Source: Labilithrix sp.
GTDB taxonomy: Bacteria > Myxococcota_A > Polyangia > Polyangiales > Polyangiaceae
Direction: 5' to 3'
Assembly: GCA_019637105.1 (NCBI GenBank)
Contig: JAHBWF010000005.1
Coordinates: 29,611-93,610 of the forward strand
DNA: 64,000 nucleotides
In this document: positions 1-64,000 of the stretch, one piece after another
How positions within the stretch are numbered: position 1 is the stretch's first letter
How the letters are laid out: every line of letters begins with the position of its first letter
Program-made: the position numbers and the translations under genes
Notes under the pieces: model-generated
Databases searched by the model: none
Told to the model about the DNA's origin: nothing
The model's input: only the letters and a program-made list of their open reading frames with translations

Positions 1-1627
1 TGTCGCTCCGGCCGTCGAAGAGCGGCGCGATGAGCGGCTGCTGGATCGACACCGTGCCGTCGACCGCGCGGTGATCGCCCCAGGACTCGAGCGTGTGGGC
101 GCGCGGGACGTACCAGGCGCAGAGGTCGGACGTCTCGTTGACGTGGCTCGAGAGGTGGACCGTCTGGCCGACCGCGCGGAGGCGCTCGACCATCTTGAGG
201 TCCGCCGGCGCGTCGTAGGCGGGGTTGCCGCCGAGGATGACGAGCGTGCCGACGGCGTTCTTCTCGATGTCCGCGGCGAGCTGCTTGAGGCTCGCCGTCG
301 GGTCGACCTCGAGCGGGTCGGCGACGGGGAAGTACTGCACCGTGTGGCCGACGTTGCCGAGCGCCGCGTTGAGCGCGTGGACGAGCGCGTGGACGCGCGC
401 CGGCTGCCGCGCGCCGACGACGATGACGCCGCGGGCGCGCGCGCCGGCGAGCTCGTCGGCGACGACCTTGAGCCACTTCTCCGGGATGCCCGCGCCGTCG
501 GCCTTCGCGACCGCCGCGCCGACGGCGCCGAGGTCGATCTTGTGCGAGGTCGCGAGCTCCTTCGCCAGCGCGAGGACGTAACGCTCGACGTCCTGCGCCG
601 CGAGGCGGAGGCGGTGGTCGGCGTTCATGCCCGTCGTCGTGAACGCCGGCTCGACGACGTAGAGCCGGCTCATGTCGTCTTCGGGGCTCGTGAGCTTCCG
701 GCCCTTCGCGAAGGAGTGTCCCGCGCGGGTGGTGCCCGTCTCTGTGCCGAGGAAGTCGGAGTCGAGCGCGAGGATCACCTTCGCCTGGTCGTAGCTCGGC
801 ACGACGTTGACGAGCTGACCGAACGCGATGCGCGCGCCCTCGCGCGCGTTGCCGTCGTGCGCGGCCTCCCAGAAATGGACCTGCGCCTTCGGGAGCTTCG
901 CGAGCAGGGCGTCGCGGAGGCGGAGGAACGTCGGCGAGGTCGTGGGCTCGGCGAGGATGCGGAGGCGAGCGCCGCTGTCGGCCTGCGACGCGCGGACGAT
1001 GTCGGCGAACGCCTGGTCGAAGTCGGCCCAGGTCGCGGGCGTGTGGTTGCCGAAGCCGCCCTGCGCCTGACGCGCGCCCTTCATCGGGGTCGTGCCGCGA
1101 TCGGGATCGTACAGGTCGTAGATCGCCGCCTGCGTCCACGCGTCCGTGCCGCCGCGGCTCGACGGGTGCGCCGGGTTGCCCTCGATCTTCGTCGGGCGGC
1201 CCTCGTGGCTCTCGACGAGGACGCCGATGGCGTCGCCGCGCTGCGGGATGACCGACGCGTAGTACGAGGTCGTCCCGGGCAGCACGTGCTCGGGCGCCTT
1301 CGAGTACGGCATGATCTTCTCGACCGGGCGGCGCGCGCAGCCCTCGGCGAGGAGCGCCGCCGAGGCGCCGGCGAAGAACATGAACCCGCGGCGGCCGACC
1401 GAGACGTCGGCGGCGCTCTTCGGCGCGTCCTTGCTCCTGCGGAGCGTGACGAGGTCGCTCTTGGCGGCCGCGACCGAGGCCGCGCGCGCCTCGTCGAGGC
1501 CGAGCGCGAACTCGCTCTCGGCGCGCCTCTGCGCGCCGGCGGGGTCGGCCTTGTCCTCCAGGCTCTTCCAGAAGACCTTGGCGCCGTCCTCCGGCGCGTC
1601 GAACGAATACGGTTCGCGGCGGCTCAT
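1..1627 (-). CDS. actB: Alternative complex III subunit ActB (molybdopterin-oxidoreductase-like, TAT-variant), 3' end runs off the left edge
   Basis: Manual translation from ATG 1627: MSREPYSFDAPEDGAKVFWKSLED...GRRGFMFF...CARRPVEKIMPYSKAPEHVLPG...VLVESHEGRPTKIEGNPAHP, typical of the ActB N-terminus. ATGA overlap with the actA stop. Absent from the ORF track because no stop lies in the window. Confidence 0.9.
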   Translation of the reverse strand, partial: MSRREPYSFDAPEDGAKVFWKSLEDKADPAGAQRRAESEFALGLDEARAASVAAAKSDLVTLRRSKDAPKSAADVSVGRRGFMFFAGASAALLAEGCARRPVEKIMPYSKAPEHVLPGTTSYYASVIPQRGDAIGVLVESHEGRPTKIEGNPAHPSSRGGTDAWTQAAIYDLYDPDRGTTPMKGARQAQGGFGNHTPATWADFDQAFADIVRASQADSGARLRILAEPTTSPTFLRLRDALLAKLPKAQVHFWEAAHDGNAREGARIAFGQLVNVVPSYDQAKVILALDSDFLGTETGTTRAGHSFAKGRKLTSPEDDMSRLYVVEPAFTTTGMNADHRLRLAAQDVERYVLALAKELATSHKIDLGAVGAAVAKADGAGIPEKWLKVVADELAGARARGVIVVGARQPARVHALVHALNAALGNVGHTVQYFPVADPLEVDPTASLKQLAADIEKNAVGTLVILGGNPAYDAPADLKMVERLRAVGQTVHLSSHVNETSDLCAWYVPRAHTLESWGDHRAVDGTVSIQQPLIAPLFDGRSD

Positions 1628-2253
1628 CGGTGGCACCCCGAGCAGTGCTGCGGCGGATGAACGTCGGGCGCCGCCCACCCGGCGGCGGCCATCTCCGGCT
1701 TCCATTCCATGTTGGTGATCTGATCCTTCGGACGGAGATTCGGCTTCGGATCGCGATGGCAGTCGAGGCACCATCCCATTCCGAGCGGCGTTTCGGCGCG
1801 CACGACGTCCATCTGGTCGACGCGTCCGTGGCAGGTCGCGCAGCCGACGCCGGCGGCGAGGTGCGCGCTGTGATCGAAGTAAGCGTGATCCGGCAGCTTG
1901 TGGATCTGCACCCACTCGATGGGCTTGCCGGACTCCCAGCTCGACCGCACCGGCGCGAGGCGCGCGCTGTCGGTCTTCACCATCGAGTGGCACCCCATGC
2001 AGACCTGCGTGGGCGGGACCATCGCCTTGGCGGCGACCTCCACGTTGGCGTGGCAGTACCGGCAGTCCATGCCCATCTGCCCGGCGTGGAGCCGATGCGA
2101 GTAGGGCACGGGCTGCGCCGGGGCGTAGCCGACTTGGAAGTTCTTGGGCGTGACGTAGTACCAGATGGCGCCGATGAGGAGCGCCGGCACCACTGTGCCC
2201 ACTCCGCCGAGGATCAGCGGGAGCTTGTTGAGCGACCGGGGAAAGATCTGCAT
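1624..2253 (-). CDS. actA: Alternative complex III pentaheme cytochrome c subunit ActA
   Basis: From ATG 2253 (MQIFPRSLNKL): one N-terminal TM helix and five CxxCH motifs (CRYCH, CMGCH, CATCH, CLDCH, CSGCH), directly upstream of actB. Confidence 0.92.
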   Translation of the reverse strand: MQIFPRSLNKLPLILGGVGTVVPALLIGAIWYYVTPKNFQVGYAPAQPVPYSHRLHAGQMGMDCRYCHANVEVAAKAMVPPTQVCMGCHSMVKTDSARLAPVRSSWESGKPIEWVQIHKLPDHAYFDHSAHLAAGVGCATCHGRVDQMDVVRAETPLGMGWCLDCHRDPKPNLRPKDQITNMEWKPEMAAAGWAAPDVHPPQHCSGCHR

Positions 2254-2429
2254 TCGCGCACTCGCGGGTCTCGGCCACGGGCCTCGCGTCGGGTGCCGGA
2301 AACCTTGGGTTCCAGCCTGATAGCCACCGGCGCTCCTGGCCCCACTAGCTGTGGTGCGTCGACCAGGGGTCGACCTCGGAACAGGGGTTGTTGGGGATCT
2401 CCCCAAGTTACAAAGGGACGGCGGGCGTC

Positions 2430-2459
2430 CTTATAGAGGAGAGCCGTCCACGGCTACAA
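2430..2459 (-). promoter_or_regulatory. Possible sigma70-type promoter for the act operon
   Basis: Minus strand TTGTAG-18 nt-TATAAG in a lower-GC intergenic region, about 175 nt upstream of actA. Confidence 0.3.
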
Positions 2460-2631
2460 GCCCCCGTTTCCACATAAACGCGCGCAAAGTTTTCGGGTCG
2501 GGCTCGACCGCTTCGGTCCGCGTGGAGAGTTGCAACGTGGACTTCGAAATCGAAAGCCTCCGTGCGACCAGACCGAACGCCGACTACGGCCGTGATCGGC
2601 TCGTCCCGATGTCCGCTCAGGATCTTGCGCC

Positions 2632-3075
2632 TTAGCGCCCCTTCGCCGCGAACGACTCGGCTTCGTCCTTGTGCGTCGGACAGTCGCGCGCGAGCACCGT
2701 CAGGCTCGCGCCGCCCTCGCGGCCCGGCGCCCGCACGGTCACCGTCTTCGGCGTCGTGCGCACCTCCTCGCGACTGACGCTCTCGTTCAATCGCGCGCGG
2801 ATGGCCACGAGCATGCCGAGGTGGAACTCGAAGCGCGCGTGCCCGACCGCCGCGCGCGCGTCGCGCGCCGTCCATTCGAGCACGGTGTCGTCGCCGGCGC
2901 CGAGCGCCGTCTGCCAGGTCCCCTCGGCGCCTGGCTGGAAGCGCTCGCGCACGTCGCGCGGCGCCATTCCCAGGCGGACGTTGGGGACGGGCTCCCGCTC
3001 CTCGCGCGAGCACGCCGCGCCGAACGCGAGCGTCAGCGCGACCAGCAGACCGAGGAGGAGCGTCCGGACGCGCAC
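2632..3075 (-). CDS. Hypothetical lipoprotein
   Basis: Hydrophobic signal ending AFGAAC (lipobox-like). RLGMAPRDVRERF resembles the start of SmpA/BamE-like domains. TTGACG-18-TACGAC lies upstream. Confidence 0.7.
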   Translation of the reverse strand: MRVRTLLLGLLVALTLAFGAACSREEREPVPNVRLGMAPRDVRERFQPGAEGTWQTALGAGDDTVLEWTARDARAAVGHARFEFHLGMLVAIRARLNESVSREEVRTTPKTVTVRAPGREGGASLTVLARDCPTHKDEAESFAAKGR

Positions 3076-3235
3076 GACCCGGGCCGTCGTAGGGTCGAGC
3101 GCGCGGCCTCGTCAAGCGCGCGTTCGCGCCGAGCTTCGACCCGCGCTCCGCGGCGCCGGCCCGCGGCGCCGGAGCGGACCGGCGGCCGCGTCACGAGGAC
3201 GTGCGCGCCCGCGCGGGCGCGGATACGCTTCCCGG

Positions 3236-3790
3236 ATGGGCTCGGTCGCGAGAGGGATCGCCGGCGCGTCGGCGCTGCTCGTCGTCGCCTGCGCGGCGAT
3301 CGCGGGCATCGACGCGCCCGACGCGGACCGAGCCGCGCCCGGCGACGGGACCTCGCCGCGCGCCTCGACCGGCGACGATCCGCGCGACGAGCCGCCGGGG
3401 CCCGGAGCCGGCGGCTCGTCCGGGACCCCCGACGCGCCCGGCGCCCCCGCGTCCGCCGACGGCGGCGCCGAGGCGAGCCTCCCGCCGACGCCCGCGTGCC
3501 CGCCGCCGCAGAAGCCGGACGGCGAGCCCTGCCAGAGCGCGAGCGAGTGCTGCAGCGAGGCGTGCCGTGAGGACCTCCGGTGCGCGCCCGCCTGCAAGGC
3601 CGACGGCGAGCGATGCGGCTTCAACTCGAACGACGAGTGCTGCGCCGGGCTCTGGTGCGGGGGCACCGCGCGCACCCAGTGCATCGCGTGCATCCCGAAG
3701 GGCAACCCCGCGGCGAAGGTCGTGGGCGTCGCGGTGGAGCGCTCGTGCTGCTCGCGCTCGGCCAACGTCTTCAACGGCCTCTGCGACTGA
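3236..3790 (+). CDS. Cys-rich secreted/lipoprotein with tandem knottin-like repeats
   Basis: ATG 3236 (MGSVARGIAGASALLVVAC), Pro/Gly/Asp linker, then 16 Cys in C-C-CC-C-C patterns. TACGCT lies 6 nt upstream of the start. Confidence 0.75.
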   Translation: MGSVARGIAGASALLVVACAAIAGIDAPDADRAAPGDGTSPRASTGDDPRDEPPGPGAGGSSGTPDAPGAPASADGGAEASLPPTPACPPPQKPDGEPCQSASECCSEACREDLRCAPACKADGERCGFNSNDECCAGLWCGGTARTQCIACIPKGNPAAKVVGVAVERSCCSRSANVFNGLCD

Positions 3791-3840
3791 GCGCCGAGCC
3801 CGGATAGCGTGCGCCGGCGCGCCCCGCGAGGGGCGGTCGC

Positions 3841-4758
3841 TCAGGGGTCGACCGCGAGCGCCGTGAACAGGAGCACGAGGTAGACGATCGAGATCCCGAA
3901 GAGCGACTTCGCCCACTTGTTGCCGGCGCCGGCGCGGAGCCCGTAGCAGCCCCACGTGAAGAAGACCGCGCCGAGGATCGTCGCGAGGATCAGGTAGCCG
4001 TGGCCGGCGAGGCCGAGGGGGACGACGAGGAGGCTCGCGGCGACGAGCGCGAAGATCCAGCGGATGATCGTGTGCCGCGAGGCGAGCTCGCCCGTCACGT
4101 TCGGCGTCACGACGAGGCCCGCGCGGGCGTAGTCGGCCTTGCGGAACAGGGCGATCGCGACAAAATGCGGGATCTGCCACAAGAACAGGATGGCGAAGAG
4201 AACGGCGCCGGCGGCGTCGATGCTCGCGGTGCCCGCCGTCCAGCCGAGGAGCGGCGGGATGGCCCCGGGGATCGCGCCGACGTGGAGCGCGTAGTGCGAG
4301 TGCTGCTTCAGCGGCGTGTAGGCGAGCACGTAGAGGATGTTCGCGATCACGGCGAGCAGCGCCGTGAGCGGGTTCGCGCCGATCGCGAGGACCGGCACCG
4401 CGAGCGCCGAGAAGGCGACGCCGAACCAGAGCGCGAACCGCGGCGCCATCCGCCCGGAGGGCAAGGGCCGGTTCTTCGTCCGGGCCATCCGGCGGTCGAT
4501 GTCCCGCTCGATGTACATGTTCAGGGCGTTCGCCCCGATCACGATCATCGAGAGCCCGACCAGCGTGGCCACGACGGTCGACGTGCTCGGGCCGCCCTCG
4601 AGCCGGCCCGCGCGCGCCGCCAAAAACAGGCCGCCGGCGCCCGTGATCACCACGTTCAGCGTGATCCGCGGCTTCGCCAGGGTGACCACGTCGCGCAGCG
4701 AGACCGCGGTCGTTCGGGTCGCCGACGGTTCCAGCGGATGGGCGAGCGGCTTCTGCAT
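3841..4758 (-). CDS. cyoE: Protoheme IX farnesyltransferase (heme O synthase, UbiA family)
   Basis: LAKPRIT, NALNMYIERDIDRRMARTKNRPLPSG, YTPLK, GAIPGAIPPLLGW and LFLWQIPHF motifs; multiple TM helices; near the act respiratory genes. Confidence 0.95.
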   Translation of the reverse strand: MQKPLAHPLEPSATRTTAVSLRDVVTLAKPRITLNVVITGAGGLFLAARAGRLEGGPSTSTVVATLVGLSMIVIGANALNMYIERDIDRRMARTKNRPLPSGRMAPRFALWFGVAFSALAVPVLAIGANPLTALLAVIANILYVLAYTPLKQHSHYALHVGAIPGAIPPLLGWTAGTASIDAAGAVLFAILFLWQIPHFVAIALFRKADYARAGLVVTPNVTGELASRHTIIRWIFALVAASLLVVPLGLAGHGYLILATILGAVFFTWGCYGLRAGAGNKWAKSLFGISIVYLVLLFTALAVDP

Positions 4759-4770
4759 GGGACCCGCCGC

Positions 4771-4799
4771 CTATTAGGGAGGCGCGCTCGGCCCGTCAA
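4771..4799 (-). promoter_or_regulatory. Possible sigma70-type promoter of cyoE
   Basis: Minus strand TTGACG-17 nt-TAATAG, 12 nt upstream of the ATG. The -10 element is imperfect. Confidence 0.35.
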
Positions 4800-4914
4800 G
4801 GACCTCCTCCTTCCGGGCTCTTAGGTAAGCGAACCGCAGGTCGAAGATGGGTGGTTGGGGCGGCCCGAGTTCCGGTAGTCTCGGTTTTCCCCAGTCAACG
4901 TTGCCGCTCGGAAG

Positions 4915-7900
4915 ATGGGTCCGTCCCCCCGACAATCACGCGCGAACATCCCTTCGTTCGAGGCAAAGCTCGAGAACGAAGAGGAAGTTCTCGATTCCAT
5001 CGTCTCGGCGCTCTCGAAGAACGCCCTGGACGCTGCGATCTGGGACGAGCTCCACGACGCCGCGGTGAAGCACGATCGCGTCTCGGAGCTCGCGTTCGCC
5101 TACGAGTCCGCCGCGCAGAGCCGGAAGCTCAAGACGTTCTTGCCGGCCGTCCAGGCCGAGCTCTTCTTCCGCGCCGCGACCTTCTTCGGGGACGTCCTCG
5201 GCGACGAGTTCGGCGCGACGACCTACCTCGAGCGCGCGCTCGGGGCCTTCCCCGGCCACGTCGGCGCGTTCGAGCGCATCGACGCCCAGCTCACGCGCAC
5301 CGACGACAACAAGAAGCTCGCCGAGCTCTGCGTCCAGACGTCCGCGCACCACGCGAGGCCCGATCAGATCGCGATCTTGAAGCGCGCCGCGCACCTCTTC
5401 GAGCGCGCGTCGCTCGAGGACAAGGCGATCGAGACGTTCCAGCAGCTCGTCCGGCTCGACCCCGCCGACGAGGAGCTGCGGAACGCGCTCGAGGCGCGTT
5501 TCGTCCGCGCCAACCGTTACCGCGACGTCGCGCGCATGTTCGAGCAGGCGCTCGCCGCCGATCCACCGCCTCCCGAGGAGGAGGCCGCGCGCATCCGCCA
5601 GAAGCTGATCGAGGTCTTCGCCAACCAGCTCAAGGAGCCCGAGCGCGCGATGCCTCACGTCGAGGCGCTCCTCGAGTCCGATCCGGCGAACGCCGAGGCG
5701 CGCCGCGTCGCGCACCGCCTGCTCGAGAGCAAGGGGCTCGCCGCGCGCGCGGCGGCGGCGCTCTCCGCGGGCGCGACCACGACGGAGGAGCGCGCGCGCT
5801 ACCTCGGCATCGAGCTCGAGCACACGCGCGGCCCGCGCCGGCGCGACGTCCTCCGCCGGATCGGCGTCCTCAAGCAGGACGAGCTCGACGACACCCAGGG
5901 CGCGTTCGAGGCGTTCGAGCAGGCGCTCGGCATCGACCCGGCCGACGACGAGCTCCGCCAGCGCTACATGTCGCTCGGCATCCACCTGAAGGGGCCGCTC
6001 GAGGTGGCGCGGACGTTCGCGCGCGTCTCGACGGTCGCGAAGGACGCCGGCGTCCGCTCCCGCATCACCGCGGAGATGGGCGACCTCCTCCTCCGCGGCG
6101 GCGACACCAAGCGCGCCCGCACCACGCTCGCCGGCGTCCTGTCGGCGCCCAGCGCCGATCCCGGCGCCGTCCTCACGGCGGCGCGCGCGCTCTCGAGCGT
6201 CTACGAGAGCGAAGGCGACGTGCGAAACCTCGTCGAGGTGCTCCAGCGCATCGGCGAGCTCTCGCCGCTCGAGGGCGAGAAGCAGCTCGCCAACGAGCGC
6301 ATCGCCGAGATCTGCACGAACGAGCTCGGCGACGTCGACCGCGCCATCGGCGCCTGGCGGCGCCTCGTCGACTCCCCTGCCCGCGCGCGCGCGCTCGAGG
6401 CGCTCGAGCCGCTCTACGAAGCGCGCGAGCAGTGGATCGACCTCTCGTTCGTCCTCGAGGAGCGCGCCAAGGACGCCGCCGCCGACCCCGCCGCCGCGCG
6501 CGCGCTGTCGTACCGCGCCGCCGAGGTGCTGACGACGAAGGCCAAGGACGTCGGCAGCGCCTCCGAAGCGTGGCGCCAGATGATCGCCGCGTACGGCCCC
6601 GCGCGCGACGTCTACGCGCAGTGGCTCCCGCTCCTCGAGCAGCAGCGGCTCTGGCCCGAGCTCGCCGAGGCGCTCACGAAGGACGCCGAGCTCGCGCCCG
6701 AAGAGGAGCGGCCGCTCGTCCTGGCGCGCCTCGGCAACGTCTACCTGCAGCGGACCCGCGACACCGACGCCGCGATCGACGCGTTCAAGCGCGCGCTCGA
6801 CCTCGACGCGGCCGAGAAGACGAGCCGCGGCACCCTCGAGAAGCTGCTCCTCGCGGCCGAGCACCGCCTCGCCGCCTCCGCCGTCCTCGAGCCGATCTAC
6901 CGCGGCGAGCAGAACGCGCAGGGGCTCCTCCGCGTGCTCGACATCCGCGCGTCGTCGTCGCCGATCGTCCAGGACCGCCTCGCGGCGCTCGAGGAGGCCG
7001 CGCGCGTCGCCGAGTCCGTCTCGAAGGACAAGACCATCGAGGTCGTCGCGCGCGGGCTCGCCGAGTCGGTCGAGAGCCAGGAGCCGATCGGGCCGTGGCT
7101 CGAGCGCTTCACGCGCGCCGGCGAGGGCATCGATCCGAAGCGACGCGCCGCGTTCCTCGGCAAGGCGCTCGGCGACCGCCCGATCGAGTCGCGCGAGCTG
7201 CTCGGCCTCGCCGTGCTCGTGGGCGAGGAGAGCTACGCGGCGGGCGACGTCGCCGCCGCGCTCGCGGCCTACCGGCGGGCGCTCGCCTTCGAGCCGTCCT
7301 CGACGGACTTGATCGCGCGGGTCGACCAGCTCCTCCAGGAGCAGGGCAACCCCGAGGAGCGCGTCGCGCTCTACCGCGCGGCGCTCGAGCGAGGCGCCGA
7401 CCCGGCGCGACGCCGCCAGCTGCTGCACAGCATCGGCACGATCGAGCGCTACGAGCTGATGAACCCGACGGCCGCGATCGGCGCCTACCGGCGCGCCGTC
7501 GCCGACGATCCCACCGACCGCGAGGCGAACAGCGCGCTCGTCGAGCTCTACACCGAGACCGAGGCGTGGGACGAGCTCTGCGACCTGCTCGAGGACTACC
7601 TCGCGCACGCGACGTCGCCCGAGGAGACGCGCGCCGCCCGCGCGCAGCTCGCGCAGGTGGCGACGGCCCACGGACAGGGCGACCGCGGCGCGCTCCACGC
7701 CGGCGCGCTCCTGAACGATCCGAACCTCGGCGAGCCCGAGCTCGATCTCGTCGAGCACGTCGCGACCACGCTGAGCGACAAGGTCCTGCTCCGCGCCGTC
7801 CTCGAGCGCCGCGTCCGCGAGTCGGAGGAGCCGCAGAAGCAGGTGGAGTGCCTCGAGCGCCTCGCGACGCTCGCCCAGGACAGCGGCGACGCGAGCCACG

Positions 7901-10900
7901 CCGTCGAGCGGCTCCGCCAGGCGGCGGACGTCGCGCAGGGCATGGGCGACGCCGCCGCCGCCGTCGCCCTGTACGGCCGCCTCCGCGCGATCGCGCCGCG
8001 CGACGAGCACGCCACCGGGCAGCTCGTCGATCTCCACGAGCGCGCGGGGAGCTGGGAGGCGGTCCCGCCGCTCTACTCGGTCCTCCTCGAGCTCGCGACC
8101 GACACGCTCTCGCGCGTCGCGCTCCTCCGCCGCCTCTCGCGCACGCTCGCCGACCAGCTCGGCGACCTCGAGCGCGCGTTCAACGCGGCGAAGAGCGCGC
8201 TCGCGCTCGCGCCCGAAGACGGCGACGCGCTCTCCGACGCGTCGTCGCTCGCGATCCGCACCGGCCGCACCGCCGAGCTCGCGGCGGCGATCGACGAGGC
8301 GCTCGCCGCGACGACCACGGCGCCGGAGGCCACGCGCGCGGAGCTCACGCTCGCGAAGGCGCGGGTCCTCGCGACCCAGGAGGCCACGTGGGGCGAAGCC
8401 GCGGCCGCCTTCCGCGCGGTGCTCGAGGACACGAGCGACGAGGCGATCCAGGCCGCCGCGTCGCAGGCGTTCACCGAGCTGCTCCGCGCGATGCCGCGCA
8501 GCCAGGCGAAGACCCGCGACGTCCGCTGGCTCCACGGTTGGCGCGTCGACCACGCGCCCGCCGATCAGCGCGCCCGGGCCCTGCTGGCGTGGGCCGAGGC
8601 CGAAGAGCTCGAGCTCGGCCACGAGCAGACGGCGCTCGAGCTCTACAAGAAGGTGCTCGAGATCGACGAGTCCGAGCTGGACGCGCTCTCGGCGGTGTCG
8701 CGCCTCTCGCTCGCCCACGGCGACGTCGAGGGCGCGCTCGCCGCGCTGATGACGCGGCGAGCGGCGTCCGAGGGCGACGCGAAGAACGCGCTCGACGTCC
8801 AGATCGCGACGATCCTCGTCGATCGCCCGGGCCGCGCGGACGAGGCGCTCGATCGGATCGCCGGCGTCCTCGAGAACACCCCGCAGGACGCCGCCGCGAT
8901 CGAGCTCGCGGCGCGCCTGCTCGGCGACCACGAGGTCGCGGAGCGCGCGGCGAAGGTCCTCGAGACCTCGCTCGACGCCGTCGACGATCCCGACCAGAAG
9001 ATCAAGGTCTTCGATCACCTGATCGCCCGCCCCGGCGCCGGCGGATCCGCGCCGCGGCGCGAGCTCTACGAGCGCTACCTCGACACGCTCGCCGAGCTCG
9101 AGCGCCCGGACGCCGCCTACGCGGTGGCGCTCCGGGCGGTCCGCGCGCTGCCCGCCGAGCAGTCGCTCTGGGATCGCGCCGAGCAGATCGCGCGCCAGCT
9201 CTCGTCCGCCGAGCCGCTCGCCGACACGTACGAGGCCGTGCTCCGCCTCGAGGTCGCCGGCGCGAACGGCGCGAGCCTCGCCGAGCTGGCGCGGGCGGCG
9301 AACGAGCCGCCGAGCGACGACGCCCTCCAGCAGACGCGCCTCGCGAAGGCCGACGCCATCGAGCTCGGGCAGCGCGCGGTCGCGTTCTACGAGGAGTGGT
9401 ACGAGGACAGCGACCGCGTCGTCCGCGTGCTCGAGCGCCTCCTCGAGATCGAGCCCGAGGACACCTGGGCGTTCGATCGCCTGAAGCTCATCTTCGACTC
9501 GAAGGAGCGCTGGGACGACCTGTTCGCGCTCTACGACCGCGCGGCCGCGTCGGCGGACAAGGATCGCAAGTTCGAGCTGCTCGAGGAAGCCGCGCAGATC
9601 GCGAAGGACTTCGCCAACCACGCGCAGCGCGCGATCCGCTACTTCGAGCAGCTCCTCGAGCTCCGGCCCGGCAACGTCCGCCTCTCGTCGGCGCTCGAGC
9701 GCCTCTACGAGCGCCACGGCTGCCACCGCGAGCTCATCACGCTGCGCGGCATGCGCCTGCTCTCGCTCCCCCACGACGAGGCGCAGAAGGAGCGCTCGCG
9801 CATCGCCACGCTGTGGCTGGACGAGCTGAACGACGCGTCGAGCGCGCTCATCGTCGTCGAGGACATCGTCGTCAACCAGAACCTCGAGGTGCCCGAGGGC
9901 GCCGAGGCGCAGGTCATCGACGTGACGCCGCTCCTCGAGCGCGTGCTCGCGACCGCGCCGCGCAACGCCGACATCCGCGAGACGGTCCCGCCGCCGCCGG
10001 ACGGCCGCCGCGACTCGTACGTCCCCACCGCGCCGAAGCGCGGGCTGGTCCGCCAGCGGGCCGCGGCGCTGCTCAAGGAGCGCTACGCCGTGCCCGGCAA
10101 GGAGGCCGACCTCGCCCGCGTGCTCGAGGTCGAGCTCGAGGTCGTCAAGAGCGTCAAGGAGCGCATCCGGCGCCACCACCAGATCGCCGGCCTCCACGCG
10201 CAGCTCGGCAACGACGAGGCCGCGCTCGAGCACTTCGTCCAGCTCGTCCTGCTCGAGCCCGAGGTCGCCTCCCATCGCCAGGAGCTCGCCGCGATCGCCG
10301 CGCGCATCGGGCGCTTCGATCGGCTCGCCGAGGTGCTCGTCTCCGCGGCGGACGACGCCCACGACGACGCGCTGAAGGTCGAGCTCCTGATGAGCGCCGG
10401 CGACGTCGCCGCCGACGAGATCGGCGACATCGAGCGCGCGATCGAGCTGTTCTTCCGCGTCCTCGCGGTCTCGCCGATCGCCGACGCCGCGCTGCTCGAG
10501 GCGTGCCGCCACGTCGAGCCGCTCCTCGAGAAGGCCGACCGGCGCGCCGACCGCCTCGACGTCCTCGAGCGGCTCGCGATCCTCGAGCAAGACGCGGACG
10601 TGAAGTGGCGCGTGCTCGGCGAGGCCGCGCGCCTCGCGATGGGGCTCGAGGAGGACGATCGCGCGATCTGGGCCTGGGAGGGCCGCCTCGAGACGCGGCC
10701 GGGCGATCCCGAGGCGCTCGACGGCCTCGCCTTCCTCTTCGAGAAGGCCGAGCGCTGGCGCCCGCTCATCGACACGCTCGACAAGCGCGCCAGGCGCGAC
10801 GATCGCGACGCCGGCCAGCGCCGCGAGGACCGGATCCGCGTCGCGCAGATCCAGAGCGAGAAGCTCGAGGCCACCGAGGAGGCGATCGAGACGTGGCGCG

Positions 10901-13900
10901 ACGTCGAGGCGACCTTCGGGCACTCGGAGGACGGCACGCGGGCGCTCGCCGGCCTCTACCGCCTCACCAAGCGGTGGGAGGAGCTCGCCGAGCTGCTCGG
11001 CGGGGCCGCGGCGCGCGCGGCGACCCCCGCCGACAAGGCCGACACGCTGCGCGAGCTCGGCGACGTGCAGCGCGAGGAGCTCGGCCAGATCGCCCTCGCG
11101 ATCGCCAGCTACGAGCTCTCGCTCACGACCGAGCCGCGCAACGAGGGCTCGCGCTCGGGGCTCCGCTCCCTCATCAAGAGGTCGGAGCACCGCGCCGAGG
11201 TGGTGCGCGTGCTGCTCGCCGCGTACGTCGCCGCCGACGACTGGAAGCTCATCCTCGACATCACGGAGCACCGCCTCAGCGCGACGCACGACACGCCGGG
11301 GCAGATCGCCGTCTTGATGGAGGCCGCGCGGATCTCCGAGGACCGCGCCGACGACGCCGACGCGGCGTTCACGCTCGTCCGCCGCGCGCTCCTGCTCGAC
11401 CCGAGCCAGGACCAGACCGTCGCCGAGATCTTCCGGCTCGCGGACAAGACGCGCGCCTGGCGCCCGCTCGCCGACGCGCTCCGCGAGTGCATCGACGGCC
11501 AGGGCGACGCGGCCTGGGCGCGCGCGCTCCGCTTCCGCATGGGCGAGGTCCTCGAGGCTCGCCTCGACGAGCCCCGCCCGGCCCTCGACGCCTACGTCCA
11601 CGTCGCCGATCAGGACCCCGGCGACCTCGAGTCGGCCAAGGCGGTCATCCGCGTCGCCGGGAAGACGTCTCGCTGGGACGCCGCGGCGCGCGCCCTCGTC
11701 GAGGCGACGCGCGCGCGCGACGCGCTCGAGCGGGACCTCGTCGAGGCCGTCGAGGACGCGGCCCAGGCGGCCGCCGGCTGGGACGCGGTCACCTTCGCGC
11801 TCGCCTCGCTCATCCACGACGGCGGCGGGCTCTCGCCCGGCCTGGCGCGCGACCTCGAGGACGCCATCGCCGTCTGGCACCGCGACCGTCGCGGCGATCC
11901 CGACGCGGCGGAGGCGGCCTACGCGCGCGCGCTCGCGCACGACCCCACCAACGCGCCGCTGCTCGCCGAGCTCGCCAAGCTCCAGCGCCGCGCGCGCGGC
12001 CGGCCGCTCGTCGACAGCCTGCTCCGACTCTCGCAGACGACCGGCGGCGATCTCGATCTGCTCGGCGAGGCCGCGGAGGTCGCGGTCAACAGCGTCGGCG
12101 ATCGCGCGCTCGCCAAGTCGATCTTCGATCGCCTGCTCAAGCTCGCCGCCGAGCGCTGGCTCGGCGCGACCGAGCCGAACGTGCTCACGAGCGGCACGCC
12201 GGACGCCCCCGAGCACTACGTCGACCGCGCGACCCGCGAGCTCGTGCGCATCTACGGCGACGACGGCGACCACGACAAGGTCGTCCAGCTCCTCACCGAC
12301 ACCGCGCACCTCCCGTGGAAGACCGAGAAGGCGCGGGCCCTCCGGCACGAGGCGGCGCGCGTCGCGGTCGACAAGCTGGGCGCGGCGGACCGCGCGATCG
12401 CGATCTACCTCGCGCTCATCGAGGAGGATCCGCACGACGCCGAGGCGGTGTCGCGCGTCGTCGCGCTCTACGAGGCCGCCGATCGGCGCACCGAGCTGCT
12501 CGACCTGAAGCGCCGCCTCGTCGGGACCGCGCGCGACGTCGGCGCGCGCCTCGAGCTCCGCCTAGAGGTCGCCGCGCTCGAGGACGGCCTCGACTCCGTC
12601 CCGCGCGCGATCGACGCGCTCCGCGAGAACCTCGGAGAGTCGGCGCGACACGACGCGACCGTGAAGATGCTCGCGGCGATCCTCCAGCGCGAGCGGCGCG
12701 TCGAGGAGCTCGAGGCGCTGCTCGCGTCGCAGGCCCAGCTCGGCGAGGACGCCGGCGACAAGTCCGCCAGCGCCGACTTCTTCTGGCGCGCCGCCGAGGT
12801 CGCCGAGAAGCAGATGAAGGATCCCGCGCGCGCGATCGCGCACCTCCGGCGCGTCGTCGCGCTCGAGGAGCGGCCGCCCGCGTACGACGCGCTCGCGCGG
12901 CTCTCGACCGACACGCGGGCCTACGACGACGCCGCCGGGTTCCTCGACCGCCTCCGCGAGCTGACGGACGGACCGGCGCGCGCCGCGGTCACGCTCCGGC
13001 TCGCCGACGCCCTCGTCTCGGCGAGCCGCAAGCCCGAGGCCCGCGAGCGCCTCGAGTCGGAGATCGCGCGGGATCCCGAGGCCGACAGCGTCCGCGTGCG
13101 GCTCGCCGAGACCTACCGCGCCGCGCAGGACTGGCCGGCGCTCGCGGTGCTCCTCACCGAGGGCGCGCACCACGCGCCCGACAAGGCCACGCGCCTCGCG
13201 CGCCTCCGCGAGGCCGCCGAGCTCCACCGCGCGCGCACGAACGAGCCCGACAAGGCGATCCCGCTGCTCGAGCAGGCCTCCGACCTCTCGCCCGACGACA
13301 ACGCCGTGAAGCTGGCGCTCGCCGACGCGCTCGGCGCGGCGAGCCGCTTCGAGGAGGCGCGCACGCTCCTGCGCACGCTCGTCGAGGCGTTCGGCGGGCG
13401 CCGCCCGAAGGAGCGCGCCCCGGTCCACTACCACCTCGCGCGGCTCGATCTCGCCGTGGGCGATCGCGCGCGCGCGCTGGTCGAGCTCGACGCCGCGACG
13501 CGCATCGATCCGGCCAACCCGGAGATCCTCCAGGCCCTCGCCGAGCTCGCCCGCGACGACGGGCAGCTCGAGCGCGCCGAGCGCTCGTACCGCGCCCTCC
13601 TCACGGTCCTCAGGCGGCAGGAGGACGCGACCGACGACGCGGCGATCACCCGCTCCGAGGCCCTGTTCGAGCTGGCGCAGATCGCGACGCGCCAGGGCGA
13701 GAGCGATCGGGCGAAGGAGATCCTCGAGAGCGCCTTCGAGCTCGCGCTCGAGAGCGCGGTCGAGGCGCGCCGGCTCGAGGGCGCCCTCCGCCGCGCCGGC
13801 GATCACGTGAACCTCGCGCGGGCGCTCGGCGCGCGCCTCGAGCGCGGCGGCGCGGAGGACGAGGCCGCGCTCCGGACGGAGCTCGGCGGGCTCTACGATC

Positions 13901-16900
13901 GGCACCTCGACAAGAAGGACGAGGCGCTCGAGATGATCCTCCGCGCGATCGACCTCGAGCCGGCGAACGAGGCCGCGCACGACGCGGCCTTCCGCCTCGC
14001 GGGAGCGACCGGCAAGATGGCGTCCTACGAGACGCGGGTCCGCGACCTCGCCGAGGCGAAGGCCGACAGCGACGGCGACCTCGCGGGCATGCTCTACCTG
14101 CGGCTCGCGCGCATCGCGGAGAGCGAGGCGAAGGAAGATCGCGAGGTCGCCGCCCTCTACGAGAAGGCGGTCGCCGCGCGGCCCGAGGATCGCGAGCTGC
14201 TCTCCGCGCTCGCCGGCGTCTACGAGCGCCTCGGCGACGACGCGGGCCAGGCGCGCGTCCTCGGCATGCGCGTCGAGCTCGACACGGCCGCGGGCGGCGC
14301 GTCGCCGGACGCGCTCTACCGCCTCGCGCAGCTCCGCTTCCGCTCCGGCGACGTCGACGCCGGCTGCGACGCCTTCGAGCTGGCCTTCGAGGCCGATCCC
14401 GACGCCGATCGCGCCGAGGAGCTCTTGCGCGCGGCCGCCGACGCGCACCCGAGCGCCGAGCGCATCGTCGACGTCTACGAGCGCCTCGCCCGCGCGCCGG
14501 GCCGGGAGCGCTCGCTCGTCGACGCCCTCGTGCGCCGCTGGTCGCTCCCCGGCGCGGGCGTCGATCCGATGAAGGAGGCCGTCGAGATCGCCGAGAAGCT
14601 CGAGGACGCCGGCCTGGCCGAGTCGCTCCTCCGGCGCTTCCTCGAGCGAGAGCGCCCGCGCGGCATGAGCGACGAGGAGTACCGCGAGGGCCGCGTGTGG
14701 GCGCTCGCGCTCCTGGCGTGGCGGTGCGAGGAGTCGGGCCGCGTGCGCGAGGCCGCCGTGCTCAAGCGCGAGGCCGCGGAGATCGCCGAGCCCGAGGCGG
14801 CGCGGCGCTTCCTCTTCGAGGTCGCCGGCCTCGCGTCGGGCCCGCTCGACGACCTCCGCCTCGCGTCGTCGATCTACGAAGAGCTCCACGAGAAGGAGCC
14901 ACAGGACCGCGACGCGTGGGAGCTCCTCCTCGACGTCTACCGCCGGCTCGACGACTTCTCGAAGCTCGTCGCGCTCGTCGCGCGCATCGTCGAGTTCGTC
15001 GACGACGTCGGCGAGCGCAGCAAGCTCCGCCTCGAGCGCGTCAAGGTCCAGATGCAGAAGCTGAAGCTCTCGGACGACGACGCGGCCGAGGAGCTGCGCG
15101 ACATCGTCGACGAGGACCCGGCGCAGGTCGACGCCGCGCTCCTGCTCGTCAACATCTACGAGAAGAGCGGGCGCGAGGACGACCTCGCGGACCTGCTCGC
15201 CCGCCAGCTCGACGGCGCGAAGGACCGGCAGGACGCCGAGGCCGTCGGCTCGCTCTCGCGCCGCCTCGGGCAGCTGCTCGAGAAGCGCGATCGTTCGCAG
15301 GCGCGCGACGTCTACTACGCCGCCCTCGACTGGGATCCGCAAGCGCGCGCGATCCTGCTCGCGCTCGAGCGGCTCCACGACGAGGACGCCGACATCGAGG
15401 CGCGCTCCGACGTCATGGAGCGCCGCCTCGCGATCGAGCACGGCGACGAGGCCGAGGCGCTCGCGCTGTCGCTCCACGACACGCGCCGCGCGCTCGAGGA
15501 CAACGAGGGCGCCCTCCGCTCGCTCGAGCTCGGCTTCCGCGGCGCGCCGCGGAGCATGCAGCTCCGCGACCGGCTGGAGATCGTCTACCGCGACACGAAC
15601 GAGTACGGGAAGCTCGCCGAGCTCTTCACGCTCGACGCGCGCGGCCGGCAGGACGCGAAGGAGAAGAGCGCGCGGCTCCGCGAGGCCGCGCAGATCTACA
15701 GCGCCGAGCTCTCGAACCCGGAGGAGGCGGCGAAGGTCCTGCGCGAGGCGCGCGCCGCCGATCCGAGCGACGCGCTCCTCCTCATCGAGCTCGTCGACAC
15801 GCTCTCCGCCGCCGGCGAGCTGCGCGGCGCCGTGGACGAGCTGACGTCCGCGCTCAACGCGCTCGATCCGGACGCCGCGCTGAGGCCCGATCTGGTCGGC
15901 CGGCGCGCGCTCGCCCGGAGCCGCCTCGGCGAGATGGACGGCGCGCTCGAGGACTTCGAGGAGGCCGTCGCCAAGGGCAAGCACGACCTCCGCGCCTATT
16001 TCGCCGAGCACCTCGGGAAGATGGCGCTCCAGGCCGCCGGCCGCGGCGACGTCGCGACGTGGCGGAGCTACCGGCTCCGCATCGCCGGCCTCCGCCTCGA
16101 CATCGGCGACGTCGAGGAGGCGCGCAACGTCCTCACCGAGCTGCTCAAGACGGACAGCAAGGACAAGGCGACCCTGCGCGCGATCGCCCACGTCGACGAG
16201 CTCGAGGGCCGCTGGGACACGGCGAGCGCGACGTACCGGCGGCTCGTCGGGCTCGAGGACGCCGAGGGCATCGTCAGCGCCGCGCTCAAGCTGCTCGAGA
16301 CCTGCGAGAAGGCCGGTCGCCTCGCCGACGCGCGCGGCGGCCTCGAGCGCGCGCGGATGGCCGCGCCCGACGACGCCGAGCTCCGCGAGCGCCTCGCGTG
16401 GCTCTACGAGCAGCTCGGCGCCTTGAAGGAGCTCGCCGAGCTCGTCCTCGAGGAGGCCCGCGCCGCCGGGGACGTCGCGCCGCGCTTCGAGGGCCTCGTC
16501 CGCGCGGGGCAGCTCTTCCTCGAGGCGGCCGCCGATCCGAACCAGACGCAGCAGCTCGACAACACGGCGGCGATCGCGCCGCTCGAAGAGGCGCACGCGC
16601 TGCGGCCGTCGGACCTCGACTGCGCCGCGCTCCTCTCCGACGCCTACGTCGCGGGCGGTCGCATCGACGAGGCGCAGGAGCTGCTCCTCCGGACGATCGG
16701 CACGTTCAAGGGGCGACGCGCGCGCGAGCTCTCGGCGCTCTACCACCGCCTCGCGCGCATCGCCGAGATCCTCGGCGACCGCGCCACCGAGCTGCAGCAC
16801 CTCACGACCGCGCTCGACATGGACGCGCAGAACGGGGTCGTCGCGTCCGAGCTCGCGTACCTCGCGATGGAGACCCAGAACCTCGACGTCGCGCAGCGCG

Positions 16901-17094
16901 CGCTCCGTCAGATCACGATGCTCAAGGTCCCCGCGCCGCTGCCGAAGGCGGTCGCCTACCAGCACCTCGGCGAGATCGCCCGCCAGCAGGGCGACAACCG
17001 ACGCGCGATGATGCTGCTGAAGCGCGCGATCGACGACGATCCGTCGCTCGACGACGCCCGCGCCCTGCTCGAGCAGCTCCAGGCCGAGGGCTGA
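4915..17094 (+). CDS. Giant cytoplasmic TPR/alpha-solenoid protein (4059 aa), similar in size and type to AgmK/GltI
   Basis: Single 12.2-kb ORF with G/C-ending codons. Dozens of TPR-like helical pairs (e.g. AFEAFEQALGIDPADDEL, AIGAYRRAVADDPTDREA, YARALAHDPTNAPLL). No signal peptide. Confidence 0.9.
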   Translation: MGPSPRQSRANIPSFEAKLENEEEVLDSIVSALSKNALDAAIWDELHDAAVKHDRVSELAFAYESAAQSRKLKTFLPAVQAELFFRAATFFGDVLGDEFGATTYLERALGAFPGHVGAFERIDAQLTRTDDNKKLAELCVQTSAHHARPDQIAILKRAAHLFERASLEDKAIETFQQLVRLDPADEELRNALEARFVRANRYRDVARMFEQALAADPPPPEEEAARIRQKLIEVFANQLKEPERAMPHVEALLESDPANAEARRVAHRLLESKGLAARAAAALSAGATTTEERARYLGIELEHTRGPRRRDVLRRIGVLKQDELDDTQGAFEAFEQALGIDPADDELRQRYMSLGIHLKGPLEVARTFARVSTVAKDAGVRSRITAEMGDLLLRGGDTKRARTTLAGVLSAPSADPGAVLTAARALSSVYESEGDVRNLVEVLQRIGELSPLEGEKQLANERIAEICTNELGDVDRAIGAWRRLVDSPARARALEALEPLYEAREQWIDLSFVLEERAKDAAADPAAARALSYRAAEVLTTKAKDVGSASEAWRQMIAAYGPARDVYAQWLPLLEQQRLWPELAEALTKDAELAPEEERPLVLARLGNVYLQRTRDTDAAIDAFKRALDLDAAEKTSRGTLEKLLLAAEHRLAASAVLEPIYRGEQNAQGLLRVLDIRASSSPIVQDRLAALEEAARVAESVSKDKTIEVVARGLAESVESQEPIGPWLERFTRAGEGIDPKRRAAFLGKALGDRPIESRELLGLAVLVGEESYAAGDVAAALAAYRRALAFEPSSTDLIARVDQLLQEQGNPEERVALYRAALERGADPARRRQLLHSIGTIERYELMNPTAAIGAYRRAVADDPTDREANSALVELYTETEAWDELCDLLEDYLAHATSPEETRAARAQLAQVATAHGQGDRGALHAGALLNDPNLGEPELDLVEHVATTLSDKVLLRAVLERRVRESEEPQKQVECLERLATLAQDSGDASHAVERLRQAADVAQGMGDAAAAVALYGRLRAIAPRDEHATGQLVDLHERAGSWEAVPPLYSVLLELATDTLSRVALLRRLSRTLADQLGDLERAFNAAKSALALAPEDGDALSDASSLAIRTGRTAELAAAIDEALAATTTAPEATRAELTLAKARVLATQEATWGEAAAAFRAVLEDTSDEAIQAAASQAFTELLRAMPRSQAKTRDVRWLHGWRVDHAPADQRARALLAWAEAEELELGHEQTALELYKKVLEIDESELDALSAVSRLSLAHGDVEGALAALMTRRAASEGDAKNALDVQIATILVDRPGRADEALDRIAGVLENTPQDAAAIELAARLLGDHEVAERAAKVLETSLDAVDDPDQKIKVFDHLIARPGAGGSAPRRELYERYLDTLAELERPDAAYAVALRAVRALPAEQSLWDRAEQIARQLSSAEPLADTYEAVLRLEVAGANGASLAELARAANEPPSDDALQQTRLAKADAIELGQRAVAFYEEWYEDSDRVVRVLERLLEIEPEDTWAFDRLKLIFDSKERWDDLFALYDRAAASADKDRKFELLEEAAQIAKDFANHAQRAIRYFEQLLELRPGNVRLSSALERLYERHGCHRELITLRGMRLLSLPHDEAQKERSRIATLWLDELNDASSALIVVEDIVVNQNLEVPEGAEAQVIDVTPLLERVLATAPRNADIRETVPPPPDGRRDSYVPTAPKRGLVRQRAAALLKERYAVPGKEADLARVLEVELEVVKSVKERIRRHHQIAGLHAQLGNDEAALEHFVQLVLLEPEVASHRQELAAIAARIGRFDRLAEVLVSAADDAHDDALKVELLMSAGDVAADEIGDIERAIELFFRVLAVSPIADAALLEACRHVEPLLEKADRRADRLDVLERLAILEQDADVKWRVLGEAARLAMGLEEDDRAIWAWEGRLETRPGDPEALDGLAFLFEKAERWRPLIDTLDKRARRDDRDAGQRREDRIRVAQIQSEKLEATEEAIETWRDVEATFGHSEDGTRALAGLYRLTKRWEELAELLGGAAARAATPADKADTLRELGDVQREELGQIALAIASYELSLTTEPRNEGSRSGLRSLIKRSEHRAEVVRVLLAAYVAADDWKLILDITEHRLSATHDTPGQIAVLMEAARISEDRADDADAAFTLVRRALLLDPSQDQTVAEIFRLADKTRAWRPLADALRECIDGQGDAAWARALRFRMGEVLEARLDEPRPALDAYVHVADQDPGDLESAKAVIRVAGKTSRWDAAARALVEATRARDALERDLVEAVEDAAQAAAGWDAVTFALASLIHDGGGLSPGLARDLEDAIAVWHRDRRGDPDAAEAAYARALAHDPTNAPLLAELAKLQRRARGRPLVDSLLRLSQTTGGDLDLLGEAAEVAVNSVGDRALAKSIFDRLLKLAAERWLGATEPNVLTSGTPDAPEHYVDRATRELVRIYGDDGDHDKVVQLLTDTAHLPWKTEKARALRHEAARVAVDKLGAADRAIAIYLALIEEDPHDAEAVSRVVALYEAADRRTELLDLKRRLVGTARDVGARLELRLEVAALEDGLDSVPRAIDALRENLGESARHDATVKMLAAILQRERRVEELEALLASQAQLGEDAGDKSASADFFWRAAEVAEKQMKDPARAIAHLRRVVALEERPPAYDALARLSTDTRAYDDAAGFLDRLRELTDGPARAAVTLRLADALVSASRKPEARERLESEIARDPEADSVRVRLAETYRAAQDWPALAVLLTEGAHHAPDKATRLARLREAAELHRARTNEPDKAIPLLEQASDLSPDDNAVKLALADALGAASRFEEARTLLRTLVEAFGGRRPKERAPVHYHLARLDLAVGDRARALVELDAATRIDPANPEILQALAELARDDGQLERAERSYRALLTVLRRQEDATDDAAITRSEALFELAQIATRQGESDRAKEILESAFELALESAVEARRLEGALRRAGDHVNLARALGARLERGGAEDEAALRTELGGLYDRHLDKKDEALEMILRAIDLEPANEAAHDAAFRLAGATGKMASYETRVRDLAEAKADSDGDLAGMLYLRLARIAESEAKEDREVAALYEKAVAARPEDRELLSALAGVYERLGDDAGQARVLGMRVELDTAAGGASPDALYRLAQLRFRSGDVDAGCDAFELAFEADPDADRAEELLRAAADAHPSAERIVDVYERLARAPGRERSLVDALVRRWSLPGAGVDPMKEAVEIAEKLEDAGLAESLLRRFLERERPRGMSDEEYREGRVWALALLAWRCEESGRVREAAVLKREAAEIAEPEAARRFLFEVAGLASGPLDDLRLASSIYEELHEKEPQDRDAWELLLDVYRRLDDFSKLVALVARIVEFVDDVGERSKLRLERVKVQMQKLKLSDDDAAEELRDIVDEDPAQVDAALLLVNIYEKSGREDDLADLLARQLDGAKDRQDAEAVGSLSRRLGQLLEKRDRSQARDVYYAALDWDPQARAILLALERLHDEDADIEARSDVMERRLAIEHGDEAEALALSLHDTRRALEDNEGALRSLELGFRGAPRSMQLRDRLEIVYRDTNEYGKLAELFTLDARGRQDAKEKSARLREAAQIYSAELSNPEEAAKVLREARAADPSDALLLIELVDTLSAAGELRGAVDELTSALNALDPDAALRPDLVGRRALARSRLGEMDGALEDFEEAVAKGKHDLRAYFAEHLGKMALQAAGRGDVATWRSYRLRIAGLRLDIGDVEEARNVLTELLKTDSKDKATLRAIAHVDELEGRWDTASATYRRLVGLEDAEGIVSAALKLLETCEKAGRLADARGGLERARMAAPDDAELRERLAWLYEQLGALKELAELVLEEARAAGDVAPRFEGLVRAGQLFLEAAADPNQTQQLDNTAAIAPLEEAHALRPSDLDCAALLSDAYVAGGRIDEAQELLLRTIGTFKGRRARELSALYHRLARIAEILGDRATELQHLTTALDMDAQNGVVASELAYLAMETQNLDVAQRALRQITMLKVPAPLPKAVAYQHLGEIARQQGDNRRAMMLLKRAIDDDPSLDDARALLEQLQAEG

Positions 17095-17139
17095 CGGCCC
17101 GCCGCGAGCGGGCGCGCGAGCCGCGGGGCCCGGAGGGGC

Positions 17140-17730
17140 TCAGCGACCGGCGGCCGCGTCCGATCCGCCGGCGGGGGAAGCGTCGGACGACGCGTCCGCC
17201 GAGGCGGGGCGCGCGCCCGCGCGGATCGCGCGGAGCTTCGCTTGCTGCTCGGGGGTGAGCACGTTCTTCACGCGGACGAGCATCCCGAGGTGGGAGGCCT
17301 TCACCTTCGTCTCGCGGTCCATCACGCGGGCGGCCGCCTCCGCGACCCTGGCCTCGTCGGCGCGATCGGCGTCGAGGAGCTCCACGAGCTTCTCCTTCTC
17401 GCCCTGGAGCTCCCACTGGAGGCGGAGCATCGCCGCCTGGCCCTTCTCCGTCTCGGCGAGGATCGCGGCCTTCTGCTCGGCGGTGATCGCGAGCGCGTTC
17501 TGATGCTCCATCACGAGCTCCGGCGGGAAGAGCCGCGACTCGACCGGGCCGAGGGGCTCGCGCGCCTCGCGCGCCTCCGCGGGGGCCGTGCCGAGCCGCG
17601 GGGGCGAGAGCGTGACGGCGCCGTCGGCGGAGACCGAGTCGCCCGGCAACGGCTCGCGTTTGGCGCAGGCGGCGACGAGCGCGGCGAGGAGGAGCGAGCA
17701 GAGGACACGAGGCAGGGTCGTCATCGTCAT
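17140..17730 (-). CDS. Spy/CpxP/ZraP-family (LTXXQ) periplasmic lipoprotein
   Basis: Signal ending LVAAC; helical domain with LAITAEQKAAI and VLTPEQQAKL motifs; TGATG overlap with the upstream gene. Confidence 0.8.
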   Translation of the reverse strand: MTMTTLPRVLCSLLLAALVAACAKREPLPGDSVSADGAVTLSPPRLGTAPAEAREAREPLGPVESRLFPPELVMEHQNALAITAEQKAAILAETEKGQAAMLRLQWELQGEKEKLVELLDADRADEARVAEAAARVMDRETKVKASHLGMLVRVKNVLTPEQQAKLRAIRAGARPASADASSDASPAGGSDAAAGR

Positions 17731-18143
17731 CACCATCCCTTGAGCGGGTTCGAGTCGAGCGCCGCGGCGCCGAGCGCGCGGGGCGCGCTGCCCGGAACGT
17801 CGAGGAGGAAATCGAGCGGCGCCGGATCGAAGCCGGCCGGCGCGGCCCCCGGCGCCGTCTCCGCCGCCGGCGGGCGGCCGCCGTCTCCGGCAGAGGCCGA
17901 GACGCGGCGACGGGCGACGCGGCCTCGGGCCTCGACGATCCCGAAGAAGCTCGTCGGCCCGCACCAGACGACGAACAGCGCCGCGGCGGCGAGCGACGCC
18001 GCGGGCACGAGCACCCGCCACGGAGAGCGCGCCGCGCGCCGCGCCGCCCACATCTCCTGGAAGTCGGGCGCGCGCCCGCGATCGCGGCGCGCGAGCTCCG
18101 CGAAGCGCGCGCGGAGGTCGCGATCCTCGTCCGGGGTGGTCAT
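17730..18143 (-). CDS. Putative single-TM anti-sigma factor
   Basis: From ATG 18143 (MTTPDEDRDLRARFAEL) with SD GAGGAGG. One TM segment (VLVPAASLAAAALFVVWC). ATGA overlap with the ECF stop. Confidence 0.7.
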   Translation of the reverse strand: MTTPDEDRDLRARFAELARRDRGRAPDFQEMWAARRAARSPWRVLVPAASLAAAALFVVWCGPTSFFGIVEARGRVARRRVSASAGDGGRPPAAETAPGAAPAGFDPAPLDFLLDVPGSAPRALGAAALDSNPLKGW

Positions 18144-18670
18144 CGGGAGCCCTCCTCTTCTCGGATCAAGGCCGAGAGCGCGTGCTTGCCGCGCTCGTAG
18201 TGCTGGCGGGCCGTCCCGAGCGCGACGCCCATCACCTCCGCCGCCTCGGCGATCGAGAGGTCCTCGTAGAACACGAGGTGGAGCACCTCGCGCTGCCGCT
18301 CCGCGAGGCGCGCGAGCGCGCGCGAGAGCCGCTCGGCGCGCTGCCGCGCCGCGGCCTCCGAGTCGGGGGCGCGGCGCGCGTCGGGGAGCTCGGCGGGCGC
18401 GTCGCTCCTCGCGCCGCGGAGGACACGGAGCACCGACCATCGACGATGTTCGCGCGCGGTCATCCGGATGACGCCGAAGAGCCACGTCTTGAGGCTCGAG
18501 CGCCGGTCGAAGCGCGCGCGGCCGTCGAGCACCTTGCAGTAGGCGTCCTGGAGGACCTCCTCGGCGAGCCCGTGGTCCCGGCGACAGCACGCGAGCGCCC
18601 AACCGAAGCTCGCCGGGTGGAGCGCGGCGAGCTCTCGCTCGGTCGTTCGCGCGTCCTCGCGGTCATCCAC
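18140..18670 (-). CDS. ECF RNA polymerase sigma factor
   Basis: Region 2 AEEVLQDAYCKVL...FDRRSSLKTWLFGV and region 4 LAERQREVLHLVFYEDLSIAEAAEVMGVALGTARQH. Confidence 0.92.
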   Translation of the reverse strand: MDDREDARTTERELAALHPASFGWALACCRRDHGLAEEVLQDAYCKVLDGRARFDRRSSLKTWLFGVIRMTAREHRRWSVLRVLRGARSDAPAELPDARRAPDSEAAARQRAERLSRALARLAERQREVLHLVFYEDLSIAEAAEVMGVALGTARQHYERGKHALSALIREEEGSR

Positions 18671-18704
18671 GTCGGCCCGACGGTCGCATCGACGCGCCCT
18701 TCGG

Positions 18705-19553
18705 TCAACCGACCGCCGCGGGGAAGGGCGACTTCGCGCGCCGACGGCGCACGACGACGACGACCGCCGCGAGGACCGCGAGGACCGGCGCGAGCGTCGG
18801 ACCGATCGCCGCCGCCGCCATCGCGGTGTAGACCGCGACCGCGGTCGCCGCCTGAACGCCCGCGTTCCCGGCGCGAGCGAGGCTCGGGCCCGGCGTCTGC
18901 CACGCGGCGACGCTCTTCGTCGAGAGGCTGACGCGCACGGTGGCGAGCGCGACCTTCGACCTCATCACGCGCTCCTGCGCCTCGAGGCGCTCGACGTTCT
19001 CGCGCACGCGCGCCAGCTCCCGCTCGGCCTCGAAGAGCTCCTGGATCGACGCGGCCCGGCCCGACATGATCTCGAGCAGGCGCTTCTCCTGCGTGCGCGC
19101 GCTGAGGAGGCGCGCCTCGAGGTCGGCGCGCTGCTCGGTCACGTCCTCGACCTTCTCGGTCGCGCTCGTGACCTCGCCGAGCTCGCCGAGGGCGGCGCGG
19201 ATGCCGCGCGCCTCGCCGGCGGGGACGTGGAGCTCGAGCCGCGCGGTCTGCCGCTCGTTCGCGCCGCTCGCGTGGGAGTCGGCGACGAAGCCGCCCGCCT
19301 TCTCGACCGCCGCGCGGAGCCGGGCGGCGGCGTCGTCGACGCGCTCGACGGTCACGGCGACGTCCATCGTCACGACCAGCGATCGATCGGCGGCCGCGAG
19401 CGGCGACGCGCCGATTTCGCCGGGGGCGGGCGCGGCGGCCACGGGCGCCGCCGACGAGGACGCGCTCTCGGGGGCGGCCTTCGCGCATCCGGCGAGGGCG
19501 AAGAGGAGAGCGAAGACGGTGAGGAGCGAGGAGGTGCGCGAGGGGATCGTCAT
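18705..19553 (-). CDS. DUF4349-domain lipoprotein/membrane protein
   Basis: Lipobox LAGC; AVEKAGGFV...LELHVPA...EDVTEQRADLEARL...ELFEAERELARVRENVERLE pattern; C-terminal TM followed by a basic tail. Confidence 0.8.
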   Translation of the reverse strand: MTIPSRTSSLLTVFALLFALAGCAKAAPESASSSAAPVAAAPAPGEIGASPLAAADRSLVVTMDVAVTVERVDDAAARLRAAVEKAGGFVADSHASGANERQTARLELHVPAGEARGIRAALGELGEVTSATEKVEDVTEQRADLEARLLSARTQEKRLLEIMSGRAASIQELFEAERELARVRENVERLEAQERVMRSKVALATVRVSLSTKSVAAWQTPGPSLARAGNAGVQAATAVAVYTAMAAAAIGPTLAPVLAVLAAVVVVVRRRRAKSPFPAAVG

Positions 19554-19801
19554 GGTGTGGCGATAAGTGATCGGTCGCGCGCGCCCATATGACGTCACGG
19601 GACGATTTTCTCGCAGCACCCATCAACGCATTGATTTTACGCGCATTTTGACACACTCGTGCGCCCGTGCGGGCACGTCGGCGCCGTCGAGCGCGGCGCG
19701 GGCTCGGCGCTTCGACGACACGATCCCGCTCGTCGCGGAGCGCGGCGGCGGCGCCCTGCCCGCTCGGGATCGAGCGTCGAGGCCGAGCCGCGGAGCGCGC
19801 G

Positions 19802-20329
19802 TCAGAGCAGATCGCCGGGCTCGAGCATCAACGCCTCGTAGAGGATGTCGAGGCGCTCCTTCAGCTCGTCGTTGTTCGGATCGTGCTGGTTCGCGGAGAT
19901 GAGCTGGATGCGGGCGTCGTCGAGCTTCCCTCGCGCCAGGAGCTCGTCGGCCTTCGCCGCGTGCTGCTTCGCCTTGGGCGTGCGCGCGATCATGAACAGC
20001 GTGCGCTGCTCGTGCTGCTTCTTCGGCTCGACGGCGCGCTCGTCGAGCTTGAGCTGCCCCTTCTTCAGCTCCGCGTCGTAGCGGACGCGGAACGCCGGCT
20101 TGCGCAGGACGTTGTACGCCTCGGCCGCGCGCTTGAAGACCGACGCGGCGGCGGCCGCCACCTCGGGCCCCTCCTCGACGAACCGATCGGGGTGACAGCG
20201 GAGCGACAGGTCGTGGAACGCCTGCTGGATCTCGCCCGGCGACGCGTCCTCCGGCACGCGCAGGATCTCGTAGTAGCTCATCGCTTCGAGCGACTCTGCC
20301 CACGCGAGGAACGTCGACGTCTCCGCCAC
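19802..20329 (-). CDS. J-domain (DnaJ-like) protein with C-terminal TPR-like helices
   Basis: YYEILRV...LRCHPDRF (HPD motif)...EAYNVLRKPAFRVRYD. C-terminal ADELLARGKLDDARIQLISANQHDPNN. Confidence 0.9.
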   Translation of the reverse strand: MAETSTFLAWAESLEAMSYYEILRVPEDASPGEIQQAFHDLSLRCHPDRFVEEGPEVAAAAASVFKRAAEAYNVLRKPAFRVRYDAELKKGQLKLDERAVEPKKQHEQRTLFMIARTPKAKQHAAKADELLARGKLDDARIQLISANQHDPNNDELKERLDILYEALMLEPGDLL

Positions 20330-20387
20330 GGCTCGAGCATAGCGCCGCCCCGCGACGACGTCATGGGCGACGACTCACGCGCGCGCG

Positions 20388-22919
20388 TCAGGCCACGTTG
20401 TGGCGCGCCTGGCGCTCGGCCATCGCGCCGATGTCCTCGGCGTCCGTGCTCGTCCCGAGCAGGCGCATCGTCGCCGTCGTCTCGCGCCCCGTGTCCTGAT
20501 CGCGCGCGCGTACGTTCAGGATGCCGTCGGCGTCGAGCTCGAACGTGACGGCGATCTTCACCTCGCCGCGGCGCGCGCGGCGGAGCCCGGAGAGATCGAG
20601 ATCGCCGAGCCGGGTGTTCGCCGCGAAGCGCGACGACTCGCCCTGGGCGACGCGGATCGACACCACCGTCTGGCCGTCGCTCGCCGTCAGGAACGTGCGC
20701 GTCTTCTCGCACGGCACGGGGGAGTTCGCGGGGATGAGGACGTCGGCGTACCCCCCCGCGGTCTCGACGCCGAGGCTCAGCGGCGTCACGTCGATCAAGA
20801 GCGGCGTCGACGCCGACGTGGTGATCGCGCTGCCCTGCTGGAAGCGCGCGGGCGAGGCCACCGGCCCGAGGTCGAGCTCGAGCTCCTGAGAGCGCTGGTG
20901 GCTCGCCACGAGCGCGCTGATCCCGAACGAATTCACCGCGCGCCCCGCCGGCGGTCCCGACGGCAGCGCGAGGTCGAGGTCCGGCGCCGCCGGCGGCCCC
21001 AAAGGCAGCTCGAGATCCAGATCCGGCGCCGCGACGATGTCGCGCGGACCGTAGTCGCCGAGGGTCCCCGGATCGTCGAGCTCGGGGATCCCGGGCAGCG
21101 CGAGGTCGGGCAGCGGCACCGCCGGCTGCGAGGGCGACGCGGAGCGACGCGCGGGCTTGGGTCCGGCGGGCGCCTCCTCGACCGGGCTCCGCGCGGGCAT
21201 CCCCTCGATCGGCCGCGTCGAGGCGCGCGCGCCGACGAGCGGCGCCGCGTGATCGGTGCCGCCGCGGCTCTGCGTCGGCGCTCCCGACGATCCGAACGCG
21301 ACGACCCGCGGCGCGGACGCGGGAGGAGCCGCGGGGACGCGCGGCGACGACGGAGGCAGGTCCGGCGCGGACGCGGGGACGCGCGGCGACGACGGGGCGC
21401 CCGCGGGACGCGGCGGCTCGATCGGCACCTTCTCCATCGGCAGCGTCGGCACGCGCCCGCGCACCGGCAGCGGGGGCGGCTTCTGCGGCGCGGGCGGCGG
21501 CGGCTTCGCCGGGGCCCTCGGCGCCTGCGCGACGCCCGGGACGTCGGAGAACGAGATCACCGCCGGAGCCTTGTTGAAGGAGAAGAACTCGGGGACGGGC
21601 GGCGGCGGCGCGGGCGGCGCGCCGAGGTTCGTCGGCAGCGCGGGCGCGCGCGGGACGTCGGCGGCCGCGAGCGTCGGGTCCGCGTCGGGCGGCCGCGTCG
21701 GCACCTGCTCGCCGCTCGGCTTCGGCTGCGCCCTCGCGAGCTGGTCGTGCGCGGAGCGCCGCTTGTGCGCCGCCTTCGAGCGGTTGAGCGCGTGCGCCTG
21801 GATCGCCGCGCCGAGCGCGACGACCTCGTCGGGGTTCACCTTGAGGTGAGGCTGCTGGCCGAAGAGCTCCTCGACCATGCGCGCCACGAGCGGGATGCGC
21901 GTCGAGCCGCCGACGAGGATGACGCGATCGAAGTCGCGGGGAGACAGGCCGATGATCTCGATCGACTGCCGCGCGACCGCGATCGTCCGCTCGACGAGCG
22001 GGCGCGTGAGCGCCTCGAGCTCGTCGCGCGTCATCACGAAGGGCATCGAGATCGGGTGGCCGCCTTCGTGGTATCCGACGCCGGAGATCTCGCGCTGCGC
22101 CTGGTAGGCGGTCGAGAGCTCCTTCTTGAGCTCCTCGGCCACGAAGCTCAGCCGCGCGGCGCTGCCGGGGTTGGTGCGCGGGTCGACGTTGAACCGCTTG
22201 ACGACGTCGAGCGCGATCTTGTCCGCGAGCACCCGGTCGACGTCGTCGCCGCCGAGCGCCGTGTCGCCCGCGGTGGCGAGCACCTCGAAGACGTTCCCCG
22301 TGAGGTCGAGCAACGTGACGTCGAACGTCCCGCCGCCGAGGTCGTAGACCCCGATCTTCTCGGCCTTCGAGATCGACTGCCCGTACGCGAGCGCGGCGGC
22401 AGTCGGCTCGTTGAGGATGCGCATGACCTCGAGGCCGGCGAGCTTCCCCGCGATCTTCGTCGAGGCGCGCTGGAGATCGTTGAAGTTCGCCGGGACCGTG
22501 ATGACCGCCCGGTCGACGGGCTGGCCGAGCGCGGCCTCGGCGATCGACTTCGCGCGGCGCAGCACGAACGCGCTGATCTCCGGCAGCGCGTACGCGACGT
22601 CGCGCGCGAGGATCATCGTGCTGTTCTTCGTCCCCTGCACGAGCTGGAACGGGAAGCGCGACTTCGCGGCCTGCACCTCGTCCGAGTCCCACGATCGCCC
22701 GAGCAGCGGCTTCACGGAGAAGATCGTGTTCTCGGGATCGATGAGCCGGCGCTCGCGCGCGGGCTCGCCGACGAGCACGGTGCTCGACGGGTGAAACGAC
22801 ACGACCGACGGGAGCAGACGCCGGCCCTGCTCGTCCTCGAGCGTGACGGCCACGCCGTCCACCACCGCCGCGACGACGGTGTTCGTGGTGCCGAGGTCGA
22901 TTCCGATCGCGACGCTCAT
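20388..22919 (-). CDS. dnaK: Atypical Hsp70/DnaK paralog with a long Pro-rich insertion and no helical lid
   Basis: GIDLGTTN, AVITVPANFND, RILNEPTAAALAYG, YDLGGGTFD, VILVGGSTRIP, NPDEVVALGAAIQ and LLIDVTPLSLGVET motifs. Confidence 0.9.
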   Translation of the reverse strand: MSVAIGIDLGTTNTVVAAVVDGVAVTLEDEQGRRLLPSVVSFHPSSTVLVGEPARERRLIDPENTIFSVKPLLGRSWDSDEVQAAKSRFPFQLVQGTKNSTMILARDVAYALPEISAFVLRRAKSIAEAALGQPVDRAVITVPANFNDLQRASTKIAGKLAGLEVMRILNEPTAAALAYGQSISKAEKIGVYDLGGGTFDVTLLDLTGNVFEVLATAGDTALGGDDVDRVLADKIALDVVKRFNVDPRTNPGSAARLSFVAEELKKELSTAYQAQREISGVGYHEGGHPISMPFVMTRDELEALTRPLVERTIAVARQSIEIIGLSPRDFDRVILVGGSTRIPLVARMVEELFGQQPHLKVNPDEVVALGAAIQAHALNRSKAAHKRRSAHDQLARAQPKPSGEQVPTRPPDADPTLAAADVPRAPALPTNLGAPPAPPPPVPEFFSFNKAPAVISFSDVPGVAQAPRAPAKPPPPAPQKPPPLPVRGRVPTLPMEKVPIEPPRPAGAPSSPRVPASAPDLPPSSPRVPAAPPASAPRVVAFGSSGAPTQSRGGTDHAAPLVGARASTRPIEGMPARSPVEEAPAGPKPARRSASPSQPAVPLPDLALPGIPELDDPGTLGDYGPRDIVAAPDLDLELPLGPPAAPDLDLALPSGPPAGRAVNSFGISALVASHQRSQELELDLGPVASPARFQQGSAITTSASTPLLIDVTPLSLGVETAGGYADVLIPANSPVPCEKTRTFLTASDGQTVVSIRVAQGESSRFAANTRLGDLDLSGLRRARRGEVKIAVTFELDADGILNVRARDQDTGRETTATMRLLGTSTDAEDIGAMAERQARHNVA

Positions 22920-23138
22920 ACCGTCCGGCCTGAAAGTCTAGAACACCGAACGGTCGCGGACCGAGTATTTCCGTCGAGCTCCGAGCAGCGCGAGGCGCTC
23001 CGACGATGACGGCTCGAGCCGACGCGAGGAGGCGCGACGAAGCGATCCGACGGCGATCGGCGGAGCGACGACGGGGGCAAAACGTTCGGCGCTCGAAATC
23101 GACGAAGCTCGAGCGAAATTCAGCTCCGCGTGGCGTGC

Positions 23139-23161
23139 CCCGAAAAACCGCTCTTTTCGGG
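23139..23161. terminator. Short hairpin downstream of gltD, possible terminator
   Basis: CCCGAAAA-7 nt-TTTTCGGG inverted repeat about 45 nt after the gltD stop. Confidence 0.3.
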
Positions 23162-23205
23162 CCCGGGCGGCGCGGCCGCCCCGCGATTCTCGGCCGAAGA
23201 GCCGC

Positions 23206-29282
<6,077 letters not shown>

Positions 29283-29468
29283 TCCACCTTATATATCGAA
29301 TGATGACGCGCCGCGCCAGAGCTTTCTCGCCTCAGAGGTGAGTTACGGTTTTAGCGCGAGCGCTTGAAACAGGGCACGCCGCGGCCATGCGACCGCGCGT
29401 CCCGGGCCGAGGCGCGCGGCGGCAGCCCGCGAGGCGGGCGGGTCGTTACGTGGTAGACGTGGACGCCG

Positions 29469-30965
29469 ATGAGCGGCACCCGGCCTCGCGGCGAGGCGAA
29501 GAAGAGGGCTCCGGCCGGCGGGCGTCGCGGCCGCGGGCCGTCGGACGCGCGGCTGTACGGCGCGATCGGCGCGATCGTCGTCGGCCTCGCCGCCCTCGTC
29601 TGGTGGTCGCTCCCGGGCGATCGGCCGCCCGCCGCCGACGGCGCGGACGACGAACCGGCGCCGGCGACCGGGTCCGAGGGCACGGGCGCGCCGAGGGCCG
29701 GGCTCGTCCGCCCTCCGAAGGCGTCCGCCGAGCTCGCGGTCCTGACCGACGAGCCCGACGACGTCGTCCGGCGCCTCGCGTCGGTCGCCGAGATAGGAAA
29801 GCGCCTCGACGTGCGCCACTGCGGCGGCGCCTGCGACGCGGTGAAGAAGGCGATGGCGGACGAGGACGCCTTCGAGATCGACGTCCTCAAGGCCGAGGAC
29901 CTGATCCTGCCGCCGGAGGACACGATGGACACCGTCGCGCCCGGCCTGACGCCGTCCGAGCGCGTGAGCGCGCGGGCCAAGCGGACGGCCGTGGTGATCC
30001 GCACGCAGGGCGACCTCACGCCCGAGCAGGTGCCCGCCCGCGCCGTCTTCGCGGCGACCGCGGTGCTGGCCGAGGCGCTCACGGGCTTCGTCTACGACGA
30101 GGTGGCGCGGCGGATCGTGACCGCCCACGACGCCGCGAGCCACGCGATCGTCGTCGCGCTCGGGGAGCCGGCGTTCGCGCGCAAGCACATCGTCGTCCAG
30201 CTCTACCGGCAGGACGACGGCACCGCGCGGCTGCTCACGCTCGGCATGCAGCGCTTCGGGAGCCCCGACCTGTCGATCCGCGGCGCGAACATGGCGTCGG
30301 GGCCGATGCTGGCGGAGGTCATCAACGCGGCGGCGAGCCAGATCGCGCACGGCGCGAGCGGCTCGGCGATCACCGTGACGCTCGCCGACGTGGCGCGGGT
30401 GGTCGGGAAGACGCCGGCGGAGCTGAGCGCGAACGCGGACGGCGCCCGTCCGGTGGAGCTCGACGTGGTGACGCCGGAGCGCATCGAGGGCGATCCCGCC
30501 AACGAGATGGCCGAGCTCGTCCCGAAGGGCGGCGCGACGCGCGAGGCGTGGGACACGGTCGTCGCGACCCTGTTCGGCGTGACGCCGTCGACGACCGCGG
30601 CGGTCGACGATCCGGAGCTCGCCGGCGTCGCCGAGGACGCGCGGCGGAGCCTCCCGGCGGCGATCGAGCGGTTCGAGGCCGGAGAGGGCGAGCTCTTCGT
30701 CAAGGGGCCCTTCCCGATCCCCGAGGAGGCGCGCGTCGACGGCGGCGCCTCGACGGAGACGCTCTGGCTCGCGGCGGCGTCCTGCGACGCGCGACGCTGC
30801 ACCGGCGTCCTGTCGAACGAGCCTTCGTACGCGACGAACATCGCGCTCGGCAAGACGACCAGCGTGAAGCGGGACGAGGCCGTCGACTGGATGATCCATC
30901 GGCGCGACGGCGGCGTGGTCGGCGGCGAGTCGATCAAGGTGCTCAAGGCCCGCGCGCCGCGCTGA
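29469..30965 (+). CDS. Membrane-anchored protein with C-terminal DUF2314 (YegJ-like) domain
   Basis: N-terminal TM. C-terminal TETLWL...TGVLSNEPSYATNIALG...AVDWMIHRRDGGVVGGESIKVL matches the DUF2314 pattern as I recall it. Confidence 0.65.
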   Translation: MSGTRPRGEAKKRAPAGGRRGRGPSDARLYGAIGAIVVGLAALVWWSLPGDRPPAADGADDEPAPATGSEGTGAPRAGLVRPPKASAELAVLTDEPDDVVRRLASVAEIGKRLDVRHCGGACDAVKKAMADEDAFEIDVLKAEDLILPPEDTMDTVAPGLTPSERVSARAKRTAVVIRTQGDLTPEQVPARAVFAATAVLAEALTGFVYDEVARRIVTAHDAASHAIVVALGEPAFARKHIVVQLYRQDDGTARLLTLGMQRFGSPDLSIRGANMASGPMLAEVINAAASQIAHGASGSAITVTLADVARVVGKTPAELSANADGARPVELDVVTPERIEGDPANEMAELVPKGGATREAWDTVVATLFGVTPSTTAAVDDPELAGVAEDARRSLPAAIERFEAGEGELFVKGPFPIPEEARVDGGASTETLWLAAASCDARRCTGVLSNEPSYATNIALGKTTSVKRDEAVDWMIHRRDGGVVGGESIKVLKARAPR

Positions 30966-31061
30966 GCCGCGGCGCGTGGCGCCTCCGCCGGGCGCGAGCG
31001 CGAGACGTCACCCGCGCCCGGCGAGACGCGGGGCCGGGCACGCCGCGAGGACGCCGCGGAG

Positions 31062-32543
31062 CTACCTCGCGCCGAGCGAGCGGAGCGCGAGGTTCGCGCG
31101 GCCGCGGATGTACGGCGCCAGATCGGCGTCCGCGGCCGCCGCGGTGAGCTGCGCGATCGCCGGCGCGCGCCCGTGTCGCGCGACCAGGCCGTCCGCGTCG
31201 AGCGCGTTGAGGCCGCAGAAGCCCGACGAGAGCTCGCGCTCGACCGGCGACAGGACGTCGCTCCCCGAGACGCGGAACGTGCGCTTGAACGACGGCGCCA
31301 TCGACCGCGCCGGCGCGCGGGGCGCGAAGGACATCGTGCTGCCGCCCCCCGCGTTGAACGCGCGGTAGATCGGCGAGCCGCGGTAGACGCGCTTCTGCGA
31401 GGGCGAGAGCGTGACCGGCCCGTCGATCGCGCCGGCGGCGAACATGATGTTCGTCCGATCGGGGCAGTCGAAGAGGTCGTCGCGCGAGATGCCCTCGCAG
31501 ACGGGCGTGTCGGAGAGCGGGTCGGAGCTCTGACCGTCGAACTCGGTCGTGTGGTTCAAGCCGAAGAAGTGCCCCGCCTCGTGGAGCATCGTGAGCACGT
31601 CCTGGTCGACCGAGTGCGACGTGGTGACGATGATCCCGGAGACGTTGCGCCCGAAGATCGTCGCGGCGCCCGGGATGCCCGGAGAGATGCCCGCGGCGAA
31701 CGGCTGCCCGCCCTCGCCGATGAGGTTCGTCAACAGGACGTGGAGCGCCTGCGTGCCGTCCTTCTGTCCGCTCGAGATCGAGAAGCCGCGCAGGAGCGCC
31801 TCGACGCCGTCGAGCTCGCGGTAGTCGCTGCTCTCTTCGCTGTAGACGACCTTGCCCTTTTCGATCCCGAGGAGGTTGGACGTCAACGCGAAGAACGTCT
31901 CGATGCGCTCCGAGACGTCGCGATCGTTCTCGGCGTCGGAGGCGTCGACGGTGCGGTTGCCGATCCGGAGGCCGCTCGGGACGTGGACGTAGAGGTCGAG
32001 CGCCCCGCCGTGGAACTCGCCGTCCCCGCTCGACTGGACGCGCACCTGCCCCTTGAGCTTCGGCTTGGCCGACGAGCCGTAGACGCCGAAGCGCACCTTC
32101 CACTTGCCGGCGAGATCCTTGGGGACGCCTTCGCCCTGGGGGACGCTCGCCGACGCGATCACGTCGAACGTCGCGATGCTCGTCTCCTTCGTGCCGCCCT
32201 TCGGCGTGTACGCGTCGTGAACGAGGTTGCCCTTCGGGTCCGTGATGCGCTGGATGCCGAAGGGACGGTTCGGATCGAAGTCGGCGACCTTCCCCTCGAC
32301 CGTGATGTTGAAGCCGAGCGCGCCCTCGGGGATCTCGAAGGAGACGTCCTTGCCCGCTTCGACCTCGCCGAGATCGATGACGAGCGGATCCGTCTTGGGC
32401 TCGGTGTCGATCGGCTCCTCCTCTTCTTCGTCCTCGGCGGGGACCTCGGCGGGCGGAGCGCTGTTCCTGATGATCTTCTTCTGGGTGCACGCCGGAAGGA
32501 CGGCGAGGAGCGAGCAAGCCGCGAGAGCGAGGAGCGAGCGCAT
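31062..32543 (-). CDS. Lipoprotein zinc metalloprotease (metzincin, M43/pappalysin-like)
   Basis: Lipobox LPAC; HEAGHFFGLNH (HExxHxxGxxH) and a downstream Met-turn TNIMF. Confidence 0.85.
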   Translation of the reverse strand: MRSLLALAACSLLAVLPACTQKKIIRNSAPPAEVPAEDEEEEEPIDTEPKTDPLVIDLGEVEAGKDVSFEIPEGALGFNITVEGKVADFDPNRPFGIQRITDPKGNLVHDAYTPKGGTKETSIATFDVIASASVPQGEGVPKDLAGKWKVRFGVYGSSAKPKLKGQVRVQSSGDGEFHGGALDLYVHVPSGLRIGNRTVDASDAENDRDVSERIETFFALTSNLLGIEKGKVVYSEESSDYRELDGVEALLRGFSISSGQKDGTQALHVLLTNLIGEGGQPFAAGISPGIPGAATIFGRNVSGIIVTTSHSVDQDVLTMLHEAGHFFGLNHTTEFDGQSSDPLSDTPVCEGISRDDLFDCPDRTNIMFAAGAIDGPVTLSPSQKRVYRGSPIYRAFNAGGGSTMSFAPRAPARSMAPSFKRTFRVSGSDVLSPVERELSSGFCGLNALDADGLVARHGRAPAIAQLTAAAADADLAPYIRGRANLALRSLGAR

Positions 32544-32786
32544 GGGAGCCGCCGTGTGCAGGGTGTGTGCCGGTGCGAAAGAGTCGGCGAACCCGCTCGG
32601 GAGCCGGCGCCGGGCATGGCAGGTCGATCCGAGCTGTCAGCCATCGTTCACGATCGACGGGGGTAAACCGCGAACCATGGCTCACGCTCGATCCACCCCC
32701 CCGCGCGCCGGGCCGACCTCGGGGAGAGGGGCGCCCCGAGCCCCCGGTCCTACGCGTACGACCACCGAGGGCTTCCTTCTCCCACG

Positions 32787-32837
32787 GTCGGCGGGCGCGC
32801 GCAGGCCGCGGGCGCGCGCGGGCCGCGGGCGCGCGCG
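32787..32837. repeat. 17-bp GC-rich tandem repeat, about 3 copies
   Basis: GGCCGCGGGCGCGCGCG at 32804-32820 and 32821-32837, plus a degenerate copy at 32787-32803; intergenic. Confidence 0.7.
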
Positions 32838-32842
32838 ACGAT

Positions 32843-33238
32843 TCAGCAGGTCTCGCCGGCGGCGATGCAGCGGAAGCCGCCGTCGCACGCCCGACAGACG
32901 TCGCCGCCGAGGCAGCCGACGCGGTCGCAGTCGGGGACGCAGGGGCGCTCGCTGCAGCGGAACGTTCCGTCGTCGAGCGTGCAGACGTACGGCTGGTGGC
33001 CGCCGCACTTGATCTGGAGGGTGGGCTCGTCGTCGTCGCCGTCGTCGGGGACGGCGATCCCGGAGTCGAGCTCGACGCGCGCGTAGCGCGGGGGCGGATC
33101 GGGGACCGGCGTGGACGCGCCGTCGAGCTCCGGCACGGACGGCTGCGCCGGCGCGTGCTCGTGCGAGGAGCACGCGGGCGCCGTGGCGAGGAGCGTCACC
33201 CCGGCGGCGCCGACGAGCGTGAGACGAAGGACGCCCAT
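32843..33238 (-). CDS. Small Cys-rich lipoprotein
   Basis: Signal ending ATAPAC, acidic/Pro linker, C-terminal 54-aa domain with 10 Cys. Confidence 0.7.
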   Translation of the reverse strand: MGVLRLTLVGAAGVTLLATAPACSSHEHAPAQPSVPELDGASTPVPDPPPRYARVELDSGIAVPDDGDDDEPTLQIKCGGHQPYVCTLDDGTFRCSERPCVPDCDRVGCLGGDVCRACDGGFRCIAAGETC

Positions 33239-33597
33239 CACAGACCAGGGGACACCAACCGCCCGAGCCGGCCAACCACGAACGCTCGCTCGCGACGGTT
33301 TTGTGGGCATGCGGCTCCCTCTGTGGGCAATCGCCGGGCCGCGCTCGGCCATCCGCGCTCCCGCGTCACGCTGCCGCTGCGCCCTCGTAGCCGCCTCATG
33401 GAATCGTCCGATGCCGGCCGGCGCGGCCGGCGCGCGGCGGATCGCGCGCGCCGACGCTCGACCTCGCGCACGAAGGCGACGCTCCGGCTCGCTCGCCCCG
33501 GCGCCCGGGGGCTCGTGCGGTCAATCCATCACTCCATTGGTTTCTCCAGCGTCGAAGTGCGGGCGTCGCCGCGAGCGCGCTGGTAGGCCGAGGCGGC

Positions 33598-33963
33598 ATG
33601 ACGCGCGTGCTCGTGATCGACGGCTACGACCCGAGTCGCGACGCGTCGGCGCGAGCGCTGCGCGACGCGGGCTACGACGTGATCGCCCTCGAAGAAGAGG
33701 AAGCGGCGCTGGCGGCGCTGAAGCGGGGCGGGGCCGACGTCGTCCTCCTCGATCTGCCGCTCGCCGAGGCCGAAGAGGCGGCGAACGCGATCCGCGAGGC
33801 CACGGGGCGAGGAGCGCGCTCGCCGTCGATCATCGCGCTCGTCGACCCTTCGAGCTCCCGCCAACGGCGCGAAGCGGGACACGCCAGCGGGATCGACTAC
33901 TTCTTCCTCCGCCCCTGCCCGCCGCAGGAGATCGTCAAGCACCTGCTCCGGATGCGCCTCTAA
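33598..33963 (+). CDS. Single-domain receiver (CheY-like), probably atypical
   Basis: RVLVIDG, DVVLLDL, IIALV and GIDYFFLRP in receiver-domain order. Confidence 0.85.
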   Translation: MTRVLVIDGYDPSRDASARALRDAGYDVIALEEEEAALAALKRGGADVVLLDLPLAEAEEAANAIREATGRGARSPSIIALVDPSSSRQRREAGHASGIDYFFLRPCPPQEIVKHLLRMRL

Positions 33964-33995
33964 ATGACGCCCGCGCGCGATGACGCCCGCGCGCG
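33964..33995. repeat. Perfect 16-bp tandem duplication
   Basis: ATGACGCCCGCGCGCG twice, immediately after the receiver gene stop. Confidence 0.85.
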
Positions 33996-34082
33996 AGCTC
34001 GACCGTGCGCGCGGGCGCCTCCCCGCGGCGCGCTTCCGCGGACTTCGAGCTCGCCCGGCCTCTCGGGTATGCTGCCGGCGCC

Positions 34083-36809
34083 GTGTCCGACCGCCCTTCC
34101 CGCCCTCCTTCCCGCCCGCGGATGAGCTCCGACGCGCCGGGCGTTCCCAGGAACGTGCGCGTGAAGAAGCCCTCCGAGGACCTCGCCTTCGCCGATACCG
34201 TCACCGACTTCGCGGCGCGCTCCGGCGCACGGGGCCGACCGGGAGACGACGCCGAGGACGCCGAGGCCGGCGCGCGCGCGAAGGACACGCGACCGACGCT
34301 CCGCGAGCAGCTCCTCGAGGCCGAGCCCGTGGGGCGCGAGGCGTCGCGCGCGCGGCGGATCCTGCGCGGCGTCGAGAAGTGGGGCCTCCGCCTCGCGATC
34401 GCCGCGCTCGTCCTCTCCGCGCTGGCCGTCCTCGCGGGCTGGCTGCTCGTCCGCCACTACGAGGAGGGGCTGCCGAGCGTCGCCGAGCTCGAGCGCGGCT
34501 ACCGCCCGTCGCAGGTCACCCGGGTCCTCGCGCGCGACGGGACGACGATCGCCGAGCTCTTCACCGAGCGCCGGACCATCGTGCGCGTCGAGGAGCTGCC
34601 GCGCCACGTGACCACGGCGTTCATCGCCGCCGAGGACGCCAGCTTCTACGAGCACGAGGGCATCAACTACCTCGGCATCGCGCGCGCCGCCGTCGTGAAC
34701 CTCCGCGCCGGCCGGACGCGCCAGGGCGGCTCGACGATCACGCAGCAGGTCGTGAAGAACATCCTGCTCGAGTCGAACGAGCGGACCTACCGCCGCAAGA
34801 TGCGCGAGGCGCTGCTCGCGCGCCGCCTCGAGCAGGAGCTCTGCCCGTCGTGCGGCAACGACCAGCAGGGACGCGACAAGCGGAAGGACAAGATCCTCGA
34901 GCTCTATCTCAACCACATCTACCTCGGGCACGGCCGCTACGGCATCGAGGAGACCGCCGAGGACTGCTTCGGCAAGCCGGCGAGCAAGCTCACGATCGCC
35001 GAGGCGGCGATGCTCGCCGGCGTCCCCGCGGCCCCGGAGGCCTACAACCCCAAGCGCGACCTCACGAAGGCGCTCGCGCGGCGCGCGTTCGTGCTCGATC
35101 AGATGCGCGCCAAGCACTTCATCAACGACGCCGAGTACGAGGCGGCGAAGAACGAGGCCGTGCGGCTCGCCGCGACGCGCGAGGTCGACAGCGAGCTCGC
35201 CCCCGAGGCGGTGCAGATCGCGAAGAAGCTCCTCCTCGAGCTCGAGCCCGAGCGCGGGCCGCGCGGCGGCTTCACGATCACGACGACGATCGATCCGGCG
35301 CTCCAGCAGGCCGCGCGCAAGGCGCTGCGCGACAACCTCGGCGCGTACGACAAGCGGCACGGGCTGCTCGCGCCCATCAAGTCGTCCGCCGTCGCGCAGA
35401 AGGGCAAGGCGAAGCCGCCGAAGGACGCCCCGCCGTTCGAGGGAACGCCGAAGTTCGAGTCGCACAAGGTCCTCACCGGCGTCGTCACCAGCACCGACGA
35501 CGTCGCCGGGACCATCGACGTCCGCGTCGGGACCGTGCTCGGGTCGGTGAAGCTCTCCGACTACAAGCGCTACAACCCGCAGAACCTCCCGCCGAGCCAG
35601 TTCGCGGAGGTCGGCGCGCGCGTGCGCGTGAGCCTGCTCGCGCCGATCCCGAACGCCGTCGCGCAGGTCTCGCCCTCGGCCGAGAACGCGCCCGTCGCGA
35701 AGGTGCCGCTCCGCCTCGAGCTCGGTCCGGAGTCCGCGATCGTCGTGCTCGACGTCCGGACGCGCCACGTGCTCGCGATCGCCGGCAGCTACGAGGCGCA
35801 GAGCGGCGGGCTCGACCGCGCGACGCAGTCGCGACGCCAGCCGGGCTCGACCTTCAAGCCGATCGTCTACTCGTACGCGCTGCACTCGCGGCGCTACACG
35901 CCCGCCACGCTCGTCGACGTCACCCCGCGCGCCTACGCCGGCGGCTACAAGCCGGTGAACTACGAGGGCTGGACGGCGCCCGATCCGCTGCGTCTCCGCG
36001 AGGCGCTCGCGAACTCGGTCAACGTCGCGGCCGTCAACGTCCTCGAGGACGTCGGGCCGGCGAACGTCGTCGACTGGGCGAAGGCGCTCGGGATCGACTC
36101 GACGATGAAGCCCGATCTGTCGCTCGCGCTCGGCTCGTACGAGGTGCGTCCGATCGAGCTCGCCGGCGCCTACGCCACGTTCGCGGCCGGCGGCGTGTAC
36201 GAGGAGCCCCGCGTCGTGACGCGCATCGTGGGCCCGGACGGAAAGGACGTCGAGCTCAAGCCGGCGCCGCCGCCGCGCCGCGTGCTCGAGCCCGCCGAGG
36301 CCTTCTTGATCACGAGCATGCTCGAGAGCGTCGTCGACCGCGGGACGGGGCAGAAGGCGAAGTCGCTCGGGCGCCGCGTCGCCGGAAAGACGGGGACGAG
36401 CAACGAGGCCAAGGACACCTGGTTCGCCGGCTTCTCCCCGGAGATCGCGGCCGTCGCGTGGGTCGGCTACGACGACGCCAAGCCGCTCGGCTCGACCGAG
36501 ACGGGCGGCTCCACCGCCCTGCCGGCGTGGATCGCGGTGATGGACGCGGCGCACAAAGGCAAGCCGCGGGCCGAGTTCGCGCGTCCGCCCGGCGTCTCCA
36601 CCGTCGCGATCGACCCGAAGAGCGGCAAGCTGAAGGCGGAGGGCGCGGAAGGCGATACGATCGACGAGGTGTTCCTCGTGGGGACGGAGCCGACCGAGAC
36701 CGCCGAGCCGCCGCCCGCGGAGCCGGAGGCGGACGCCGCGGCGACGACGAGCCTCGCGCCCGAGGCCCCGCCGCCGCTGCCCGCGGCCGACGCGGGTGTC
36801 GACCCTTGA
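34083..36809 (+). CDS. mrcA: Class A penicillin-binding protein PBP1A (GT51 + OB-like insert + transpeptidase)
   Basis: AEDASFYEH, QGGSTITQQVVKN, RKMRE, ELYLN; transpeptidase SxxK (GSTFK), SxN (SVN) and KTG. Start set at GTG 34083, 9 nt after TATGCT; ATG 34122 is an alternative. Confidence 0.95.
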   Translation: MSDRPSRPPSRPRMSSDAPGVPRNVRVKKPSEDLAFADTVTDFAARSGARGRPGDDAEDAEAGARAKDTRPTLREQLLEAEPVGREASRARRILRGVEKWGLRLAIAALVLSALAVLAGWLLVRHYEEGLPSVAELERGYRPSQVTRVLARDGTTIAELFTERRTIVRVEELPRHVTTAFIAAEDASFYEHEGINYLGIARAAVVNLRAGRTRQGGSTITQQVVKNILLESNERTYRRKMREALLARRLEQELCPSCGNDQQGRDKRKDKILELYLNHIYLGHGRYGIEETAEDCFGKPASKLTIAEAAMLAGVPAAPEAYNPKRDLTKALARRAFVLDQMRAKHFINDAEYEAAKNEAVRLAATREVDSELAPEAVQIAKKLLLELEPERGPRGGFTITTTIDPALQQAARKALRDNLGAYDKRHGLLAPIKSSAVAQKGKAKPPKDAPPFEGTPKFESHKVLTGVVTSTDDVAGTIDVRVGTVLGSVKLSDYKRYNPQNLPPSQFAEVGARVRVSLLAPIPNAVAQVSPSAENAPVAKVPLRLELGPESAIVVLDVRTRHVLAIAGSYEAQSGGLDRATQSRRQPGSTFKPIVYSYALHSRRYTPATLVDVTPRAYAGGYKPVNYEGWTAPDPLRLREALANSVNVAAVNVLEDVGPANVVDWAKALGIDSTMKPDLSLALGSYEVRPIELAGAYATFAAGGVYEEPRVVTRIVGPDGKDVELKPAPPPRRVLEPAEAFLITSMLESVVDRGTGQKAKSLGRRVAGKTGTSNEAKDTWFAGFSPEIAAVAWVGYDDAKPLGSTETGGSTALPAWIAVMDAAHKGKPRAEFARPPGVSTVAIDPKSGKLKAEGAEGDTIDEVFLVGTEPTETAEPPPAEPEADAAATTSLAPEAPPPLPAADAGVDP

Positions 36810-38218
36810 CCCCGGCGCGAGCGCTCGCCCTCACGCTGGGGACGCTCGCGCTCGGGCTCGCCCCGCTCGCGCTCGCCGAGCCCGCGCCCGCCAAGCCTCC
36901 CGCGAAGCCGCCCGCGTCCGCGCCCCCTCCCGCGCCCCCGCCGCCGCCGGTCCACGCGAGCGCGATCGTCCACATCGCGACCGAGATCGCGAAGGGCCTC
37001 GGCGACGTGCCGCCGGGCGCGCTCGTCGCCGTCTCGCCGCTCGTCTCCGACGTCCCGGCGCCGAAGGCCGACGAGCTCGTCGTCCGCGTCGGCGCGCAGA
37101 TCGCCGGGCGCCTCGGCGTGGCGCAGGCGCACCCGCAGCCGGCCACCCTCGCCGCCGCGCGCGGCGTGTCGGGCCGGGCGGCGTCGCTCGTCTACGTGCA
37201 GCTCGAGATCGCGAAGGGCGAGCTCCGCGCGACCGCCGATCTCTACCCGGTGGTCTCGAACGGGTGGGAGCGCCTCAGGAACCCCGCGCCCGGTCCGCGC
37301 GCGCACGCGTTCGCCGGCGCGCCGCTCGACGCCGAGGTCCGGACGTTCCTGCAGCCGATCGTCCTCGAGCAGGCGAAGCTGCACAAGGCGAAGCACGAAG
37401 AGACCGACGTGCTCGCGATCGGCTGCGGCGACGTCGACTCGGACGGCGGCAACGAGATCATCCTCGCGACGCGCGCGCGGGTCGTGATGGGCAAGCTCCG
37501 CGGCGGCAAGCTCGCCGTCTACCGCGCGACGCCGTGGACCGAGCTCGCGTCGCGGGTGCCGGTGCCGATGCGCGAGCCGATCGCGAGCGTCGTCGTCCCG
37601 CGCGGCCACCGCGGCGAGCTGCTCGTCGGGATGACCGATCGCGGCGCGGTCGCGGTCGACGCGGCGCTCGTCACGCGCCGCCAGCTCACCGGCCTGCCGA
37701 TCCCCGGCGCGGACGGCGACGCGTGCGCCGCCGCGAGCCCGGAGGTCGGCGCGTTCGAGGGCAGCGGCGTCGCGTGCGCGCCGCCGGCGAAGGGCGAGCC
37801 GGCGCCCGTCCTCCCGCTCCCCGCGGCGCGCTTCGACGCGGTCGCGTCGCTCGACCTCGTCGGGAAGGACGGCGCGATCACGCAGGTCGTCGCGGCGCGC
37901 GAGCCGACGGGCAAGGTCCGGCTCCGCCGGAGCGACGCGAGCGGCAAATCGATGGAGGCGCCGATCGACGGCGCCGGGGCGCAGATCGCGCTGGCCGATC
38001 TCGACCTCGACGGCACCCCCGAGATCGCCTTCAGCGGCGACAACGCCGAGACCGACGTCGTCGCGGTCTGGAGCTGGCGCGCGGGGAGCGGGCTCGTCCA
38101 GCGCCTCCGCTACCCGACGAAGGAGCCGGTCCGCGCGATCGCCGCGTGCCCGCCGGAAGAGAAGGGCCTGCCCGCGCTCGTCGCCGTCGTCGGCGGCGAG
38201 GTGTGGCTCGTTCGCTGA
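36806..38218 (+). CDS. Secreted protein with FG-GAP/DxDxDG-type repeats
   Basis: TTG start overlaps the PBP1A stop (TTGA). Sec signal (ALALTLGTLALGLAPLALA), Pro-rich linker, GDVDSDGGNEI and ADLDLDGTPEI motifs. It is the 3' part of track ORF 33980..38218. Confidence 0.75.
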   Translation: MTPARALALTLGTLALGLAPLALAEPAPAKPPAKPPASAPPPAPPPPPVHASAIVHIATEIAKGLGDVPPGALVAVSPLVSDVPAPKADELVVRVGAQIAGRLGVAQAHPQPATLAAARGVSGRAASLVYVQLEIAKGELRATADLYPVVSNGWERLRNPAPGPRAHAFAGAPLDAEVRTFLQPIVLEQAKLHKAKHEETDVLAIGCGDVDSDGGNEIILATRARVVMGKLRGGKLAVYRATPWTELASRVPVPMREPIASVVVPRGHRGELLVGMTDRGAVAVDAALVTRRQLTGLPIPGADGDACAAASPEVGAFEGSGVACAPPAKGEPAPVLPLPAARFDAVASLDLVGKDGAITQVVAAREPTGKVRLRRSDASGKSMEAPIDGAGAQIALADLDLDGTPEIAFSGDNAETDVVAVWSWRAGSGLVQRLRYPTKEPVRAIAACPPEEKGLPALVAVVGGEVWLVR

Positions 38219-39543
38219 TGAAGCGGCGCGCGTTCCTCGCAGGCCTGGTCGCCGCGTCGGTCGCGCCGCGCGCCTCCGCCCGCGGGCGCGTCCCCGTCGG
38301 CGGCCGCGTCGCGATGCGCCTGCCGTGGCCGATCGGCGCGATCGATCCGCACCGCATCGACGATCCGCTCGCGGCGATCTTCGGCGAGGCGCTCTTCGAC
38401 ACGCTCTACGCGCAGGCGCCCGACGGGCAGATCGTCCCGTCGCTCGCCGAGGCCCAGCCCGAGCACGACGGCGCCAACCTCCGGGTGAAGCTGCGCGCGG
38501 GCCTGCGCACGGCGAGGGACCGACCGTTCGGGACCAAGGAGGCCGCGCAGTCGATCGCGCGCGCGCGCGCGTCGGGCGGTCGAGGGTGGCTCGCCGACAT
38601 CCCCGCCCCGCGCGACGACGGACGCGCGCTCGTCTTCGCCACCAAGGACGCGGCGCGGCTGACGCGCGCGCTCGCCTCGCCCATCGTCGCGATGGTCCCG
38701 TCCGGCTTCAGCCCGGACGCGCCCGACGGCACGGGGCCGTTCCGCTTCGGCGCGCGCGACGGCGCCCTCCTGCTCACGCGCAACCGCCTCGCGGCGCGCG
38801 GCCCGGCGTTCCTCGACGAGGTCGCCGTCCGCGCCGCGCCGAACGTCTCGGCCTCGCTCCTCGCGTTCGAGGGCGGCTCGGACGACGTCGGCTGGTTCGA
38901 GCGCGGTCTGCACGCCGTCCGCGCCGGCTCGAAGGCGTTCGACCACGGCGCGGTCGGCTGGGTCGTCCTCTTCACGGGCCGCGACGCCACCGCCTGGGAC
39001 GGCCCCGGGATCGCGCAGAGCGTCGCCGACGGCGTCCCCTACTCGCGGGTCGCGAACCTCCACCTCGGCGCGCCGTGGCCGGAGACGCCGGTTCAAGGGT
39101 GGGGCGGCCCGCCGGTGACGCTGATCGTGCGCGAGGACGCGCCGTGGATGATCGACGTCGCCAACGCGATCGCCGCGACGATCACGCGCCCGGGTCACGA
39201 GGTCACGGTGAAGCCCGTCTCCGGCGCCGACCTCGCGTCGCGCCGCGCGTCGCGCATGTTCGGCCTCGCCCTCGACGTCGTCCGGAGCGTCGGCAGCGGG
39301 AGCCTCGGCGCGATGGTCGCCCTGGCGACGGCGGACAACCCGACCCGCGCGCAGGAGATCATGCAGCACCCGCCGAAGCTCGGCGACGTCTCGGCGCGCA
39401 CGCTCACGCGGACGTTCCGCGCCGGCGTCATCGGCGAGATCCGCGTCGTGGGCGGGCGCGTCCCCGACCTCGTCCTCGCCCCGTCGGGCAACGGGTTCGG
39501 CTTCGACCTCGGCGCCTCCTACCGCGGCGCGAAGCGAGCGTGA
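38218..39543 (+). CDS. TAT-exported solute-binding protein, family 5-like (orphan)
   Basis: TGATG overlap with the upstream gene; MKRRAFLAG twin-arginine signal; IDPH...LFDTLY...IVPSLAE...LRAGL...PDGTGPFRF pattern of SBP_bac_5. Confidence 0.75.
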   Translation: MKRRAFLAGLVAASVAPRASARGRVPVGGRVAMRLPWPIGAIDPHRIDDPLAAIFGEALFDTLYAQAPDGQIVPSLAEAQPEHDGANLRVKLRAGLRTARDRPFGTKEAAQSIARARASGGRGWLADIPAPRDDGRALVFATKDAARLTRALASPIVAMVPSGFSPDAPDGTGPFRFGARDGALLLTRNRLAARGPAFLDEVAVRAAPNVSASLLAFEGGSDDVGWFERGLHAVRAGSKAFDHGAVGWVVLFTGRDATAWDGPGIAQSVADGVPYSRVANLHLGAPWPETPVQGWGGPPVTLIVREDAPWMIDVANAIAATITRPGHEVTVKPVSGADLASRRASRMFGLALDVVRSVGSGSLGAMVALATADNPTRAQEIMQHPPKLGDVSARTLTRTFRAGVIGEIRVVGGRVPDLVLAPSGNGFGFDLGASYRGAKRA

Positions 39544-39606
39544 CCGCGCCGACGCCGCAGCGCCTTCGGCGGCGACGACGACCGAATCCGCGCGGCCCCA
39601 CAGCAC

Positions 39607-39638
39607 GAAACGGAGCCGGGAGGTCCCGACTCCGTTTC
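39607..39638. terminator. Bidirectional terminator-like hairpin between convergent genes
   Basis: GAAACGGAG-C-CGGG-AGGT-CCCG-A-CTCCGTTTC stem-loop between the SBP gene and rplT. Confidence 0.6.
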
Positions 39639-39656
39639 CAGGGCGCGCGTCGGAGA

Positions 39657-40004
39657 CTAGCGCTTCGCGGCGGCGACGACCTTCGAGAAGGCCGCGGCGT
39701 CGACGATGGCGAGCTCGCTCAGGATCTTGCGGTCCAGGCCGATGTTCGCGCCCTTGAGGCCGTGCATCAGGCGCGAGTACGACGTGCCGTTGGTGCGCGC
39801 GGCGGCGTTGATGCGCGTGATCCAGAGGCGGCGGAAGTCGCGCTTCTTGCGGCGGCGGTGGGCGTAGGCGTAGACCCACGCCTTCATCACCACCTCTTTC
39901 GCGTACGCGAAGAGGCGCGAGCGGGCGCTGTGATAGCCCGAGGCGTGCTTCAGGATGCGGTTCTTGCGGCGGCGAGCTTTGAATCCACGTTTTGCGCGGG
40001 GCAT
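39657..40004 (-). CDS. rplT: 50S ribosomal protein L20
   Basis: MPRAKRG...[25 protein letters not shown]...[10 protein letters not shown]. Confidence 0.99.
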
Positions 40005-40057
40005 GGTCGGTTCCCTTTCGAGTCAGTTCGGATGAGCGGCGGCGGTGGGGCGGCGGC

Positions 40058-40255
40058 TCAGTCGTAGGGGAGGAGACGCTTGATCTTCTTCTCGAGCGTC
40101 TTCGGGACCATGTCGTTGTTGCGCAGGCGGCGGAGGCGCTTGCGGCTCTTGTTGATGAGGCCGTGGTTGCCGCCCGCCTTGGGACGGCGAACGCGGCCCG
40201 ACCCGCTCACCTTGAACCGCTTTGCCGCGGTCTTGTTCGTCTTCATCTTCGGCAT
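40058..40255 (-). CDS. rpmI: 50S ribosomal protein L35
   Basis: MPKMKTNKTAAKRFKVSGSG...LLPY, with SD-like AAAGAGG upstream. Confidence 0.98.
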   Translation of the reverse strand: MPKMKTNKTAAKRFKVSGSGRVRRPKAGGNHGLINKSRKRLRRLRNNDMVPKTLEKKIKRLLPYD

Positions 40256-40364
40256 GACGCGCCTCTTTCTACCGCTCCCCTGGGCCGCCCGCCCTCCCGT
40301 GTTTCCTTGGAAAGCCGAGCTGTTGTGGGACGTATCGCCTGGGGGATGCGAAACGGGGAGGCGC

Positions 40365-40393
40365 GTTATGCCGAATCGGCCTGGCCATGTCAA
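40365..40393 (-). promoter_or_regulatory. Sigma70-type promoter of rpmI-rplT
   Basis: Minus strand TTGACA-17 nt-CATAAC, about 110 nt upstream of rpmI. Confidence 0.8.
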
Positions 40394-40514
40394 GACGAGC
40401 CCGCGGAACCCCGAGGGATCCCGCCCGCTTTCGCGCCCGGCCCGGCGCTCGGCGTGAGCGCTCGATCGCGCGCCACGCCGGAGCTTCCGCGCGTTTTCGA
40501 CGCGCGCGGACGCC

Positions 40515-41036
40515 TCAGTGGCGTTGCGACACGGGCGTGGCGCCTTCGGCGGCGGCCTTCACGCGACCGTGCTGGCTCTCGACCATCACGGGCTCGTGCC
40601 GCTTGAAGAGCGCGCGCGCGGCCTCGAACGCGTACCGCAAGCCGCGGGCGCCGGTGTTGTCCCAGAACTCGGCGTCGGTCACGGTCACGCGGATCAGCAC
40701 GAGCTTCGGATCGTCCTTGCCTTCGGGGAACCAGACCCTCCACGTCGGCTTCCAGAGCTCGTGGATCTTCGCGCGATCCTCGACGAGCTCGGCGGTGCCG
40801 CTGAGCGCCACGAACTTCCGGCTCGACTGGAAGGTCGCCGAGACGCGCCCGTCGCGGCGGATCTCCTCCGACTTGGGCGCGGCCTGCGAGGTCGCGAACC
40901 AGAGCGTGTTCGCGCCCTCGATCGCGGCGACCGCCATCGGACGCGCGTGCTCGCGATCGCCGTGACGTGTGATGAGCATCGCCGTGTCGAACGACTCCAG
41001 GAGCTCTTTCAGATGCTGCTTCGTGCTCTCACCCAT
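40515..41036 (-). CDS. Pyridoxamine 5'-phosphate oxidase-like general stress protein (split-barrel FMN-binding)
   Basis: TAMLIT...HARPMAV...LWFAT...KSEEIRRDGRVSATF...FVALSGTA...WFPEGKDDPKLVLIRV...AEFWD. Confidence 0.9.
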   Translation of the reverse strand: MGESTKQHLKELLESFDTAMLITRHGDREHARPMAVAAIEGANTLWFATSQAAPKSEEIRRDGRVSATFQSSRKFVALSGTAELVEDRAKIHELWKPTWRVWFPEGKDDPKLVLIRVTVTDAEFWDNTGARGLRYAFEAARALFKRHEPVMVESQHGRVKAAAEGATPVSQRH

Positions 41037-41184
41037 GAGGTACCTCGCTGCGCGGTGCGGGGAGCGCCCGCTGCTCGACGCGCGTGTTGCGAGAGGCGTG
41101 CCGTCAGGCGCGAGCTCTACCTTCCTCTTCGCGCGCGGCGGCCCGGGCGCCGCCCGACCGCCGCGAGGGACGGCCGACGCGCGA

Positions 41185-41437
41185 TCAGGGCGTGACCGCC
41201 TCGTGGCCCTGGTCGACGCACTGCTCGACGAACGCGTCGATGCCGGGCCCCGGCGACCCGTAGAACCATGCCACCTGACACGTGCTGCCGTCGCGCGTGA
41301 CGCAGCCGGCGCCCGCCCCCTCCCGAAGACACGGCGACGCCGCGTAGGTGTACGTGAGGCCGCCCACCGACTGCCCTTCGCACGCCTCCTTCGCCTTCGG
41401 ATCGCCGACGCCGCTCTCGACGCACTCGTGAGCTCAT
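41185..41437 (-). pseudogene. Frameshifted or 5'-truncated small Cys-rich gene
   Basis: Open frame 41433..41185 encodes AHECVES...C...C...C...CQVAWFY...C (6 Cys) but is preceded by an in-frame TGA. The ATG at 41437, with TAGCGT 7 nt upstream, is out of frame by 1 nt. Confidence 0.5.
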
Positions 41438-41639
41438 GATCGTGACGCTATGGAGCCCTCGCGGCGCTCGACATCGCCCGAACGTCGGACACGCCGGCCC
41501 GCGGCGTAGCGCCGATCGCGCCAGGTTGGCGCTTCGTGGTCCACGATCGAGGTCCCCGGCCGCCCGCCGACGCCGGGAGCACCGCAAAACACGCACGGCA
41601 CGACGGTTGCGTCGTCGCCGAGCGCTCAGGAGATCCTTC

Positions 41640-42518
41640 ATGACCTCGACGCTCGCCCTCGTTCGACCGCTGCCCCTCGCCTGCGCCGCGCTCTGGCTCG
41701 CCGCGTGCGCCACGTCGACGATCGACGACCGGATCGGCGTCGATCCGAACGGCGGCTCGGGCACCGGGAGCGGCGCGAGCCAGGCGTGCCTCGACTTCTG
41801 CGGGCGGCTCGGCGGCGCGTGCGGCGCGCGCTGCGACCACGGGTGCACCCAGGAGGCCTGCGGCTCGGTCGATACGTCGAAGGAGCTGATCGGGCTATCG
41901 TGCACGGACGACAGCCTCACCTTCTACTTTCGCGAGGGCGGCAGCTCCGGCTGCGGGATCCCCGGCGGGAGCTCGTCCCCCGCCCGCCCGCCGCGCGGCT
42001 CGGCGGCGGACGCGAAGCGCGCCTTCCTCACGAGCGTGACGTACAACGCGAACCTGCAGCGGGGCGGCGGCGCGTCGAGCGGGCTCGCGGGCGCCGACAA
42101 GCTTTGCCACGAGGTCGCCGCCTCGGCGGAGCTCGGCGGGACCTGGCGCGCCTGGCTGAGCGACTCGTCGACCGACGCCATCGATCGCATCGAAGACGCG
42201 TCGCCCTGGTACAACACGGATCGAAGCGCCGTCTTGTTCCCGAACAAGGCGTCGCTCGGCACGAAGCCTTACGACACGTTCGGACCGCTGCTCCTCGACG
42301 AGCGCGGCGCGCGCTTCGCGCCGGGCGCCAGGATGTACGCGTGGACCGGCACCGAAGGCGGCGGACGCGGCTCGCAGTACACCTGCACGGACTGGACGAG
42401 CGAGAGCTTCACGGAGTTCGGCGAGTACGTCACCGCGTCGTACGCCGCCGGCTGGAACAACGGGACGATCCAGGAGTGCGGCGGCAAGGCGGCGCTCTTC
42501 TGCCTCGAGCAGCCGTAG
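41640..42518 (+). CDS. Cys-rich lipoprotein with C-terminal DUF1554/endostatin-like (CTLD-type) domain
   Basis: SD AGGAGA; lipobox LAAC; AFLTSVTYNANL...GLAGADKLC...GTWRAWLSD...WTGT...CTDWTS...C...ALFCLEQ. Confidence 0.8.
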   Translation: MTSTLALVRPLPLACAALWLAACATSTIDDRIGVDPNGGSGTGSGASQACLDFCGRLGGACGARCDHGCTQEACGSVDTSKELIGLSCTDDSLTFYFREGGSSGCGIPGGSSSPARPPRGSAADAKRAFLTSVTYNANLQRGGGASSGLAGADKLCHEVAASAELGGTWRAWLSDSSTDAIDRIEDASPWYNTDRSAVLFPNKASLGTKPYDTFGPLLLDERGARFAPGARMYAWTGTEGGGRGSQYTCTDWTSESFTEFGEYVTASYAAGWNNGTIQECGGKAALFCLEQP

Positions 42519-42636
42519 CCCGAGGGGCGGCGAGCTTCGGCCGCGCGGACGAGCCGGCGCCGGACGGTCCGGCCGCGCGTCGCCGGCGGCGCGAGGAACG
42601 GCTTGCCGCTGCCGGCCCGCACTCTATGTTGCCGGC

Positions 42637-51224: not shown

Positions 51225-53006
51225 TCAGGTCGCGAGCGCGACGAACGCGTCCGCGAGCGCCTTCATCGTCGCGGCGGCGCGCGCCTCGGCGTCGGCGAGC
51301 GGCTCGCTCCCCTTGATCGGCTCGCGGACGTCGAAATAGAACTTCGCCTTCGGCTCGGTGCCGCTCGGCCGGGCGATGACGCGGCTGCCCGAGGCGAGCT
51401 CGAACGCGAGCACGTCGCTCTTCGGCAGATCGAGCGGGCGCTTCGTCCCGTCGGCGAGCGTCGTCTCCTGGCGGAGGAAGTCGCGCACGCTCGCGACGGC
51501 GTGCTCGCCGATCGTCCACGGCGGGTCCTCGCGGAGCCGCTGCATGATGGCCCGGAGCTCGGCGAGGCCGTGGACGCCCTTGCGCGTGAGGTTGACCTGC
51601 GAGCTCACGAAGAGCCCGTAGCGCCGGTAGAGCCCCTCGAGGTGCGCGAGCACCGTGGTCCCGCTCGCGCGGAGGACGGCGGCGAGCTCGGCGAACACGA
51701 CCGCCGCGCTGATGCCGTCCTTGTCGCGGACGAGCTCCCCCACCGTGTAGCCGAGCGCCTCCTCGAAGCCGAAGACGAAGTGCTCGCCGCTCTTCTTCTT
51801 CCGCTCGAGCGCGCGGTTCGCGATCCACTTGAACCCCGTGAGCACCTCGTCGTATTGCGCGCCGAGCGCGTGCGCGACGACGCCGAGCATCGGCGAGCTC
51901 ACGATCGAGGCGATCACCAGCGGGTCGCCGACCTTCGGCTTGATCGCGTGCTCGAGGGTCGTGAGCCCGCCGGTGAGGAGGTAGTGGCCGAGGAGGACGC
52001 CCACCTGATTGCCGGTGAGCTGCACCCAGCCGGTGGGCGAGGCCTCGCTCGGCAACGCGACGGCGAGCCGGTCGGCGTCGGGATCGTTGGCGAGGACGAG
52101 ATCGGCCTTCCGCGCGGTGGCGAGGGCGAACGCGAGGTCCATCGCGCCCTTCTCCTCCGGGTTGGGGAACTCGACCGTGGGGAACGCGCCGTCCGGCTTC
52201 TGCTGCTCCGGCACCGACACGACGTCGGTGAAGCCGGCCTGATCGAACGCGAGGCGCGCCAGCTCGTCGCCGACCCCGTGGAGCGGCGTGTACACGATCG
52301 ACAGCGACCGATCGCCGTCGGAGCGCGCGCCGAGCTTCTTCACCTCGGCGAGGTAGGCACGCTCGAGGTCCTCCCCGAGCGGCGAGACCAGGCCCTTCGC
52401 GGTCGCCTCGTCGAGCGCGAGGCGCGGGACGTCCTTCGCCGGCGGCGCGGCCTCGATGGCGCGCGCGATGCCCGCGTCGGTCGGAGGGACGATCTGCGCG
52501 CCGTTCGCCCAGTACGCCTTGTAGCCGTTGTACTCGGGCGGGTTGTGGCTCGCGGTGATCATCACGCCGGCCGCGCACCCGAGGCGCGAGACCGCGAACG
52601 CGAGCAGCGGCGTCGGGACGACGTCGTCGAAGAGCCGCGCCTTGACGCCGGCCGCCGCGAGCGCGCACGCGGTGTCCTCGGCGAGCACCTTGCTCATCCG
52701 GCGGCCGTCGTAGCCGATCGCGACGCCCTTCTCGGCCGCGGCCGCGCCGCCGGACTCGAGGAGGTAGCGGGCGAGGCCCCAGGTGGTGCGGAGGACGACG
52801 GCGCGGTTCATCCGGTTCGGCCCCGCGCCGAGGACGCCGCGGAGGCCGGCGGTGCCGAACTCGAGCGAGCCGGCGAAGCGGTCGGCGAGGTCGGTCTTCG
52901 CCGGATCGGGCGCGGCGAGCAGCCCCTCGATTTCCGCGCGCGCGGCGGGATCCGGATCGGCTTCGGCCCACGCGCGGGCCTGCTTGATGACGTCGGCGAG
53001 CTCCAT
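51225..53006 (-). CDS. Phospho-sugar mutase (phosphoglucomutase/phosphomannomutase)
   Basis: FGTAGLRG, TASHNP (phospho-Ser), DPDADR, GFEEALG and RPSGTEPK motifs; SD GGGAGG before ATG 53006. Confidence 0.96.
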   Translation of the reverse strand: MELADVIKQARAWAEADPDPAARAEIEGLLAAPDPAKTDLADRFAGSLEFGTAGLRGVLGAGPNRMNRAVVLRTTWGLARYLLESGGAAAAEKGVAIGYDGRRMSKVLAEDTACALAAAGVKARLFDDVVPTPLLAFAVSRLGCAAGVMITASHNPPEYNGYKAYWANGAQIVPPTDAGIARAIEAAPPAKDVPRLALDEATAKGLVSPLGEDLERAYLAEVKKLGARSDGDRSLSIVYTPLHGVGDELARLAFDQAGFTDVVSVPEQQKPDGAFPTVEFPNPEEKGAMDLAFALATARKADLVLANDPDADRLAVALPSEASPTGWVQLTGNQVGVLLGHYLLTGGLTTLEHAIKPKVGDPLVIASIVSSPMLGVVAHALGAQYDEVLTGFKWIANRALERKKKSGEHFVFGFEEALGYTVGELVRDKDGISAAVVFAELAAVLRASGTTVLAHLEGLYRRYGLFVSSQVNLTRKGVHGLAELRAIMQRLREDPPWTIGEHAVASVRDFLRQETTLADGTKRPLDLPKSDVLAFELASGSRVIARPSGTEPKAKFYFDVREPIKGSEPLADAEARAAATMKALADAFVALAT

Positions 53007-53110
53007 CGCCTCCCGGGTTACCACACGACGGCGAGCGCTTCACGTCCGATGCCGCCTGCGACACCGTGACCGGCGCCCGGCGGTCCCGCGCGCCGGCGCG
53101 GGCGCCGAGG

Positions 53111-54589
53111 TCAGCCCAGGTAGCGACGTCGGAGGTGCGCGATCAGCACGTCCGCGTCGAGCCCGCAGCCCGTCGCGCGCTCGAGGACGCCGTTCGTGTC
53201 GTACCGCGAGCCGTGCTGGTGGACGTGCTCGTGGGCGAAGCCCCGCAAGCTCGTGAAGTCGCCCTCGGCGAGCTCCGCGGGGATCTCGGGGTGCGCCGCC
53301 ACCGCCGCGGCGAACAGCTGCGCGGCCGCGATCGCGCCGATCGTGTAGCTCGGAAAGTAGCCGAACGCCCCCGTCGGCCAGTGGACGTCCTGGAGGCAGC
53401 CCTCGCGATCCGTCGGCGGCCGTACCCCGACGACGCGCTCCATCGCGTCGCGGAAGGCGCCGGGGAGATCCTTCACGGAGAGGTCCCCGGCGACGAGCGC
53501 GCGCTCGAGCGTGAAGCGGACGACGACGTGCAGCGGGTAGGTGGCCTCGTCGGCGTCGACGCGGACGAGGCTGCGCGCGACGCGGAGGGCGTGGCGCTCG
53601 AGCGACTCGCGAGGGAGCGTCACGCCGAGGTGGGTCGCCGCGGCGCCGGCGAGGTACCCGAGGAGCTCGGGCGTGCGCGCCGCCTGCATCTCCATCAAGA
53701 GCGACTGGCTCTCGTGCAGGCCCATCCCCGGGACGTGCCCGACCGGCTGGCGCGCCCAGGCCCGCGGCAGCCCCATCTCGTAGAGGGCGTGCCCGGTCTC
53801 GTGCACGACGCCGAGGACGCTCGAGAGGAAGTCGTCCTCGTCGTAGCGCGTGGTCATCCGCACGTCCTCGGCGGCGCCGCCGCAGAACGGGTGCACGCTG
53901 ACGTCGAGCCGGCCGCGCGTGAAGTCGAAGCCCATACGCTCCGCGACGTGCCGGCCGAGCGCGGCCTGGCGCTCGATCGAGAACGGCCCGACGAGCGGCG
54001 GAGCCGGAGCCGCGCGCGCCTGGCGCTCGACGATCGCGTCGACGAGCGGCGGCAGCTCGCGCGCGAGGCGCGCGAAGAGCGGGGCGAGCGCCTCCTCGCG
54101 CGCGCCGGGCTCGTACTCGTCCGCGAGCGCGTCGTAGACGGAGAGCCCCATCACCGAGGCCTTCGCCTCACCGACGCGCCGCGTGAGGTTCACGACCTCC
54201 TCGAGCTGCGGGAGCAGGCTCGCGAAGTCGTCCTCTCGCCGCGCCGTCCGCCACGCCAGCTCGCAGCTCGACGTCACGCGCGCCCGCGCCTCGACGAGAT
54301 CCGCCGGCACCGCCGCGGCGTGCACCCAGGCGCGTCGCATCGCGGCGACGTTGGCGCGCTCCCACGCGTCGGCGGGCGGCGCCGCCTCGGCGGCGGCGAG
54401 CAGCTCGGGCATGTCGGGCGCCGAGATCGCCTCGTGCGCGAGCAGGCGCAAGGTCCCGAGCTGCGCGGCGCGGAGGTCGCCGCCCCCCTCCGGCATGACC
54501 GCCTGGGCGTCCCACTCGAGGAGGTCCGCCGAGCTCCGGAGGAGGTAGTGACGATCGAACCGCCGGTGGAGCTCGCGGTACGCGCTCAC
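53111..54589 (-). CDS. Carboxypeptidase, M32 (Taq) family
   Basis: [38 protein letters not shown] and GCLQDVHW...GYFPSY motifs; GTGA overlap with the desaturase stop. Confidence 0.95.
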
Positions 54590-55719
54590 GCCGCCGCCTC
54601 CGCTCCTCGCGCGCGGAGGCGCTCGAGCGCCCTCGAGCCGACGCTCCGCGCGCGCTTCATCGAGGTCTTGCCGACGGCGACGTCGAGCATCTTGCGCGCG
54701 CGCGCGAGGACGCTCTCCTGCACGTACGGGATCCCGTGCTTCGCACAGAGCGCCGCGACCTTCGGCTGGATCTGGCGGTAGCGCGCCATCGGCATGTCCG
54801 GGAAGAGGTGATGCTCGATCTGGTAGTTCAGGTAGAGGTGCGCGTAGTCGACGAGCTCCGAGCCCGTCCGGTAGTTGACCGAGCCGAGCACCTGCCGCAC
54901 CGCGGCCTCCGCCTTCGAGCGCGCCGGCTCGTCGAAGCGATAGAGGTCGTCGCCGGAGTGGTTGGGCCCGACGACGAGGAACGTGTGGAGGTTGGCGAGC
55001 GCCTCCGCGCCGAGCGAGTTCACGAGCGCGCTCGCCACCGCGAGCGGCCCGAGCGGCGCGTAGAGCGCCGGGAGCGCGACGAACTGCACGAGCGTGTACG
55101 GCGCGTAGCACCGGCCGATCAGCGTGGCGAGGTAGCCGGGCGGCGCGGCGGCGCCGTCGCGCCCGCGCGCGAGCCAGGCGCGGATCGTCGTCGGCGCGTA
55201 GTACGAGGCGCGCCAGGTCACCGCGAGGAGGCCCATCGCGACGTACTTGAGCGCGACGGGGACGTCCGCGTCGCGGAGCCCCTCGGTGTTGCGCTCGATG
55301 AGGTCGGGGTCGCGGAGCTCCCCCGTGTTCGTGTGGTGGAGCACGTTGTGCTCGTACTTCCAGGCGTCGGGCAGCATCCAGTCGGGCCAGTCGAGCATCC
55401 GCCGCCAGCCCGCGGCGAAGCCGCGGCTCGTGTGCCGCTCGGGGATGCCCGGGACGCGGTCGTAGCCGCGGTGCCCGACGTGGTGCATGAGGAGCCAGCT
55501 CGTGGAGCGCCCGAGCGCGAGCGCCGCCATGCTGACGGGGTTCGGCGCCCACGCCGTCGCGAGGCCGAGCGCGGTCGCCGCGCGGCCGGCGCGCTCGATC
55601 CAGCGCACGTGGGCGACGTCCTCCTCGCCGTACGACGACTCGACCTCGAGCCGGATGGCGCGGAGCTCGCGGAAGAACGCGTCGCAGTCGATCGTCCCGG
55701 GGTCGAAGGTCGGGTCCAA
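54586..55719 (-). CDS. Membrane fatty acid desaturase family protein
   Basis: His boxes HHVGH, HNVLHH and QIEHHLFP; TTG start 8 nt after TAGGCT. Confidence 0.92.
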
Positions 55720-55732
55720 GGCGGAGCAGCCT

Positions 55733-55936
55733 AGTACCCGGACGCCATGATTTCGACCGCTTCGTTCCGCCCCCCACCACGAGCGAGGGGGCGCAACGAA
55801 CCTCCCATCGCACGGTCACGCGTCCTGGAGTGTCTTTTCCGTGATCGTACCTCGACGCATCGATCGCGATGCGTCGAAGTACCCGGACGCCATGATTTCG
55901 ACCGGTTCGTTCCGCCCCCACGACGAGCGAGGGGCG
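55733..55936. repeat. Imperfect ~60-bp direct repeat with an intervening perfect hairpin
   Basis: AGTACCCGGACGCCATGATTTCGACCG(C/G)TTCGTTCCGCCCC...ACGAGCGAGGGGCG at 55733-55793 and 55878-55936; 11-bp inverted repeat at 55852-55877. Confidence 0.85.
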
Positions 55937-56244
55937 ATGGGCGCGCTGTATACCGCGATCACGTTGGGGTTCGGTTGGGGTTCGAGAGACGGATCGCCGC
56001 GTGACGCTTTCGACCGCCGTTCGACCCATCCCAACCTGGGGAGTGCGACGAGGACGGTGGATCCGCTTTCTATTCTCACTCGTCGGATCCGAGCTGCCCT
56101 CCCCGACCTAGAGCATTCTCCGCGCGGCAACGACTCGAGAGTCAGGGAAGTTCAGGATGAGCCCGTGGGGTGAAGGGAGCTCGATGCCGGCGTTTTTCCC
56201 TCCCCCGCGTGTAAGGTTCCGTCGCCGTCAGGGACTATCTCTGA

Positions 56245-56772
56245 TGTGGAAACTGCGATGCCCTCACAGCGCCGCCGGAAGGACGCCTCCTTGCTGTACT
56301 GAAGGTCCACGCGCCGGCGCTCTCGCGACTCGCGGCGAGCTACACGCGGTCGACGGACGAGCGCGAGGACCTGCTCCAGGACATCGCGCTCGCGCTCCAT
56401 CTCGCACTGCCGTCGTTTCGCGGCGACGCCAGCGAGCGTACCTTTGTGCTCCGCGTCGCGCACAACCGAGCCATCACGTTCGCGGCGAGGCGAGGCGCGG
56501 CGGTTGACATCGCCGATCACGAGGACGCCCTGGTCGCCTCGTCGGGCAAGAACCCGGAGCTTCGCTTCGAGCGCGCCGAGCGCGGACAGCGCCTGCTCGC
56601 CGCCGTGCGCACGCTGCCCCTGACCCACCGACAAGTGATGACGATGCTGCTCGAAGGCCTCGCGCATCGCGAGATCGCCGAGGTGCTCGGCGTGACGGAG
56701 AACGTCGTCGCCGTCCGCGCGAACCGCGCGCGAGCCGCGCTGAAGGTCCTGTTGGAAGGAGAAGGATCATGA
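56245..56772 (+). pseudogene. ECF sigma factor with no in-frame canonical start (frameshifted 5' end or non-AUG start)
   Basis: Frame after TGA 56242-56244 reads ...LLAVLKVHAPALSRLAASY...EDLLQDIALAL...SFRGDASERTFVLRVAHN...LPLTHRQVMTMLLEGLAHREIAEVLGVTENVVAVR. The first in-frame ATG/GTG/TTG is GTG 56446, inside region 2. Confidence 0.65.
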
Positions 56773-57374
56773 CGAACGAAGAGCGTGAGCTCGCTGGATG
56801 GCAAGCCGAGTGGAGCGAGATTGCGGACGTGCCCGCGTTCGAACGGGCAATCGGCGCGCGCGTCGCACGCGATCGACGGCGCCTCCTCGTCGCGGCGGCG
56901 GGCGAAGTCGGCGGGGCGATCCTCGGAATCGCCGTCATCGCCTGGCTCCTCGCGCGCACGCACGGCTCAGCATTCATCCTTTCGGTGACGATTCCGCTTC
57001 TCGTCTTTCTCGGCGCCTGGCTGACTCGCTTCTTCGAGATGCGCCGCGGTCTGTTCCGGGCCCCGGGAGAGAGCGTCGCTGCGTTCATAGAGCTGACCCG
57101 GAAGCGACTTGCGGCCGAGATCGAGTGGATGCGCTTCGCGAGGCGCTCGACGACGATCCTCGGGATCGCGGTCGTGTTCTGGGCGGCGTGGGCCTTCGTC
57201 AAATATTTCGACGAATACACCGCCGAACCGTGGCGCGCGGTCGTGGGCTTCGGCGGTGCGGTGATCATCCTCGCCGGGCTCGCGTGGTGGATCCCGCGCA
57301 AGCAGGCACGCCTCACGGGAGAGCTCGCGCGCTTCGAAGAGGTCGTCGGTCGAGCGAGCCTCGACGTGAGTTGA
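56769..57374 (+). CDS. Multi-TM membrane protein, putative anti-sigma factor
   Basis: ATGA overlap with the sigma stop; N-terminal amphipathic helix (ELAGWQAEW) followed by about 4 hydrophobic segments. Confidence 0.8.
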   Translation: MTNEERELAGWQAEWSEIADVPAFERAIGARVARDRRRLLVAAAGEVGGAILGIAVIAWLLARTHGSAFILSVTIPLLVFLGAWLTRFFEMRRGLFRAPGESVAAFIELTRKRLAAEIEWMRFARRSTTILGIAVVFWAAWAFVKYFDEYTAEPWRAVVGFGGAVIILAGLAWWIPRKQARLTGELARFEEVVGRASLDVS

Positions 57375-57519
57375 GGGTCCCTCGGCCCACTGCTGCGCGC
57401 GCGCTGAATACCGTTAAAGGAGGAGCCGCCGAACCGGAAACCTCCGATCCAGCGGCCTTCTGGTTGCGCGGGGCGCAACGAACCGCGAGACCGCGCGAGC
57501 GTCGGCTCGCGGGGCGGCC

Positions 57520-58635
<1,116 letters not shown>

Positions 58636-58689
58636 GATGCCCCTCTTTACCAGAGAGGCAGAGGCGCCGCGACCTCGGCCGCCGGGCGA

Positions 58690-60318
58690 TCACTTCTCGA
58701 GCTGTCGCATGCCCGGCGCCTCGCGGCCCGTCGCCGCGACGTACTCGTCGTAGGGGCCGCCGTAGACGTGCGGCCCCTGCGGCGTGAGCTCGAGGATCCG
58801 CGTCGCGATCGCGCGGAGGAACGCGCGGTCGTGCGAGACGAAGACGATGGTGCCCTCGTACGCCGAGAGCGCCTTGACGAGCGCGCGCTTCGTCACGATG
58901 TCGAGGTGGTTGGTCGGCTCGTCGAGGACGAGCAGGTTCGGCGCGTCGAAGAGGATCTTCGCGAGCGCGAGGCGCGCGCGCTCGCCGCCGGAGAGGACGC
59001 GGATCGGCTTGTCGTGGTCGTCGCCGTGGAAGCCGAACGCGCCGGCCAGGTTGCGCAGCGTGCCGAGGTTCGTCGTGGGGCTGTGCGCGACGAGCTCCTC
59101 GATCACGGACCGGTCGGCCGAGAGCTGCTCCATCTGGTGCTGGGCGAAGTAGCCCATCGTGACGGAGGCGCCGATGGTGACCTTGCCCTCGTCGGGCTCG
59201 AGCGCGTCGGCCATCATCTTGAGGAGCGTGGTCTTGCCGGAGCCGTTCTCGCCCATCACCGCCCAGCGCTCGGTCCGCCGGACGAGGAGGTTCAGGCCGT
59301 CGTGGATCGCGCGGTCGCCGTAGGACTTCTTGACGCCCTCGACCTTGATGACGTCGTCGCCGCTGCGGGGCGCGGGCCGGAAGTCGAACGTCTTCTCGAT
59401 GATCCGGCGCGGCGGCTCGACCTTCTCGATCTTCTCGAGCTTCTTCACGCGCGACTGCACCTGCGCGGCGTGGCTCGCGCGCGCCTTGAAGCGCTCGATG
59501 AACGCCTTCTCCTTCGCGAGCATCGCCTGCTGGCGCTCGTACTGCGCCTGCTGCTGCGCCGCGGCGAGCGCGCGCTGCTGCTCGTAGAAGTCGTAGTCGC
59601 CCGAGTAGCTCTTCACCTCGCCGCCGTCGAGCTCGACGATCTTCTTCACGACGCGGTTCATGACGTCGCGGTCGTGGCACGTCATGAGGACGGAGCCCTG
59701 GTAGTCGCGGAGGAAGCCCTCGAGCCAGAGGATCGACTCGATGTCGAGGTAGTTGGTCGGCTCGTCGAGGAGGAGCGCGTCCGGACGCGCGAGGAGGATC
59801 TGCGCGAGGGCGACGCGCATCTTCCAGCCGCCGGAGAGCTCGCCGACGTCGCCGGCGACCTGCGCGGCCGAGAAGCCGAGGCCGGCGAGGATGGCGTGGG
59901 CGCGCGCCTCGAGGTCGTAGCCGCCGAGCTCCTGGTAGCGCGCCTGGACGTCGCCGAAGCGCTCGACGGCGTCGTTGAAGCCCGGGTCCTCGGGATCGGC
60001 GAGCTTGGCCTCGAGCTCCTTCAGCTCCTCGCCGAGCCGGCCCGCCTCGCCCGCGCCCGAGAGCGTCTCCGCCATGACGCTGCGCCCCTTGAGATCCCCG
60101 ACGTCCTGACGGAAGTAGCCGATGGTCGTGCGCTTCGGCCGGTCGACCACCCCGTCGTCGGGCTGCTCCTCGCCGGTGATCAGGCGGAAGACCGTGCTCT
60201 TGCCTGCGCCGTTGGGGCCGACGAGCCCGACCTTCTCGCCGTCGCCGAGGTGGAAGCTCGCCTCGAGGAAGAGGATCTGACCGCCGTACTGCTTCGAGAC
60301 GTTCGAGAACGAGATCAT
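58690..60318 (-). CDS. ABC-F family ATP-binding protein
   Basis: Two ABC cassettes (GPNGAGKS/LSGGW/LLDEPTN and GENGSGKT/LSGGE/LDEPTNHLD), no TM segments; start ATG 60318 (MISFSNVSK). Confidence 0.95.
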   Translation of the reverse strand: MISFSNVSKQYGGQILFLEASFHLGDGEKVGLVGPNGAGKSTVFRLITGEEQPDDGVVDRPKRTTIGYFRQDVGDLKGRSVMAETLSGAGEAGRLGEELKELEAKLADPEDPGFNDAVERFGDVQARYQELGGYDLEARAHAILAGLGFSAAQVAGDVGELSGGWKMRVALAQILLARPDALLLDEPTNYLDIESILWLEGFLRDYQGSVLMTCHDRDVMNRVVKKIVELDGGEVKSYSGDYDFYEQQRALAAAQQQAQYERQQAMLAKEKAFIERFKARASHAAQVQSRVKKLEKIEKVEPPRRIIEKTFDFRPAPRSGDDVIKVEGVKKSYGDRAIHDGLNLLVRRTERWAVMGENGSGKTTLLKMMADALEPDEGKVTIGASVTMGYFAQHQMEQLSADRSVIEELVAHSPTTNLGTLRNLAGAFGFHGDDHDKPIRVLSGGERARLALAKILFDAPNLLVLDEPTNHLDIVTKRALVKALSAYEGTIVFVSHDRAFLRAIATRILELTPQGPHVYGGPYDEYVAATGREAPGMRQLEK

Positions 60319-60415
60319 GGAAAGACGGGGCTCAATAGCACGACGTCGAGCCGTCCGCGCTGCGCGATCGTCGAGGCGCCAAAGACGAGCTCGCGCGGCG
60401 CCGACGACGACGTCG

Positions 60416-61207
60416 CTACGAGCGCCGGCGCGACGCGAACGCTCGTATGGCGTCGCGCGTGGCGAGGGGCGCGGCGAGCGCGCTGACGCTGCGCGCCTCG
60501 CGATCGAGCTGCTCGACCAGCTCCGAGCTCGAGCTCTCGAGCAAGAGCCGCTTCGTCGCGCCGAGGGCCGCCGTCGGGAGCTTCGAGAGCTCGCCGGCGA
60601 CGGCGCGCGCGCGATCGAGGAGAGCACCGTCGTCGACCACCTCGGTCACGAGCCCCCAGTCGAGGGCGAGCTCCGCGCCCAGCACCCGGTTCGTGAGGAC
60701 GAGCTCCTGCGCGCGCCTCGTCCCGACGAGGCGCGGCAAGAGCCACGTCGAGCCCGCGTCCGGTGACAGGCCGATCGCCGTGTAGGCCGAGCGAAACGTC
60801 GCCGAGCGCGCCGCGATGCAGATGTCGCCCGCGACGGCGAGGGCGAGCCCCGCTCCGGCGGCGGCGCCGTTCACGGCGGTGACGAGCGGCGCCTGCATCC
60901 GCGCGAACGATCCGAGCGCCGCGTGCAGGTACATCGTCAGCTCGCGGAGCGCCTTCGGGAGATCGTCTCCCGACGAGACGAAGCTCCGTACGTCCCCACC
61001 GGCGCAGAAGCGACTCCCCGCGCCGGAGAGGATGACCGCGCCGGCTCCCCCGTCGATCTCGAGGCTCCGCGCCGCGTCGGCGAGGCTCCGCGCCATCGCG
61101 AGGTCGATGGCGTTGGCGCTCTCCTCGCGCGCGAGCGTGATCTCGACGACGCCACCTTCGCGGCGTTCGACGCGCAGGGGAGGCGGCGAGGTCTGGGGCT
61201 CGTTCAC
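60416..61207 (-). CDS. Enoyl-CoA hydratase/isomerase family protein
   Basis: ANAIDLAM, FCAGGDV, AVNGAAAGAG and IGLSPDAGSTWLLPRLVG motifs; GTGA overlap with the TetR stop. Confidence 0.92.
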   Translation of the reverse strand: MNEPQTSPPPLRVERREGGVVEITLAREESANAIDLAMARSLADAARSLEIDGGAGAVILSGAGSRFCAGGDVRSFVSSGDDLPKALRELTMYLHAALGSFARMQAPLVTAVNGAAAGAGLALAVAGDICIAARSATFRSAYTAIGLSPDAGSTWLLPRLVGTRRAQELVLTNRVLGAELALDWGLVTEVVDDGALLDRARAVAGELSKLPTAALGATKRLLLESSSSELVEQLDREARSVSALAAPLATRDAIRAFASRRRS

Positions 61208-61899
61208 TTCTTGCTCCCGACGGCCCGCTTGGGCGGCCTCTTCGCGCCCTCCGTCGCCGGCGCGCCCGCTCGTCCGCTCACGCCTCCGACGACGCCGAGG
61301 GCGGTGTCTCCGTAGTGGAAGACGATCTCGTCCTCCGAGAGCGGCCCGTCCGGCCGGTACCACATCGACACGCCGATCCCCATCTGCAGGATCGCGTAAG
61401 CCGACAGGAGCGGAGAGCGCGTGGTGAAGACGCCCTCCTCGACGCCGCGCTCGATGAGCGCCACGAACATCCTCGAGTACTCGCGACGCAGCTTCGTGAT
61501 CGCGCTCCGGTGCGGCTCTTCGAGCGCGGGGATCTCGTGGTTGCCGATGCGAACCTCCCGGGGATGGCGGGCGTGGTAGCGGACGTGGGCCTCGGCGGCT
61601 CGGCGAAGCTTGAGGACGGTGTCGTCCGTACCCGCCATCGCCGAGCGCACGACCTTGAGGAGGTCGTTCATGGTCTCGACCATGACGTCCCGCAGGATCT
61701 CCTGCTTCGCCGAGACGTGGTTGTAGAGGCTCGGGGCGCGGAGATGCAGGGCCGCGGCGATGTCCTTCATCGACGTGCCGTGGTAGCCGCGCTCGGCGAA
61801 GAGGGTGAGCGCGGCGTCGTGGACGTCGATGCTCCTCTCGCTGCGCGTCCGATCGCCGCGCGTCCGAGCCCCTCGAGCTGCGCTCTCGTTCTTCGGCAT
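61204..61899 (-). CDS. TetR/AcrR family regulator (KstR2-like C-terminus)
   Basis: ALTLFAERGYHGTSMKDIAAALHLRAPSLYNHVSAKQEIL helix-turn-helix; SD GGAGAG before ATG 61899. Confidence 0.93.
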   Translation of the reverse strand: MPKNESAARGARTRGDRTRSERSIDVHDAALTLFAERGYHGTSMKDIAAALHLRAPSLYNHVSAKQEILRDVMVETMNDLLKVVRSAMAGTDDTVLKLRRAAEAHVRYHARHPREVRIGNHEIPALEEPHRSAITKLRREYSRMFVALIERGVEEGVFTTRSPLLSAYAILQMGIGVSMWYRPDGPLSEDEIVFHYGDTALGVVGGVSGRAGAPATEGAKRPPKRAVGSKK

Positions 61900-61964
61900 G
61901 AGCTCTCCATTTTTCGCACCCGAGACACGGCCCGGCAACCGCTTTTCGCGACCGACGTCCATCA

Positions 61965-62069
61965 TACGAACATTCATTCGTACCATCGACACGTTGCGTC
62001 AACGTTAAACGCCTTGATCGATGAGAAACATGACGTCATGGTGACGTTACGAACTAACAGTCGTTCGTA
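61965..62069. promoter_or_regulatory. Candidate TetR operator palindromes in the divergent intergenic region
   Basis: TACGAA-6-TTCGTA (61965-61982) and TACGAAC-8-GTTCGTA (62048-62069). Confidence 0.55.
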
Positions 62070-62096
62070 TGGCGTGACGACGCAGCAGGAGGTCCC

Positions 62097-63053
62097 ATGG
62101 CTCAACCGTCCGTTTCGAAGTTGCTCGAAGGTCTCCCGACGAACTGGGGCCGGTGGGGGAAGGACGACGAGATCGGCGGCCTCAACTTCCTGACCAAGGA
62201 AGAGGTCGCGCGCGGCCTCGCGTCGATCGAGTCGCACGCGACGTTCGCGCTCTCGGTGGTCATCAACTCTCCGAAGGGAGATCCCGTCTGGCCCGGCCGG
62301 AGCGGCGCGGTGAAGCTCATGACCCAGGACAAGGGGAGCTACGTCTCGGGCAAGCTGCAGGCGCTGCCGGGCGGCCTCGAGTACGCCGACGACTACATCA
62401 CGATGTTCCTCCAGGGTTCGACCCAGTTCGACGGCCTCGGCCACACCTGGTACGACGACAAGCTCTACAACGGCTTCGACGCGCACACGACGCTCGCCGG
62501 CCTCGACAAGGCGAGCGTGCTGCCGCTCGCGGAGCACACCGCGTCGGGCCACGCCGTGCTCCTCGACGTCGCGCGCTCCCGCGGGAAGCCGCGCCTCGAC
62601 CGCGGAGAGCTCATCACCCTCCAGGACTTGCTCGACTGCGCGGCGAAGCAGGGGACGAAGATCACGAAGCACGACATCCTGCTCGTCCGCACGGGCTGGC
62701 TCAACCTCTTCTACGACGAGGGACCGGCGAAGTTCTACGAGCCCCCGTTCGTGGAGCCCGGCCTCGTGTTCTCGCGCGAGCTCGTCGAGTGGTTCCACGA
62801 CACGGAGATCCCGCTCTTGGGCACGGACACCATCGCGAACGAGGTCACGATCGATCCCCAGACCGGCATCGTGCTCCCGCTGCACAGCGCGCTGATGCGC
62901 AACCTCGGCGTCGTCTTCAACGAGATCCTCTGGCTGGAGGACCTCGCCAAGGACTGCGCGGGCGACGGCCGCTACGATTTCTTCTACACGGCCGCGCCGC
63001 TCAAGATCTTCCGAGGCACGGGCGCTCCCGTGAACCCCATCGTCATCAAGTGA
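62097..63053 (+). CDS. Cyclase/kynurenine formamidase-like metal-dependent hydrolase
   Basis: NWGRWGKDDEIG, QGSTQFDGLGH, DILLVRTGW, GTDTIANE and APLKIFRGTGAPVNP motifs; SD AGGAGG. Confidence 0.9.
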   Translation: MAQPSVSKLLEGLPTNWGRWGKDDEIGGLNFLTKEEVARGLASIESHATFALSVVINSPKGDPVWPGRSGAVKLMTQDKGSYVSGKLQALPGGLEYADDYITMFLQGSTQFDGLGHTWYDDKLYNGFDAHTTLAGLDKASVLPLAEHTASGHAVLLDVARSRGKPRLDRGELITLQDLLDCAAKQGTKITKHDILLVRTGWLNLFYDEGPAKFYEPPFVEPGLVFSRELVEWFHDTEIPLLGTDTIANEVTIDPQTGIVLPLHSALMRNLGVVFNEILWLEDLAKDCAGDGRYDFFYTAAPLKIFRGTGAPVNPIVIK

Positions 63054-63060
63054 GGATCGC

Positions 63061-64000
63061 ATGGCGTCCACCGAGAAAAATGCCGCGAAGCCCTGGCTCT
63101 CGGTCTACTCCCCGTGGGTACCGGAGTCCCTCCCACCGCCGACGACGAGCATGATCGAGGTCTTCGAGGCCACGGCCGCGAAGTCGCCGGGCGCGCCCGC
63201 CATCCACTACTTCGATCGCACCGTCGCGTACGGCGAGCTCGACGAGCTCGCGACCCGGTTCGCGACGCTGCTCGCATCGTGGGGGATCGGGCACGGCGAC
63301 CGCGTCGCGCTCTACCTGCAGAACGTCCCGCAGTACGTCGCCGCCCTCTACGGCCTCTGGAAGCGCGGCGCCGTCGCGGTCCCGCTCAACCCGATGTTCA
63401 AGGAGAGGGAGCTCGCGTACCACCTCGAGGACTCGGGCGCGCGCGTCCTGGTGGCGCACGAGTCGCTCTACGACACGGTCGCGCGCGACGTCGTCCCGAG
63501 CTCGAAGGTCGAGCACGTGCTCACGACCTCCGAGCTCGATCTCCTCGGCCCCGAGGCGCCGCCGACGTGCTTCGCGGCGAGCAAGAAGCTCGACGCGAGC
63601 GCCCTCGGGACCGTCGACTTCATGCGCGCGCTCGCGGAGACCACGCCCGATCCCGCGGCGCGCGTGGCGGTCGGGCCCGGAGACCTCGCCTCTCTCGGCT
63701 ACACGTCCGGGACCACCGGCCAGGCGAAGGGCGCGAAGACCACGCACTCGAACATCGTGTACAACGGCGATTTCTATCGCACGTGGATGCGCATGGACGA
63801 GAGGGACGGCGTCCTCGGCGTCGCCCCGCTCTTCCACATCACCGGCATGGTCGGACACATCGCCGTGGCCGCGACCGCGGGCTGCCCGCTCGTCCTCGGC
63901 TATCGCTTCGACGCCGAGCAGACTTTACGTCTCGCCGAGCGCTGGAGGCCGACGATGACCGTCGGATCCATCACGGTTTTTCTGGCGCTGATGAACCACC
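63061..64000 (+). CDS. Long-chain acyl-CoA synthetase / AMP-binding enzyme (partial, runs off the right edge)
   Basis: Manual translation MASTEKNAAKPWL...VPLNPMFKERELAYHLEDSGA...YTSGTTGQAKG...APLFHITG. Confidence 0.92.
   Translation, partial: MASTEKNAAKPWLSVYSPWVPESLPPPTTSMIEVFEATAAKSPGAPAIHYFDRTVAYGELDELATRFATLLASWGIGHGDRVALYLQNVPQYVAALYGLWKRGAVAVPLNPMFKERELAYHLEDSGARVLVAHESLYDTVARDVVPSSKVEHVLTTSELDLLGPEAPPTCFAASKKLDASALGTVDFMRALAETTPDPAARVAVGPGDLASLGYTSGTTGQAKGAKTTHSNIVYNGDFYRTWMRMDERDGVLGVAPLFHITGMVGHIAVAATAGCPLVLGYRFDAEQTLRLAERWRPTMTVGSITVFLALMNH

Follow-up and report, generated by a model that had tools for sequence, protein, structure and literature searches.

A lidless Hsp70 with a long, predicted disordered tether before its interdomain linker, encoded with its own small J-protein in Polyangia

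Hsp70 allostery is thought to rest on a connection of a few residues, which lets the interdomain linker and the beta substrate-binding domain snap onto the ATPase domain. In a 64,000-nucleotide stretch of the genome of a Labilithrix sp. (contig JAHBWF010000005.1; hereafter the window) there is a gene for an 843-aa protein that Pfam HSP70 (PF00012) matches over two stretches (E=1e-151). From the end of the ATPase domain to the linker, E. coli DnaK has about 6 residues and this protein 326, which are predicted to be disordered; the protein also has no lid. The locus raises the question of whether an Hsp70 built in this way could still run a chaperone cycle and, if so, how.

We propose, with moderate confidence, that the protein is a specialised, non-housekeeping Hsp70 that acts with the J-protein encoded downstream of it, and that its ATP cycle runs over a flexible tether serving as a spacer. 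The arrangement matters because, across a bacterial class, residues used for docking have been kept invariant despite 100-700 disordered residues before the linker and the loss of the lid, and because it has been maintained together with a dedicated J-protein.

Layout of the gene, its protein and its partner

20388..22919, minus strand: whole gene of the lidless, tethered Hsp70, 843 aa (open reading frame and translation; stop codon 20388-20390)
21786..22919, minus strand: nucleotide-binding (ATPase) domain, residues 1-378 (DnaK alignment; pLDDT 80-95)
20808..21785, minus strand: Pro/Ala/Ser-rich tether, predicted to be disordered, residues 379-704, 326 aa (no Pfam domain; pLDDT)
20790..20807, minus strand: interdomain linker TPLLID, residues 705-710, DnaK 388-393 (DnaK alignment)
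20454..20789, minus strand: beta substrate-binding domain, residues 711-822, DnaK 394-505 (DnaK alignment; pLDDT 70-90)
20391..20453, minus strand: C-terminal tail, helix A stub DAEDIGAMAERQARHNVA, residues 823-843, 21 residues, with no lid after it
19802..20329, minus strand: partner J-protein gene, 175 aa, 58 nt downstream of the Hsp70 gene (Pfam DnaJ)

When aligned with E. coli DnaK (2kho), residues 3-378 correspond to DnaK 3-382 and residues 695-830 to DnaK 378-512, and the hydrophobic linker typical of the Hsp70 superfamily is present, its segment PLLIDVTPLSLG falling on DnaK 389-400. The ATPase domain closes with AAIQAHAL, the last residue of which is 378 (nucleotide 21786), and LLIDVTPLSLG opens at residue 707 (nucleotide 20801); the distance between them is 984 nt (328 aa), so that the placing of an insert between ATPase domain and linker by a first-pass annotation of this DNA is borne out to the base. 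That annotation had also held the lid to be essentially absent. By alignment and model, the protein is truncated inside helix A and the alpha-helical lid is absent, since the beta domain can be aligned up to DnaK residue 512 with no large gap, the C-terminus lies 13 residues past that last aligned position, and one short helix only (827-839) follows the beta domain in the AlphaFold model. Neither the lid helices A-E and the C-terminal tail of a canonical DnaK nor its ATPase-linker junction of about 6-10 residues is found here, the junction being 326-328 residues long. Consistent with this, the protein scores below the cut-offs of the NCBIfam DnaK equivalogs NF001413 (530.6 against 648) and TIGR02350 (516.2 against 822.55), and below that of the HscA equivalog (485.1 against 708.55).

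The J-protein gene adjoining the Hsp70, which had been noticed at first pass, is confirmed as an operonic partner. Of 65 loci, 64 have a J-protein of 170-186 aa directly downstream of the Hsp70, the two genes being -1 to 219 nt apart; it is the sole conserved neighbour, and its HPD motif is invariant in 52 orthologues. The model of the window J-protein (pLDDT 87.5) consists of a J domain and a three-helix C-domain. Unlike DnaJ, this 175-aa partner has no G/F or zinc-finger regions and, in a further difference from the DnaK system, no gene for a nucleotide-exchange factor (grpE) was found near the Hsp70 locus.

The neighbours of the Hsp70 gene in the window are gltB, gltD, the J-protein gene, DUF4349 and an ECF sigma factor. 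No isc genes, which would mark the location of an HscA-HscB pair, were found near it, and a promoter and terminator consensus scan gave no usable signal. PADLOC had no match for either the Hsp70 or the J-protein, and a link to anti-phage defence was dropped on these grounds. A functional tie to a neighbouring 4059-aa TPR protein and gltBD was also rejected; most of clade A shows synteny for these genes, but L. luteola and the entire second clade lack them, and the intervening genes vary. We treat their proximity as inherited gene order, outside the Hsp70 system.

Distribution and history of the family

The first-pass annotation had considered that the insert could prove specific to a single assembly. 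This clearly fails, as the same layout is common to about 190 relatives with tethers of 108-685 aa, all of them from Polyangia and including the cultured Labilithrix luteola, whose orthologue has 679 aa and a tether of 162 aa. In each of the best 120 database relatives an ATPase domain of 378 aa, an insert of 115-402 aa and a beta domain of 121 aa are present, followed by a tail that runs 17-19 residues (18 with few exceptions) past the end of the SBD-beta probe (residue 825); the tail motif M..ARQARH (M..ARQ.RH) is conserved in the family. Tethers span 108-579 aa among 76 complete genomic copies, and the genome of the window holds a second paralogue with a tether of about 681 aa (685 by the tree-junction measure). 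Split architectures across the phylum were sought with the beta domain, as the best 150 matches in a scan by Pfam family were canonical DnaKs. Judged by these comparisons, this is a real, conserved myxobacterial family, a lidless tethered Hsp70 and J pair of Polyangia. The family is unnamed and we define it here by truncation in helix A together with the tail motif, by a predicted disordered insert of more than 100 residues before an intact linker and by a J-protein of about 175 aa with HPD directly downstream, all of which are found for the window protein.

When compared with myxobacterial Hsp70 paralogues, as had been suggested at first pass, the window protein falls in a monophyletic lidless clade, apart from the genome's two canonical DnaKs, the junctions of which are 10-11 residues by the same measure. 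This position, the scores below the DnaK and HscA cut-offs and the dedicated J partner agree with the earlier description of the protein as a specialised Hsp70. The same monophyletic family takes in pairs of a short lidless Hsp70 and a small J-protein from Myxococcota/Bradymonadia (about 520-545 aa, annotated as 'Hsp70 family protein'). These share the helix A truncation, an ANF/AHF change at the Y145 position and the type of downstream J-protein, but differ in that their junction is of normal length, 10-19 residues by the measure on which canonical DnaK has 10-11, and that K414 stays K or R.

In the rooted tree, lidless proteins with a junction of 10 are basal and the window protein sits in a long-tether clade (30 rows), where the junction is never shorter than 113 aa and core identity goes down to about 56%. 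Another lidless lineage acquired similar expansions independently, and by this tree tether expansion has occurred at least twice. We infer that the first step was loss of the lid, in a family found across Myxococcota, and that the tether expanded later, in Polyangia.

Conserved machinery, the tether and the proposed cycle

Residue conservation was read in 77 relatives, using DnaK numbering via the alignment and residue roles as given by Kityk 2015. The catalytic residues of the Hsp70 superfamily (D8, K70, E171, D194, T199 and D201) are invariant, as are P143, F146, R151, K155, R167, I168, N170, T173 and N415. The same is true of the DnaK-equivalent linker residues L390, L391 and D393, with P706, L707, L708, I709 and D710 invariant in window numbering, of the pocket residues F426, A429, Q433, V436 and V440, and of the interface residues D481 (D798 in the window protein) and L484. 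What is shared with E. coli DnaK, which works with DnaJ and GrpE, therefore comprises the catalytic residues, the linker (LLID as against LLLD), the beta clamp pocket, the J-docking surface (R167, N170 and T173) and the interdomain interface (R151, K155, D481 and L484). Because the catalytic, J-docking, linker and interface residues are all invariant, an ATP- and J-driven cycle is probably retained. However, in a difference from DnaK, four positions are systematically changed in the family (Y145N, K414A, D326I and M404V/A). In DnaK these residues restrain the basal ATPase or belong to the substrate arch, so that interdomain coupling may be weaker or rewired. It has been shown that basal ATPase activity is raised in both DnaK-K414I and DnaK-Y145A and that DnaJ does not stimulate Y145A (Kityk 2015).

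In the cycle that we propose, ATP binding would cause the linker and clamp to dock onto the ATPase domain, and the J-protein together with a bound polypeptide would bring about hydrolysis and undocking. Docking would take place across the flexible tether. On a Gaussian-chain estimate, the clamp would be present locally at an effective concentration of about 0.3 mM, whereas a normal junction would give tens of mM, a drop of about 200-fold. Since there is no lid, clients would be expected to bind and leave fast. The tether would chiefly be a length-variable spacer that extends the reach of the clamp, while its short hydrophobic and hydrophobic-acidic motifs are candidate docking sites, which could occupy the protein's own clamp in the manner of a pseudo-substrate on a tether or else bind the helical C-domain of the partner J-protein. 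The tether features concerned are these:

21537..21587, minus strand: hydrophobic island FFSFNKAPAVISFSDVP, residues 445-461 (conservation in 77 relatives)
21330..21394, minus strand: 21-nt tandem repeat encoding SSPRVPA, 3.1 copies (TRF)
20945..21032, minus strand: 42-nt tandem repeat encoding the hydrophobic-acidic motif copies PDLDLELPLGPPAA and PDLDLALPSGPPAG (TRF, 2.1 copies, 84% match)
20867..20885, minus strand: hydrophobic-acidic motif ELELDL, residues 679-684 (translation; TRF, 6-nt unit, 3.2 copies)

The composition of the insert (P 22%, A 17%, S 9%) is Pro/Ala/Ser-rich, as first described. AlphaFold models the basic residues 379-395 as a continuation of the last helix of the ATPase domain, residues 397-709 have pLDDT <50 between confidently modelled flanking domains, and the tether is predicted to be intrinsically disordered. 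Intramolecular docking of the island or the linker was considered and set aside, as AlphaFold puts both at pLDDT <50, which lends it no support and is weak counter-evidence. The motifs listed at first pass, SSPRVPA (twice), PDLDLELP, PDLDLALP and ELELDL, are all found in the translation. As a motif type, the hydrophobic-acidic element recurs family-wide, whereas SSPRVPA and PDLDL.LP themselves are recent lineage-specific duplications; the SSPRVPA repeat is a recent local one, since it is missing from the closest relative (L005). From its DNA repeats, the tether is an element that grows by tandem duplication.

It is conceivable, though in our view unlikely, that the tether is a neutral spacer, which is to say that the junction became permissive once the lid was lost and that slippage then grew a low-complexity insert in a plain lidless Hsp70. 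A genome of 70-80% GC is a setting for replication slippage, and the recent tandem duplications, the length range of 108-685 aa, an almost complete lack of sequence conservation between clades, the absence of a domain or predicted structure and the independent expansions in another lidless lineage would all be consistent with this. The dN/dS of the insert reaches 0.61, but it is below 1 in all comparisons; its range is 0.26-0.61, while the ATPase domain has 0.10-0.18 and the beta domain 0.03-0.20, so that the tether evolves faster than the domains and yet is under some constraint. Neutrality also sits poorly with the absence of any short tether, the minimum being the 113 aa already given for the 30-row clade and 108 aa among the 76 complete copies. 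Moreover, the island has an invariant lysine (K450) and A453, I455, F457 and P461 are at least 90% conserved in the 77 relatives; FFSFNKAPAVISFSDVP is confined to the Labilithrix-type clade, and we liken it to a K-P-L-V-F-D-V-P motif at the equivalent relative position in other clades. Two motif classes are 5- to 35-fold more frequent in family tethers than in shuffles, Phi-x-Phi-[DE]-Phi with 48 observed against 9.9±3.2 and LP[LIV][VIL][GMTSQ] with 45 against 1.3, while the matching basic control motif is depleted (1 against 10.4), these counts being drawn from related sequences rather than independent events. Finally, a charge polarity recurs across the family, the ATPase-proximal fifth of the tether being basic in 78% and the fourth fifth acidic in 58%.

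If the motifs do have a function, a quite improbable but specific one would be that the tether replaces the lost lid, with K-P-L-V-F-D-V-P, FFSFNKAPAVISF and LPLVG-type motifs capping the protein's own clamp or that of a neighbour. The resting state would then be self-capped and displaced by real clients or by the J-protein, and tether length, by way of effective concentration, would set the threshold at which self-capping and interdomain docking each occur. A canonical LPLVG-type motif is missing from the window protein.

We also doubt, rather strongly, that the tether abolishes allostery and leaves two uncoupled modules, an ATPase domain acting as an Hsp110-like exchange factor or DnaK regulator and a beta domain acting as an ATP-independent holdase. 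The systematic changes at Y145, K414, D326 and M404 could be read in this way, as DnaK substitutions at Y145 and K414 loosen the restraint on basal ATPase activity, and so could the estimated fall of about 200-fold in effective concentration and the undocked state of the AlphaFold model; a recent review argues that canonical function may be lost in many DnaK derivates. However, LLID, D481, L484, R151, K155, R167, I168, N170 and T173 are invariant in 77 sequences, and with linker, interface and J-docking residues kept in this manner a loss of docking and J-stimulation is hard to reconcile. The operonic J-protein with invariant HPD, at 64 of 65 loci, points the same way.

Myxobacteria encode many Ser/Thr kinases. 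Together with a Ser+Thr content of about 12% in the insert, kinase genes a few kb away in one relative and recurrent short linear motifs inside an otherwise variable disordered region, this abundance could suggest, in line with the first-pass idea of tuning by partners or by phosphorylation, that the tether is primarily a regulated scaffold, where binding by partners or phosphorylation by Ser/Thr kinases tunes coupling or location. We consider this very unlikely, as kinase neighbours are not conserved, the J-protein being the only neighbour that is, and no conserved Ser/Thr site was found outside the island. An artefact (a two-gene fusion, a frameshift, or an intein or other mobile insertion) is practically out of the question even for a 334-contig draft genome in which high GC leaves long ORFs open in other frames too, because the layout is uninterrupted in about 190 independent assemblies, the closed L. 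luteola genome included, GC3 in the called frame is 88-98% throughout the insert, which is a coding signature, and no intein or other Pfam domain was found within it.

Comparison with known systems

The reading that we favour, of an Hsp70 cycling over a spacer with its own J-protein, has a parallel in HscA-HscB, the Fe-S cluster Hsp70 pair, which is likewise a specialised Hsp70 with a dedicated small J-protein composed of a J domain and a C-terminal three-helix domain, although the whole-length fold of HscB bears only a weak likeness to the window J-protein (TM about 0.41). HscA recognises one short motif, LPPVK, and this resembles the LP[LIV][VI]G motifs of many family tethers. However, the LP-motif here belongs to the chaperone itself rather than to a client, and a canonical copy is missing from the window protein. 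HscA also differs in having a lid and a junction of normal length, and the score and gene location reported above separate the two further.

Among myxobacterial paralogues, the non-canonical M. xanthus MXAN_2747 (WP_011552814.1) combines a conserved ATPase domain with a lid that is much shortened. It is not essential, and its deletion reduces sporulation and oxidative resistance (Pan et al. 2021, PMC8265645). In a difference from the window protein, a junction insert is not described for it, and orthology of the two would be tentative, as no M. xanthus protein is among the best 120 relatives of the long form or among those of the short form.

Hsp110/Grp170 proteins are also Hsp70-derived, and they combine long disordered insertions with an altered allostery. 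They are eukaryotic, though, and their insertions lie in the beta basket and lid rather than at the ATPase-linker junction; moreover, their linker has diverged and their lid is extended, whereas the window protein has a conserved linker, no lid and no beta-basket insertion.

As a lidless tethered Hsp70 paired with its own small J-protein, the family may be viewed as a natural experiment in Hsp70 interdomain communication over distance. It offers a ready length series, from the short-junction relatives in other Myxococcota families, with 14-27 residues by the tree-junction measure, to the long-tether clade with 108-685 residues, and this series suits questions of effective concentration, of cis versus trans docking and of lid-free substrate kinetics. 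It also bears on a question from a recent review, namely the roles of the many 'DnaK derivates' in myxobacteria. Cultured hosts include Labilithrix luteola DSM 27648.

Architecture and reading frame of the lidless Hsp70

Two separate stretches of the window protein match Pfam HSP70. In an alignment to E. coli DnaK (PDB 2kho), residues 3–378 correspond to DnaK 3–382 and residues 695–830 to DnaK 378–512, and the protein ends 13 residues past this last aligned position; the alpha-helical lid is thus absent, as the first-pass annotation had claimed. Its coordinates, and the 984 nt it counted between the two boundary motifs, are exact, since AAIQAHAL ends and LLIDVTPLSLG begins precisely as follows:

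20388..22919, minus strand: Hsp70 gene, an ORF encoding 843 aa
nt 21786, minus strand: AAIQAHAL, end of the ATPase domain at residue 378 (translation and DnaK alignment)
nt 20801, minus strand: LLIDVTPLSLG, start of the linker at residue 707 (translation and DnaK alignment)

Pro makes up 22% of the intervening insert, or tether, Ala 17% and Ser 9%, and its translation contains every motif noted earlier (SSPRVPA twice, PDLDLELP, PDLDLALP and ELELDL). Tandem Repeats Finder reports these motifs as three repeats within the minus-strand gene:

21330-21394: 21-nt tandem repeat, 3.1 copies
20945-21032: 42-nt tandem repeat, 2.1 copies
20867-20885: 6-nt tandem repeat, 3.2 copies

GC3 in the called frame is 88–98% along the whole insert, so it is translated sequence and not an accident of a high-GC frame. 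The other long ORFs around the gene, on both strands, are high-GC artefacts: those at 20278-22692 (minus, 804 aa) and 20400-23009 (plus, 869 aa) give translations rich in Arg, Gly and Ala, as off-frame reading of 75–80% GC DNA typically does, and were rejected as genes.

An AlphaFold2 model built with a 77-sequence alignment has pLDDT of 80–95 in the ATPase domain and 70–90 in the beta domain, and predicts disorder of the tether, with values below 50 over essentially all of residues 397–709. In the model the basic segment NRSKAAHKRRSAHDQLARA prolongs the last ATPase-domain helix, and a single terminal helix spans 827–839. A Pfam search of the insert matched no family.

A family of tethered Hsp70s in the Myxococcota

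A database search scored on residues 380–843 returned 514 relatives. The best 120 of these all share the same plan, in which an ATPase domain of 378 aa is followed by an insert of 115–402 aa, a beta domain of 121 aa and a tail of 17–19 residues, nearly always 18. Scanning one genome per species gave 80 loci, every one from Polyangia or Myxococcota assemblies, among them that of Labilithrix luteola DSM 27648, whose genome is closed; a Labilithrix sp. MAG is nearest, at 94% identity in the ATPase domain, and across 76 complete copies the tether measures 108–579 aa (median 275). The insert is therefore not unique to this assembly, whereas uniqueness was what the first-pass annotation had named as a refutation, and a family so large and uniform rules out an artefact.

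Besides two canonical DnaKs and an HscA-like protein, the window's own genome (334 contigs, 8.45 Mb) has another member of the tethered family with its own J-protein, this pair lying at locus L085 on contig C274:

L085 5327-8923 (C274:17326-20922): second tethered lidless Hsp70, ~1197 aa, with a ~681-aa insert and the linker PVLVDVTPRGL
L085 8974-9531 (C274:20973-21530): its J-protein, 185 aa with HPD, following the Hsp70 gene

A phylogeny of the folded parts, with the canonical DnaKs of the same genome as root, groups every lidless protein in a single, fully supported clade. Its basal branches are proteins of ~520–545 aa with a normal junction between ATPase domain and linker, from Bradymonadia and other Myxococcota; a J partner of the same kind lies downstream of those short lidless Hsp70s whose flanks were read (five of eight loci). 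Long junctions occur in two or more separate parts of the tree, the other lidless branches mostly keeping short ones:

P0169, P0175, P0177, P0180 and P0187: junctions of 80–127 residues, in a group clearly separate from the window's clade
Window's clade: 30 rows with strong support, junctions of 113–685 residues
P0218 and P0223: junctions of 319–368 residues, in a polytomy with the 30-row clade

Because of this polytomy the last group could represent either a separate expansion or the same one. On this rooted tree lid loss preceded tether expansion. The second tethered Hsp70 of the genome forms a lone basal branch of the long-tether clade.

Against five close relatives, dN/dS is 0.10–0.18 for the ATPase domain, 0.03–0.20 for the beta domain and 0.26–0.61 for the alignable part of the insert, which also has many indels; by these estimates evolution of the insert is relaxed, though not neutral. 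The closest relative does not have the SSPRVPA repeat, from which it follows that local duplication lengthens the tether. One conserved island, FFSFNKAPAVISFSDVP, is found in the Labilithrix-type clade, with K450 invariant, and the ATPase-proximal fifth is net basic in 78% of tethers and the fourth fifth net acidic in 58%.

Two short motif classes recur family-wide in these otherwise unalignable tethers, one hydrophobic-acidic and strand-like (for example KPLVFDVP, LELDLGP, IDLDVP and FEFEDALP), the other of LPLVG type. Across 72 distinct tethers there are 48 occurrences of Phi-x-Phi-[DE]-Phi where shuffles give 9.9±3.2, one of its K/R version where 10.4 are expected, and 45 of LP[LIV][VIL][GMTSQ] where 1.3 are expected, counts that overstate the number of independent events as the tethers come from related sequences. 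Of the hydrophobic-acidic motif, three or four copies occur in the window protein, which lacks a canonical LPLVG-type motif.

Coupling machinery and the J-protein partner

We mapped functional residues through the DnaK alignment (DnaK numbering) and counted them in 77 relatives. The catalytic residues D8, K70, E171, D194, T199 and D201, the proline switch P143 and F146, and the pocket residues F426, A429, Q433, V436 and V440 are invariant. The docking machinery is likewise conserved, with no variation in the J-domain and beta-domain contacts R151, K155, R167, I168, N170 and T173, the linker residues L390, L391 and D393, or N415, D481 and L484; in DnaK, bidirectional allostery needs D481, R151, K155 and R167 (Kityk et al., 2015). 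On this conservation the folded parts resemble those of a functional, coupled Hsp70. There are also systematic changes: Y145 is N in 77 of 77 sequences, K414 is A in 74 of them, D326, with which K414 is paired, is I in most, and the arch residue M404 is V or A. Since basal ATPase activity is raised in both DnaK-K414I and DnaK-Y145A, and DnaJ does not stimulate DnaK-Y145A (Kityk et al., 2015), coupling in the window family may be looser or rewired.

The partner J-protein is operonic, a gene for a protein of 170–186 aa following the Hsp70 gene in 64 of the 65 distinct loci with enough downstream sequence, at a gap of -1 to 219 nt (58 nt in the window). Only one small clade departs from this arrangement; in its representative, L041, the tethered lidless Hsp70 gene (1203-3539) has no adjoining J-protein gene and is followed by an acetyl-CoA hydrolase gene; L031 and L038 belong to the same clade, and their downstream DNA is too short to tell. 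HPD is invariant in 52 orthologues, and J-protein length is constant whereas the tether varies six-fold. The J-protein model (pLDDT 87.5) comprises an N-terminal helix, the J domain, a flexible segment (90–110) and a compact three-helix C-domain (118–169); Foldseek matched J domains, with weak whole-length resemblance to HscB.

We propose that the tethered Hsp70 would retain an ATP/J cycle in which linker and clamp must reach the ATPase domain over the length of a flexible tether. By a Gaussian-chain estimate, their effective concentration comes to ~0.26 mM for 326 residues, compared with ~60 mM for 10, and clients of a lidless clamp should exchange fast. More speculatively, the protein's own clamp or the J-protein C-domain may bind the tether motifs as ligands, for which there are two precedents: the linker of one Hsp70 protomer can be bound as a substrate by its neighbour, also in lidless BiP, and a short motif, LPPVK, is recognised by HscA. 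Shortened or missing lids have been noted before in myxobacterial Hsp70 paralogues, their functions being called unknown, and our literature search revealed no account of a long disordered insertion where the ATPase domain joins the linker.

Neighbourhood of the Hsp70-J pair

The pair is flanked in the window by:

4915-17094, plus strand: gene for a 4059-aa all-TPR protein, convergent to the pair
17140-19619, minus strand: cassette of DUF4349 protein, ECF sigma factor, small ORF and LTXXQ protein, between the J and TPR genes
23206-29282, minus strand: gltB and gltD (glutamate synthase), directly upstream of the Hsp70 gene

The all-TPR gene lies within 0–8 kb of the pair in ~30 loci of the window's clade, with varying intervening genes, and is not near it in L. 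luteola or the second clade; the adjacency could reflect inherited gene order, or else a client or scaffold role of the TPR protein. The gltB/gltD genes are directly upstream in most of the window's clade and not in others, and terminator-like GC-rich hairpins followed by T-runs (~23130-23190, minus strand) separate gltD from the Hsp70 gene. The DUF4349/ECF/LTXXQ cassette is confined to the closest relatives (L001, L005, L006 and L009), other genes replacing it elsewhere.

Follow-up and report, generated by a model that had tools for sequence, protein, structure and literature searches.

The Lpo proteins, which regulate class A penicillin-binding proteins (PBPs), are outer-membrane lipoproteins whose genes are usually unlinked to the PBP gene. 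MppA of Escherichia coli is an orphan solute-binding protein (SBP) that uses the OppBCDF permease, and in the LuxP-LuxQ and TorT-TorS systems an SBP serves a sensor kinase. Two-component systems of the cell wall also have accessory proteins, namely LpqB with MtrAB (MtrB) and YycH/YycI with WalRK; LpqB has a propeller-like domain. The sterol transport system BstA-BstB-BstC of Methylococcus capsulatus pairs an HpnN-like RND transporter with a repurposed orphan SBP encoded alongside it (PMC10942540).

A 64,000-nucleotide stretch of DNA from a Labilithrix-like myxobacterium (hereafter the window) contains a gene for a PBP1A-family PBP, followed contiguously on the same strand by two genes designated G2 and G3 (Table 1). 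Through its translational coupling to PBP1A, this conserved, uncharacterised periplasmic pair becomes a reasonable candidate for a previously undescribed module of cell-wall control or sensing.

Table 1. Features of the PBP1A-G2-G3 locus; positions are counted from the first nucleotide of the window.
Feature	Position	Strand	Basis
Single-domain response-regulator receiver, 121 aa	33598..33963	+	Pfam Response_reg, 32 bits
Tandem repeat, two copies of the 16-nt unit ATGACGCCCGCGCGCG, between the receiver and PBP1A genes	33964..33995		
PBP1A-family class A PBP (gene 1)	34083..36809	+	Pfam and NCBIfam
TTGA overlap, PBP1A stop TGA with G2 start TTG	36806..36809	+	Sequence
G2, Sec-exported FG-GAP-type protein, 470 aa (gene 2)	36806..38218	+	Translation, alignments, AF2 model
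TGATG overlap, one base common to G2 stop TGA and G3 start ATG	38216..38220	+	Sequence
G3, orphan family-5 solute-binding-fold protein, 441 aa, twin-arginine signal (gene 3)	38218..39543	+	Pfam PF00496
Hairpin in the gap between G3 and the convergent rplT	39607..39638		RNA fold, -23.4 kcal/mol
rplT, ribosomal protein L20	39657..40004	-	Pfam Ribosomal_L20, 6.8e-42

A GC3 frame plot delineated three coding segments on the plus strand (34111-36810, 36871-38220 and 38311-39630), lying back to back in three different frames. PBP1A has two alternative starts, GTG at 34083 and ATG at 34122; among the start codons of G2, only the TTG at 36806 yields an intact signal peptide. The original prediction had described stop/start overlaps that chain the three genes into a unit ending at a hairpin facing rplT. 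Both overlaps can be read directly in the sequence, and the hairpin is present as well, although its statistical support is weak (z-score only -1.76) and a simple terminator scan did not call it. It is likely to be a bidirectional terminator, and rplT is the downstream limit of the unit in the Labilithrix genome.

At the other end, the receiver gene, which has the same orientation as PBP1A and precedes it by 120-160 nt, may be a fourth member of the transcription unit; tblastn detected it in only four loci (L001, L002, L004 and L007), which are the closest relatives. A metatranscriptome contig (33886-34860) runs from the last part of this gene into the first part of PBP1A. As evidence of expression, at contig level and with DNA carry-over possible, contigs of a library labelled as metatranscriptomic ('RNA?') also span both junctions of the three-gene unit. 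The same library holds 84% of the locus words, compared with 20% in the 'DNA?' runs of the same sample. Metagenome contigs carry an 18-nt insertion variant at 33944.

Judged from its domain content, gene 1 is a class A PBP of the PBP1A subfamily, combining GT51 and transpeptidase domains in a membrane-anchored chain. The Transgly (PF00912) and Transpeptidase (PF00905) models match residues 140-328 (3.4e-58) and 539-774 (1.2e-37), respectively, and the PBP1A subfamily model TIGR02074 scores 537.5 bits against a cut-off of 508.75. The glycosyltransferase domain is preceded by a hydrophobic segment, LRLAIAALVLSALAVLAGWLLV, giving the order long cytoplasmic N-terminal tail, one transmembrane segment, glycosyltransferase, insert, transpeptidase and Pro/Ala-rich C-terminal tail. 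The closest solved structure is that of Pseudomonas aeruginosa PBP1a (4OON). The insert, of about 117 residues (418-535), occupies the position of the OB/ODD domain of 4OON without aligning to it, and no OB-domain family was among the Pfam matches at E<=1.

G2 begins with a Sec-type signal peptide, MTPARALALTLGTLALGLAPLALA, which ends in ALA and is followed by EP; it contains no Cys, so that a lipobox Cys is absent. The remainder of the protein consists of a Pro-rich linker, a predicted alpha/beta N-terminal domain (residues ~50-175) and, towards the C-terminus, a beta-rich region of FG-GAP type, and includes two DxDxDG motifs, GCGDVDSDGGNE and DLDLDGTPE. Thus, the Sec signal, Pro linker, alpha/beta segment and DxDxDG repeats first noted for this gene are all recovered in the translation and predicted structure. 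The FG-GAP_3 match of the window protein falls below the cut-off (21.3 vs. 26.9 bits), and FG-GAP models are matched by 58 of 60 G2 family members, with a best E-value of 2.3e-9. When these 60 members are aligned, D398, D402 and G403 of the motifs prove invariant, D209 and G214 are nearly so, and four Cys are kept (two invariant, two nearly invariant). Together, the conserved Cys residues and DxDxDG motifs are consistent with a folded periplasmic protein. Profile matches to the PDB are confined to FG-GAP calcium motifs, namely loops of CRTAC1, PL11 lyases and integrin alpha.

The AF2 model of G2 has a pLDDT of 62 (about 57-84 in the N-terminal domain, with gaps below 50 at residues 288-341), and Foldseek searches with this whole model returned generic propellers only, at TM-scores of at most 0.31; only about 280 residues are available for a putative closed seven-blade propeller in this model of low to moderate confidence. 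G2 probably binds calcium and resembles an FG-GAP propeller, preceded by an alpha/beta domain. The further proposal that it is an LpoB-like activator is unsupported by profile tests. No family member (0/60) matches the Pfam families LpoB (PF13036), TolB_N or CsgG at E<=10, and hhalign gives probabilities of 2% with E. coli LpoB, over the signal peptide only, and 0.1% with E. coli TolB. Across these tests (Pfam on 60 members; hhalign with LpoB and TolB), no sequence or profile similarity of G2 to known class A PBP regulators was found.

Three methods place G3 in the SBP5 fold. Its match to SBP_bac_5 (PF00496) reaches 39.2 bits against a cut-off of 32.4, over residues 71-222 only; PDB profile searches identify NikA-type proteins (E 1.6e-8, residues 43-230); and the top 50 Foldseek matches of the low-confidence AF2 model (pLDDT 48.5) are all SBP5 proteins, aligned over 380-480 columns at a TM-score of about 0.35. 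The N-terminus, MKRRAFLAGLVAASVAPRASA followed by RG, contains an RR motif that precedes a hydrophobic stretch with an AxA cleavage site, and at least 90% of aligned homologs retain R3 and R4, in agreement with the twin-arginine signal noted at the outset. The N-lobe can be recognised as such; no alignment of the divergent C-lobe to peptide-binding SBPs is possible, and the protein falls about 60-100 residues short of the usual length of family-5 receptors. Among solved structures, NikA-type proteins are the closest to it, and the alignment of G3 with E. coli MppA by hhalign reaches 33% probability over N-lobe residues 56-224 only. The MppA-like role initially envisaged for G3 thus gains nothing from the profile tests.

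Comparison of related loci revealed that, in 108 of 113 cases, G2 is followed by G3 at a distance of no more than 100 nt, and that the two reading frames overlap in 100 of these 113, by 4, 11 or 1 nt. This pair is confined to Polyangiales and diverges to 30% identity. In a tree of G2, two major clades were resolved, one of which unites the PBP1A-G2-G3 loci as a monophyletic group; PBP1A adjoins G2 in 45 of its 53 loci. In the other clade, PBP1A is absent in 38 of 41 loci, and the pair either stands by itself or is coupled to an HpnN/MmpL-like RND transporter, as in Sorangium and Chondromyces. The ancient unit is the G2-G3 pair, which is older and wider than the PBP1A link. Within the PBP1A-linked clade, the 4-nt PBP1A/G2 overlap, followed by a signal-peptide-like N-terminus, was found in 27 related loci, including those of L. 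luteola (L014) and the distant L046, and is kept in relatives down to 32% G2 identity. Most loci of this clade also have a sensor histidine kinase gene immediately behind G3, a neighbour missing from the subclade of the window, where it has been lost.

The favoured reading, to which we assign a probability of roughly 40%, is that G2 and G3 form a periplasmic pair with an accessory or sensing role, which works with PBP1A and, in relatives, also with a kinase. On this reading, the locus is an operon of three genes, or of four if the upstream receiver belongs to it, in which translation of a class A PBP is coupled to that of a Polyangiales-specific periplasmic pair. G2 and G3 would act together, probably as a complex, with G3 binding a small periplasmic ligand, possibly peptide-like, and not serving as the receptor of an ABC importer. 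In the PBP1A-linked clade, the pair may act on the periplasmic side of PBP1A or signal about it; it may also relay a signal, in most relatives, to an adjacent histidine kinase. In favour of this reading stand the tight G2-G3 coupling, the PBP1A linkage with its conserved overlap and monophyletic clade, the kinase downstream of G3, the lack of OppB/OppC homologs, the fold of G3, the conserved features of G2 and the library contigs. That the pair also occurs without PBP1A, and is elsewhere coupled to an RND/MMPL transporter, counts against the PBP1A reading, as do the lack of similarity of G2 to known class A PBP regulators, the unalignable C-lobe of G3 and the low to moderate confidence of both structure models. 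Two results that would have refuted the original prediction, a triad that is not conserved and G3 homologs sitting beside oligopeptide permeases, did not occur; an LpoB-like G2 and an MppA-like G3 do not find support.

The histidine kinase itself offers another explanation. Among 41 loci of the PBP1A-linked clade, its gene begins no more than 200 nt after the G3 stop in 22 and farther downstream in another 6, and it encodes two transmembrane helices flanking a periplasmic segment of ~230 residues, followed by HAMP, HisKA and HATPase domains. With such a neighbour and no transporter partner, G3, with G2 as its accessory, might be mainly a periplasmic co-sensor for the kinase, much as in LuxP-LuxQ and TorT-TorS or in the propeller accessory LpqB of MtrB, with PBP1A a co-regulated output or mere neighbour and not a binding partner. 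We consider this unlikely: no kinase homolog is present in the 64-kb window, whose subclade has lost the neighbouring kinase with PBP1A-G2-G3 intact, the other major clade keeps G2-G3 without a kinase, and tblastn found no cognate response regulator conserved beside the cluster. A role in envelope traffic is suggested instead by the sister clade, where an MMPL/RND protein of 818-820 residues is encoded directly upstream of G2 in Chondromyces crocatus (with a 4-nt overlap) and Sorangium (ending 10 nt before G2), and where an RND gene also precedes the pair in L056, L057, L061 and L062. Upstream RND genes of the sister clade were recorded in these four loci and in L127 and L128. The Chondromyces and Sorangium proteins match the HAE3, HpnN and BstA models, all below their cut-offs (114 bits for BstA, against a cut-off of 1400), and a lipid shuttle composed of an RND transporter and an orphan SBP has published precedent (PMC10942540). 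On this basis, G2-G3 could be the periplasmic arm of a system trafficking envelope lipids or lipid-linked precursors, G3 being a repurposed SBP chaperone, as BstB is for BstA, and the PBP1A adjacency in the Labilithrix branch a secondary operon arrangement without direct regulation of the synthase. This appears doubtful: the window contains no RND gene, and the 8-10 kb around the pair are free of one throughout the PBP1A-linked clade and in most of the other clade. Moreover, G3 belongs to PF00496 and BstB to PF12974, and conservation of the PBP1A/G2 overlap across a deep clade argues against an accidental neighbour.

A more conventional possibility is that G3 serves as the usual kind of receptor for an ABC importer whose genes lie elsewhere, that G2 is an unrelated secreted protein and that the gene order has no functional meaning. 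Membership in PF00496, with NikA-, DppA- and OppA-type receptors among the closest solved relatives, and the known borrowing of a permease by orphan SBPs such as MppA are compatible with this view. It is nevertheless quite improbable. As had been noted from the sequence, no ABC permease or ATPase adjoins the genes: OppB/OppC homologs (E<=1e-3) are absent from the window, where the sole ABC ATPase is an ABC-F type protein at 58.7-60.6 kb, and from all 128 related loci (1.38 Mb), so that G3 homologs were never seen beside oligopeptide permeases. The G2/G3 overlap, retained in a family of such divergence, and the short G3 with its unalignable C-lobe also speak against an ordinary receptor.

When compared with described systems, G3 shares the family-5 fold with OppA, DppA, NikA and MppA and, like MppA, lacks permease genes of its own. 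It differs from MppA, to which only its N-lobe aligns, and from PF00496 proteins in general in being shorter, TAT-exported and almost invariably coupled to G2, with a permease near no relative. G2 resembles TolB in size and in the order of its parts (a signal peptide, an alpha/beta N-terminal domain of ~130 residues and then a beta-propeller, which in G2 is putative); however, TolB_N and PD40 matches are absent from the 60 G2 members, the hhalign probability is negligible, the repeats are of the FG-GAP type with DxDxDG calcium-binding motifs, and no tol-pal genes adjoin.

Among multi-component systems, the RND-G2-G3 arrangement of Sorangium and Chondromyces recalls BstA-BstB-BstC, although BstB is a phosphonate-binding protein, BstC is TatT-like where G2 is of the FG-GAP type, and the sister-clade RND protein lies far below the BstA cut-off, with no such gene in the window. 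LpqB-MtrAB, YycH/YycI-WalRK, LuxP-LuxQ and TorT-TorS are similar in placing extracytoplasmic accessories beside a sensor kinase; they differ in that no homology was found to LpqB, YycH/YycI, LuxP or TorT and that a kinase is absent beside the window cluster. Relative to the Lpo-type regulators of Gammaproteobacteria (LpoA-PBP1A, LpoB-PBP1B, LpoP and CpoB), G2 lacks a lipobox and detectable LpoB or TolB similarity, is almost always paired with an SBP-fold partner and has a putative activating role only. The likeness lies in a non-cytoplasmic accessory dedicated to a bifunctional peptidoglycan synthase, for which G2-G3 is a candidate here, and, as in LpoA-PBP1A, the PBP is of the PBP1A type and carries an insert at the position of the LpoA-docking domain.

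The class A penicillin-binding protein gene (PBP1A, gene 1), the gene for a Sec-exported FG-GAP-type protein (G2) and that for a TAT solute-binding-fold protein (G3) form a chained unit whose gene structure and conservation are both solid. A codon-position G+C plot resolved three adjoining plus-strand coding segments, each in a different frame (34111-36810, 36871-38220 and 38311-39630), and together with the junction sequences it confirmed the original observation that the genes are linked through TTGA and TGATG overlaps. The hairpin noted at the end of the unit, facing rplT, was also found, yet its z-score is only -1.76 and a simple terminator scan made no call there. The G+C content of the window is 67-76%, and in protein comparisons the named closest relatives of its products belong to Labilithrix sp., placed by taxonomy look-up in the Labilitrichaceae, Polyangiales, Myxococcota. 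The sequencing runs containing the locus are activated-sludge metagenomes. One run, labelled metatranscriptomic ('RNA?'), contains 84% of the locus words, against 20% for the 'DNA?' runs of the same sample, and its assembly yielded contigs (33886-34860, 36674-37407 and 37384-39705) that cross both gene junctions and the gap between PBP1A and a stand-alone receiver gene upstream. These contigs are consistent with co-transcription of the receiver, PBP1A, G2 and G3, at contig level and with DNA carry-over possible. An 18-nt insertion variant at 33944 was seen in metagenome and metatranscriptome contigs alike.

Features of the window and of related loci (L numbers denote G2-family loci from related genomes and metagenomes)
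Feature	Position	Strand	Remarks
Giant TPR-repeat-rich protein	4879-17091	+	Single ORF of 4071 codons
Hsp70-family protein, 848 aa	20388-22934	-	Long extension past ATPase domain
DUF2314 protein	29469-30965	+	Upstream of operon
Reprolysin-like metalloprotease	31062-32543	-	Upstream of operon
Single-domain response-regulator receiver, stand-alone	33598-33963		Directly upstream of PBP1A
Perfect tandem duplication of 16-nt unit ATGACGCCCGCGCGCG	33964-33995		Just after receiver gene
PBP1A/G2 junction	36806-36809	+	TTGA
G2/G3 junction	38216-38220	+	TGATG
Hairpin between G3 stop and convergent rplT	39607-39638		-23.4 kcal/mol, z-score only -1.76
Pyridoxamine-phosphate-oxidase-like gene	40515-41036	-	~0.5 kb upstream of rplT
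Kinase directly after G3	L023:12647-14311 (example)		L010-L012, L014, L018, L021, L023-L027, L029-L031, L033, L035-L041, L099, L104-L108, L114, L120-L122
MMPL/HpnN-like RND gene directly upstream of G2-G3	L127:7548-10004		Chondromyces crocatus; 4-nt overlap with G2
MMPL/HpnN-like RND gene directly upstream of G2-G3	L128:7528-9990		Sorangium; ends 10 nt before G2

Gene 1 encodes glycosyltransferase and transpeptidase domains, scores above the TIGR02074 cut-off and has P. aeruginosa PBP1a as its nearest solved structure. An unaligned insert of ~117 residues lies at the position of the OB-like domain of that protein. The cytoplasmic N-tail is unusually long; it may be connected with the stand-alone receiver encoded upstream.

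G2 (470 aa) begins with a Sec signal that lacks a lipobox and continues into a Pro-rich linker; its AF2 model (pLDDT 62) comprises an alpha/beta N-domain and then a beta-rich C-terminal part. Two DxDxDG motifs and four Cys are present; compared over 60 family members, the majority of the residues concerned show no or almost no variation. The FG-GAP_3 match of the window protein falls below the cut-off, FG-GAP models are matched by 58 of the 60 members, and the matches of a G2 profile to the PDB are confined to FG-GAP calcium loops. A Foldseek search of the PDB for a specific homologue returned generic propellers alone (DDB1, LGI1, kaptin, paraoxonase and integrin alpha; TM <=0.31), none of them specific. 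The suggestion that the N-domain is LpoB-, TolB_N- or CsgG-like gained no support from sequence or profile comparison: Pfam gave no such match in the 60 members, and hhalign probabilities were 2% against E. coli LpoB and 0.1% against E. coli TolB. By eye, the strand-loop-helix LVAVSPLVSD...ELVVRVGAQIAGRL resembles the start of TolB-N-like domains, and the order of an alpha/beta domain before a propeller recalls TolB; both are mere leads. Three database proteins resembling G2-G3 fusions (P0270, P0276 and P0281) were discarded, as their Arg-rich, out-of-frame stretches mark them as apparently frameshifted gene calls.

G3 (441 aa, with a conserved twin-arginine signal) is a family-5 solute-binding-fold protein according to three methods: Pfam (SBP_bac_5, 39.2 bits vs a 32.4 cut-off), profile comparison with the PDB (NikA-type matches, E 1.6e-8) and Foldseek, in which the top 50 matches were all SBP5, obtained with a poor model (pLDDT 48.5). 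Sequence alignment reaches the N-lobe only. As noted at the outset, no ABC permease or ATPase accompanies it: homologs of OppB/OppC were found neither in the 64-kb window nor in 1.38 Mb of related loci, and the window's sole ABC ATPase, ~19 kb away, is of the ABC-F type. G3 is a true orphan. Its annotation as a 'peptide/nickel transport SBP' is probably misleading, and service as the ordinary receptor of a distant ABC importer is very unlikely. The idea of an MppA-like muropeptide binder gained no specific support, since hhalign against E. coli MppA covered the N-lobe only, at 33% probability; a muropeptide is a possible ligand.

An exhaustive HMMER search returned 529 G2-family representatives at 50% clustering, of which 191 score below 1e-30, with matches covering the full length down to 30% identity. 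Named members come from Labilithrix, Sorangium, Chondromyces, Polyangium and Byssovorax and are annotated as hypothetical, FG-GAP or VCBS proteins. Loci were gathered from species-representative genomes (41), from metagenomes scanned with a 14-sequence G2 alignment (80) and by exact look-up (7). G3 lies within 100 nt after G2 in 108 of the 113 loci with room downstream, and the reading frames overlap in 100 (by 4 nt in 60, 11 nt in 29 and 1 nt in 10), a count in which start-codon choice is biased to nearby starts, the RR-bearing start at the G2 stop being itself observed. The G2-G3 pair is therefore an ancient, near-invariant unit, and it is specific to Polyangiales.

In a neighbour-joining tree, 108 G2 sequences fall into two major clades, one of which contains all PBP1A-linked loci, including the basal, divergent L044 and L046. 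Where G2 shares at least 44% identity with that of the window, which covers most of the PBP1A-linked clade, PBP1A stands directly upstream in 45 of the 53 loci that have room and is parted from G2 by one or two inserted genes in 3 more. In 27 relatives, including L. luteola DSM 27648, the PBP1A stop overlaps by 4 nt with the start of a G2 frame whose product begins with a signal peptide. The triad is accordingly an old arrangement that has been kept, rather than a passing neighbourhood. At the divergent metagenome locus L046:297-4186 (G2 32% identical), the PBP1A and G2 genes share a 4-nt overlap and no G3 follows G2.

Within the same identity range, a sensor histidine kinase begins no more than 200 nt after G3 in 22 of 41 loci and further downstream in 6 more. 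It spans ~555-600 aa and consists of a transmembrane helix, a periplasmic segment of ~230 aa, a second transmembrane helix, HAMP, HisKA and HATPase. The kinase looks like a fourth member of the ancestral operon, and the full four-gene version is present in the cultured type strain Labilithrix luteola DSM 27648. No homolog occurs anywhere in the 64-kb window; by the G2 tree and loci, adjacency of G3 and kinase was lost in the window's own subclade, where a receiver gene upstream of PBP1A, conserved in the closest relatives alone, is found instead. A left flank of DUF2314 protein, metalloprotease and gltB is likewise conserved in the closest relatives only. On the right, infC (translation initiation factor IF-3) is usually expected upstream of rplT; Pfam scans, which did not properly cover the positions of infC and rpmI (ribosomal protein L35), identified no infC there.

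In the sister clade, the pair has other partners. The RND protein of Chondromyces crocatus and Sorangium, both cultured Polyangiaceae (818-820 aa), matches the HAE3, HpnN and BstA models, all below cut-offs, and the RND-G2-G3 arrangement recurs in four metagenome loci. Further upstream lie murF and def; in Sorangium a second kinase, glmS and an M23 peptidase are close by. Elsewhere in this clade the pair sits beside housekeeping or generic envelope genes, and neighbours such as ThiD, a histidine phosphatase, HhH-GPD and a TPR protein were dismissed as functional leads on that ground. One secreted neighbour may be an outer-membrane barrel, judged by eye only.

Unlike the structure and conservation of the unit, its function is something we infer. 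The reading we favour, at a probability of roughly 40%, is that G2-G3 is a periplasmic accessory or sensing pair acting with PBP1A and, in relatives, with the kinase. Coupling to the RND gene in Chondromyces and Sorangium weakens the claim that the pair solely serves PBP1A. The same coupling raises a rival on the model of the BstA-BstB sterol shuttle, which joins an HpnN-like RND transporter to an orphan SBP (PMC10942540); participation of G2-G3 in such a lipid or precursor shuttle seems unlikely. A role as co-sensor of the kinase, with PBP1A merely a neighbour, is similarly unlikely. Bolder than the accessory-pair reading, and improbable to about the same degree as these two rivals, is a new type of two-protein periplasmic regulator, in which a ligand sensor with the SBP fold and a propeller adaptor that binds calcium would dock on inner-membrane envelope machines at their periplasmic domains. 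Within the Labilithrix branch, this regulator would govern the activity of a class A PBP or report on it, and would signal to a dedicated histidine kinase; its partner in Sorangium and Chondromyces would be the RND exporter.

A full-text literature search found no description of a PBP1A-G2-G3 module. Class A PBP regulators are known from few lineages, chiefly as the Lpo proteins of Gammaproteobacteria. The locus supplies a concrete candidate that can be tested, since throughout a deep monophyletic group the gene of a class A PBP shows translational coupling to those of two periplasmic proteins not yet characterised, usually with a kinase as well. Should the two-protein regulator prove real, it would be the first control module for class A PBPs to be described beyond the Lpo/CpoB paradigm, and one encoded in an operon with its own synthase. 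Even without any functional link, the work defines a conserved, Polyangiales-specific pair now labelled 'hypothetical' and 'peptide/nickel transport SBP'. The wiring to RND genes suggests a reusable periplasmic adaptor, and the pair appears to add to the cases in which a solute-binding fold has been put to use outside ABC transport.
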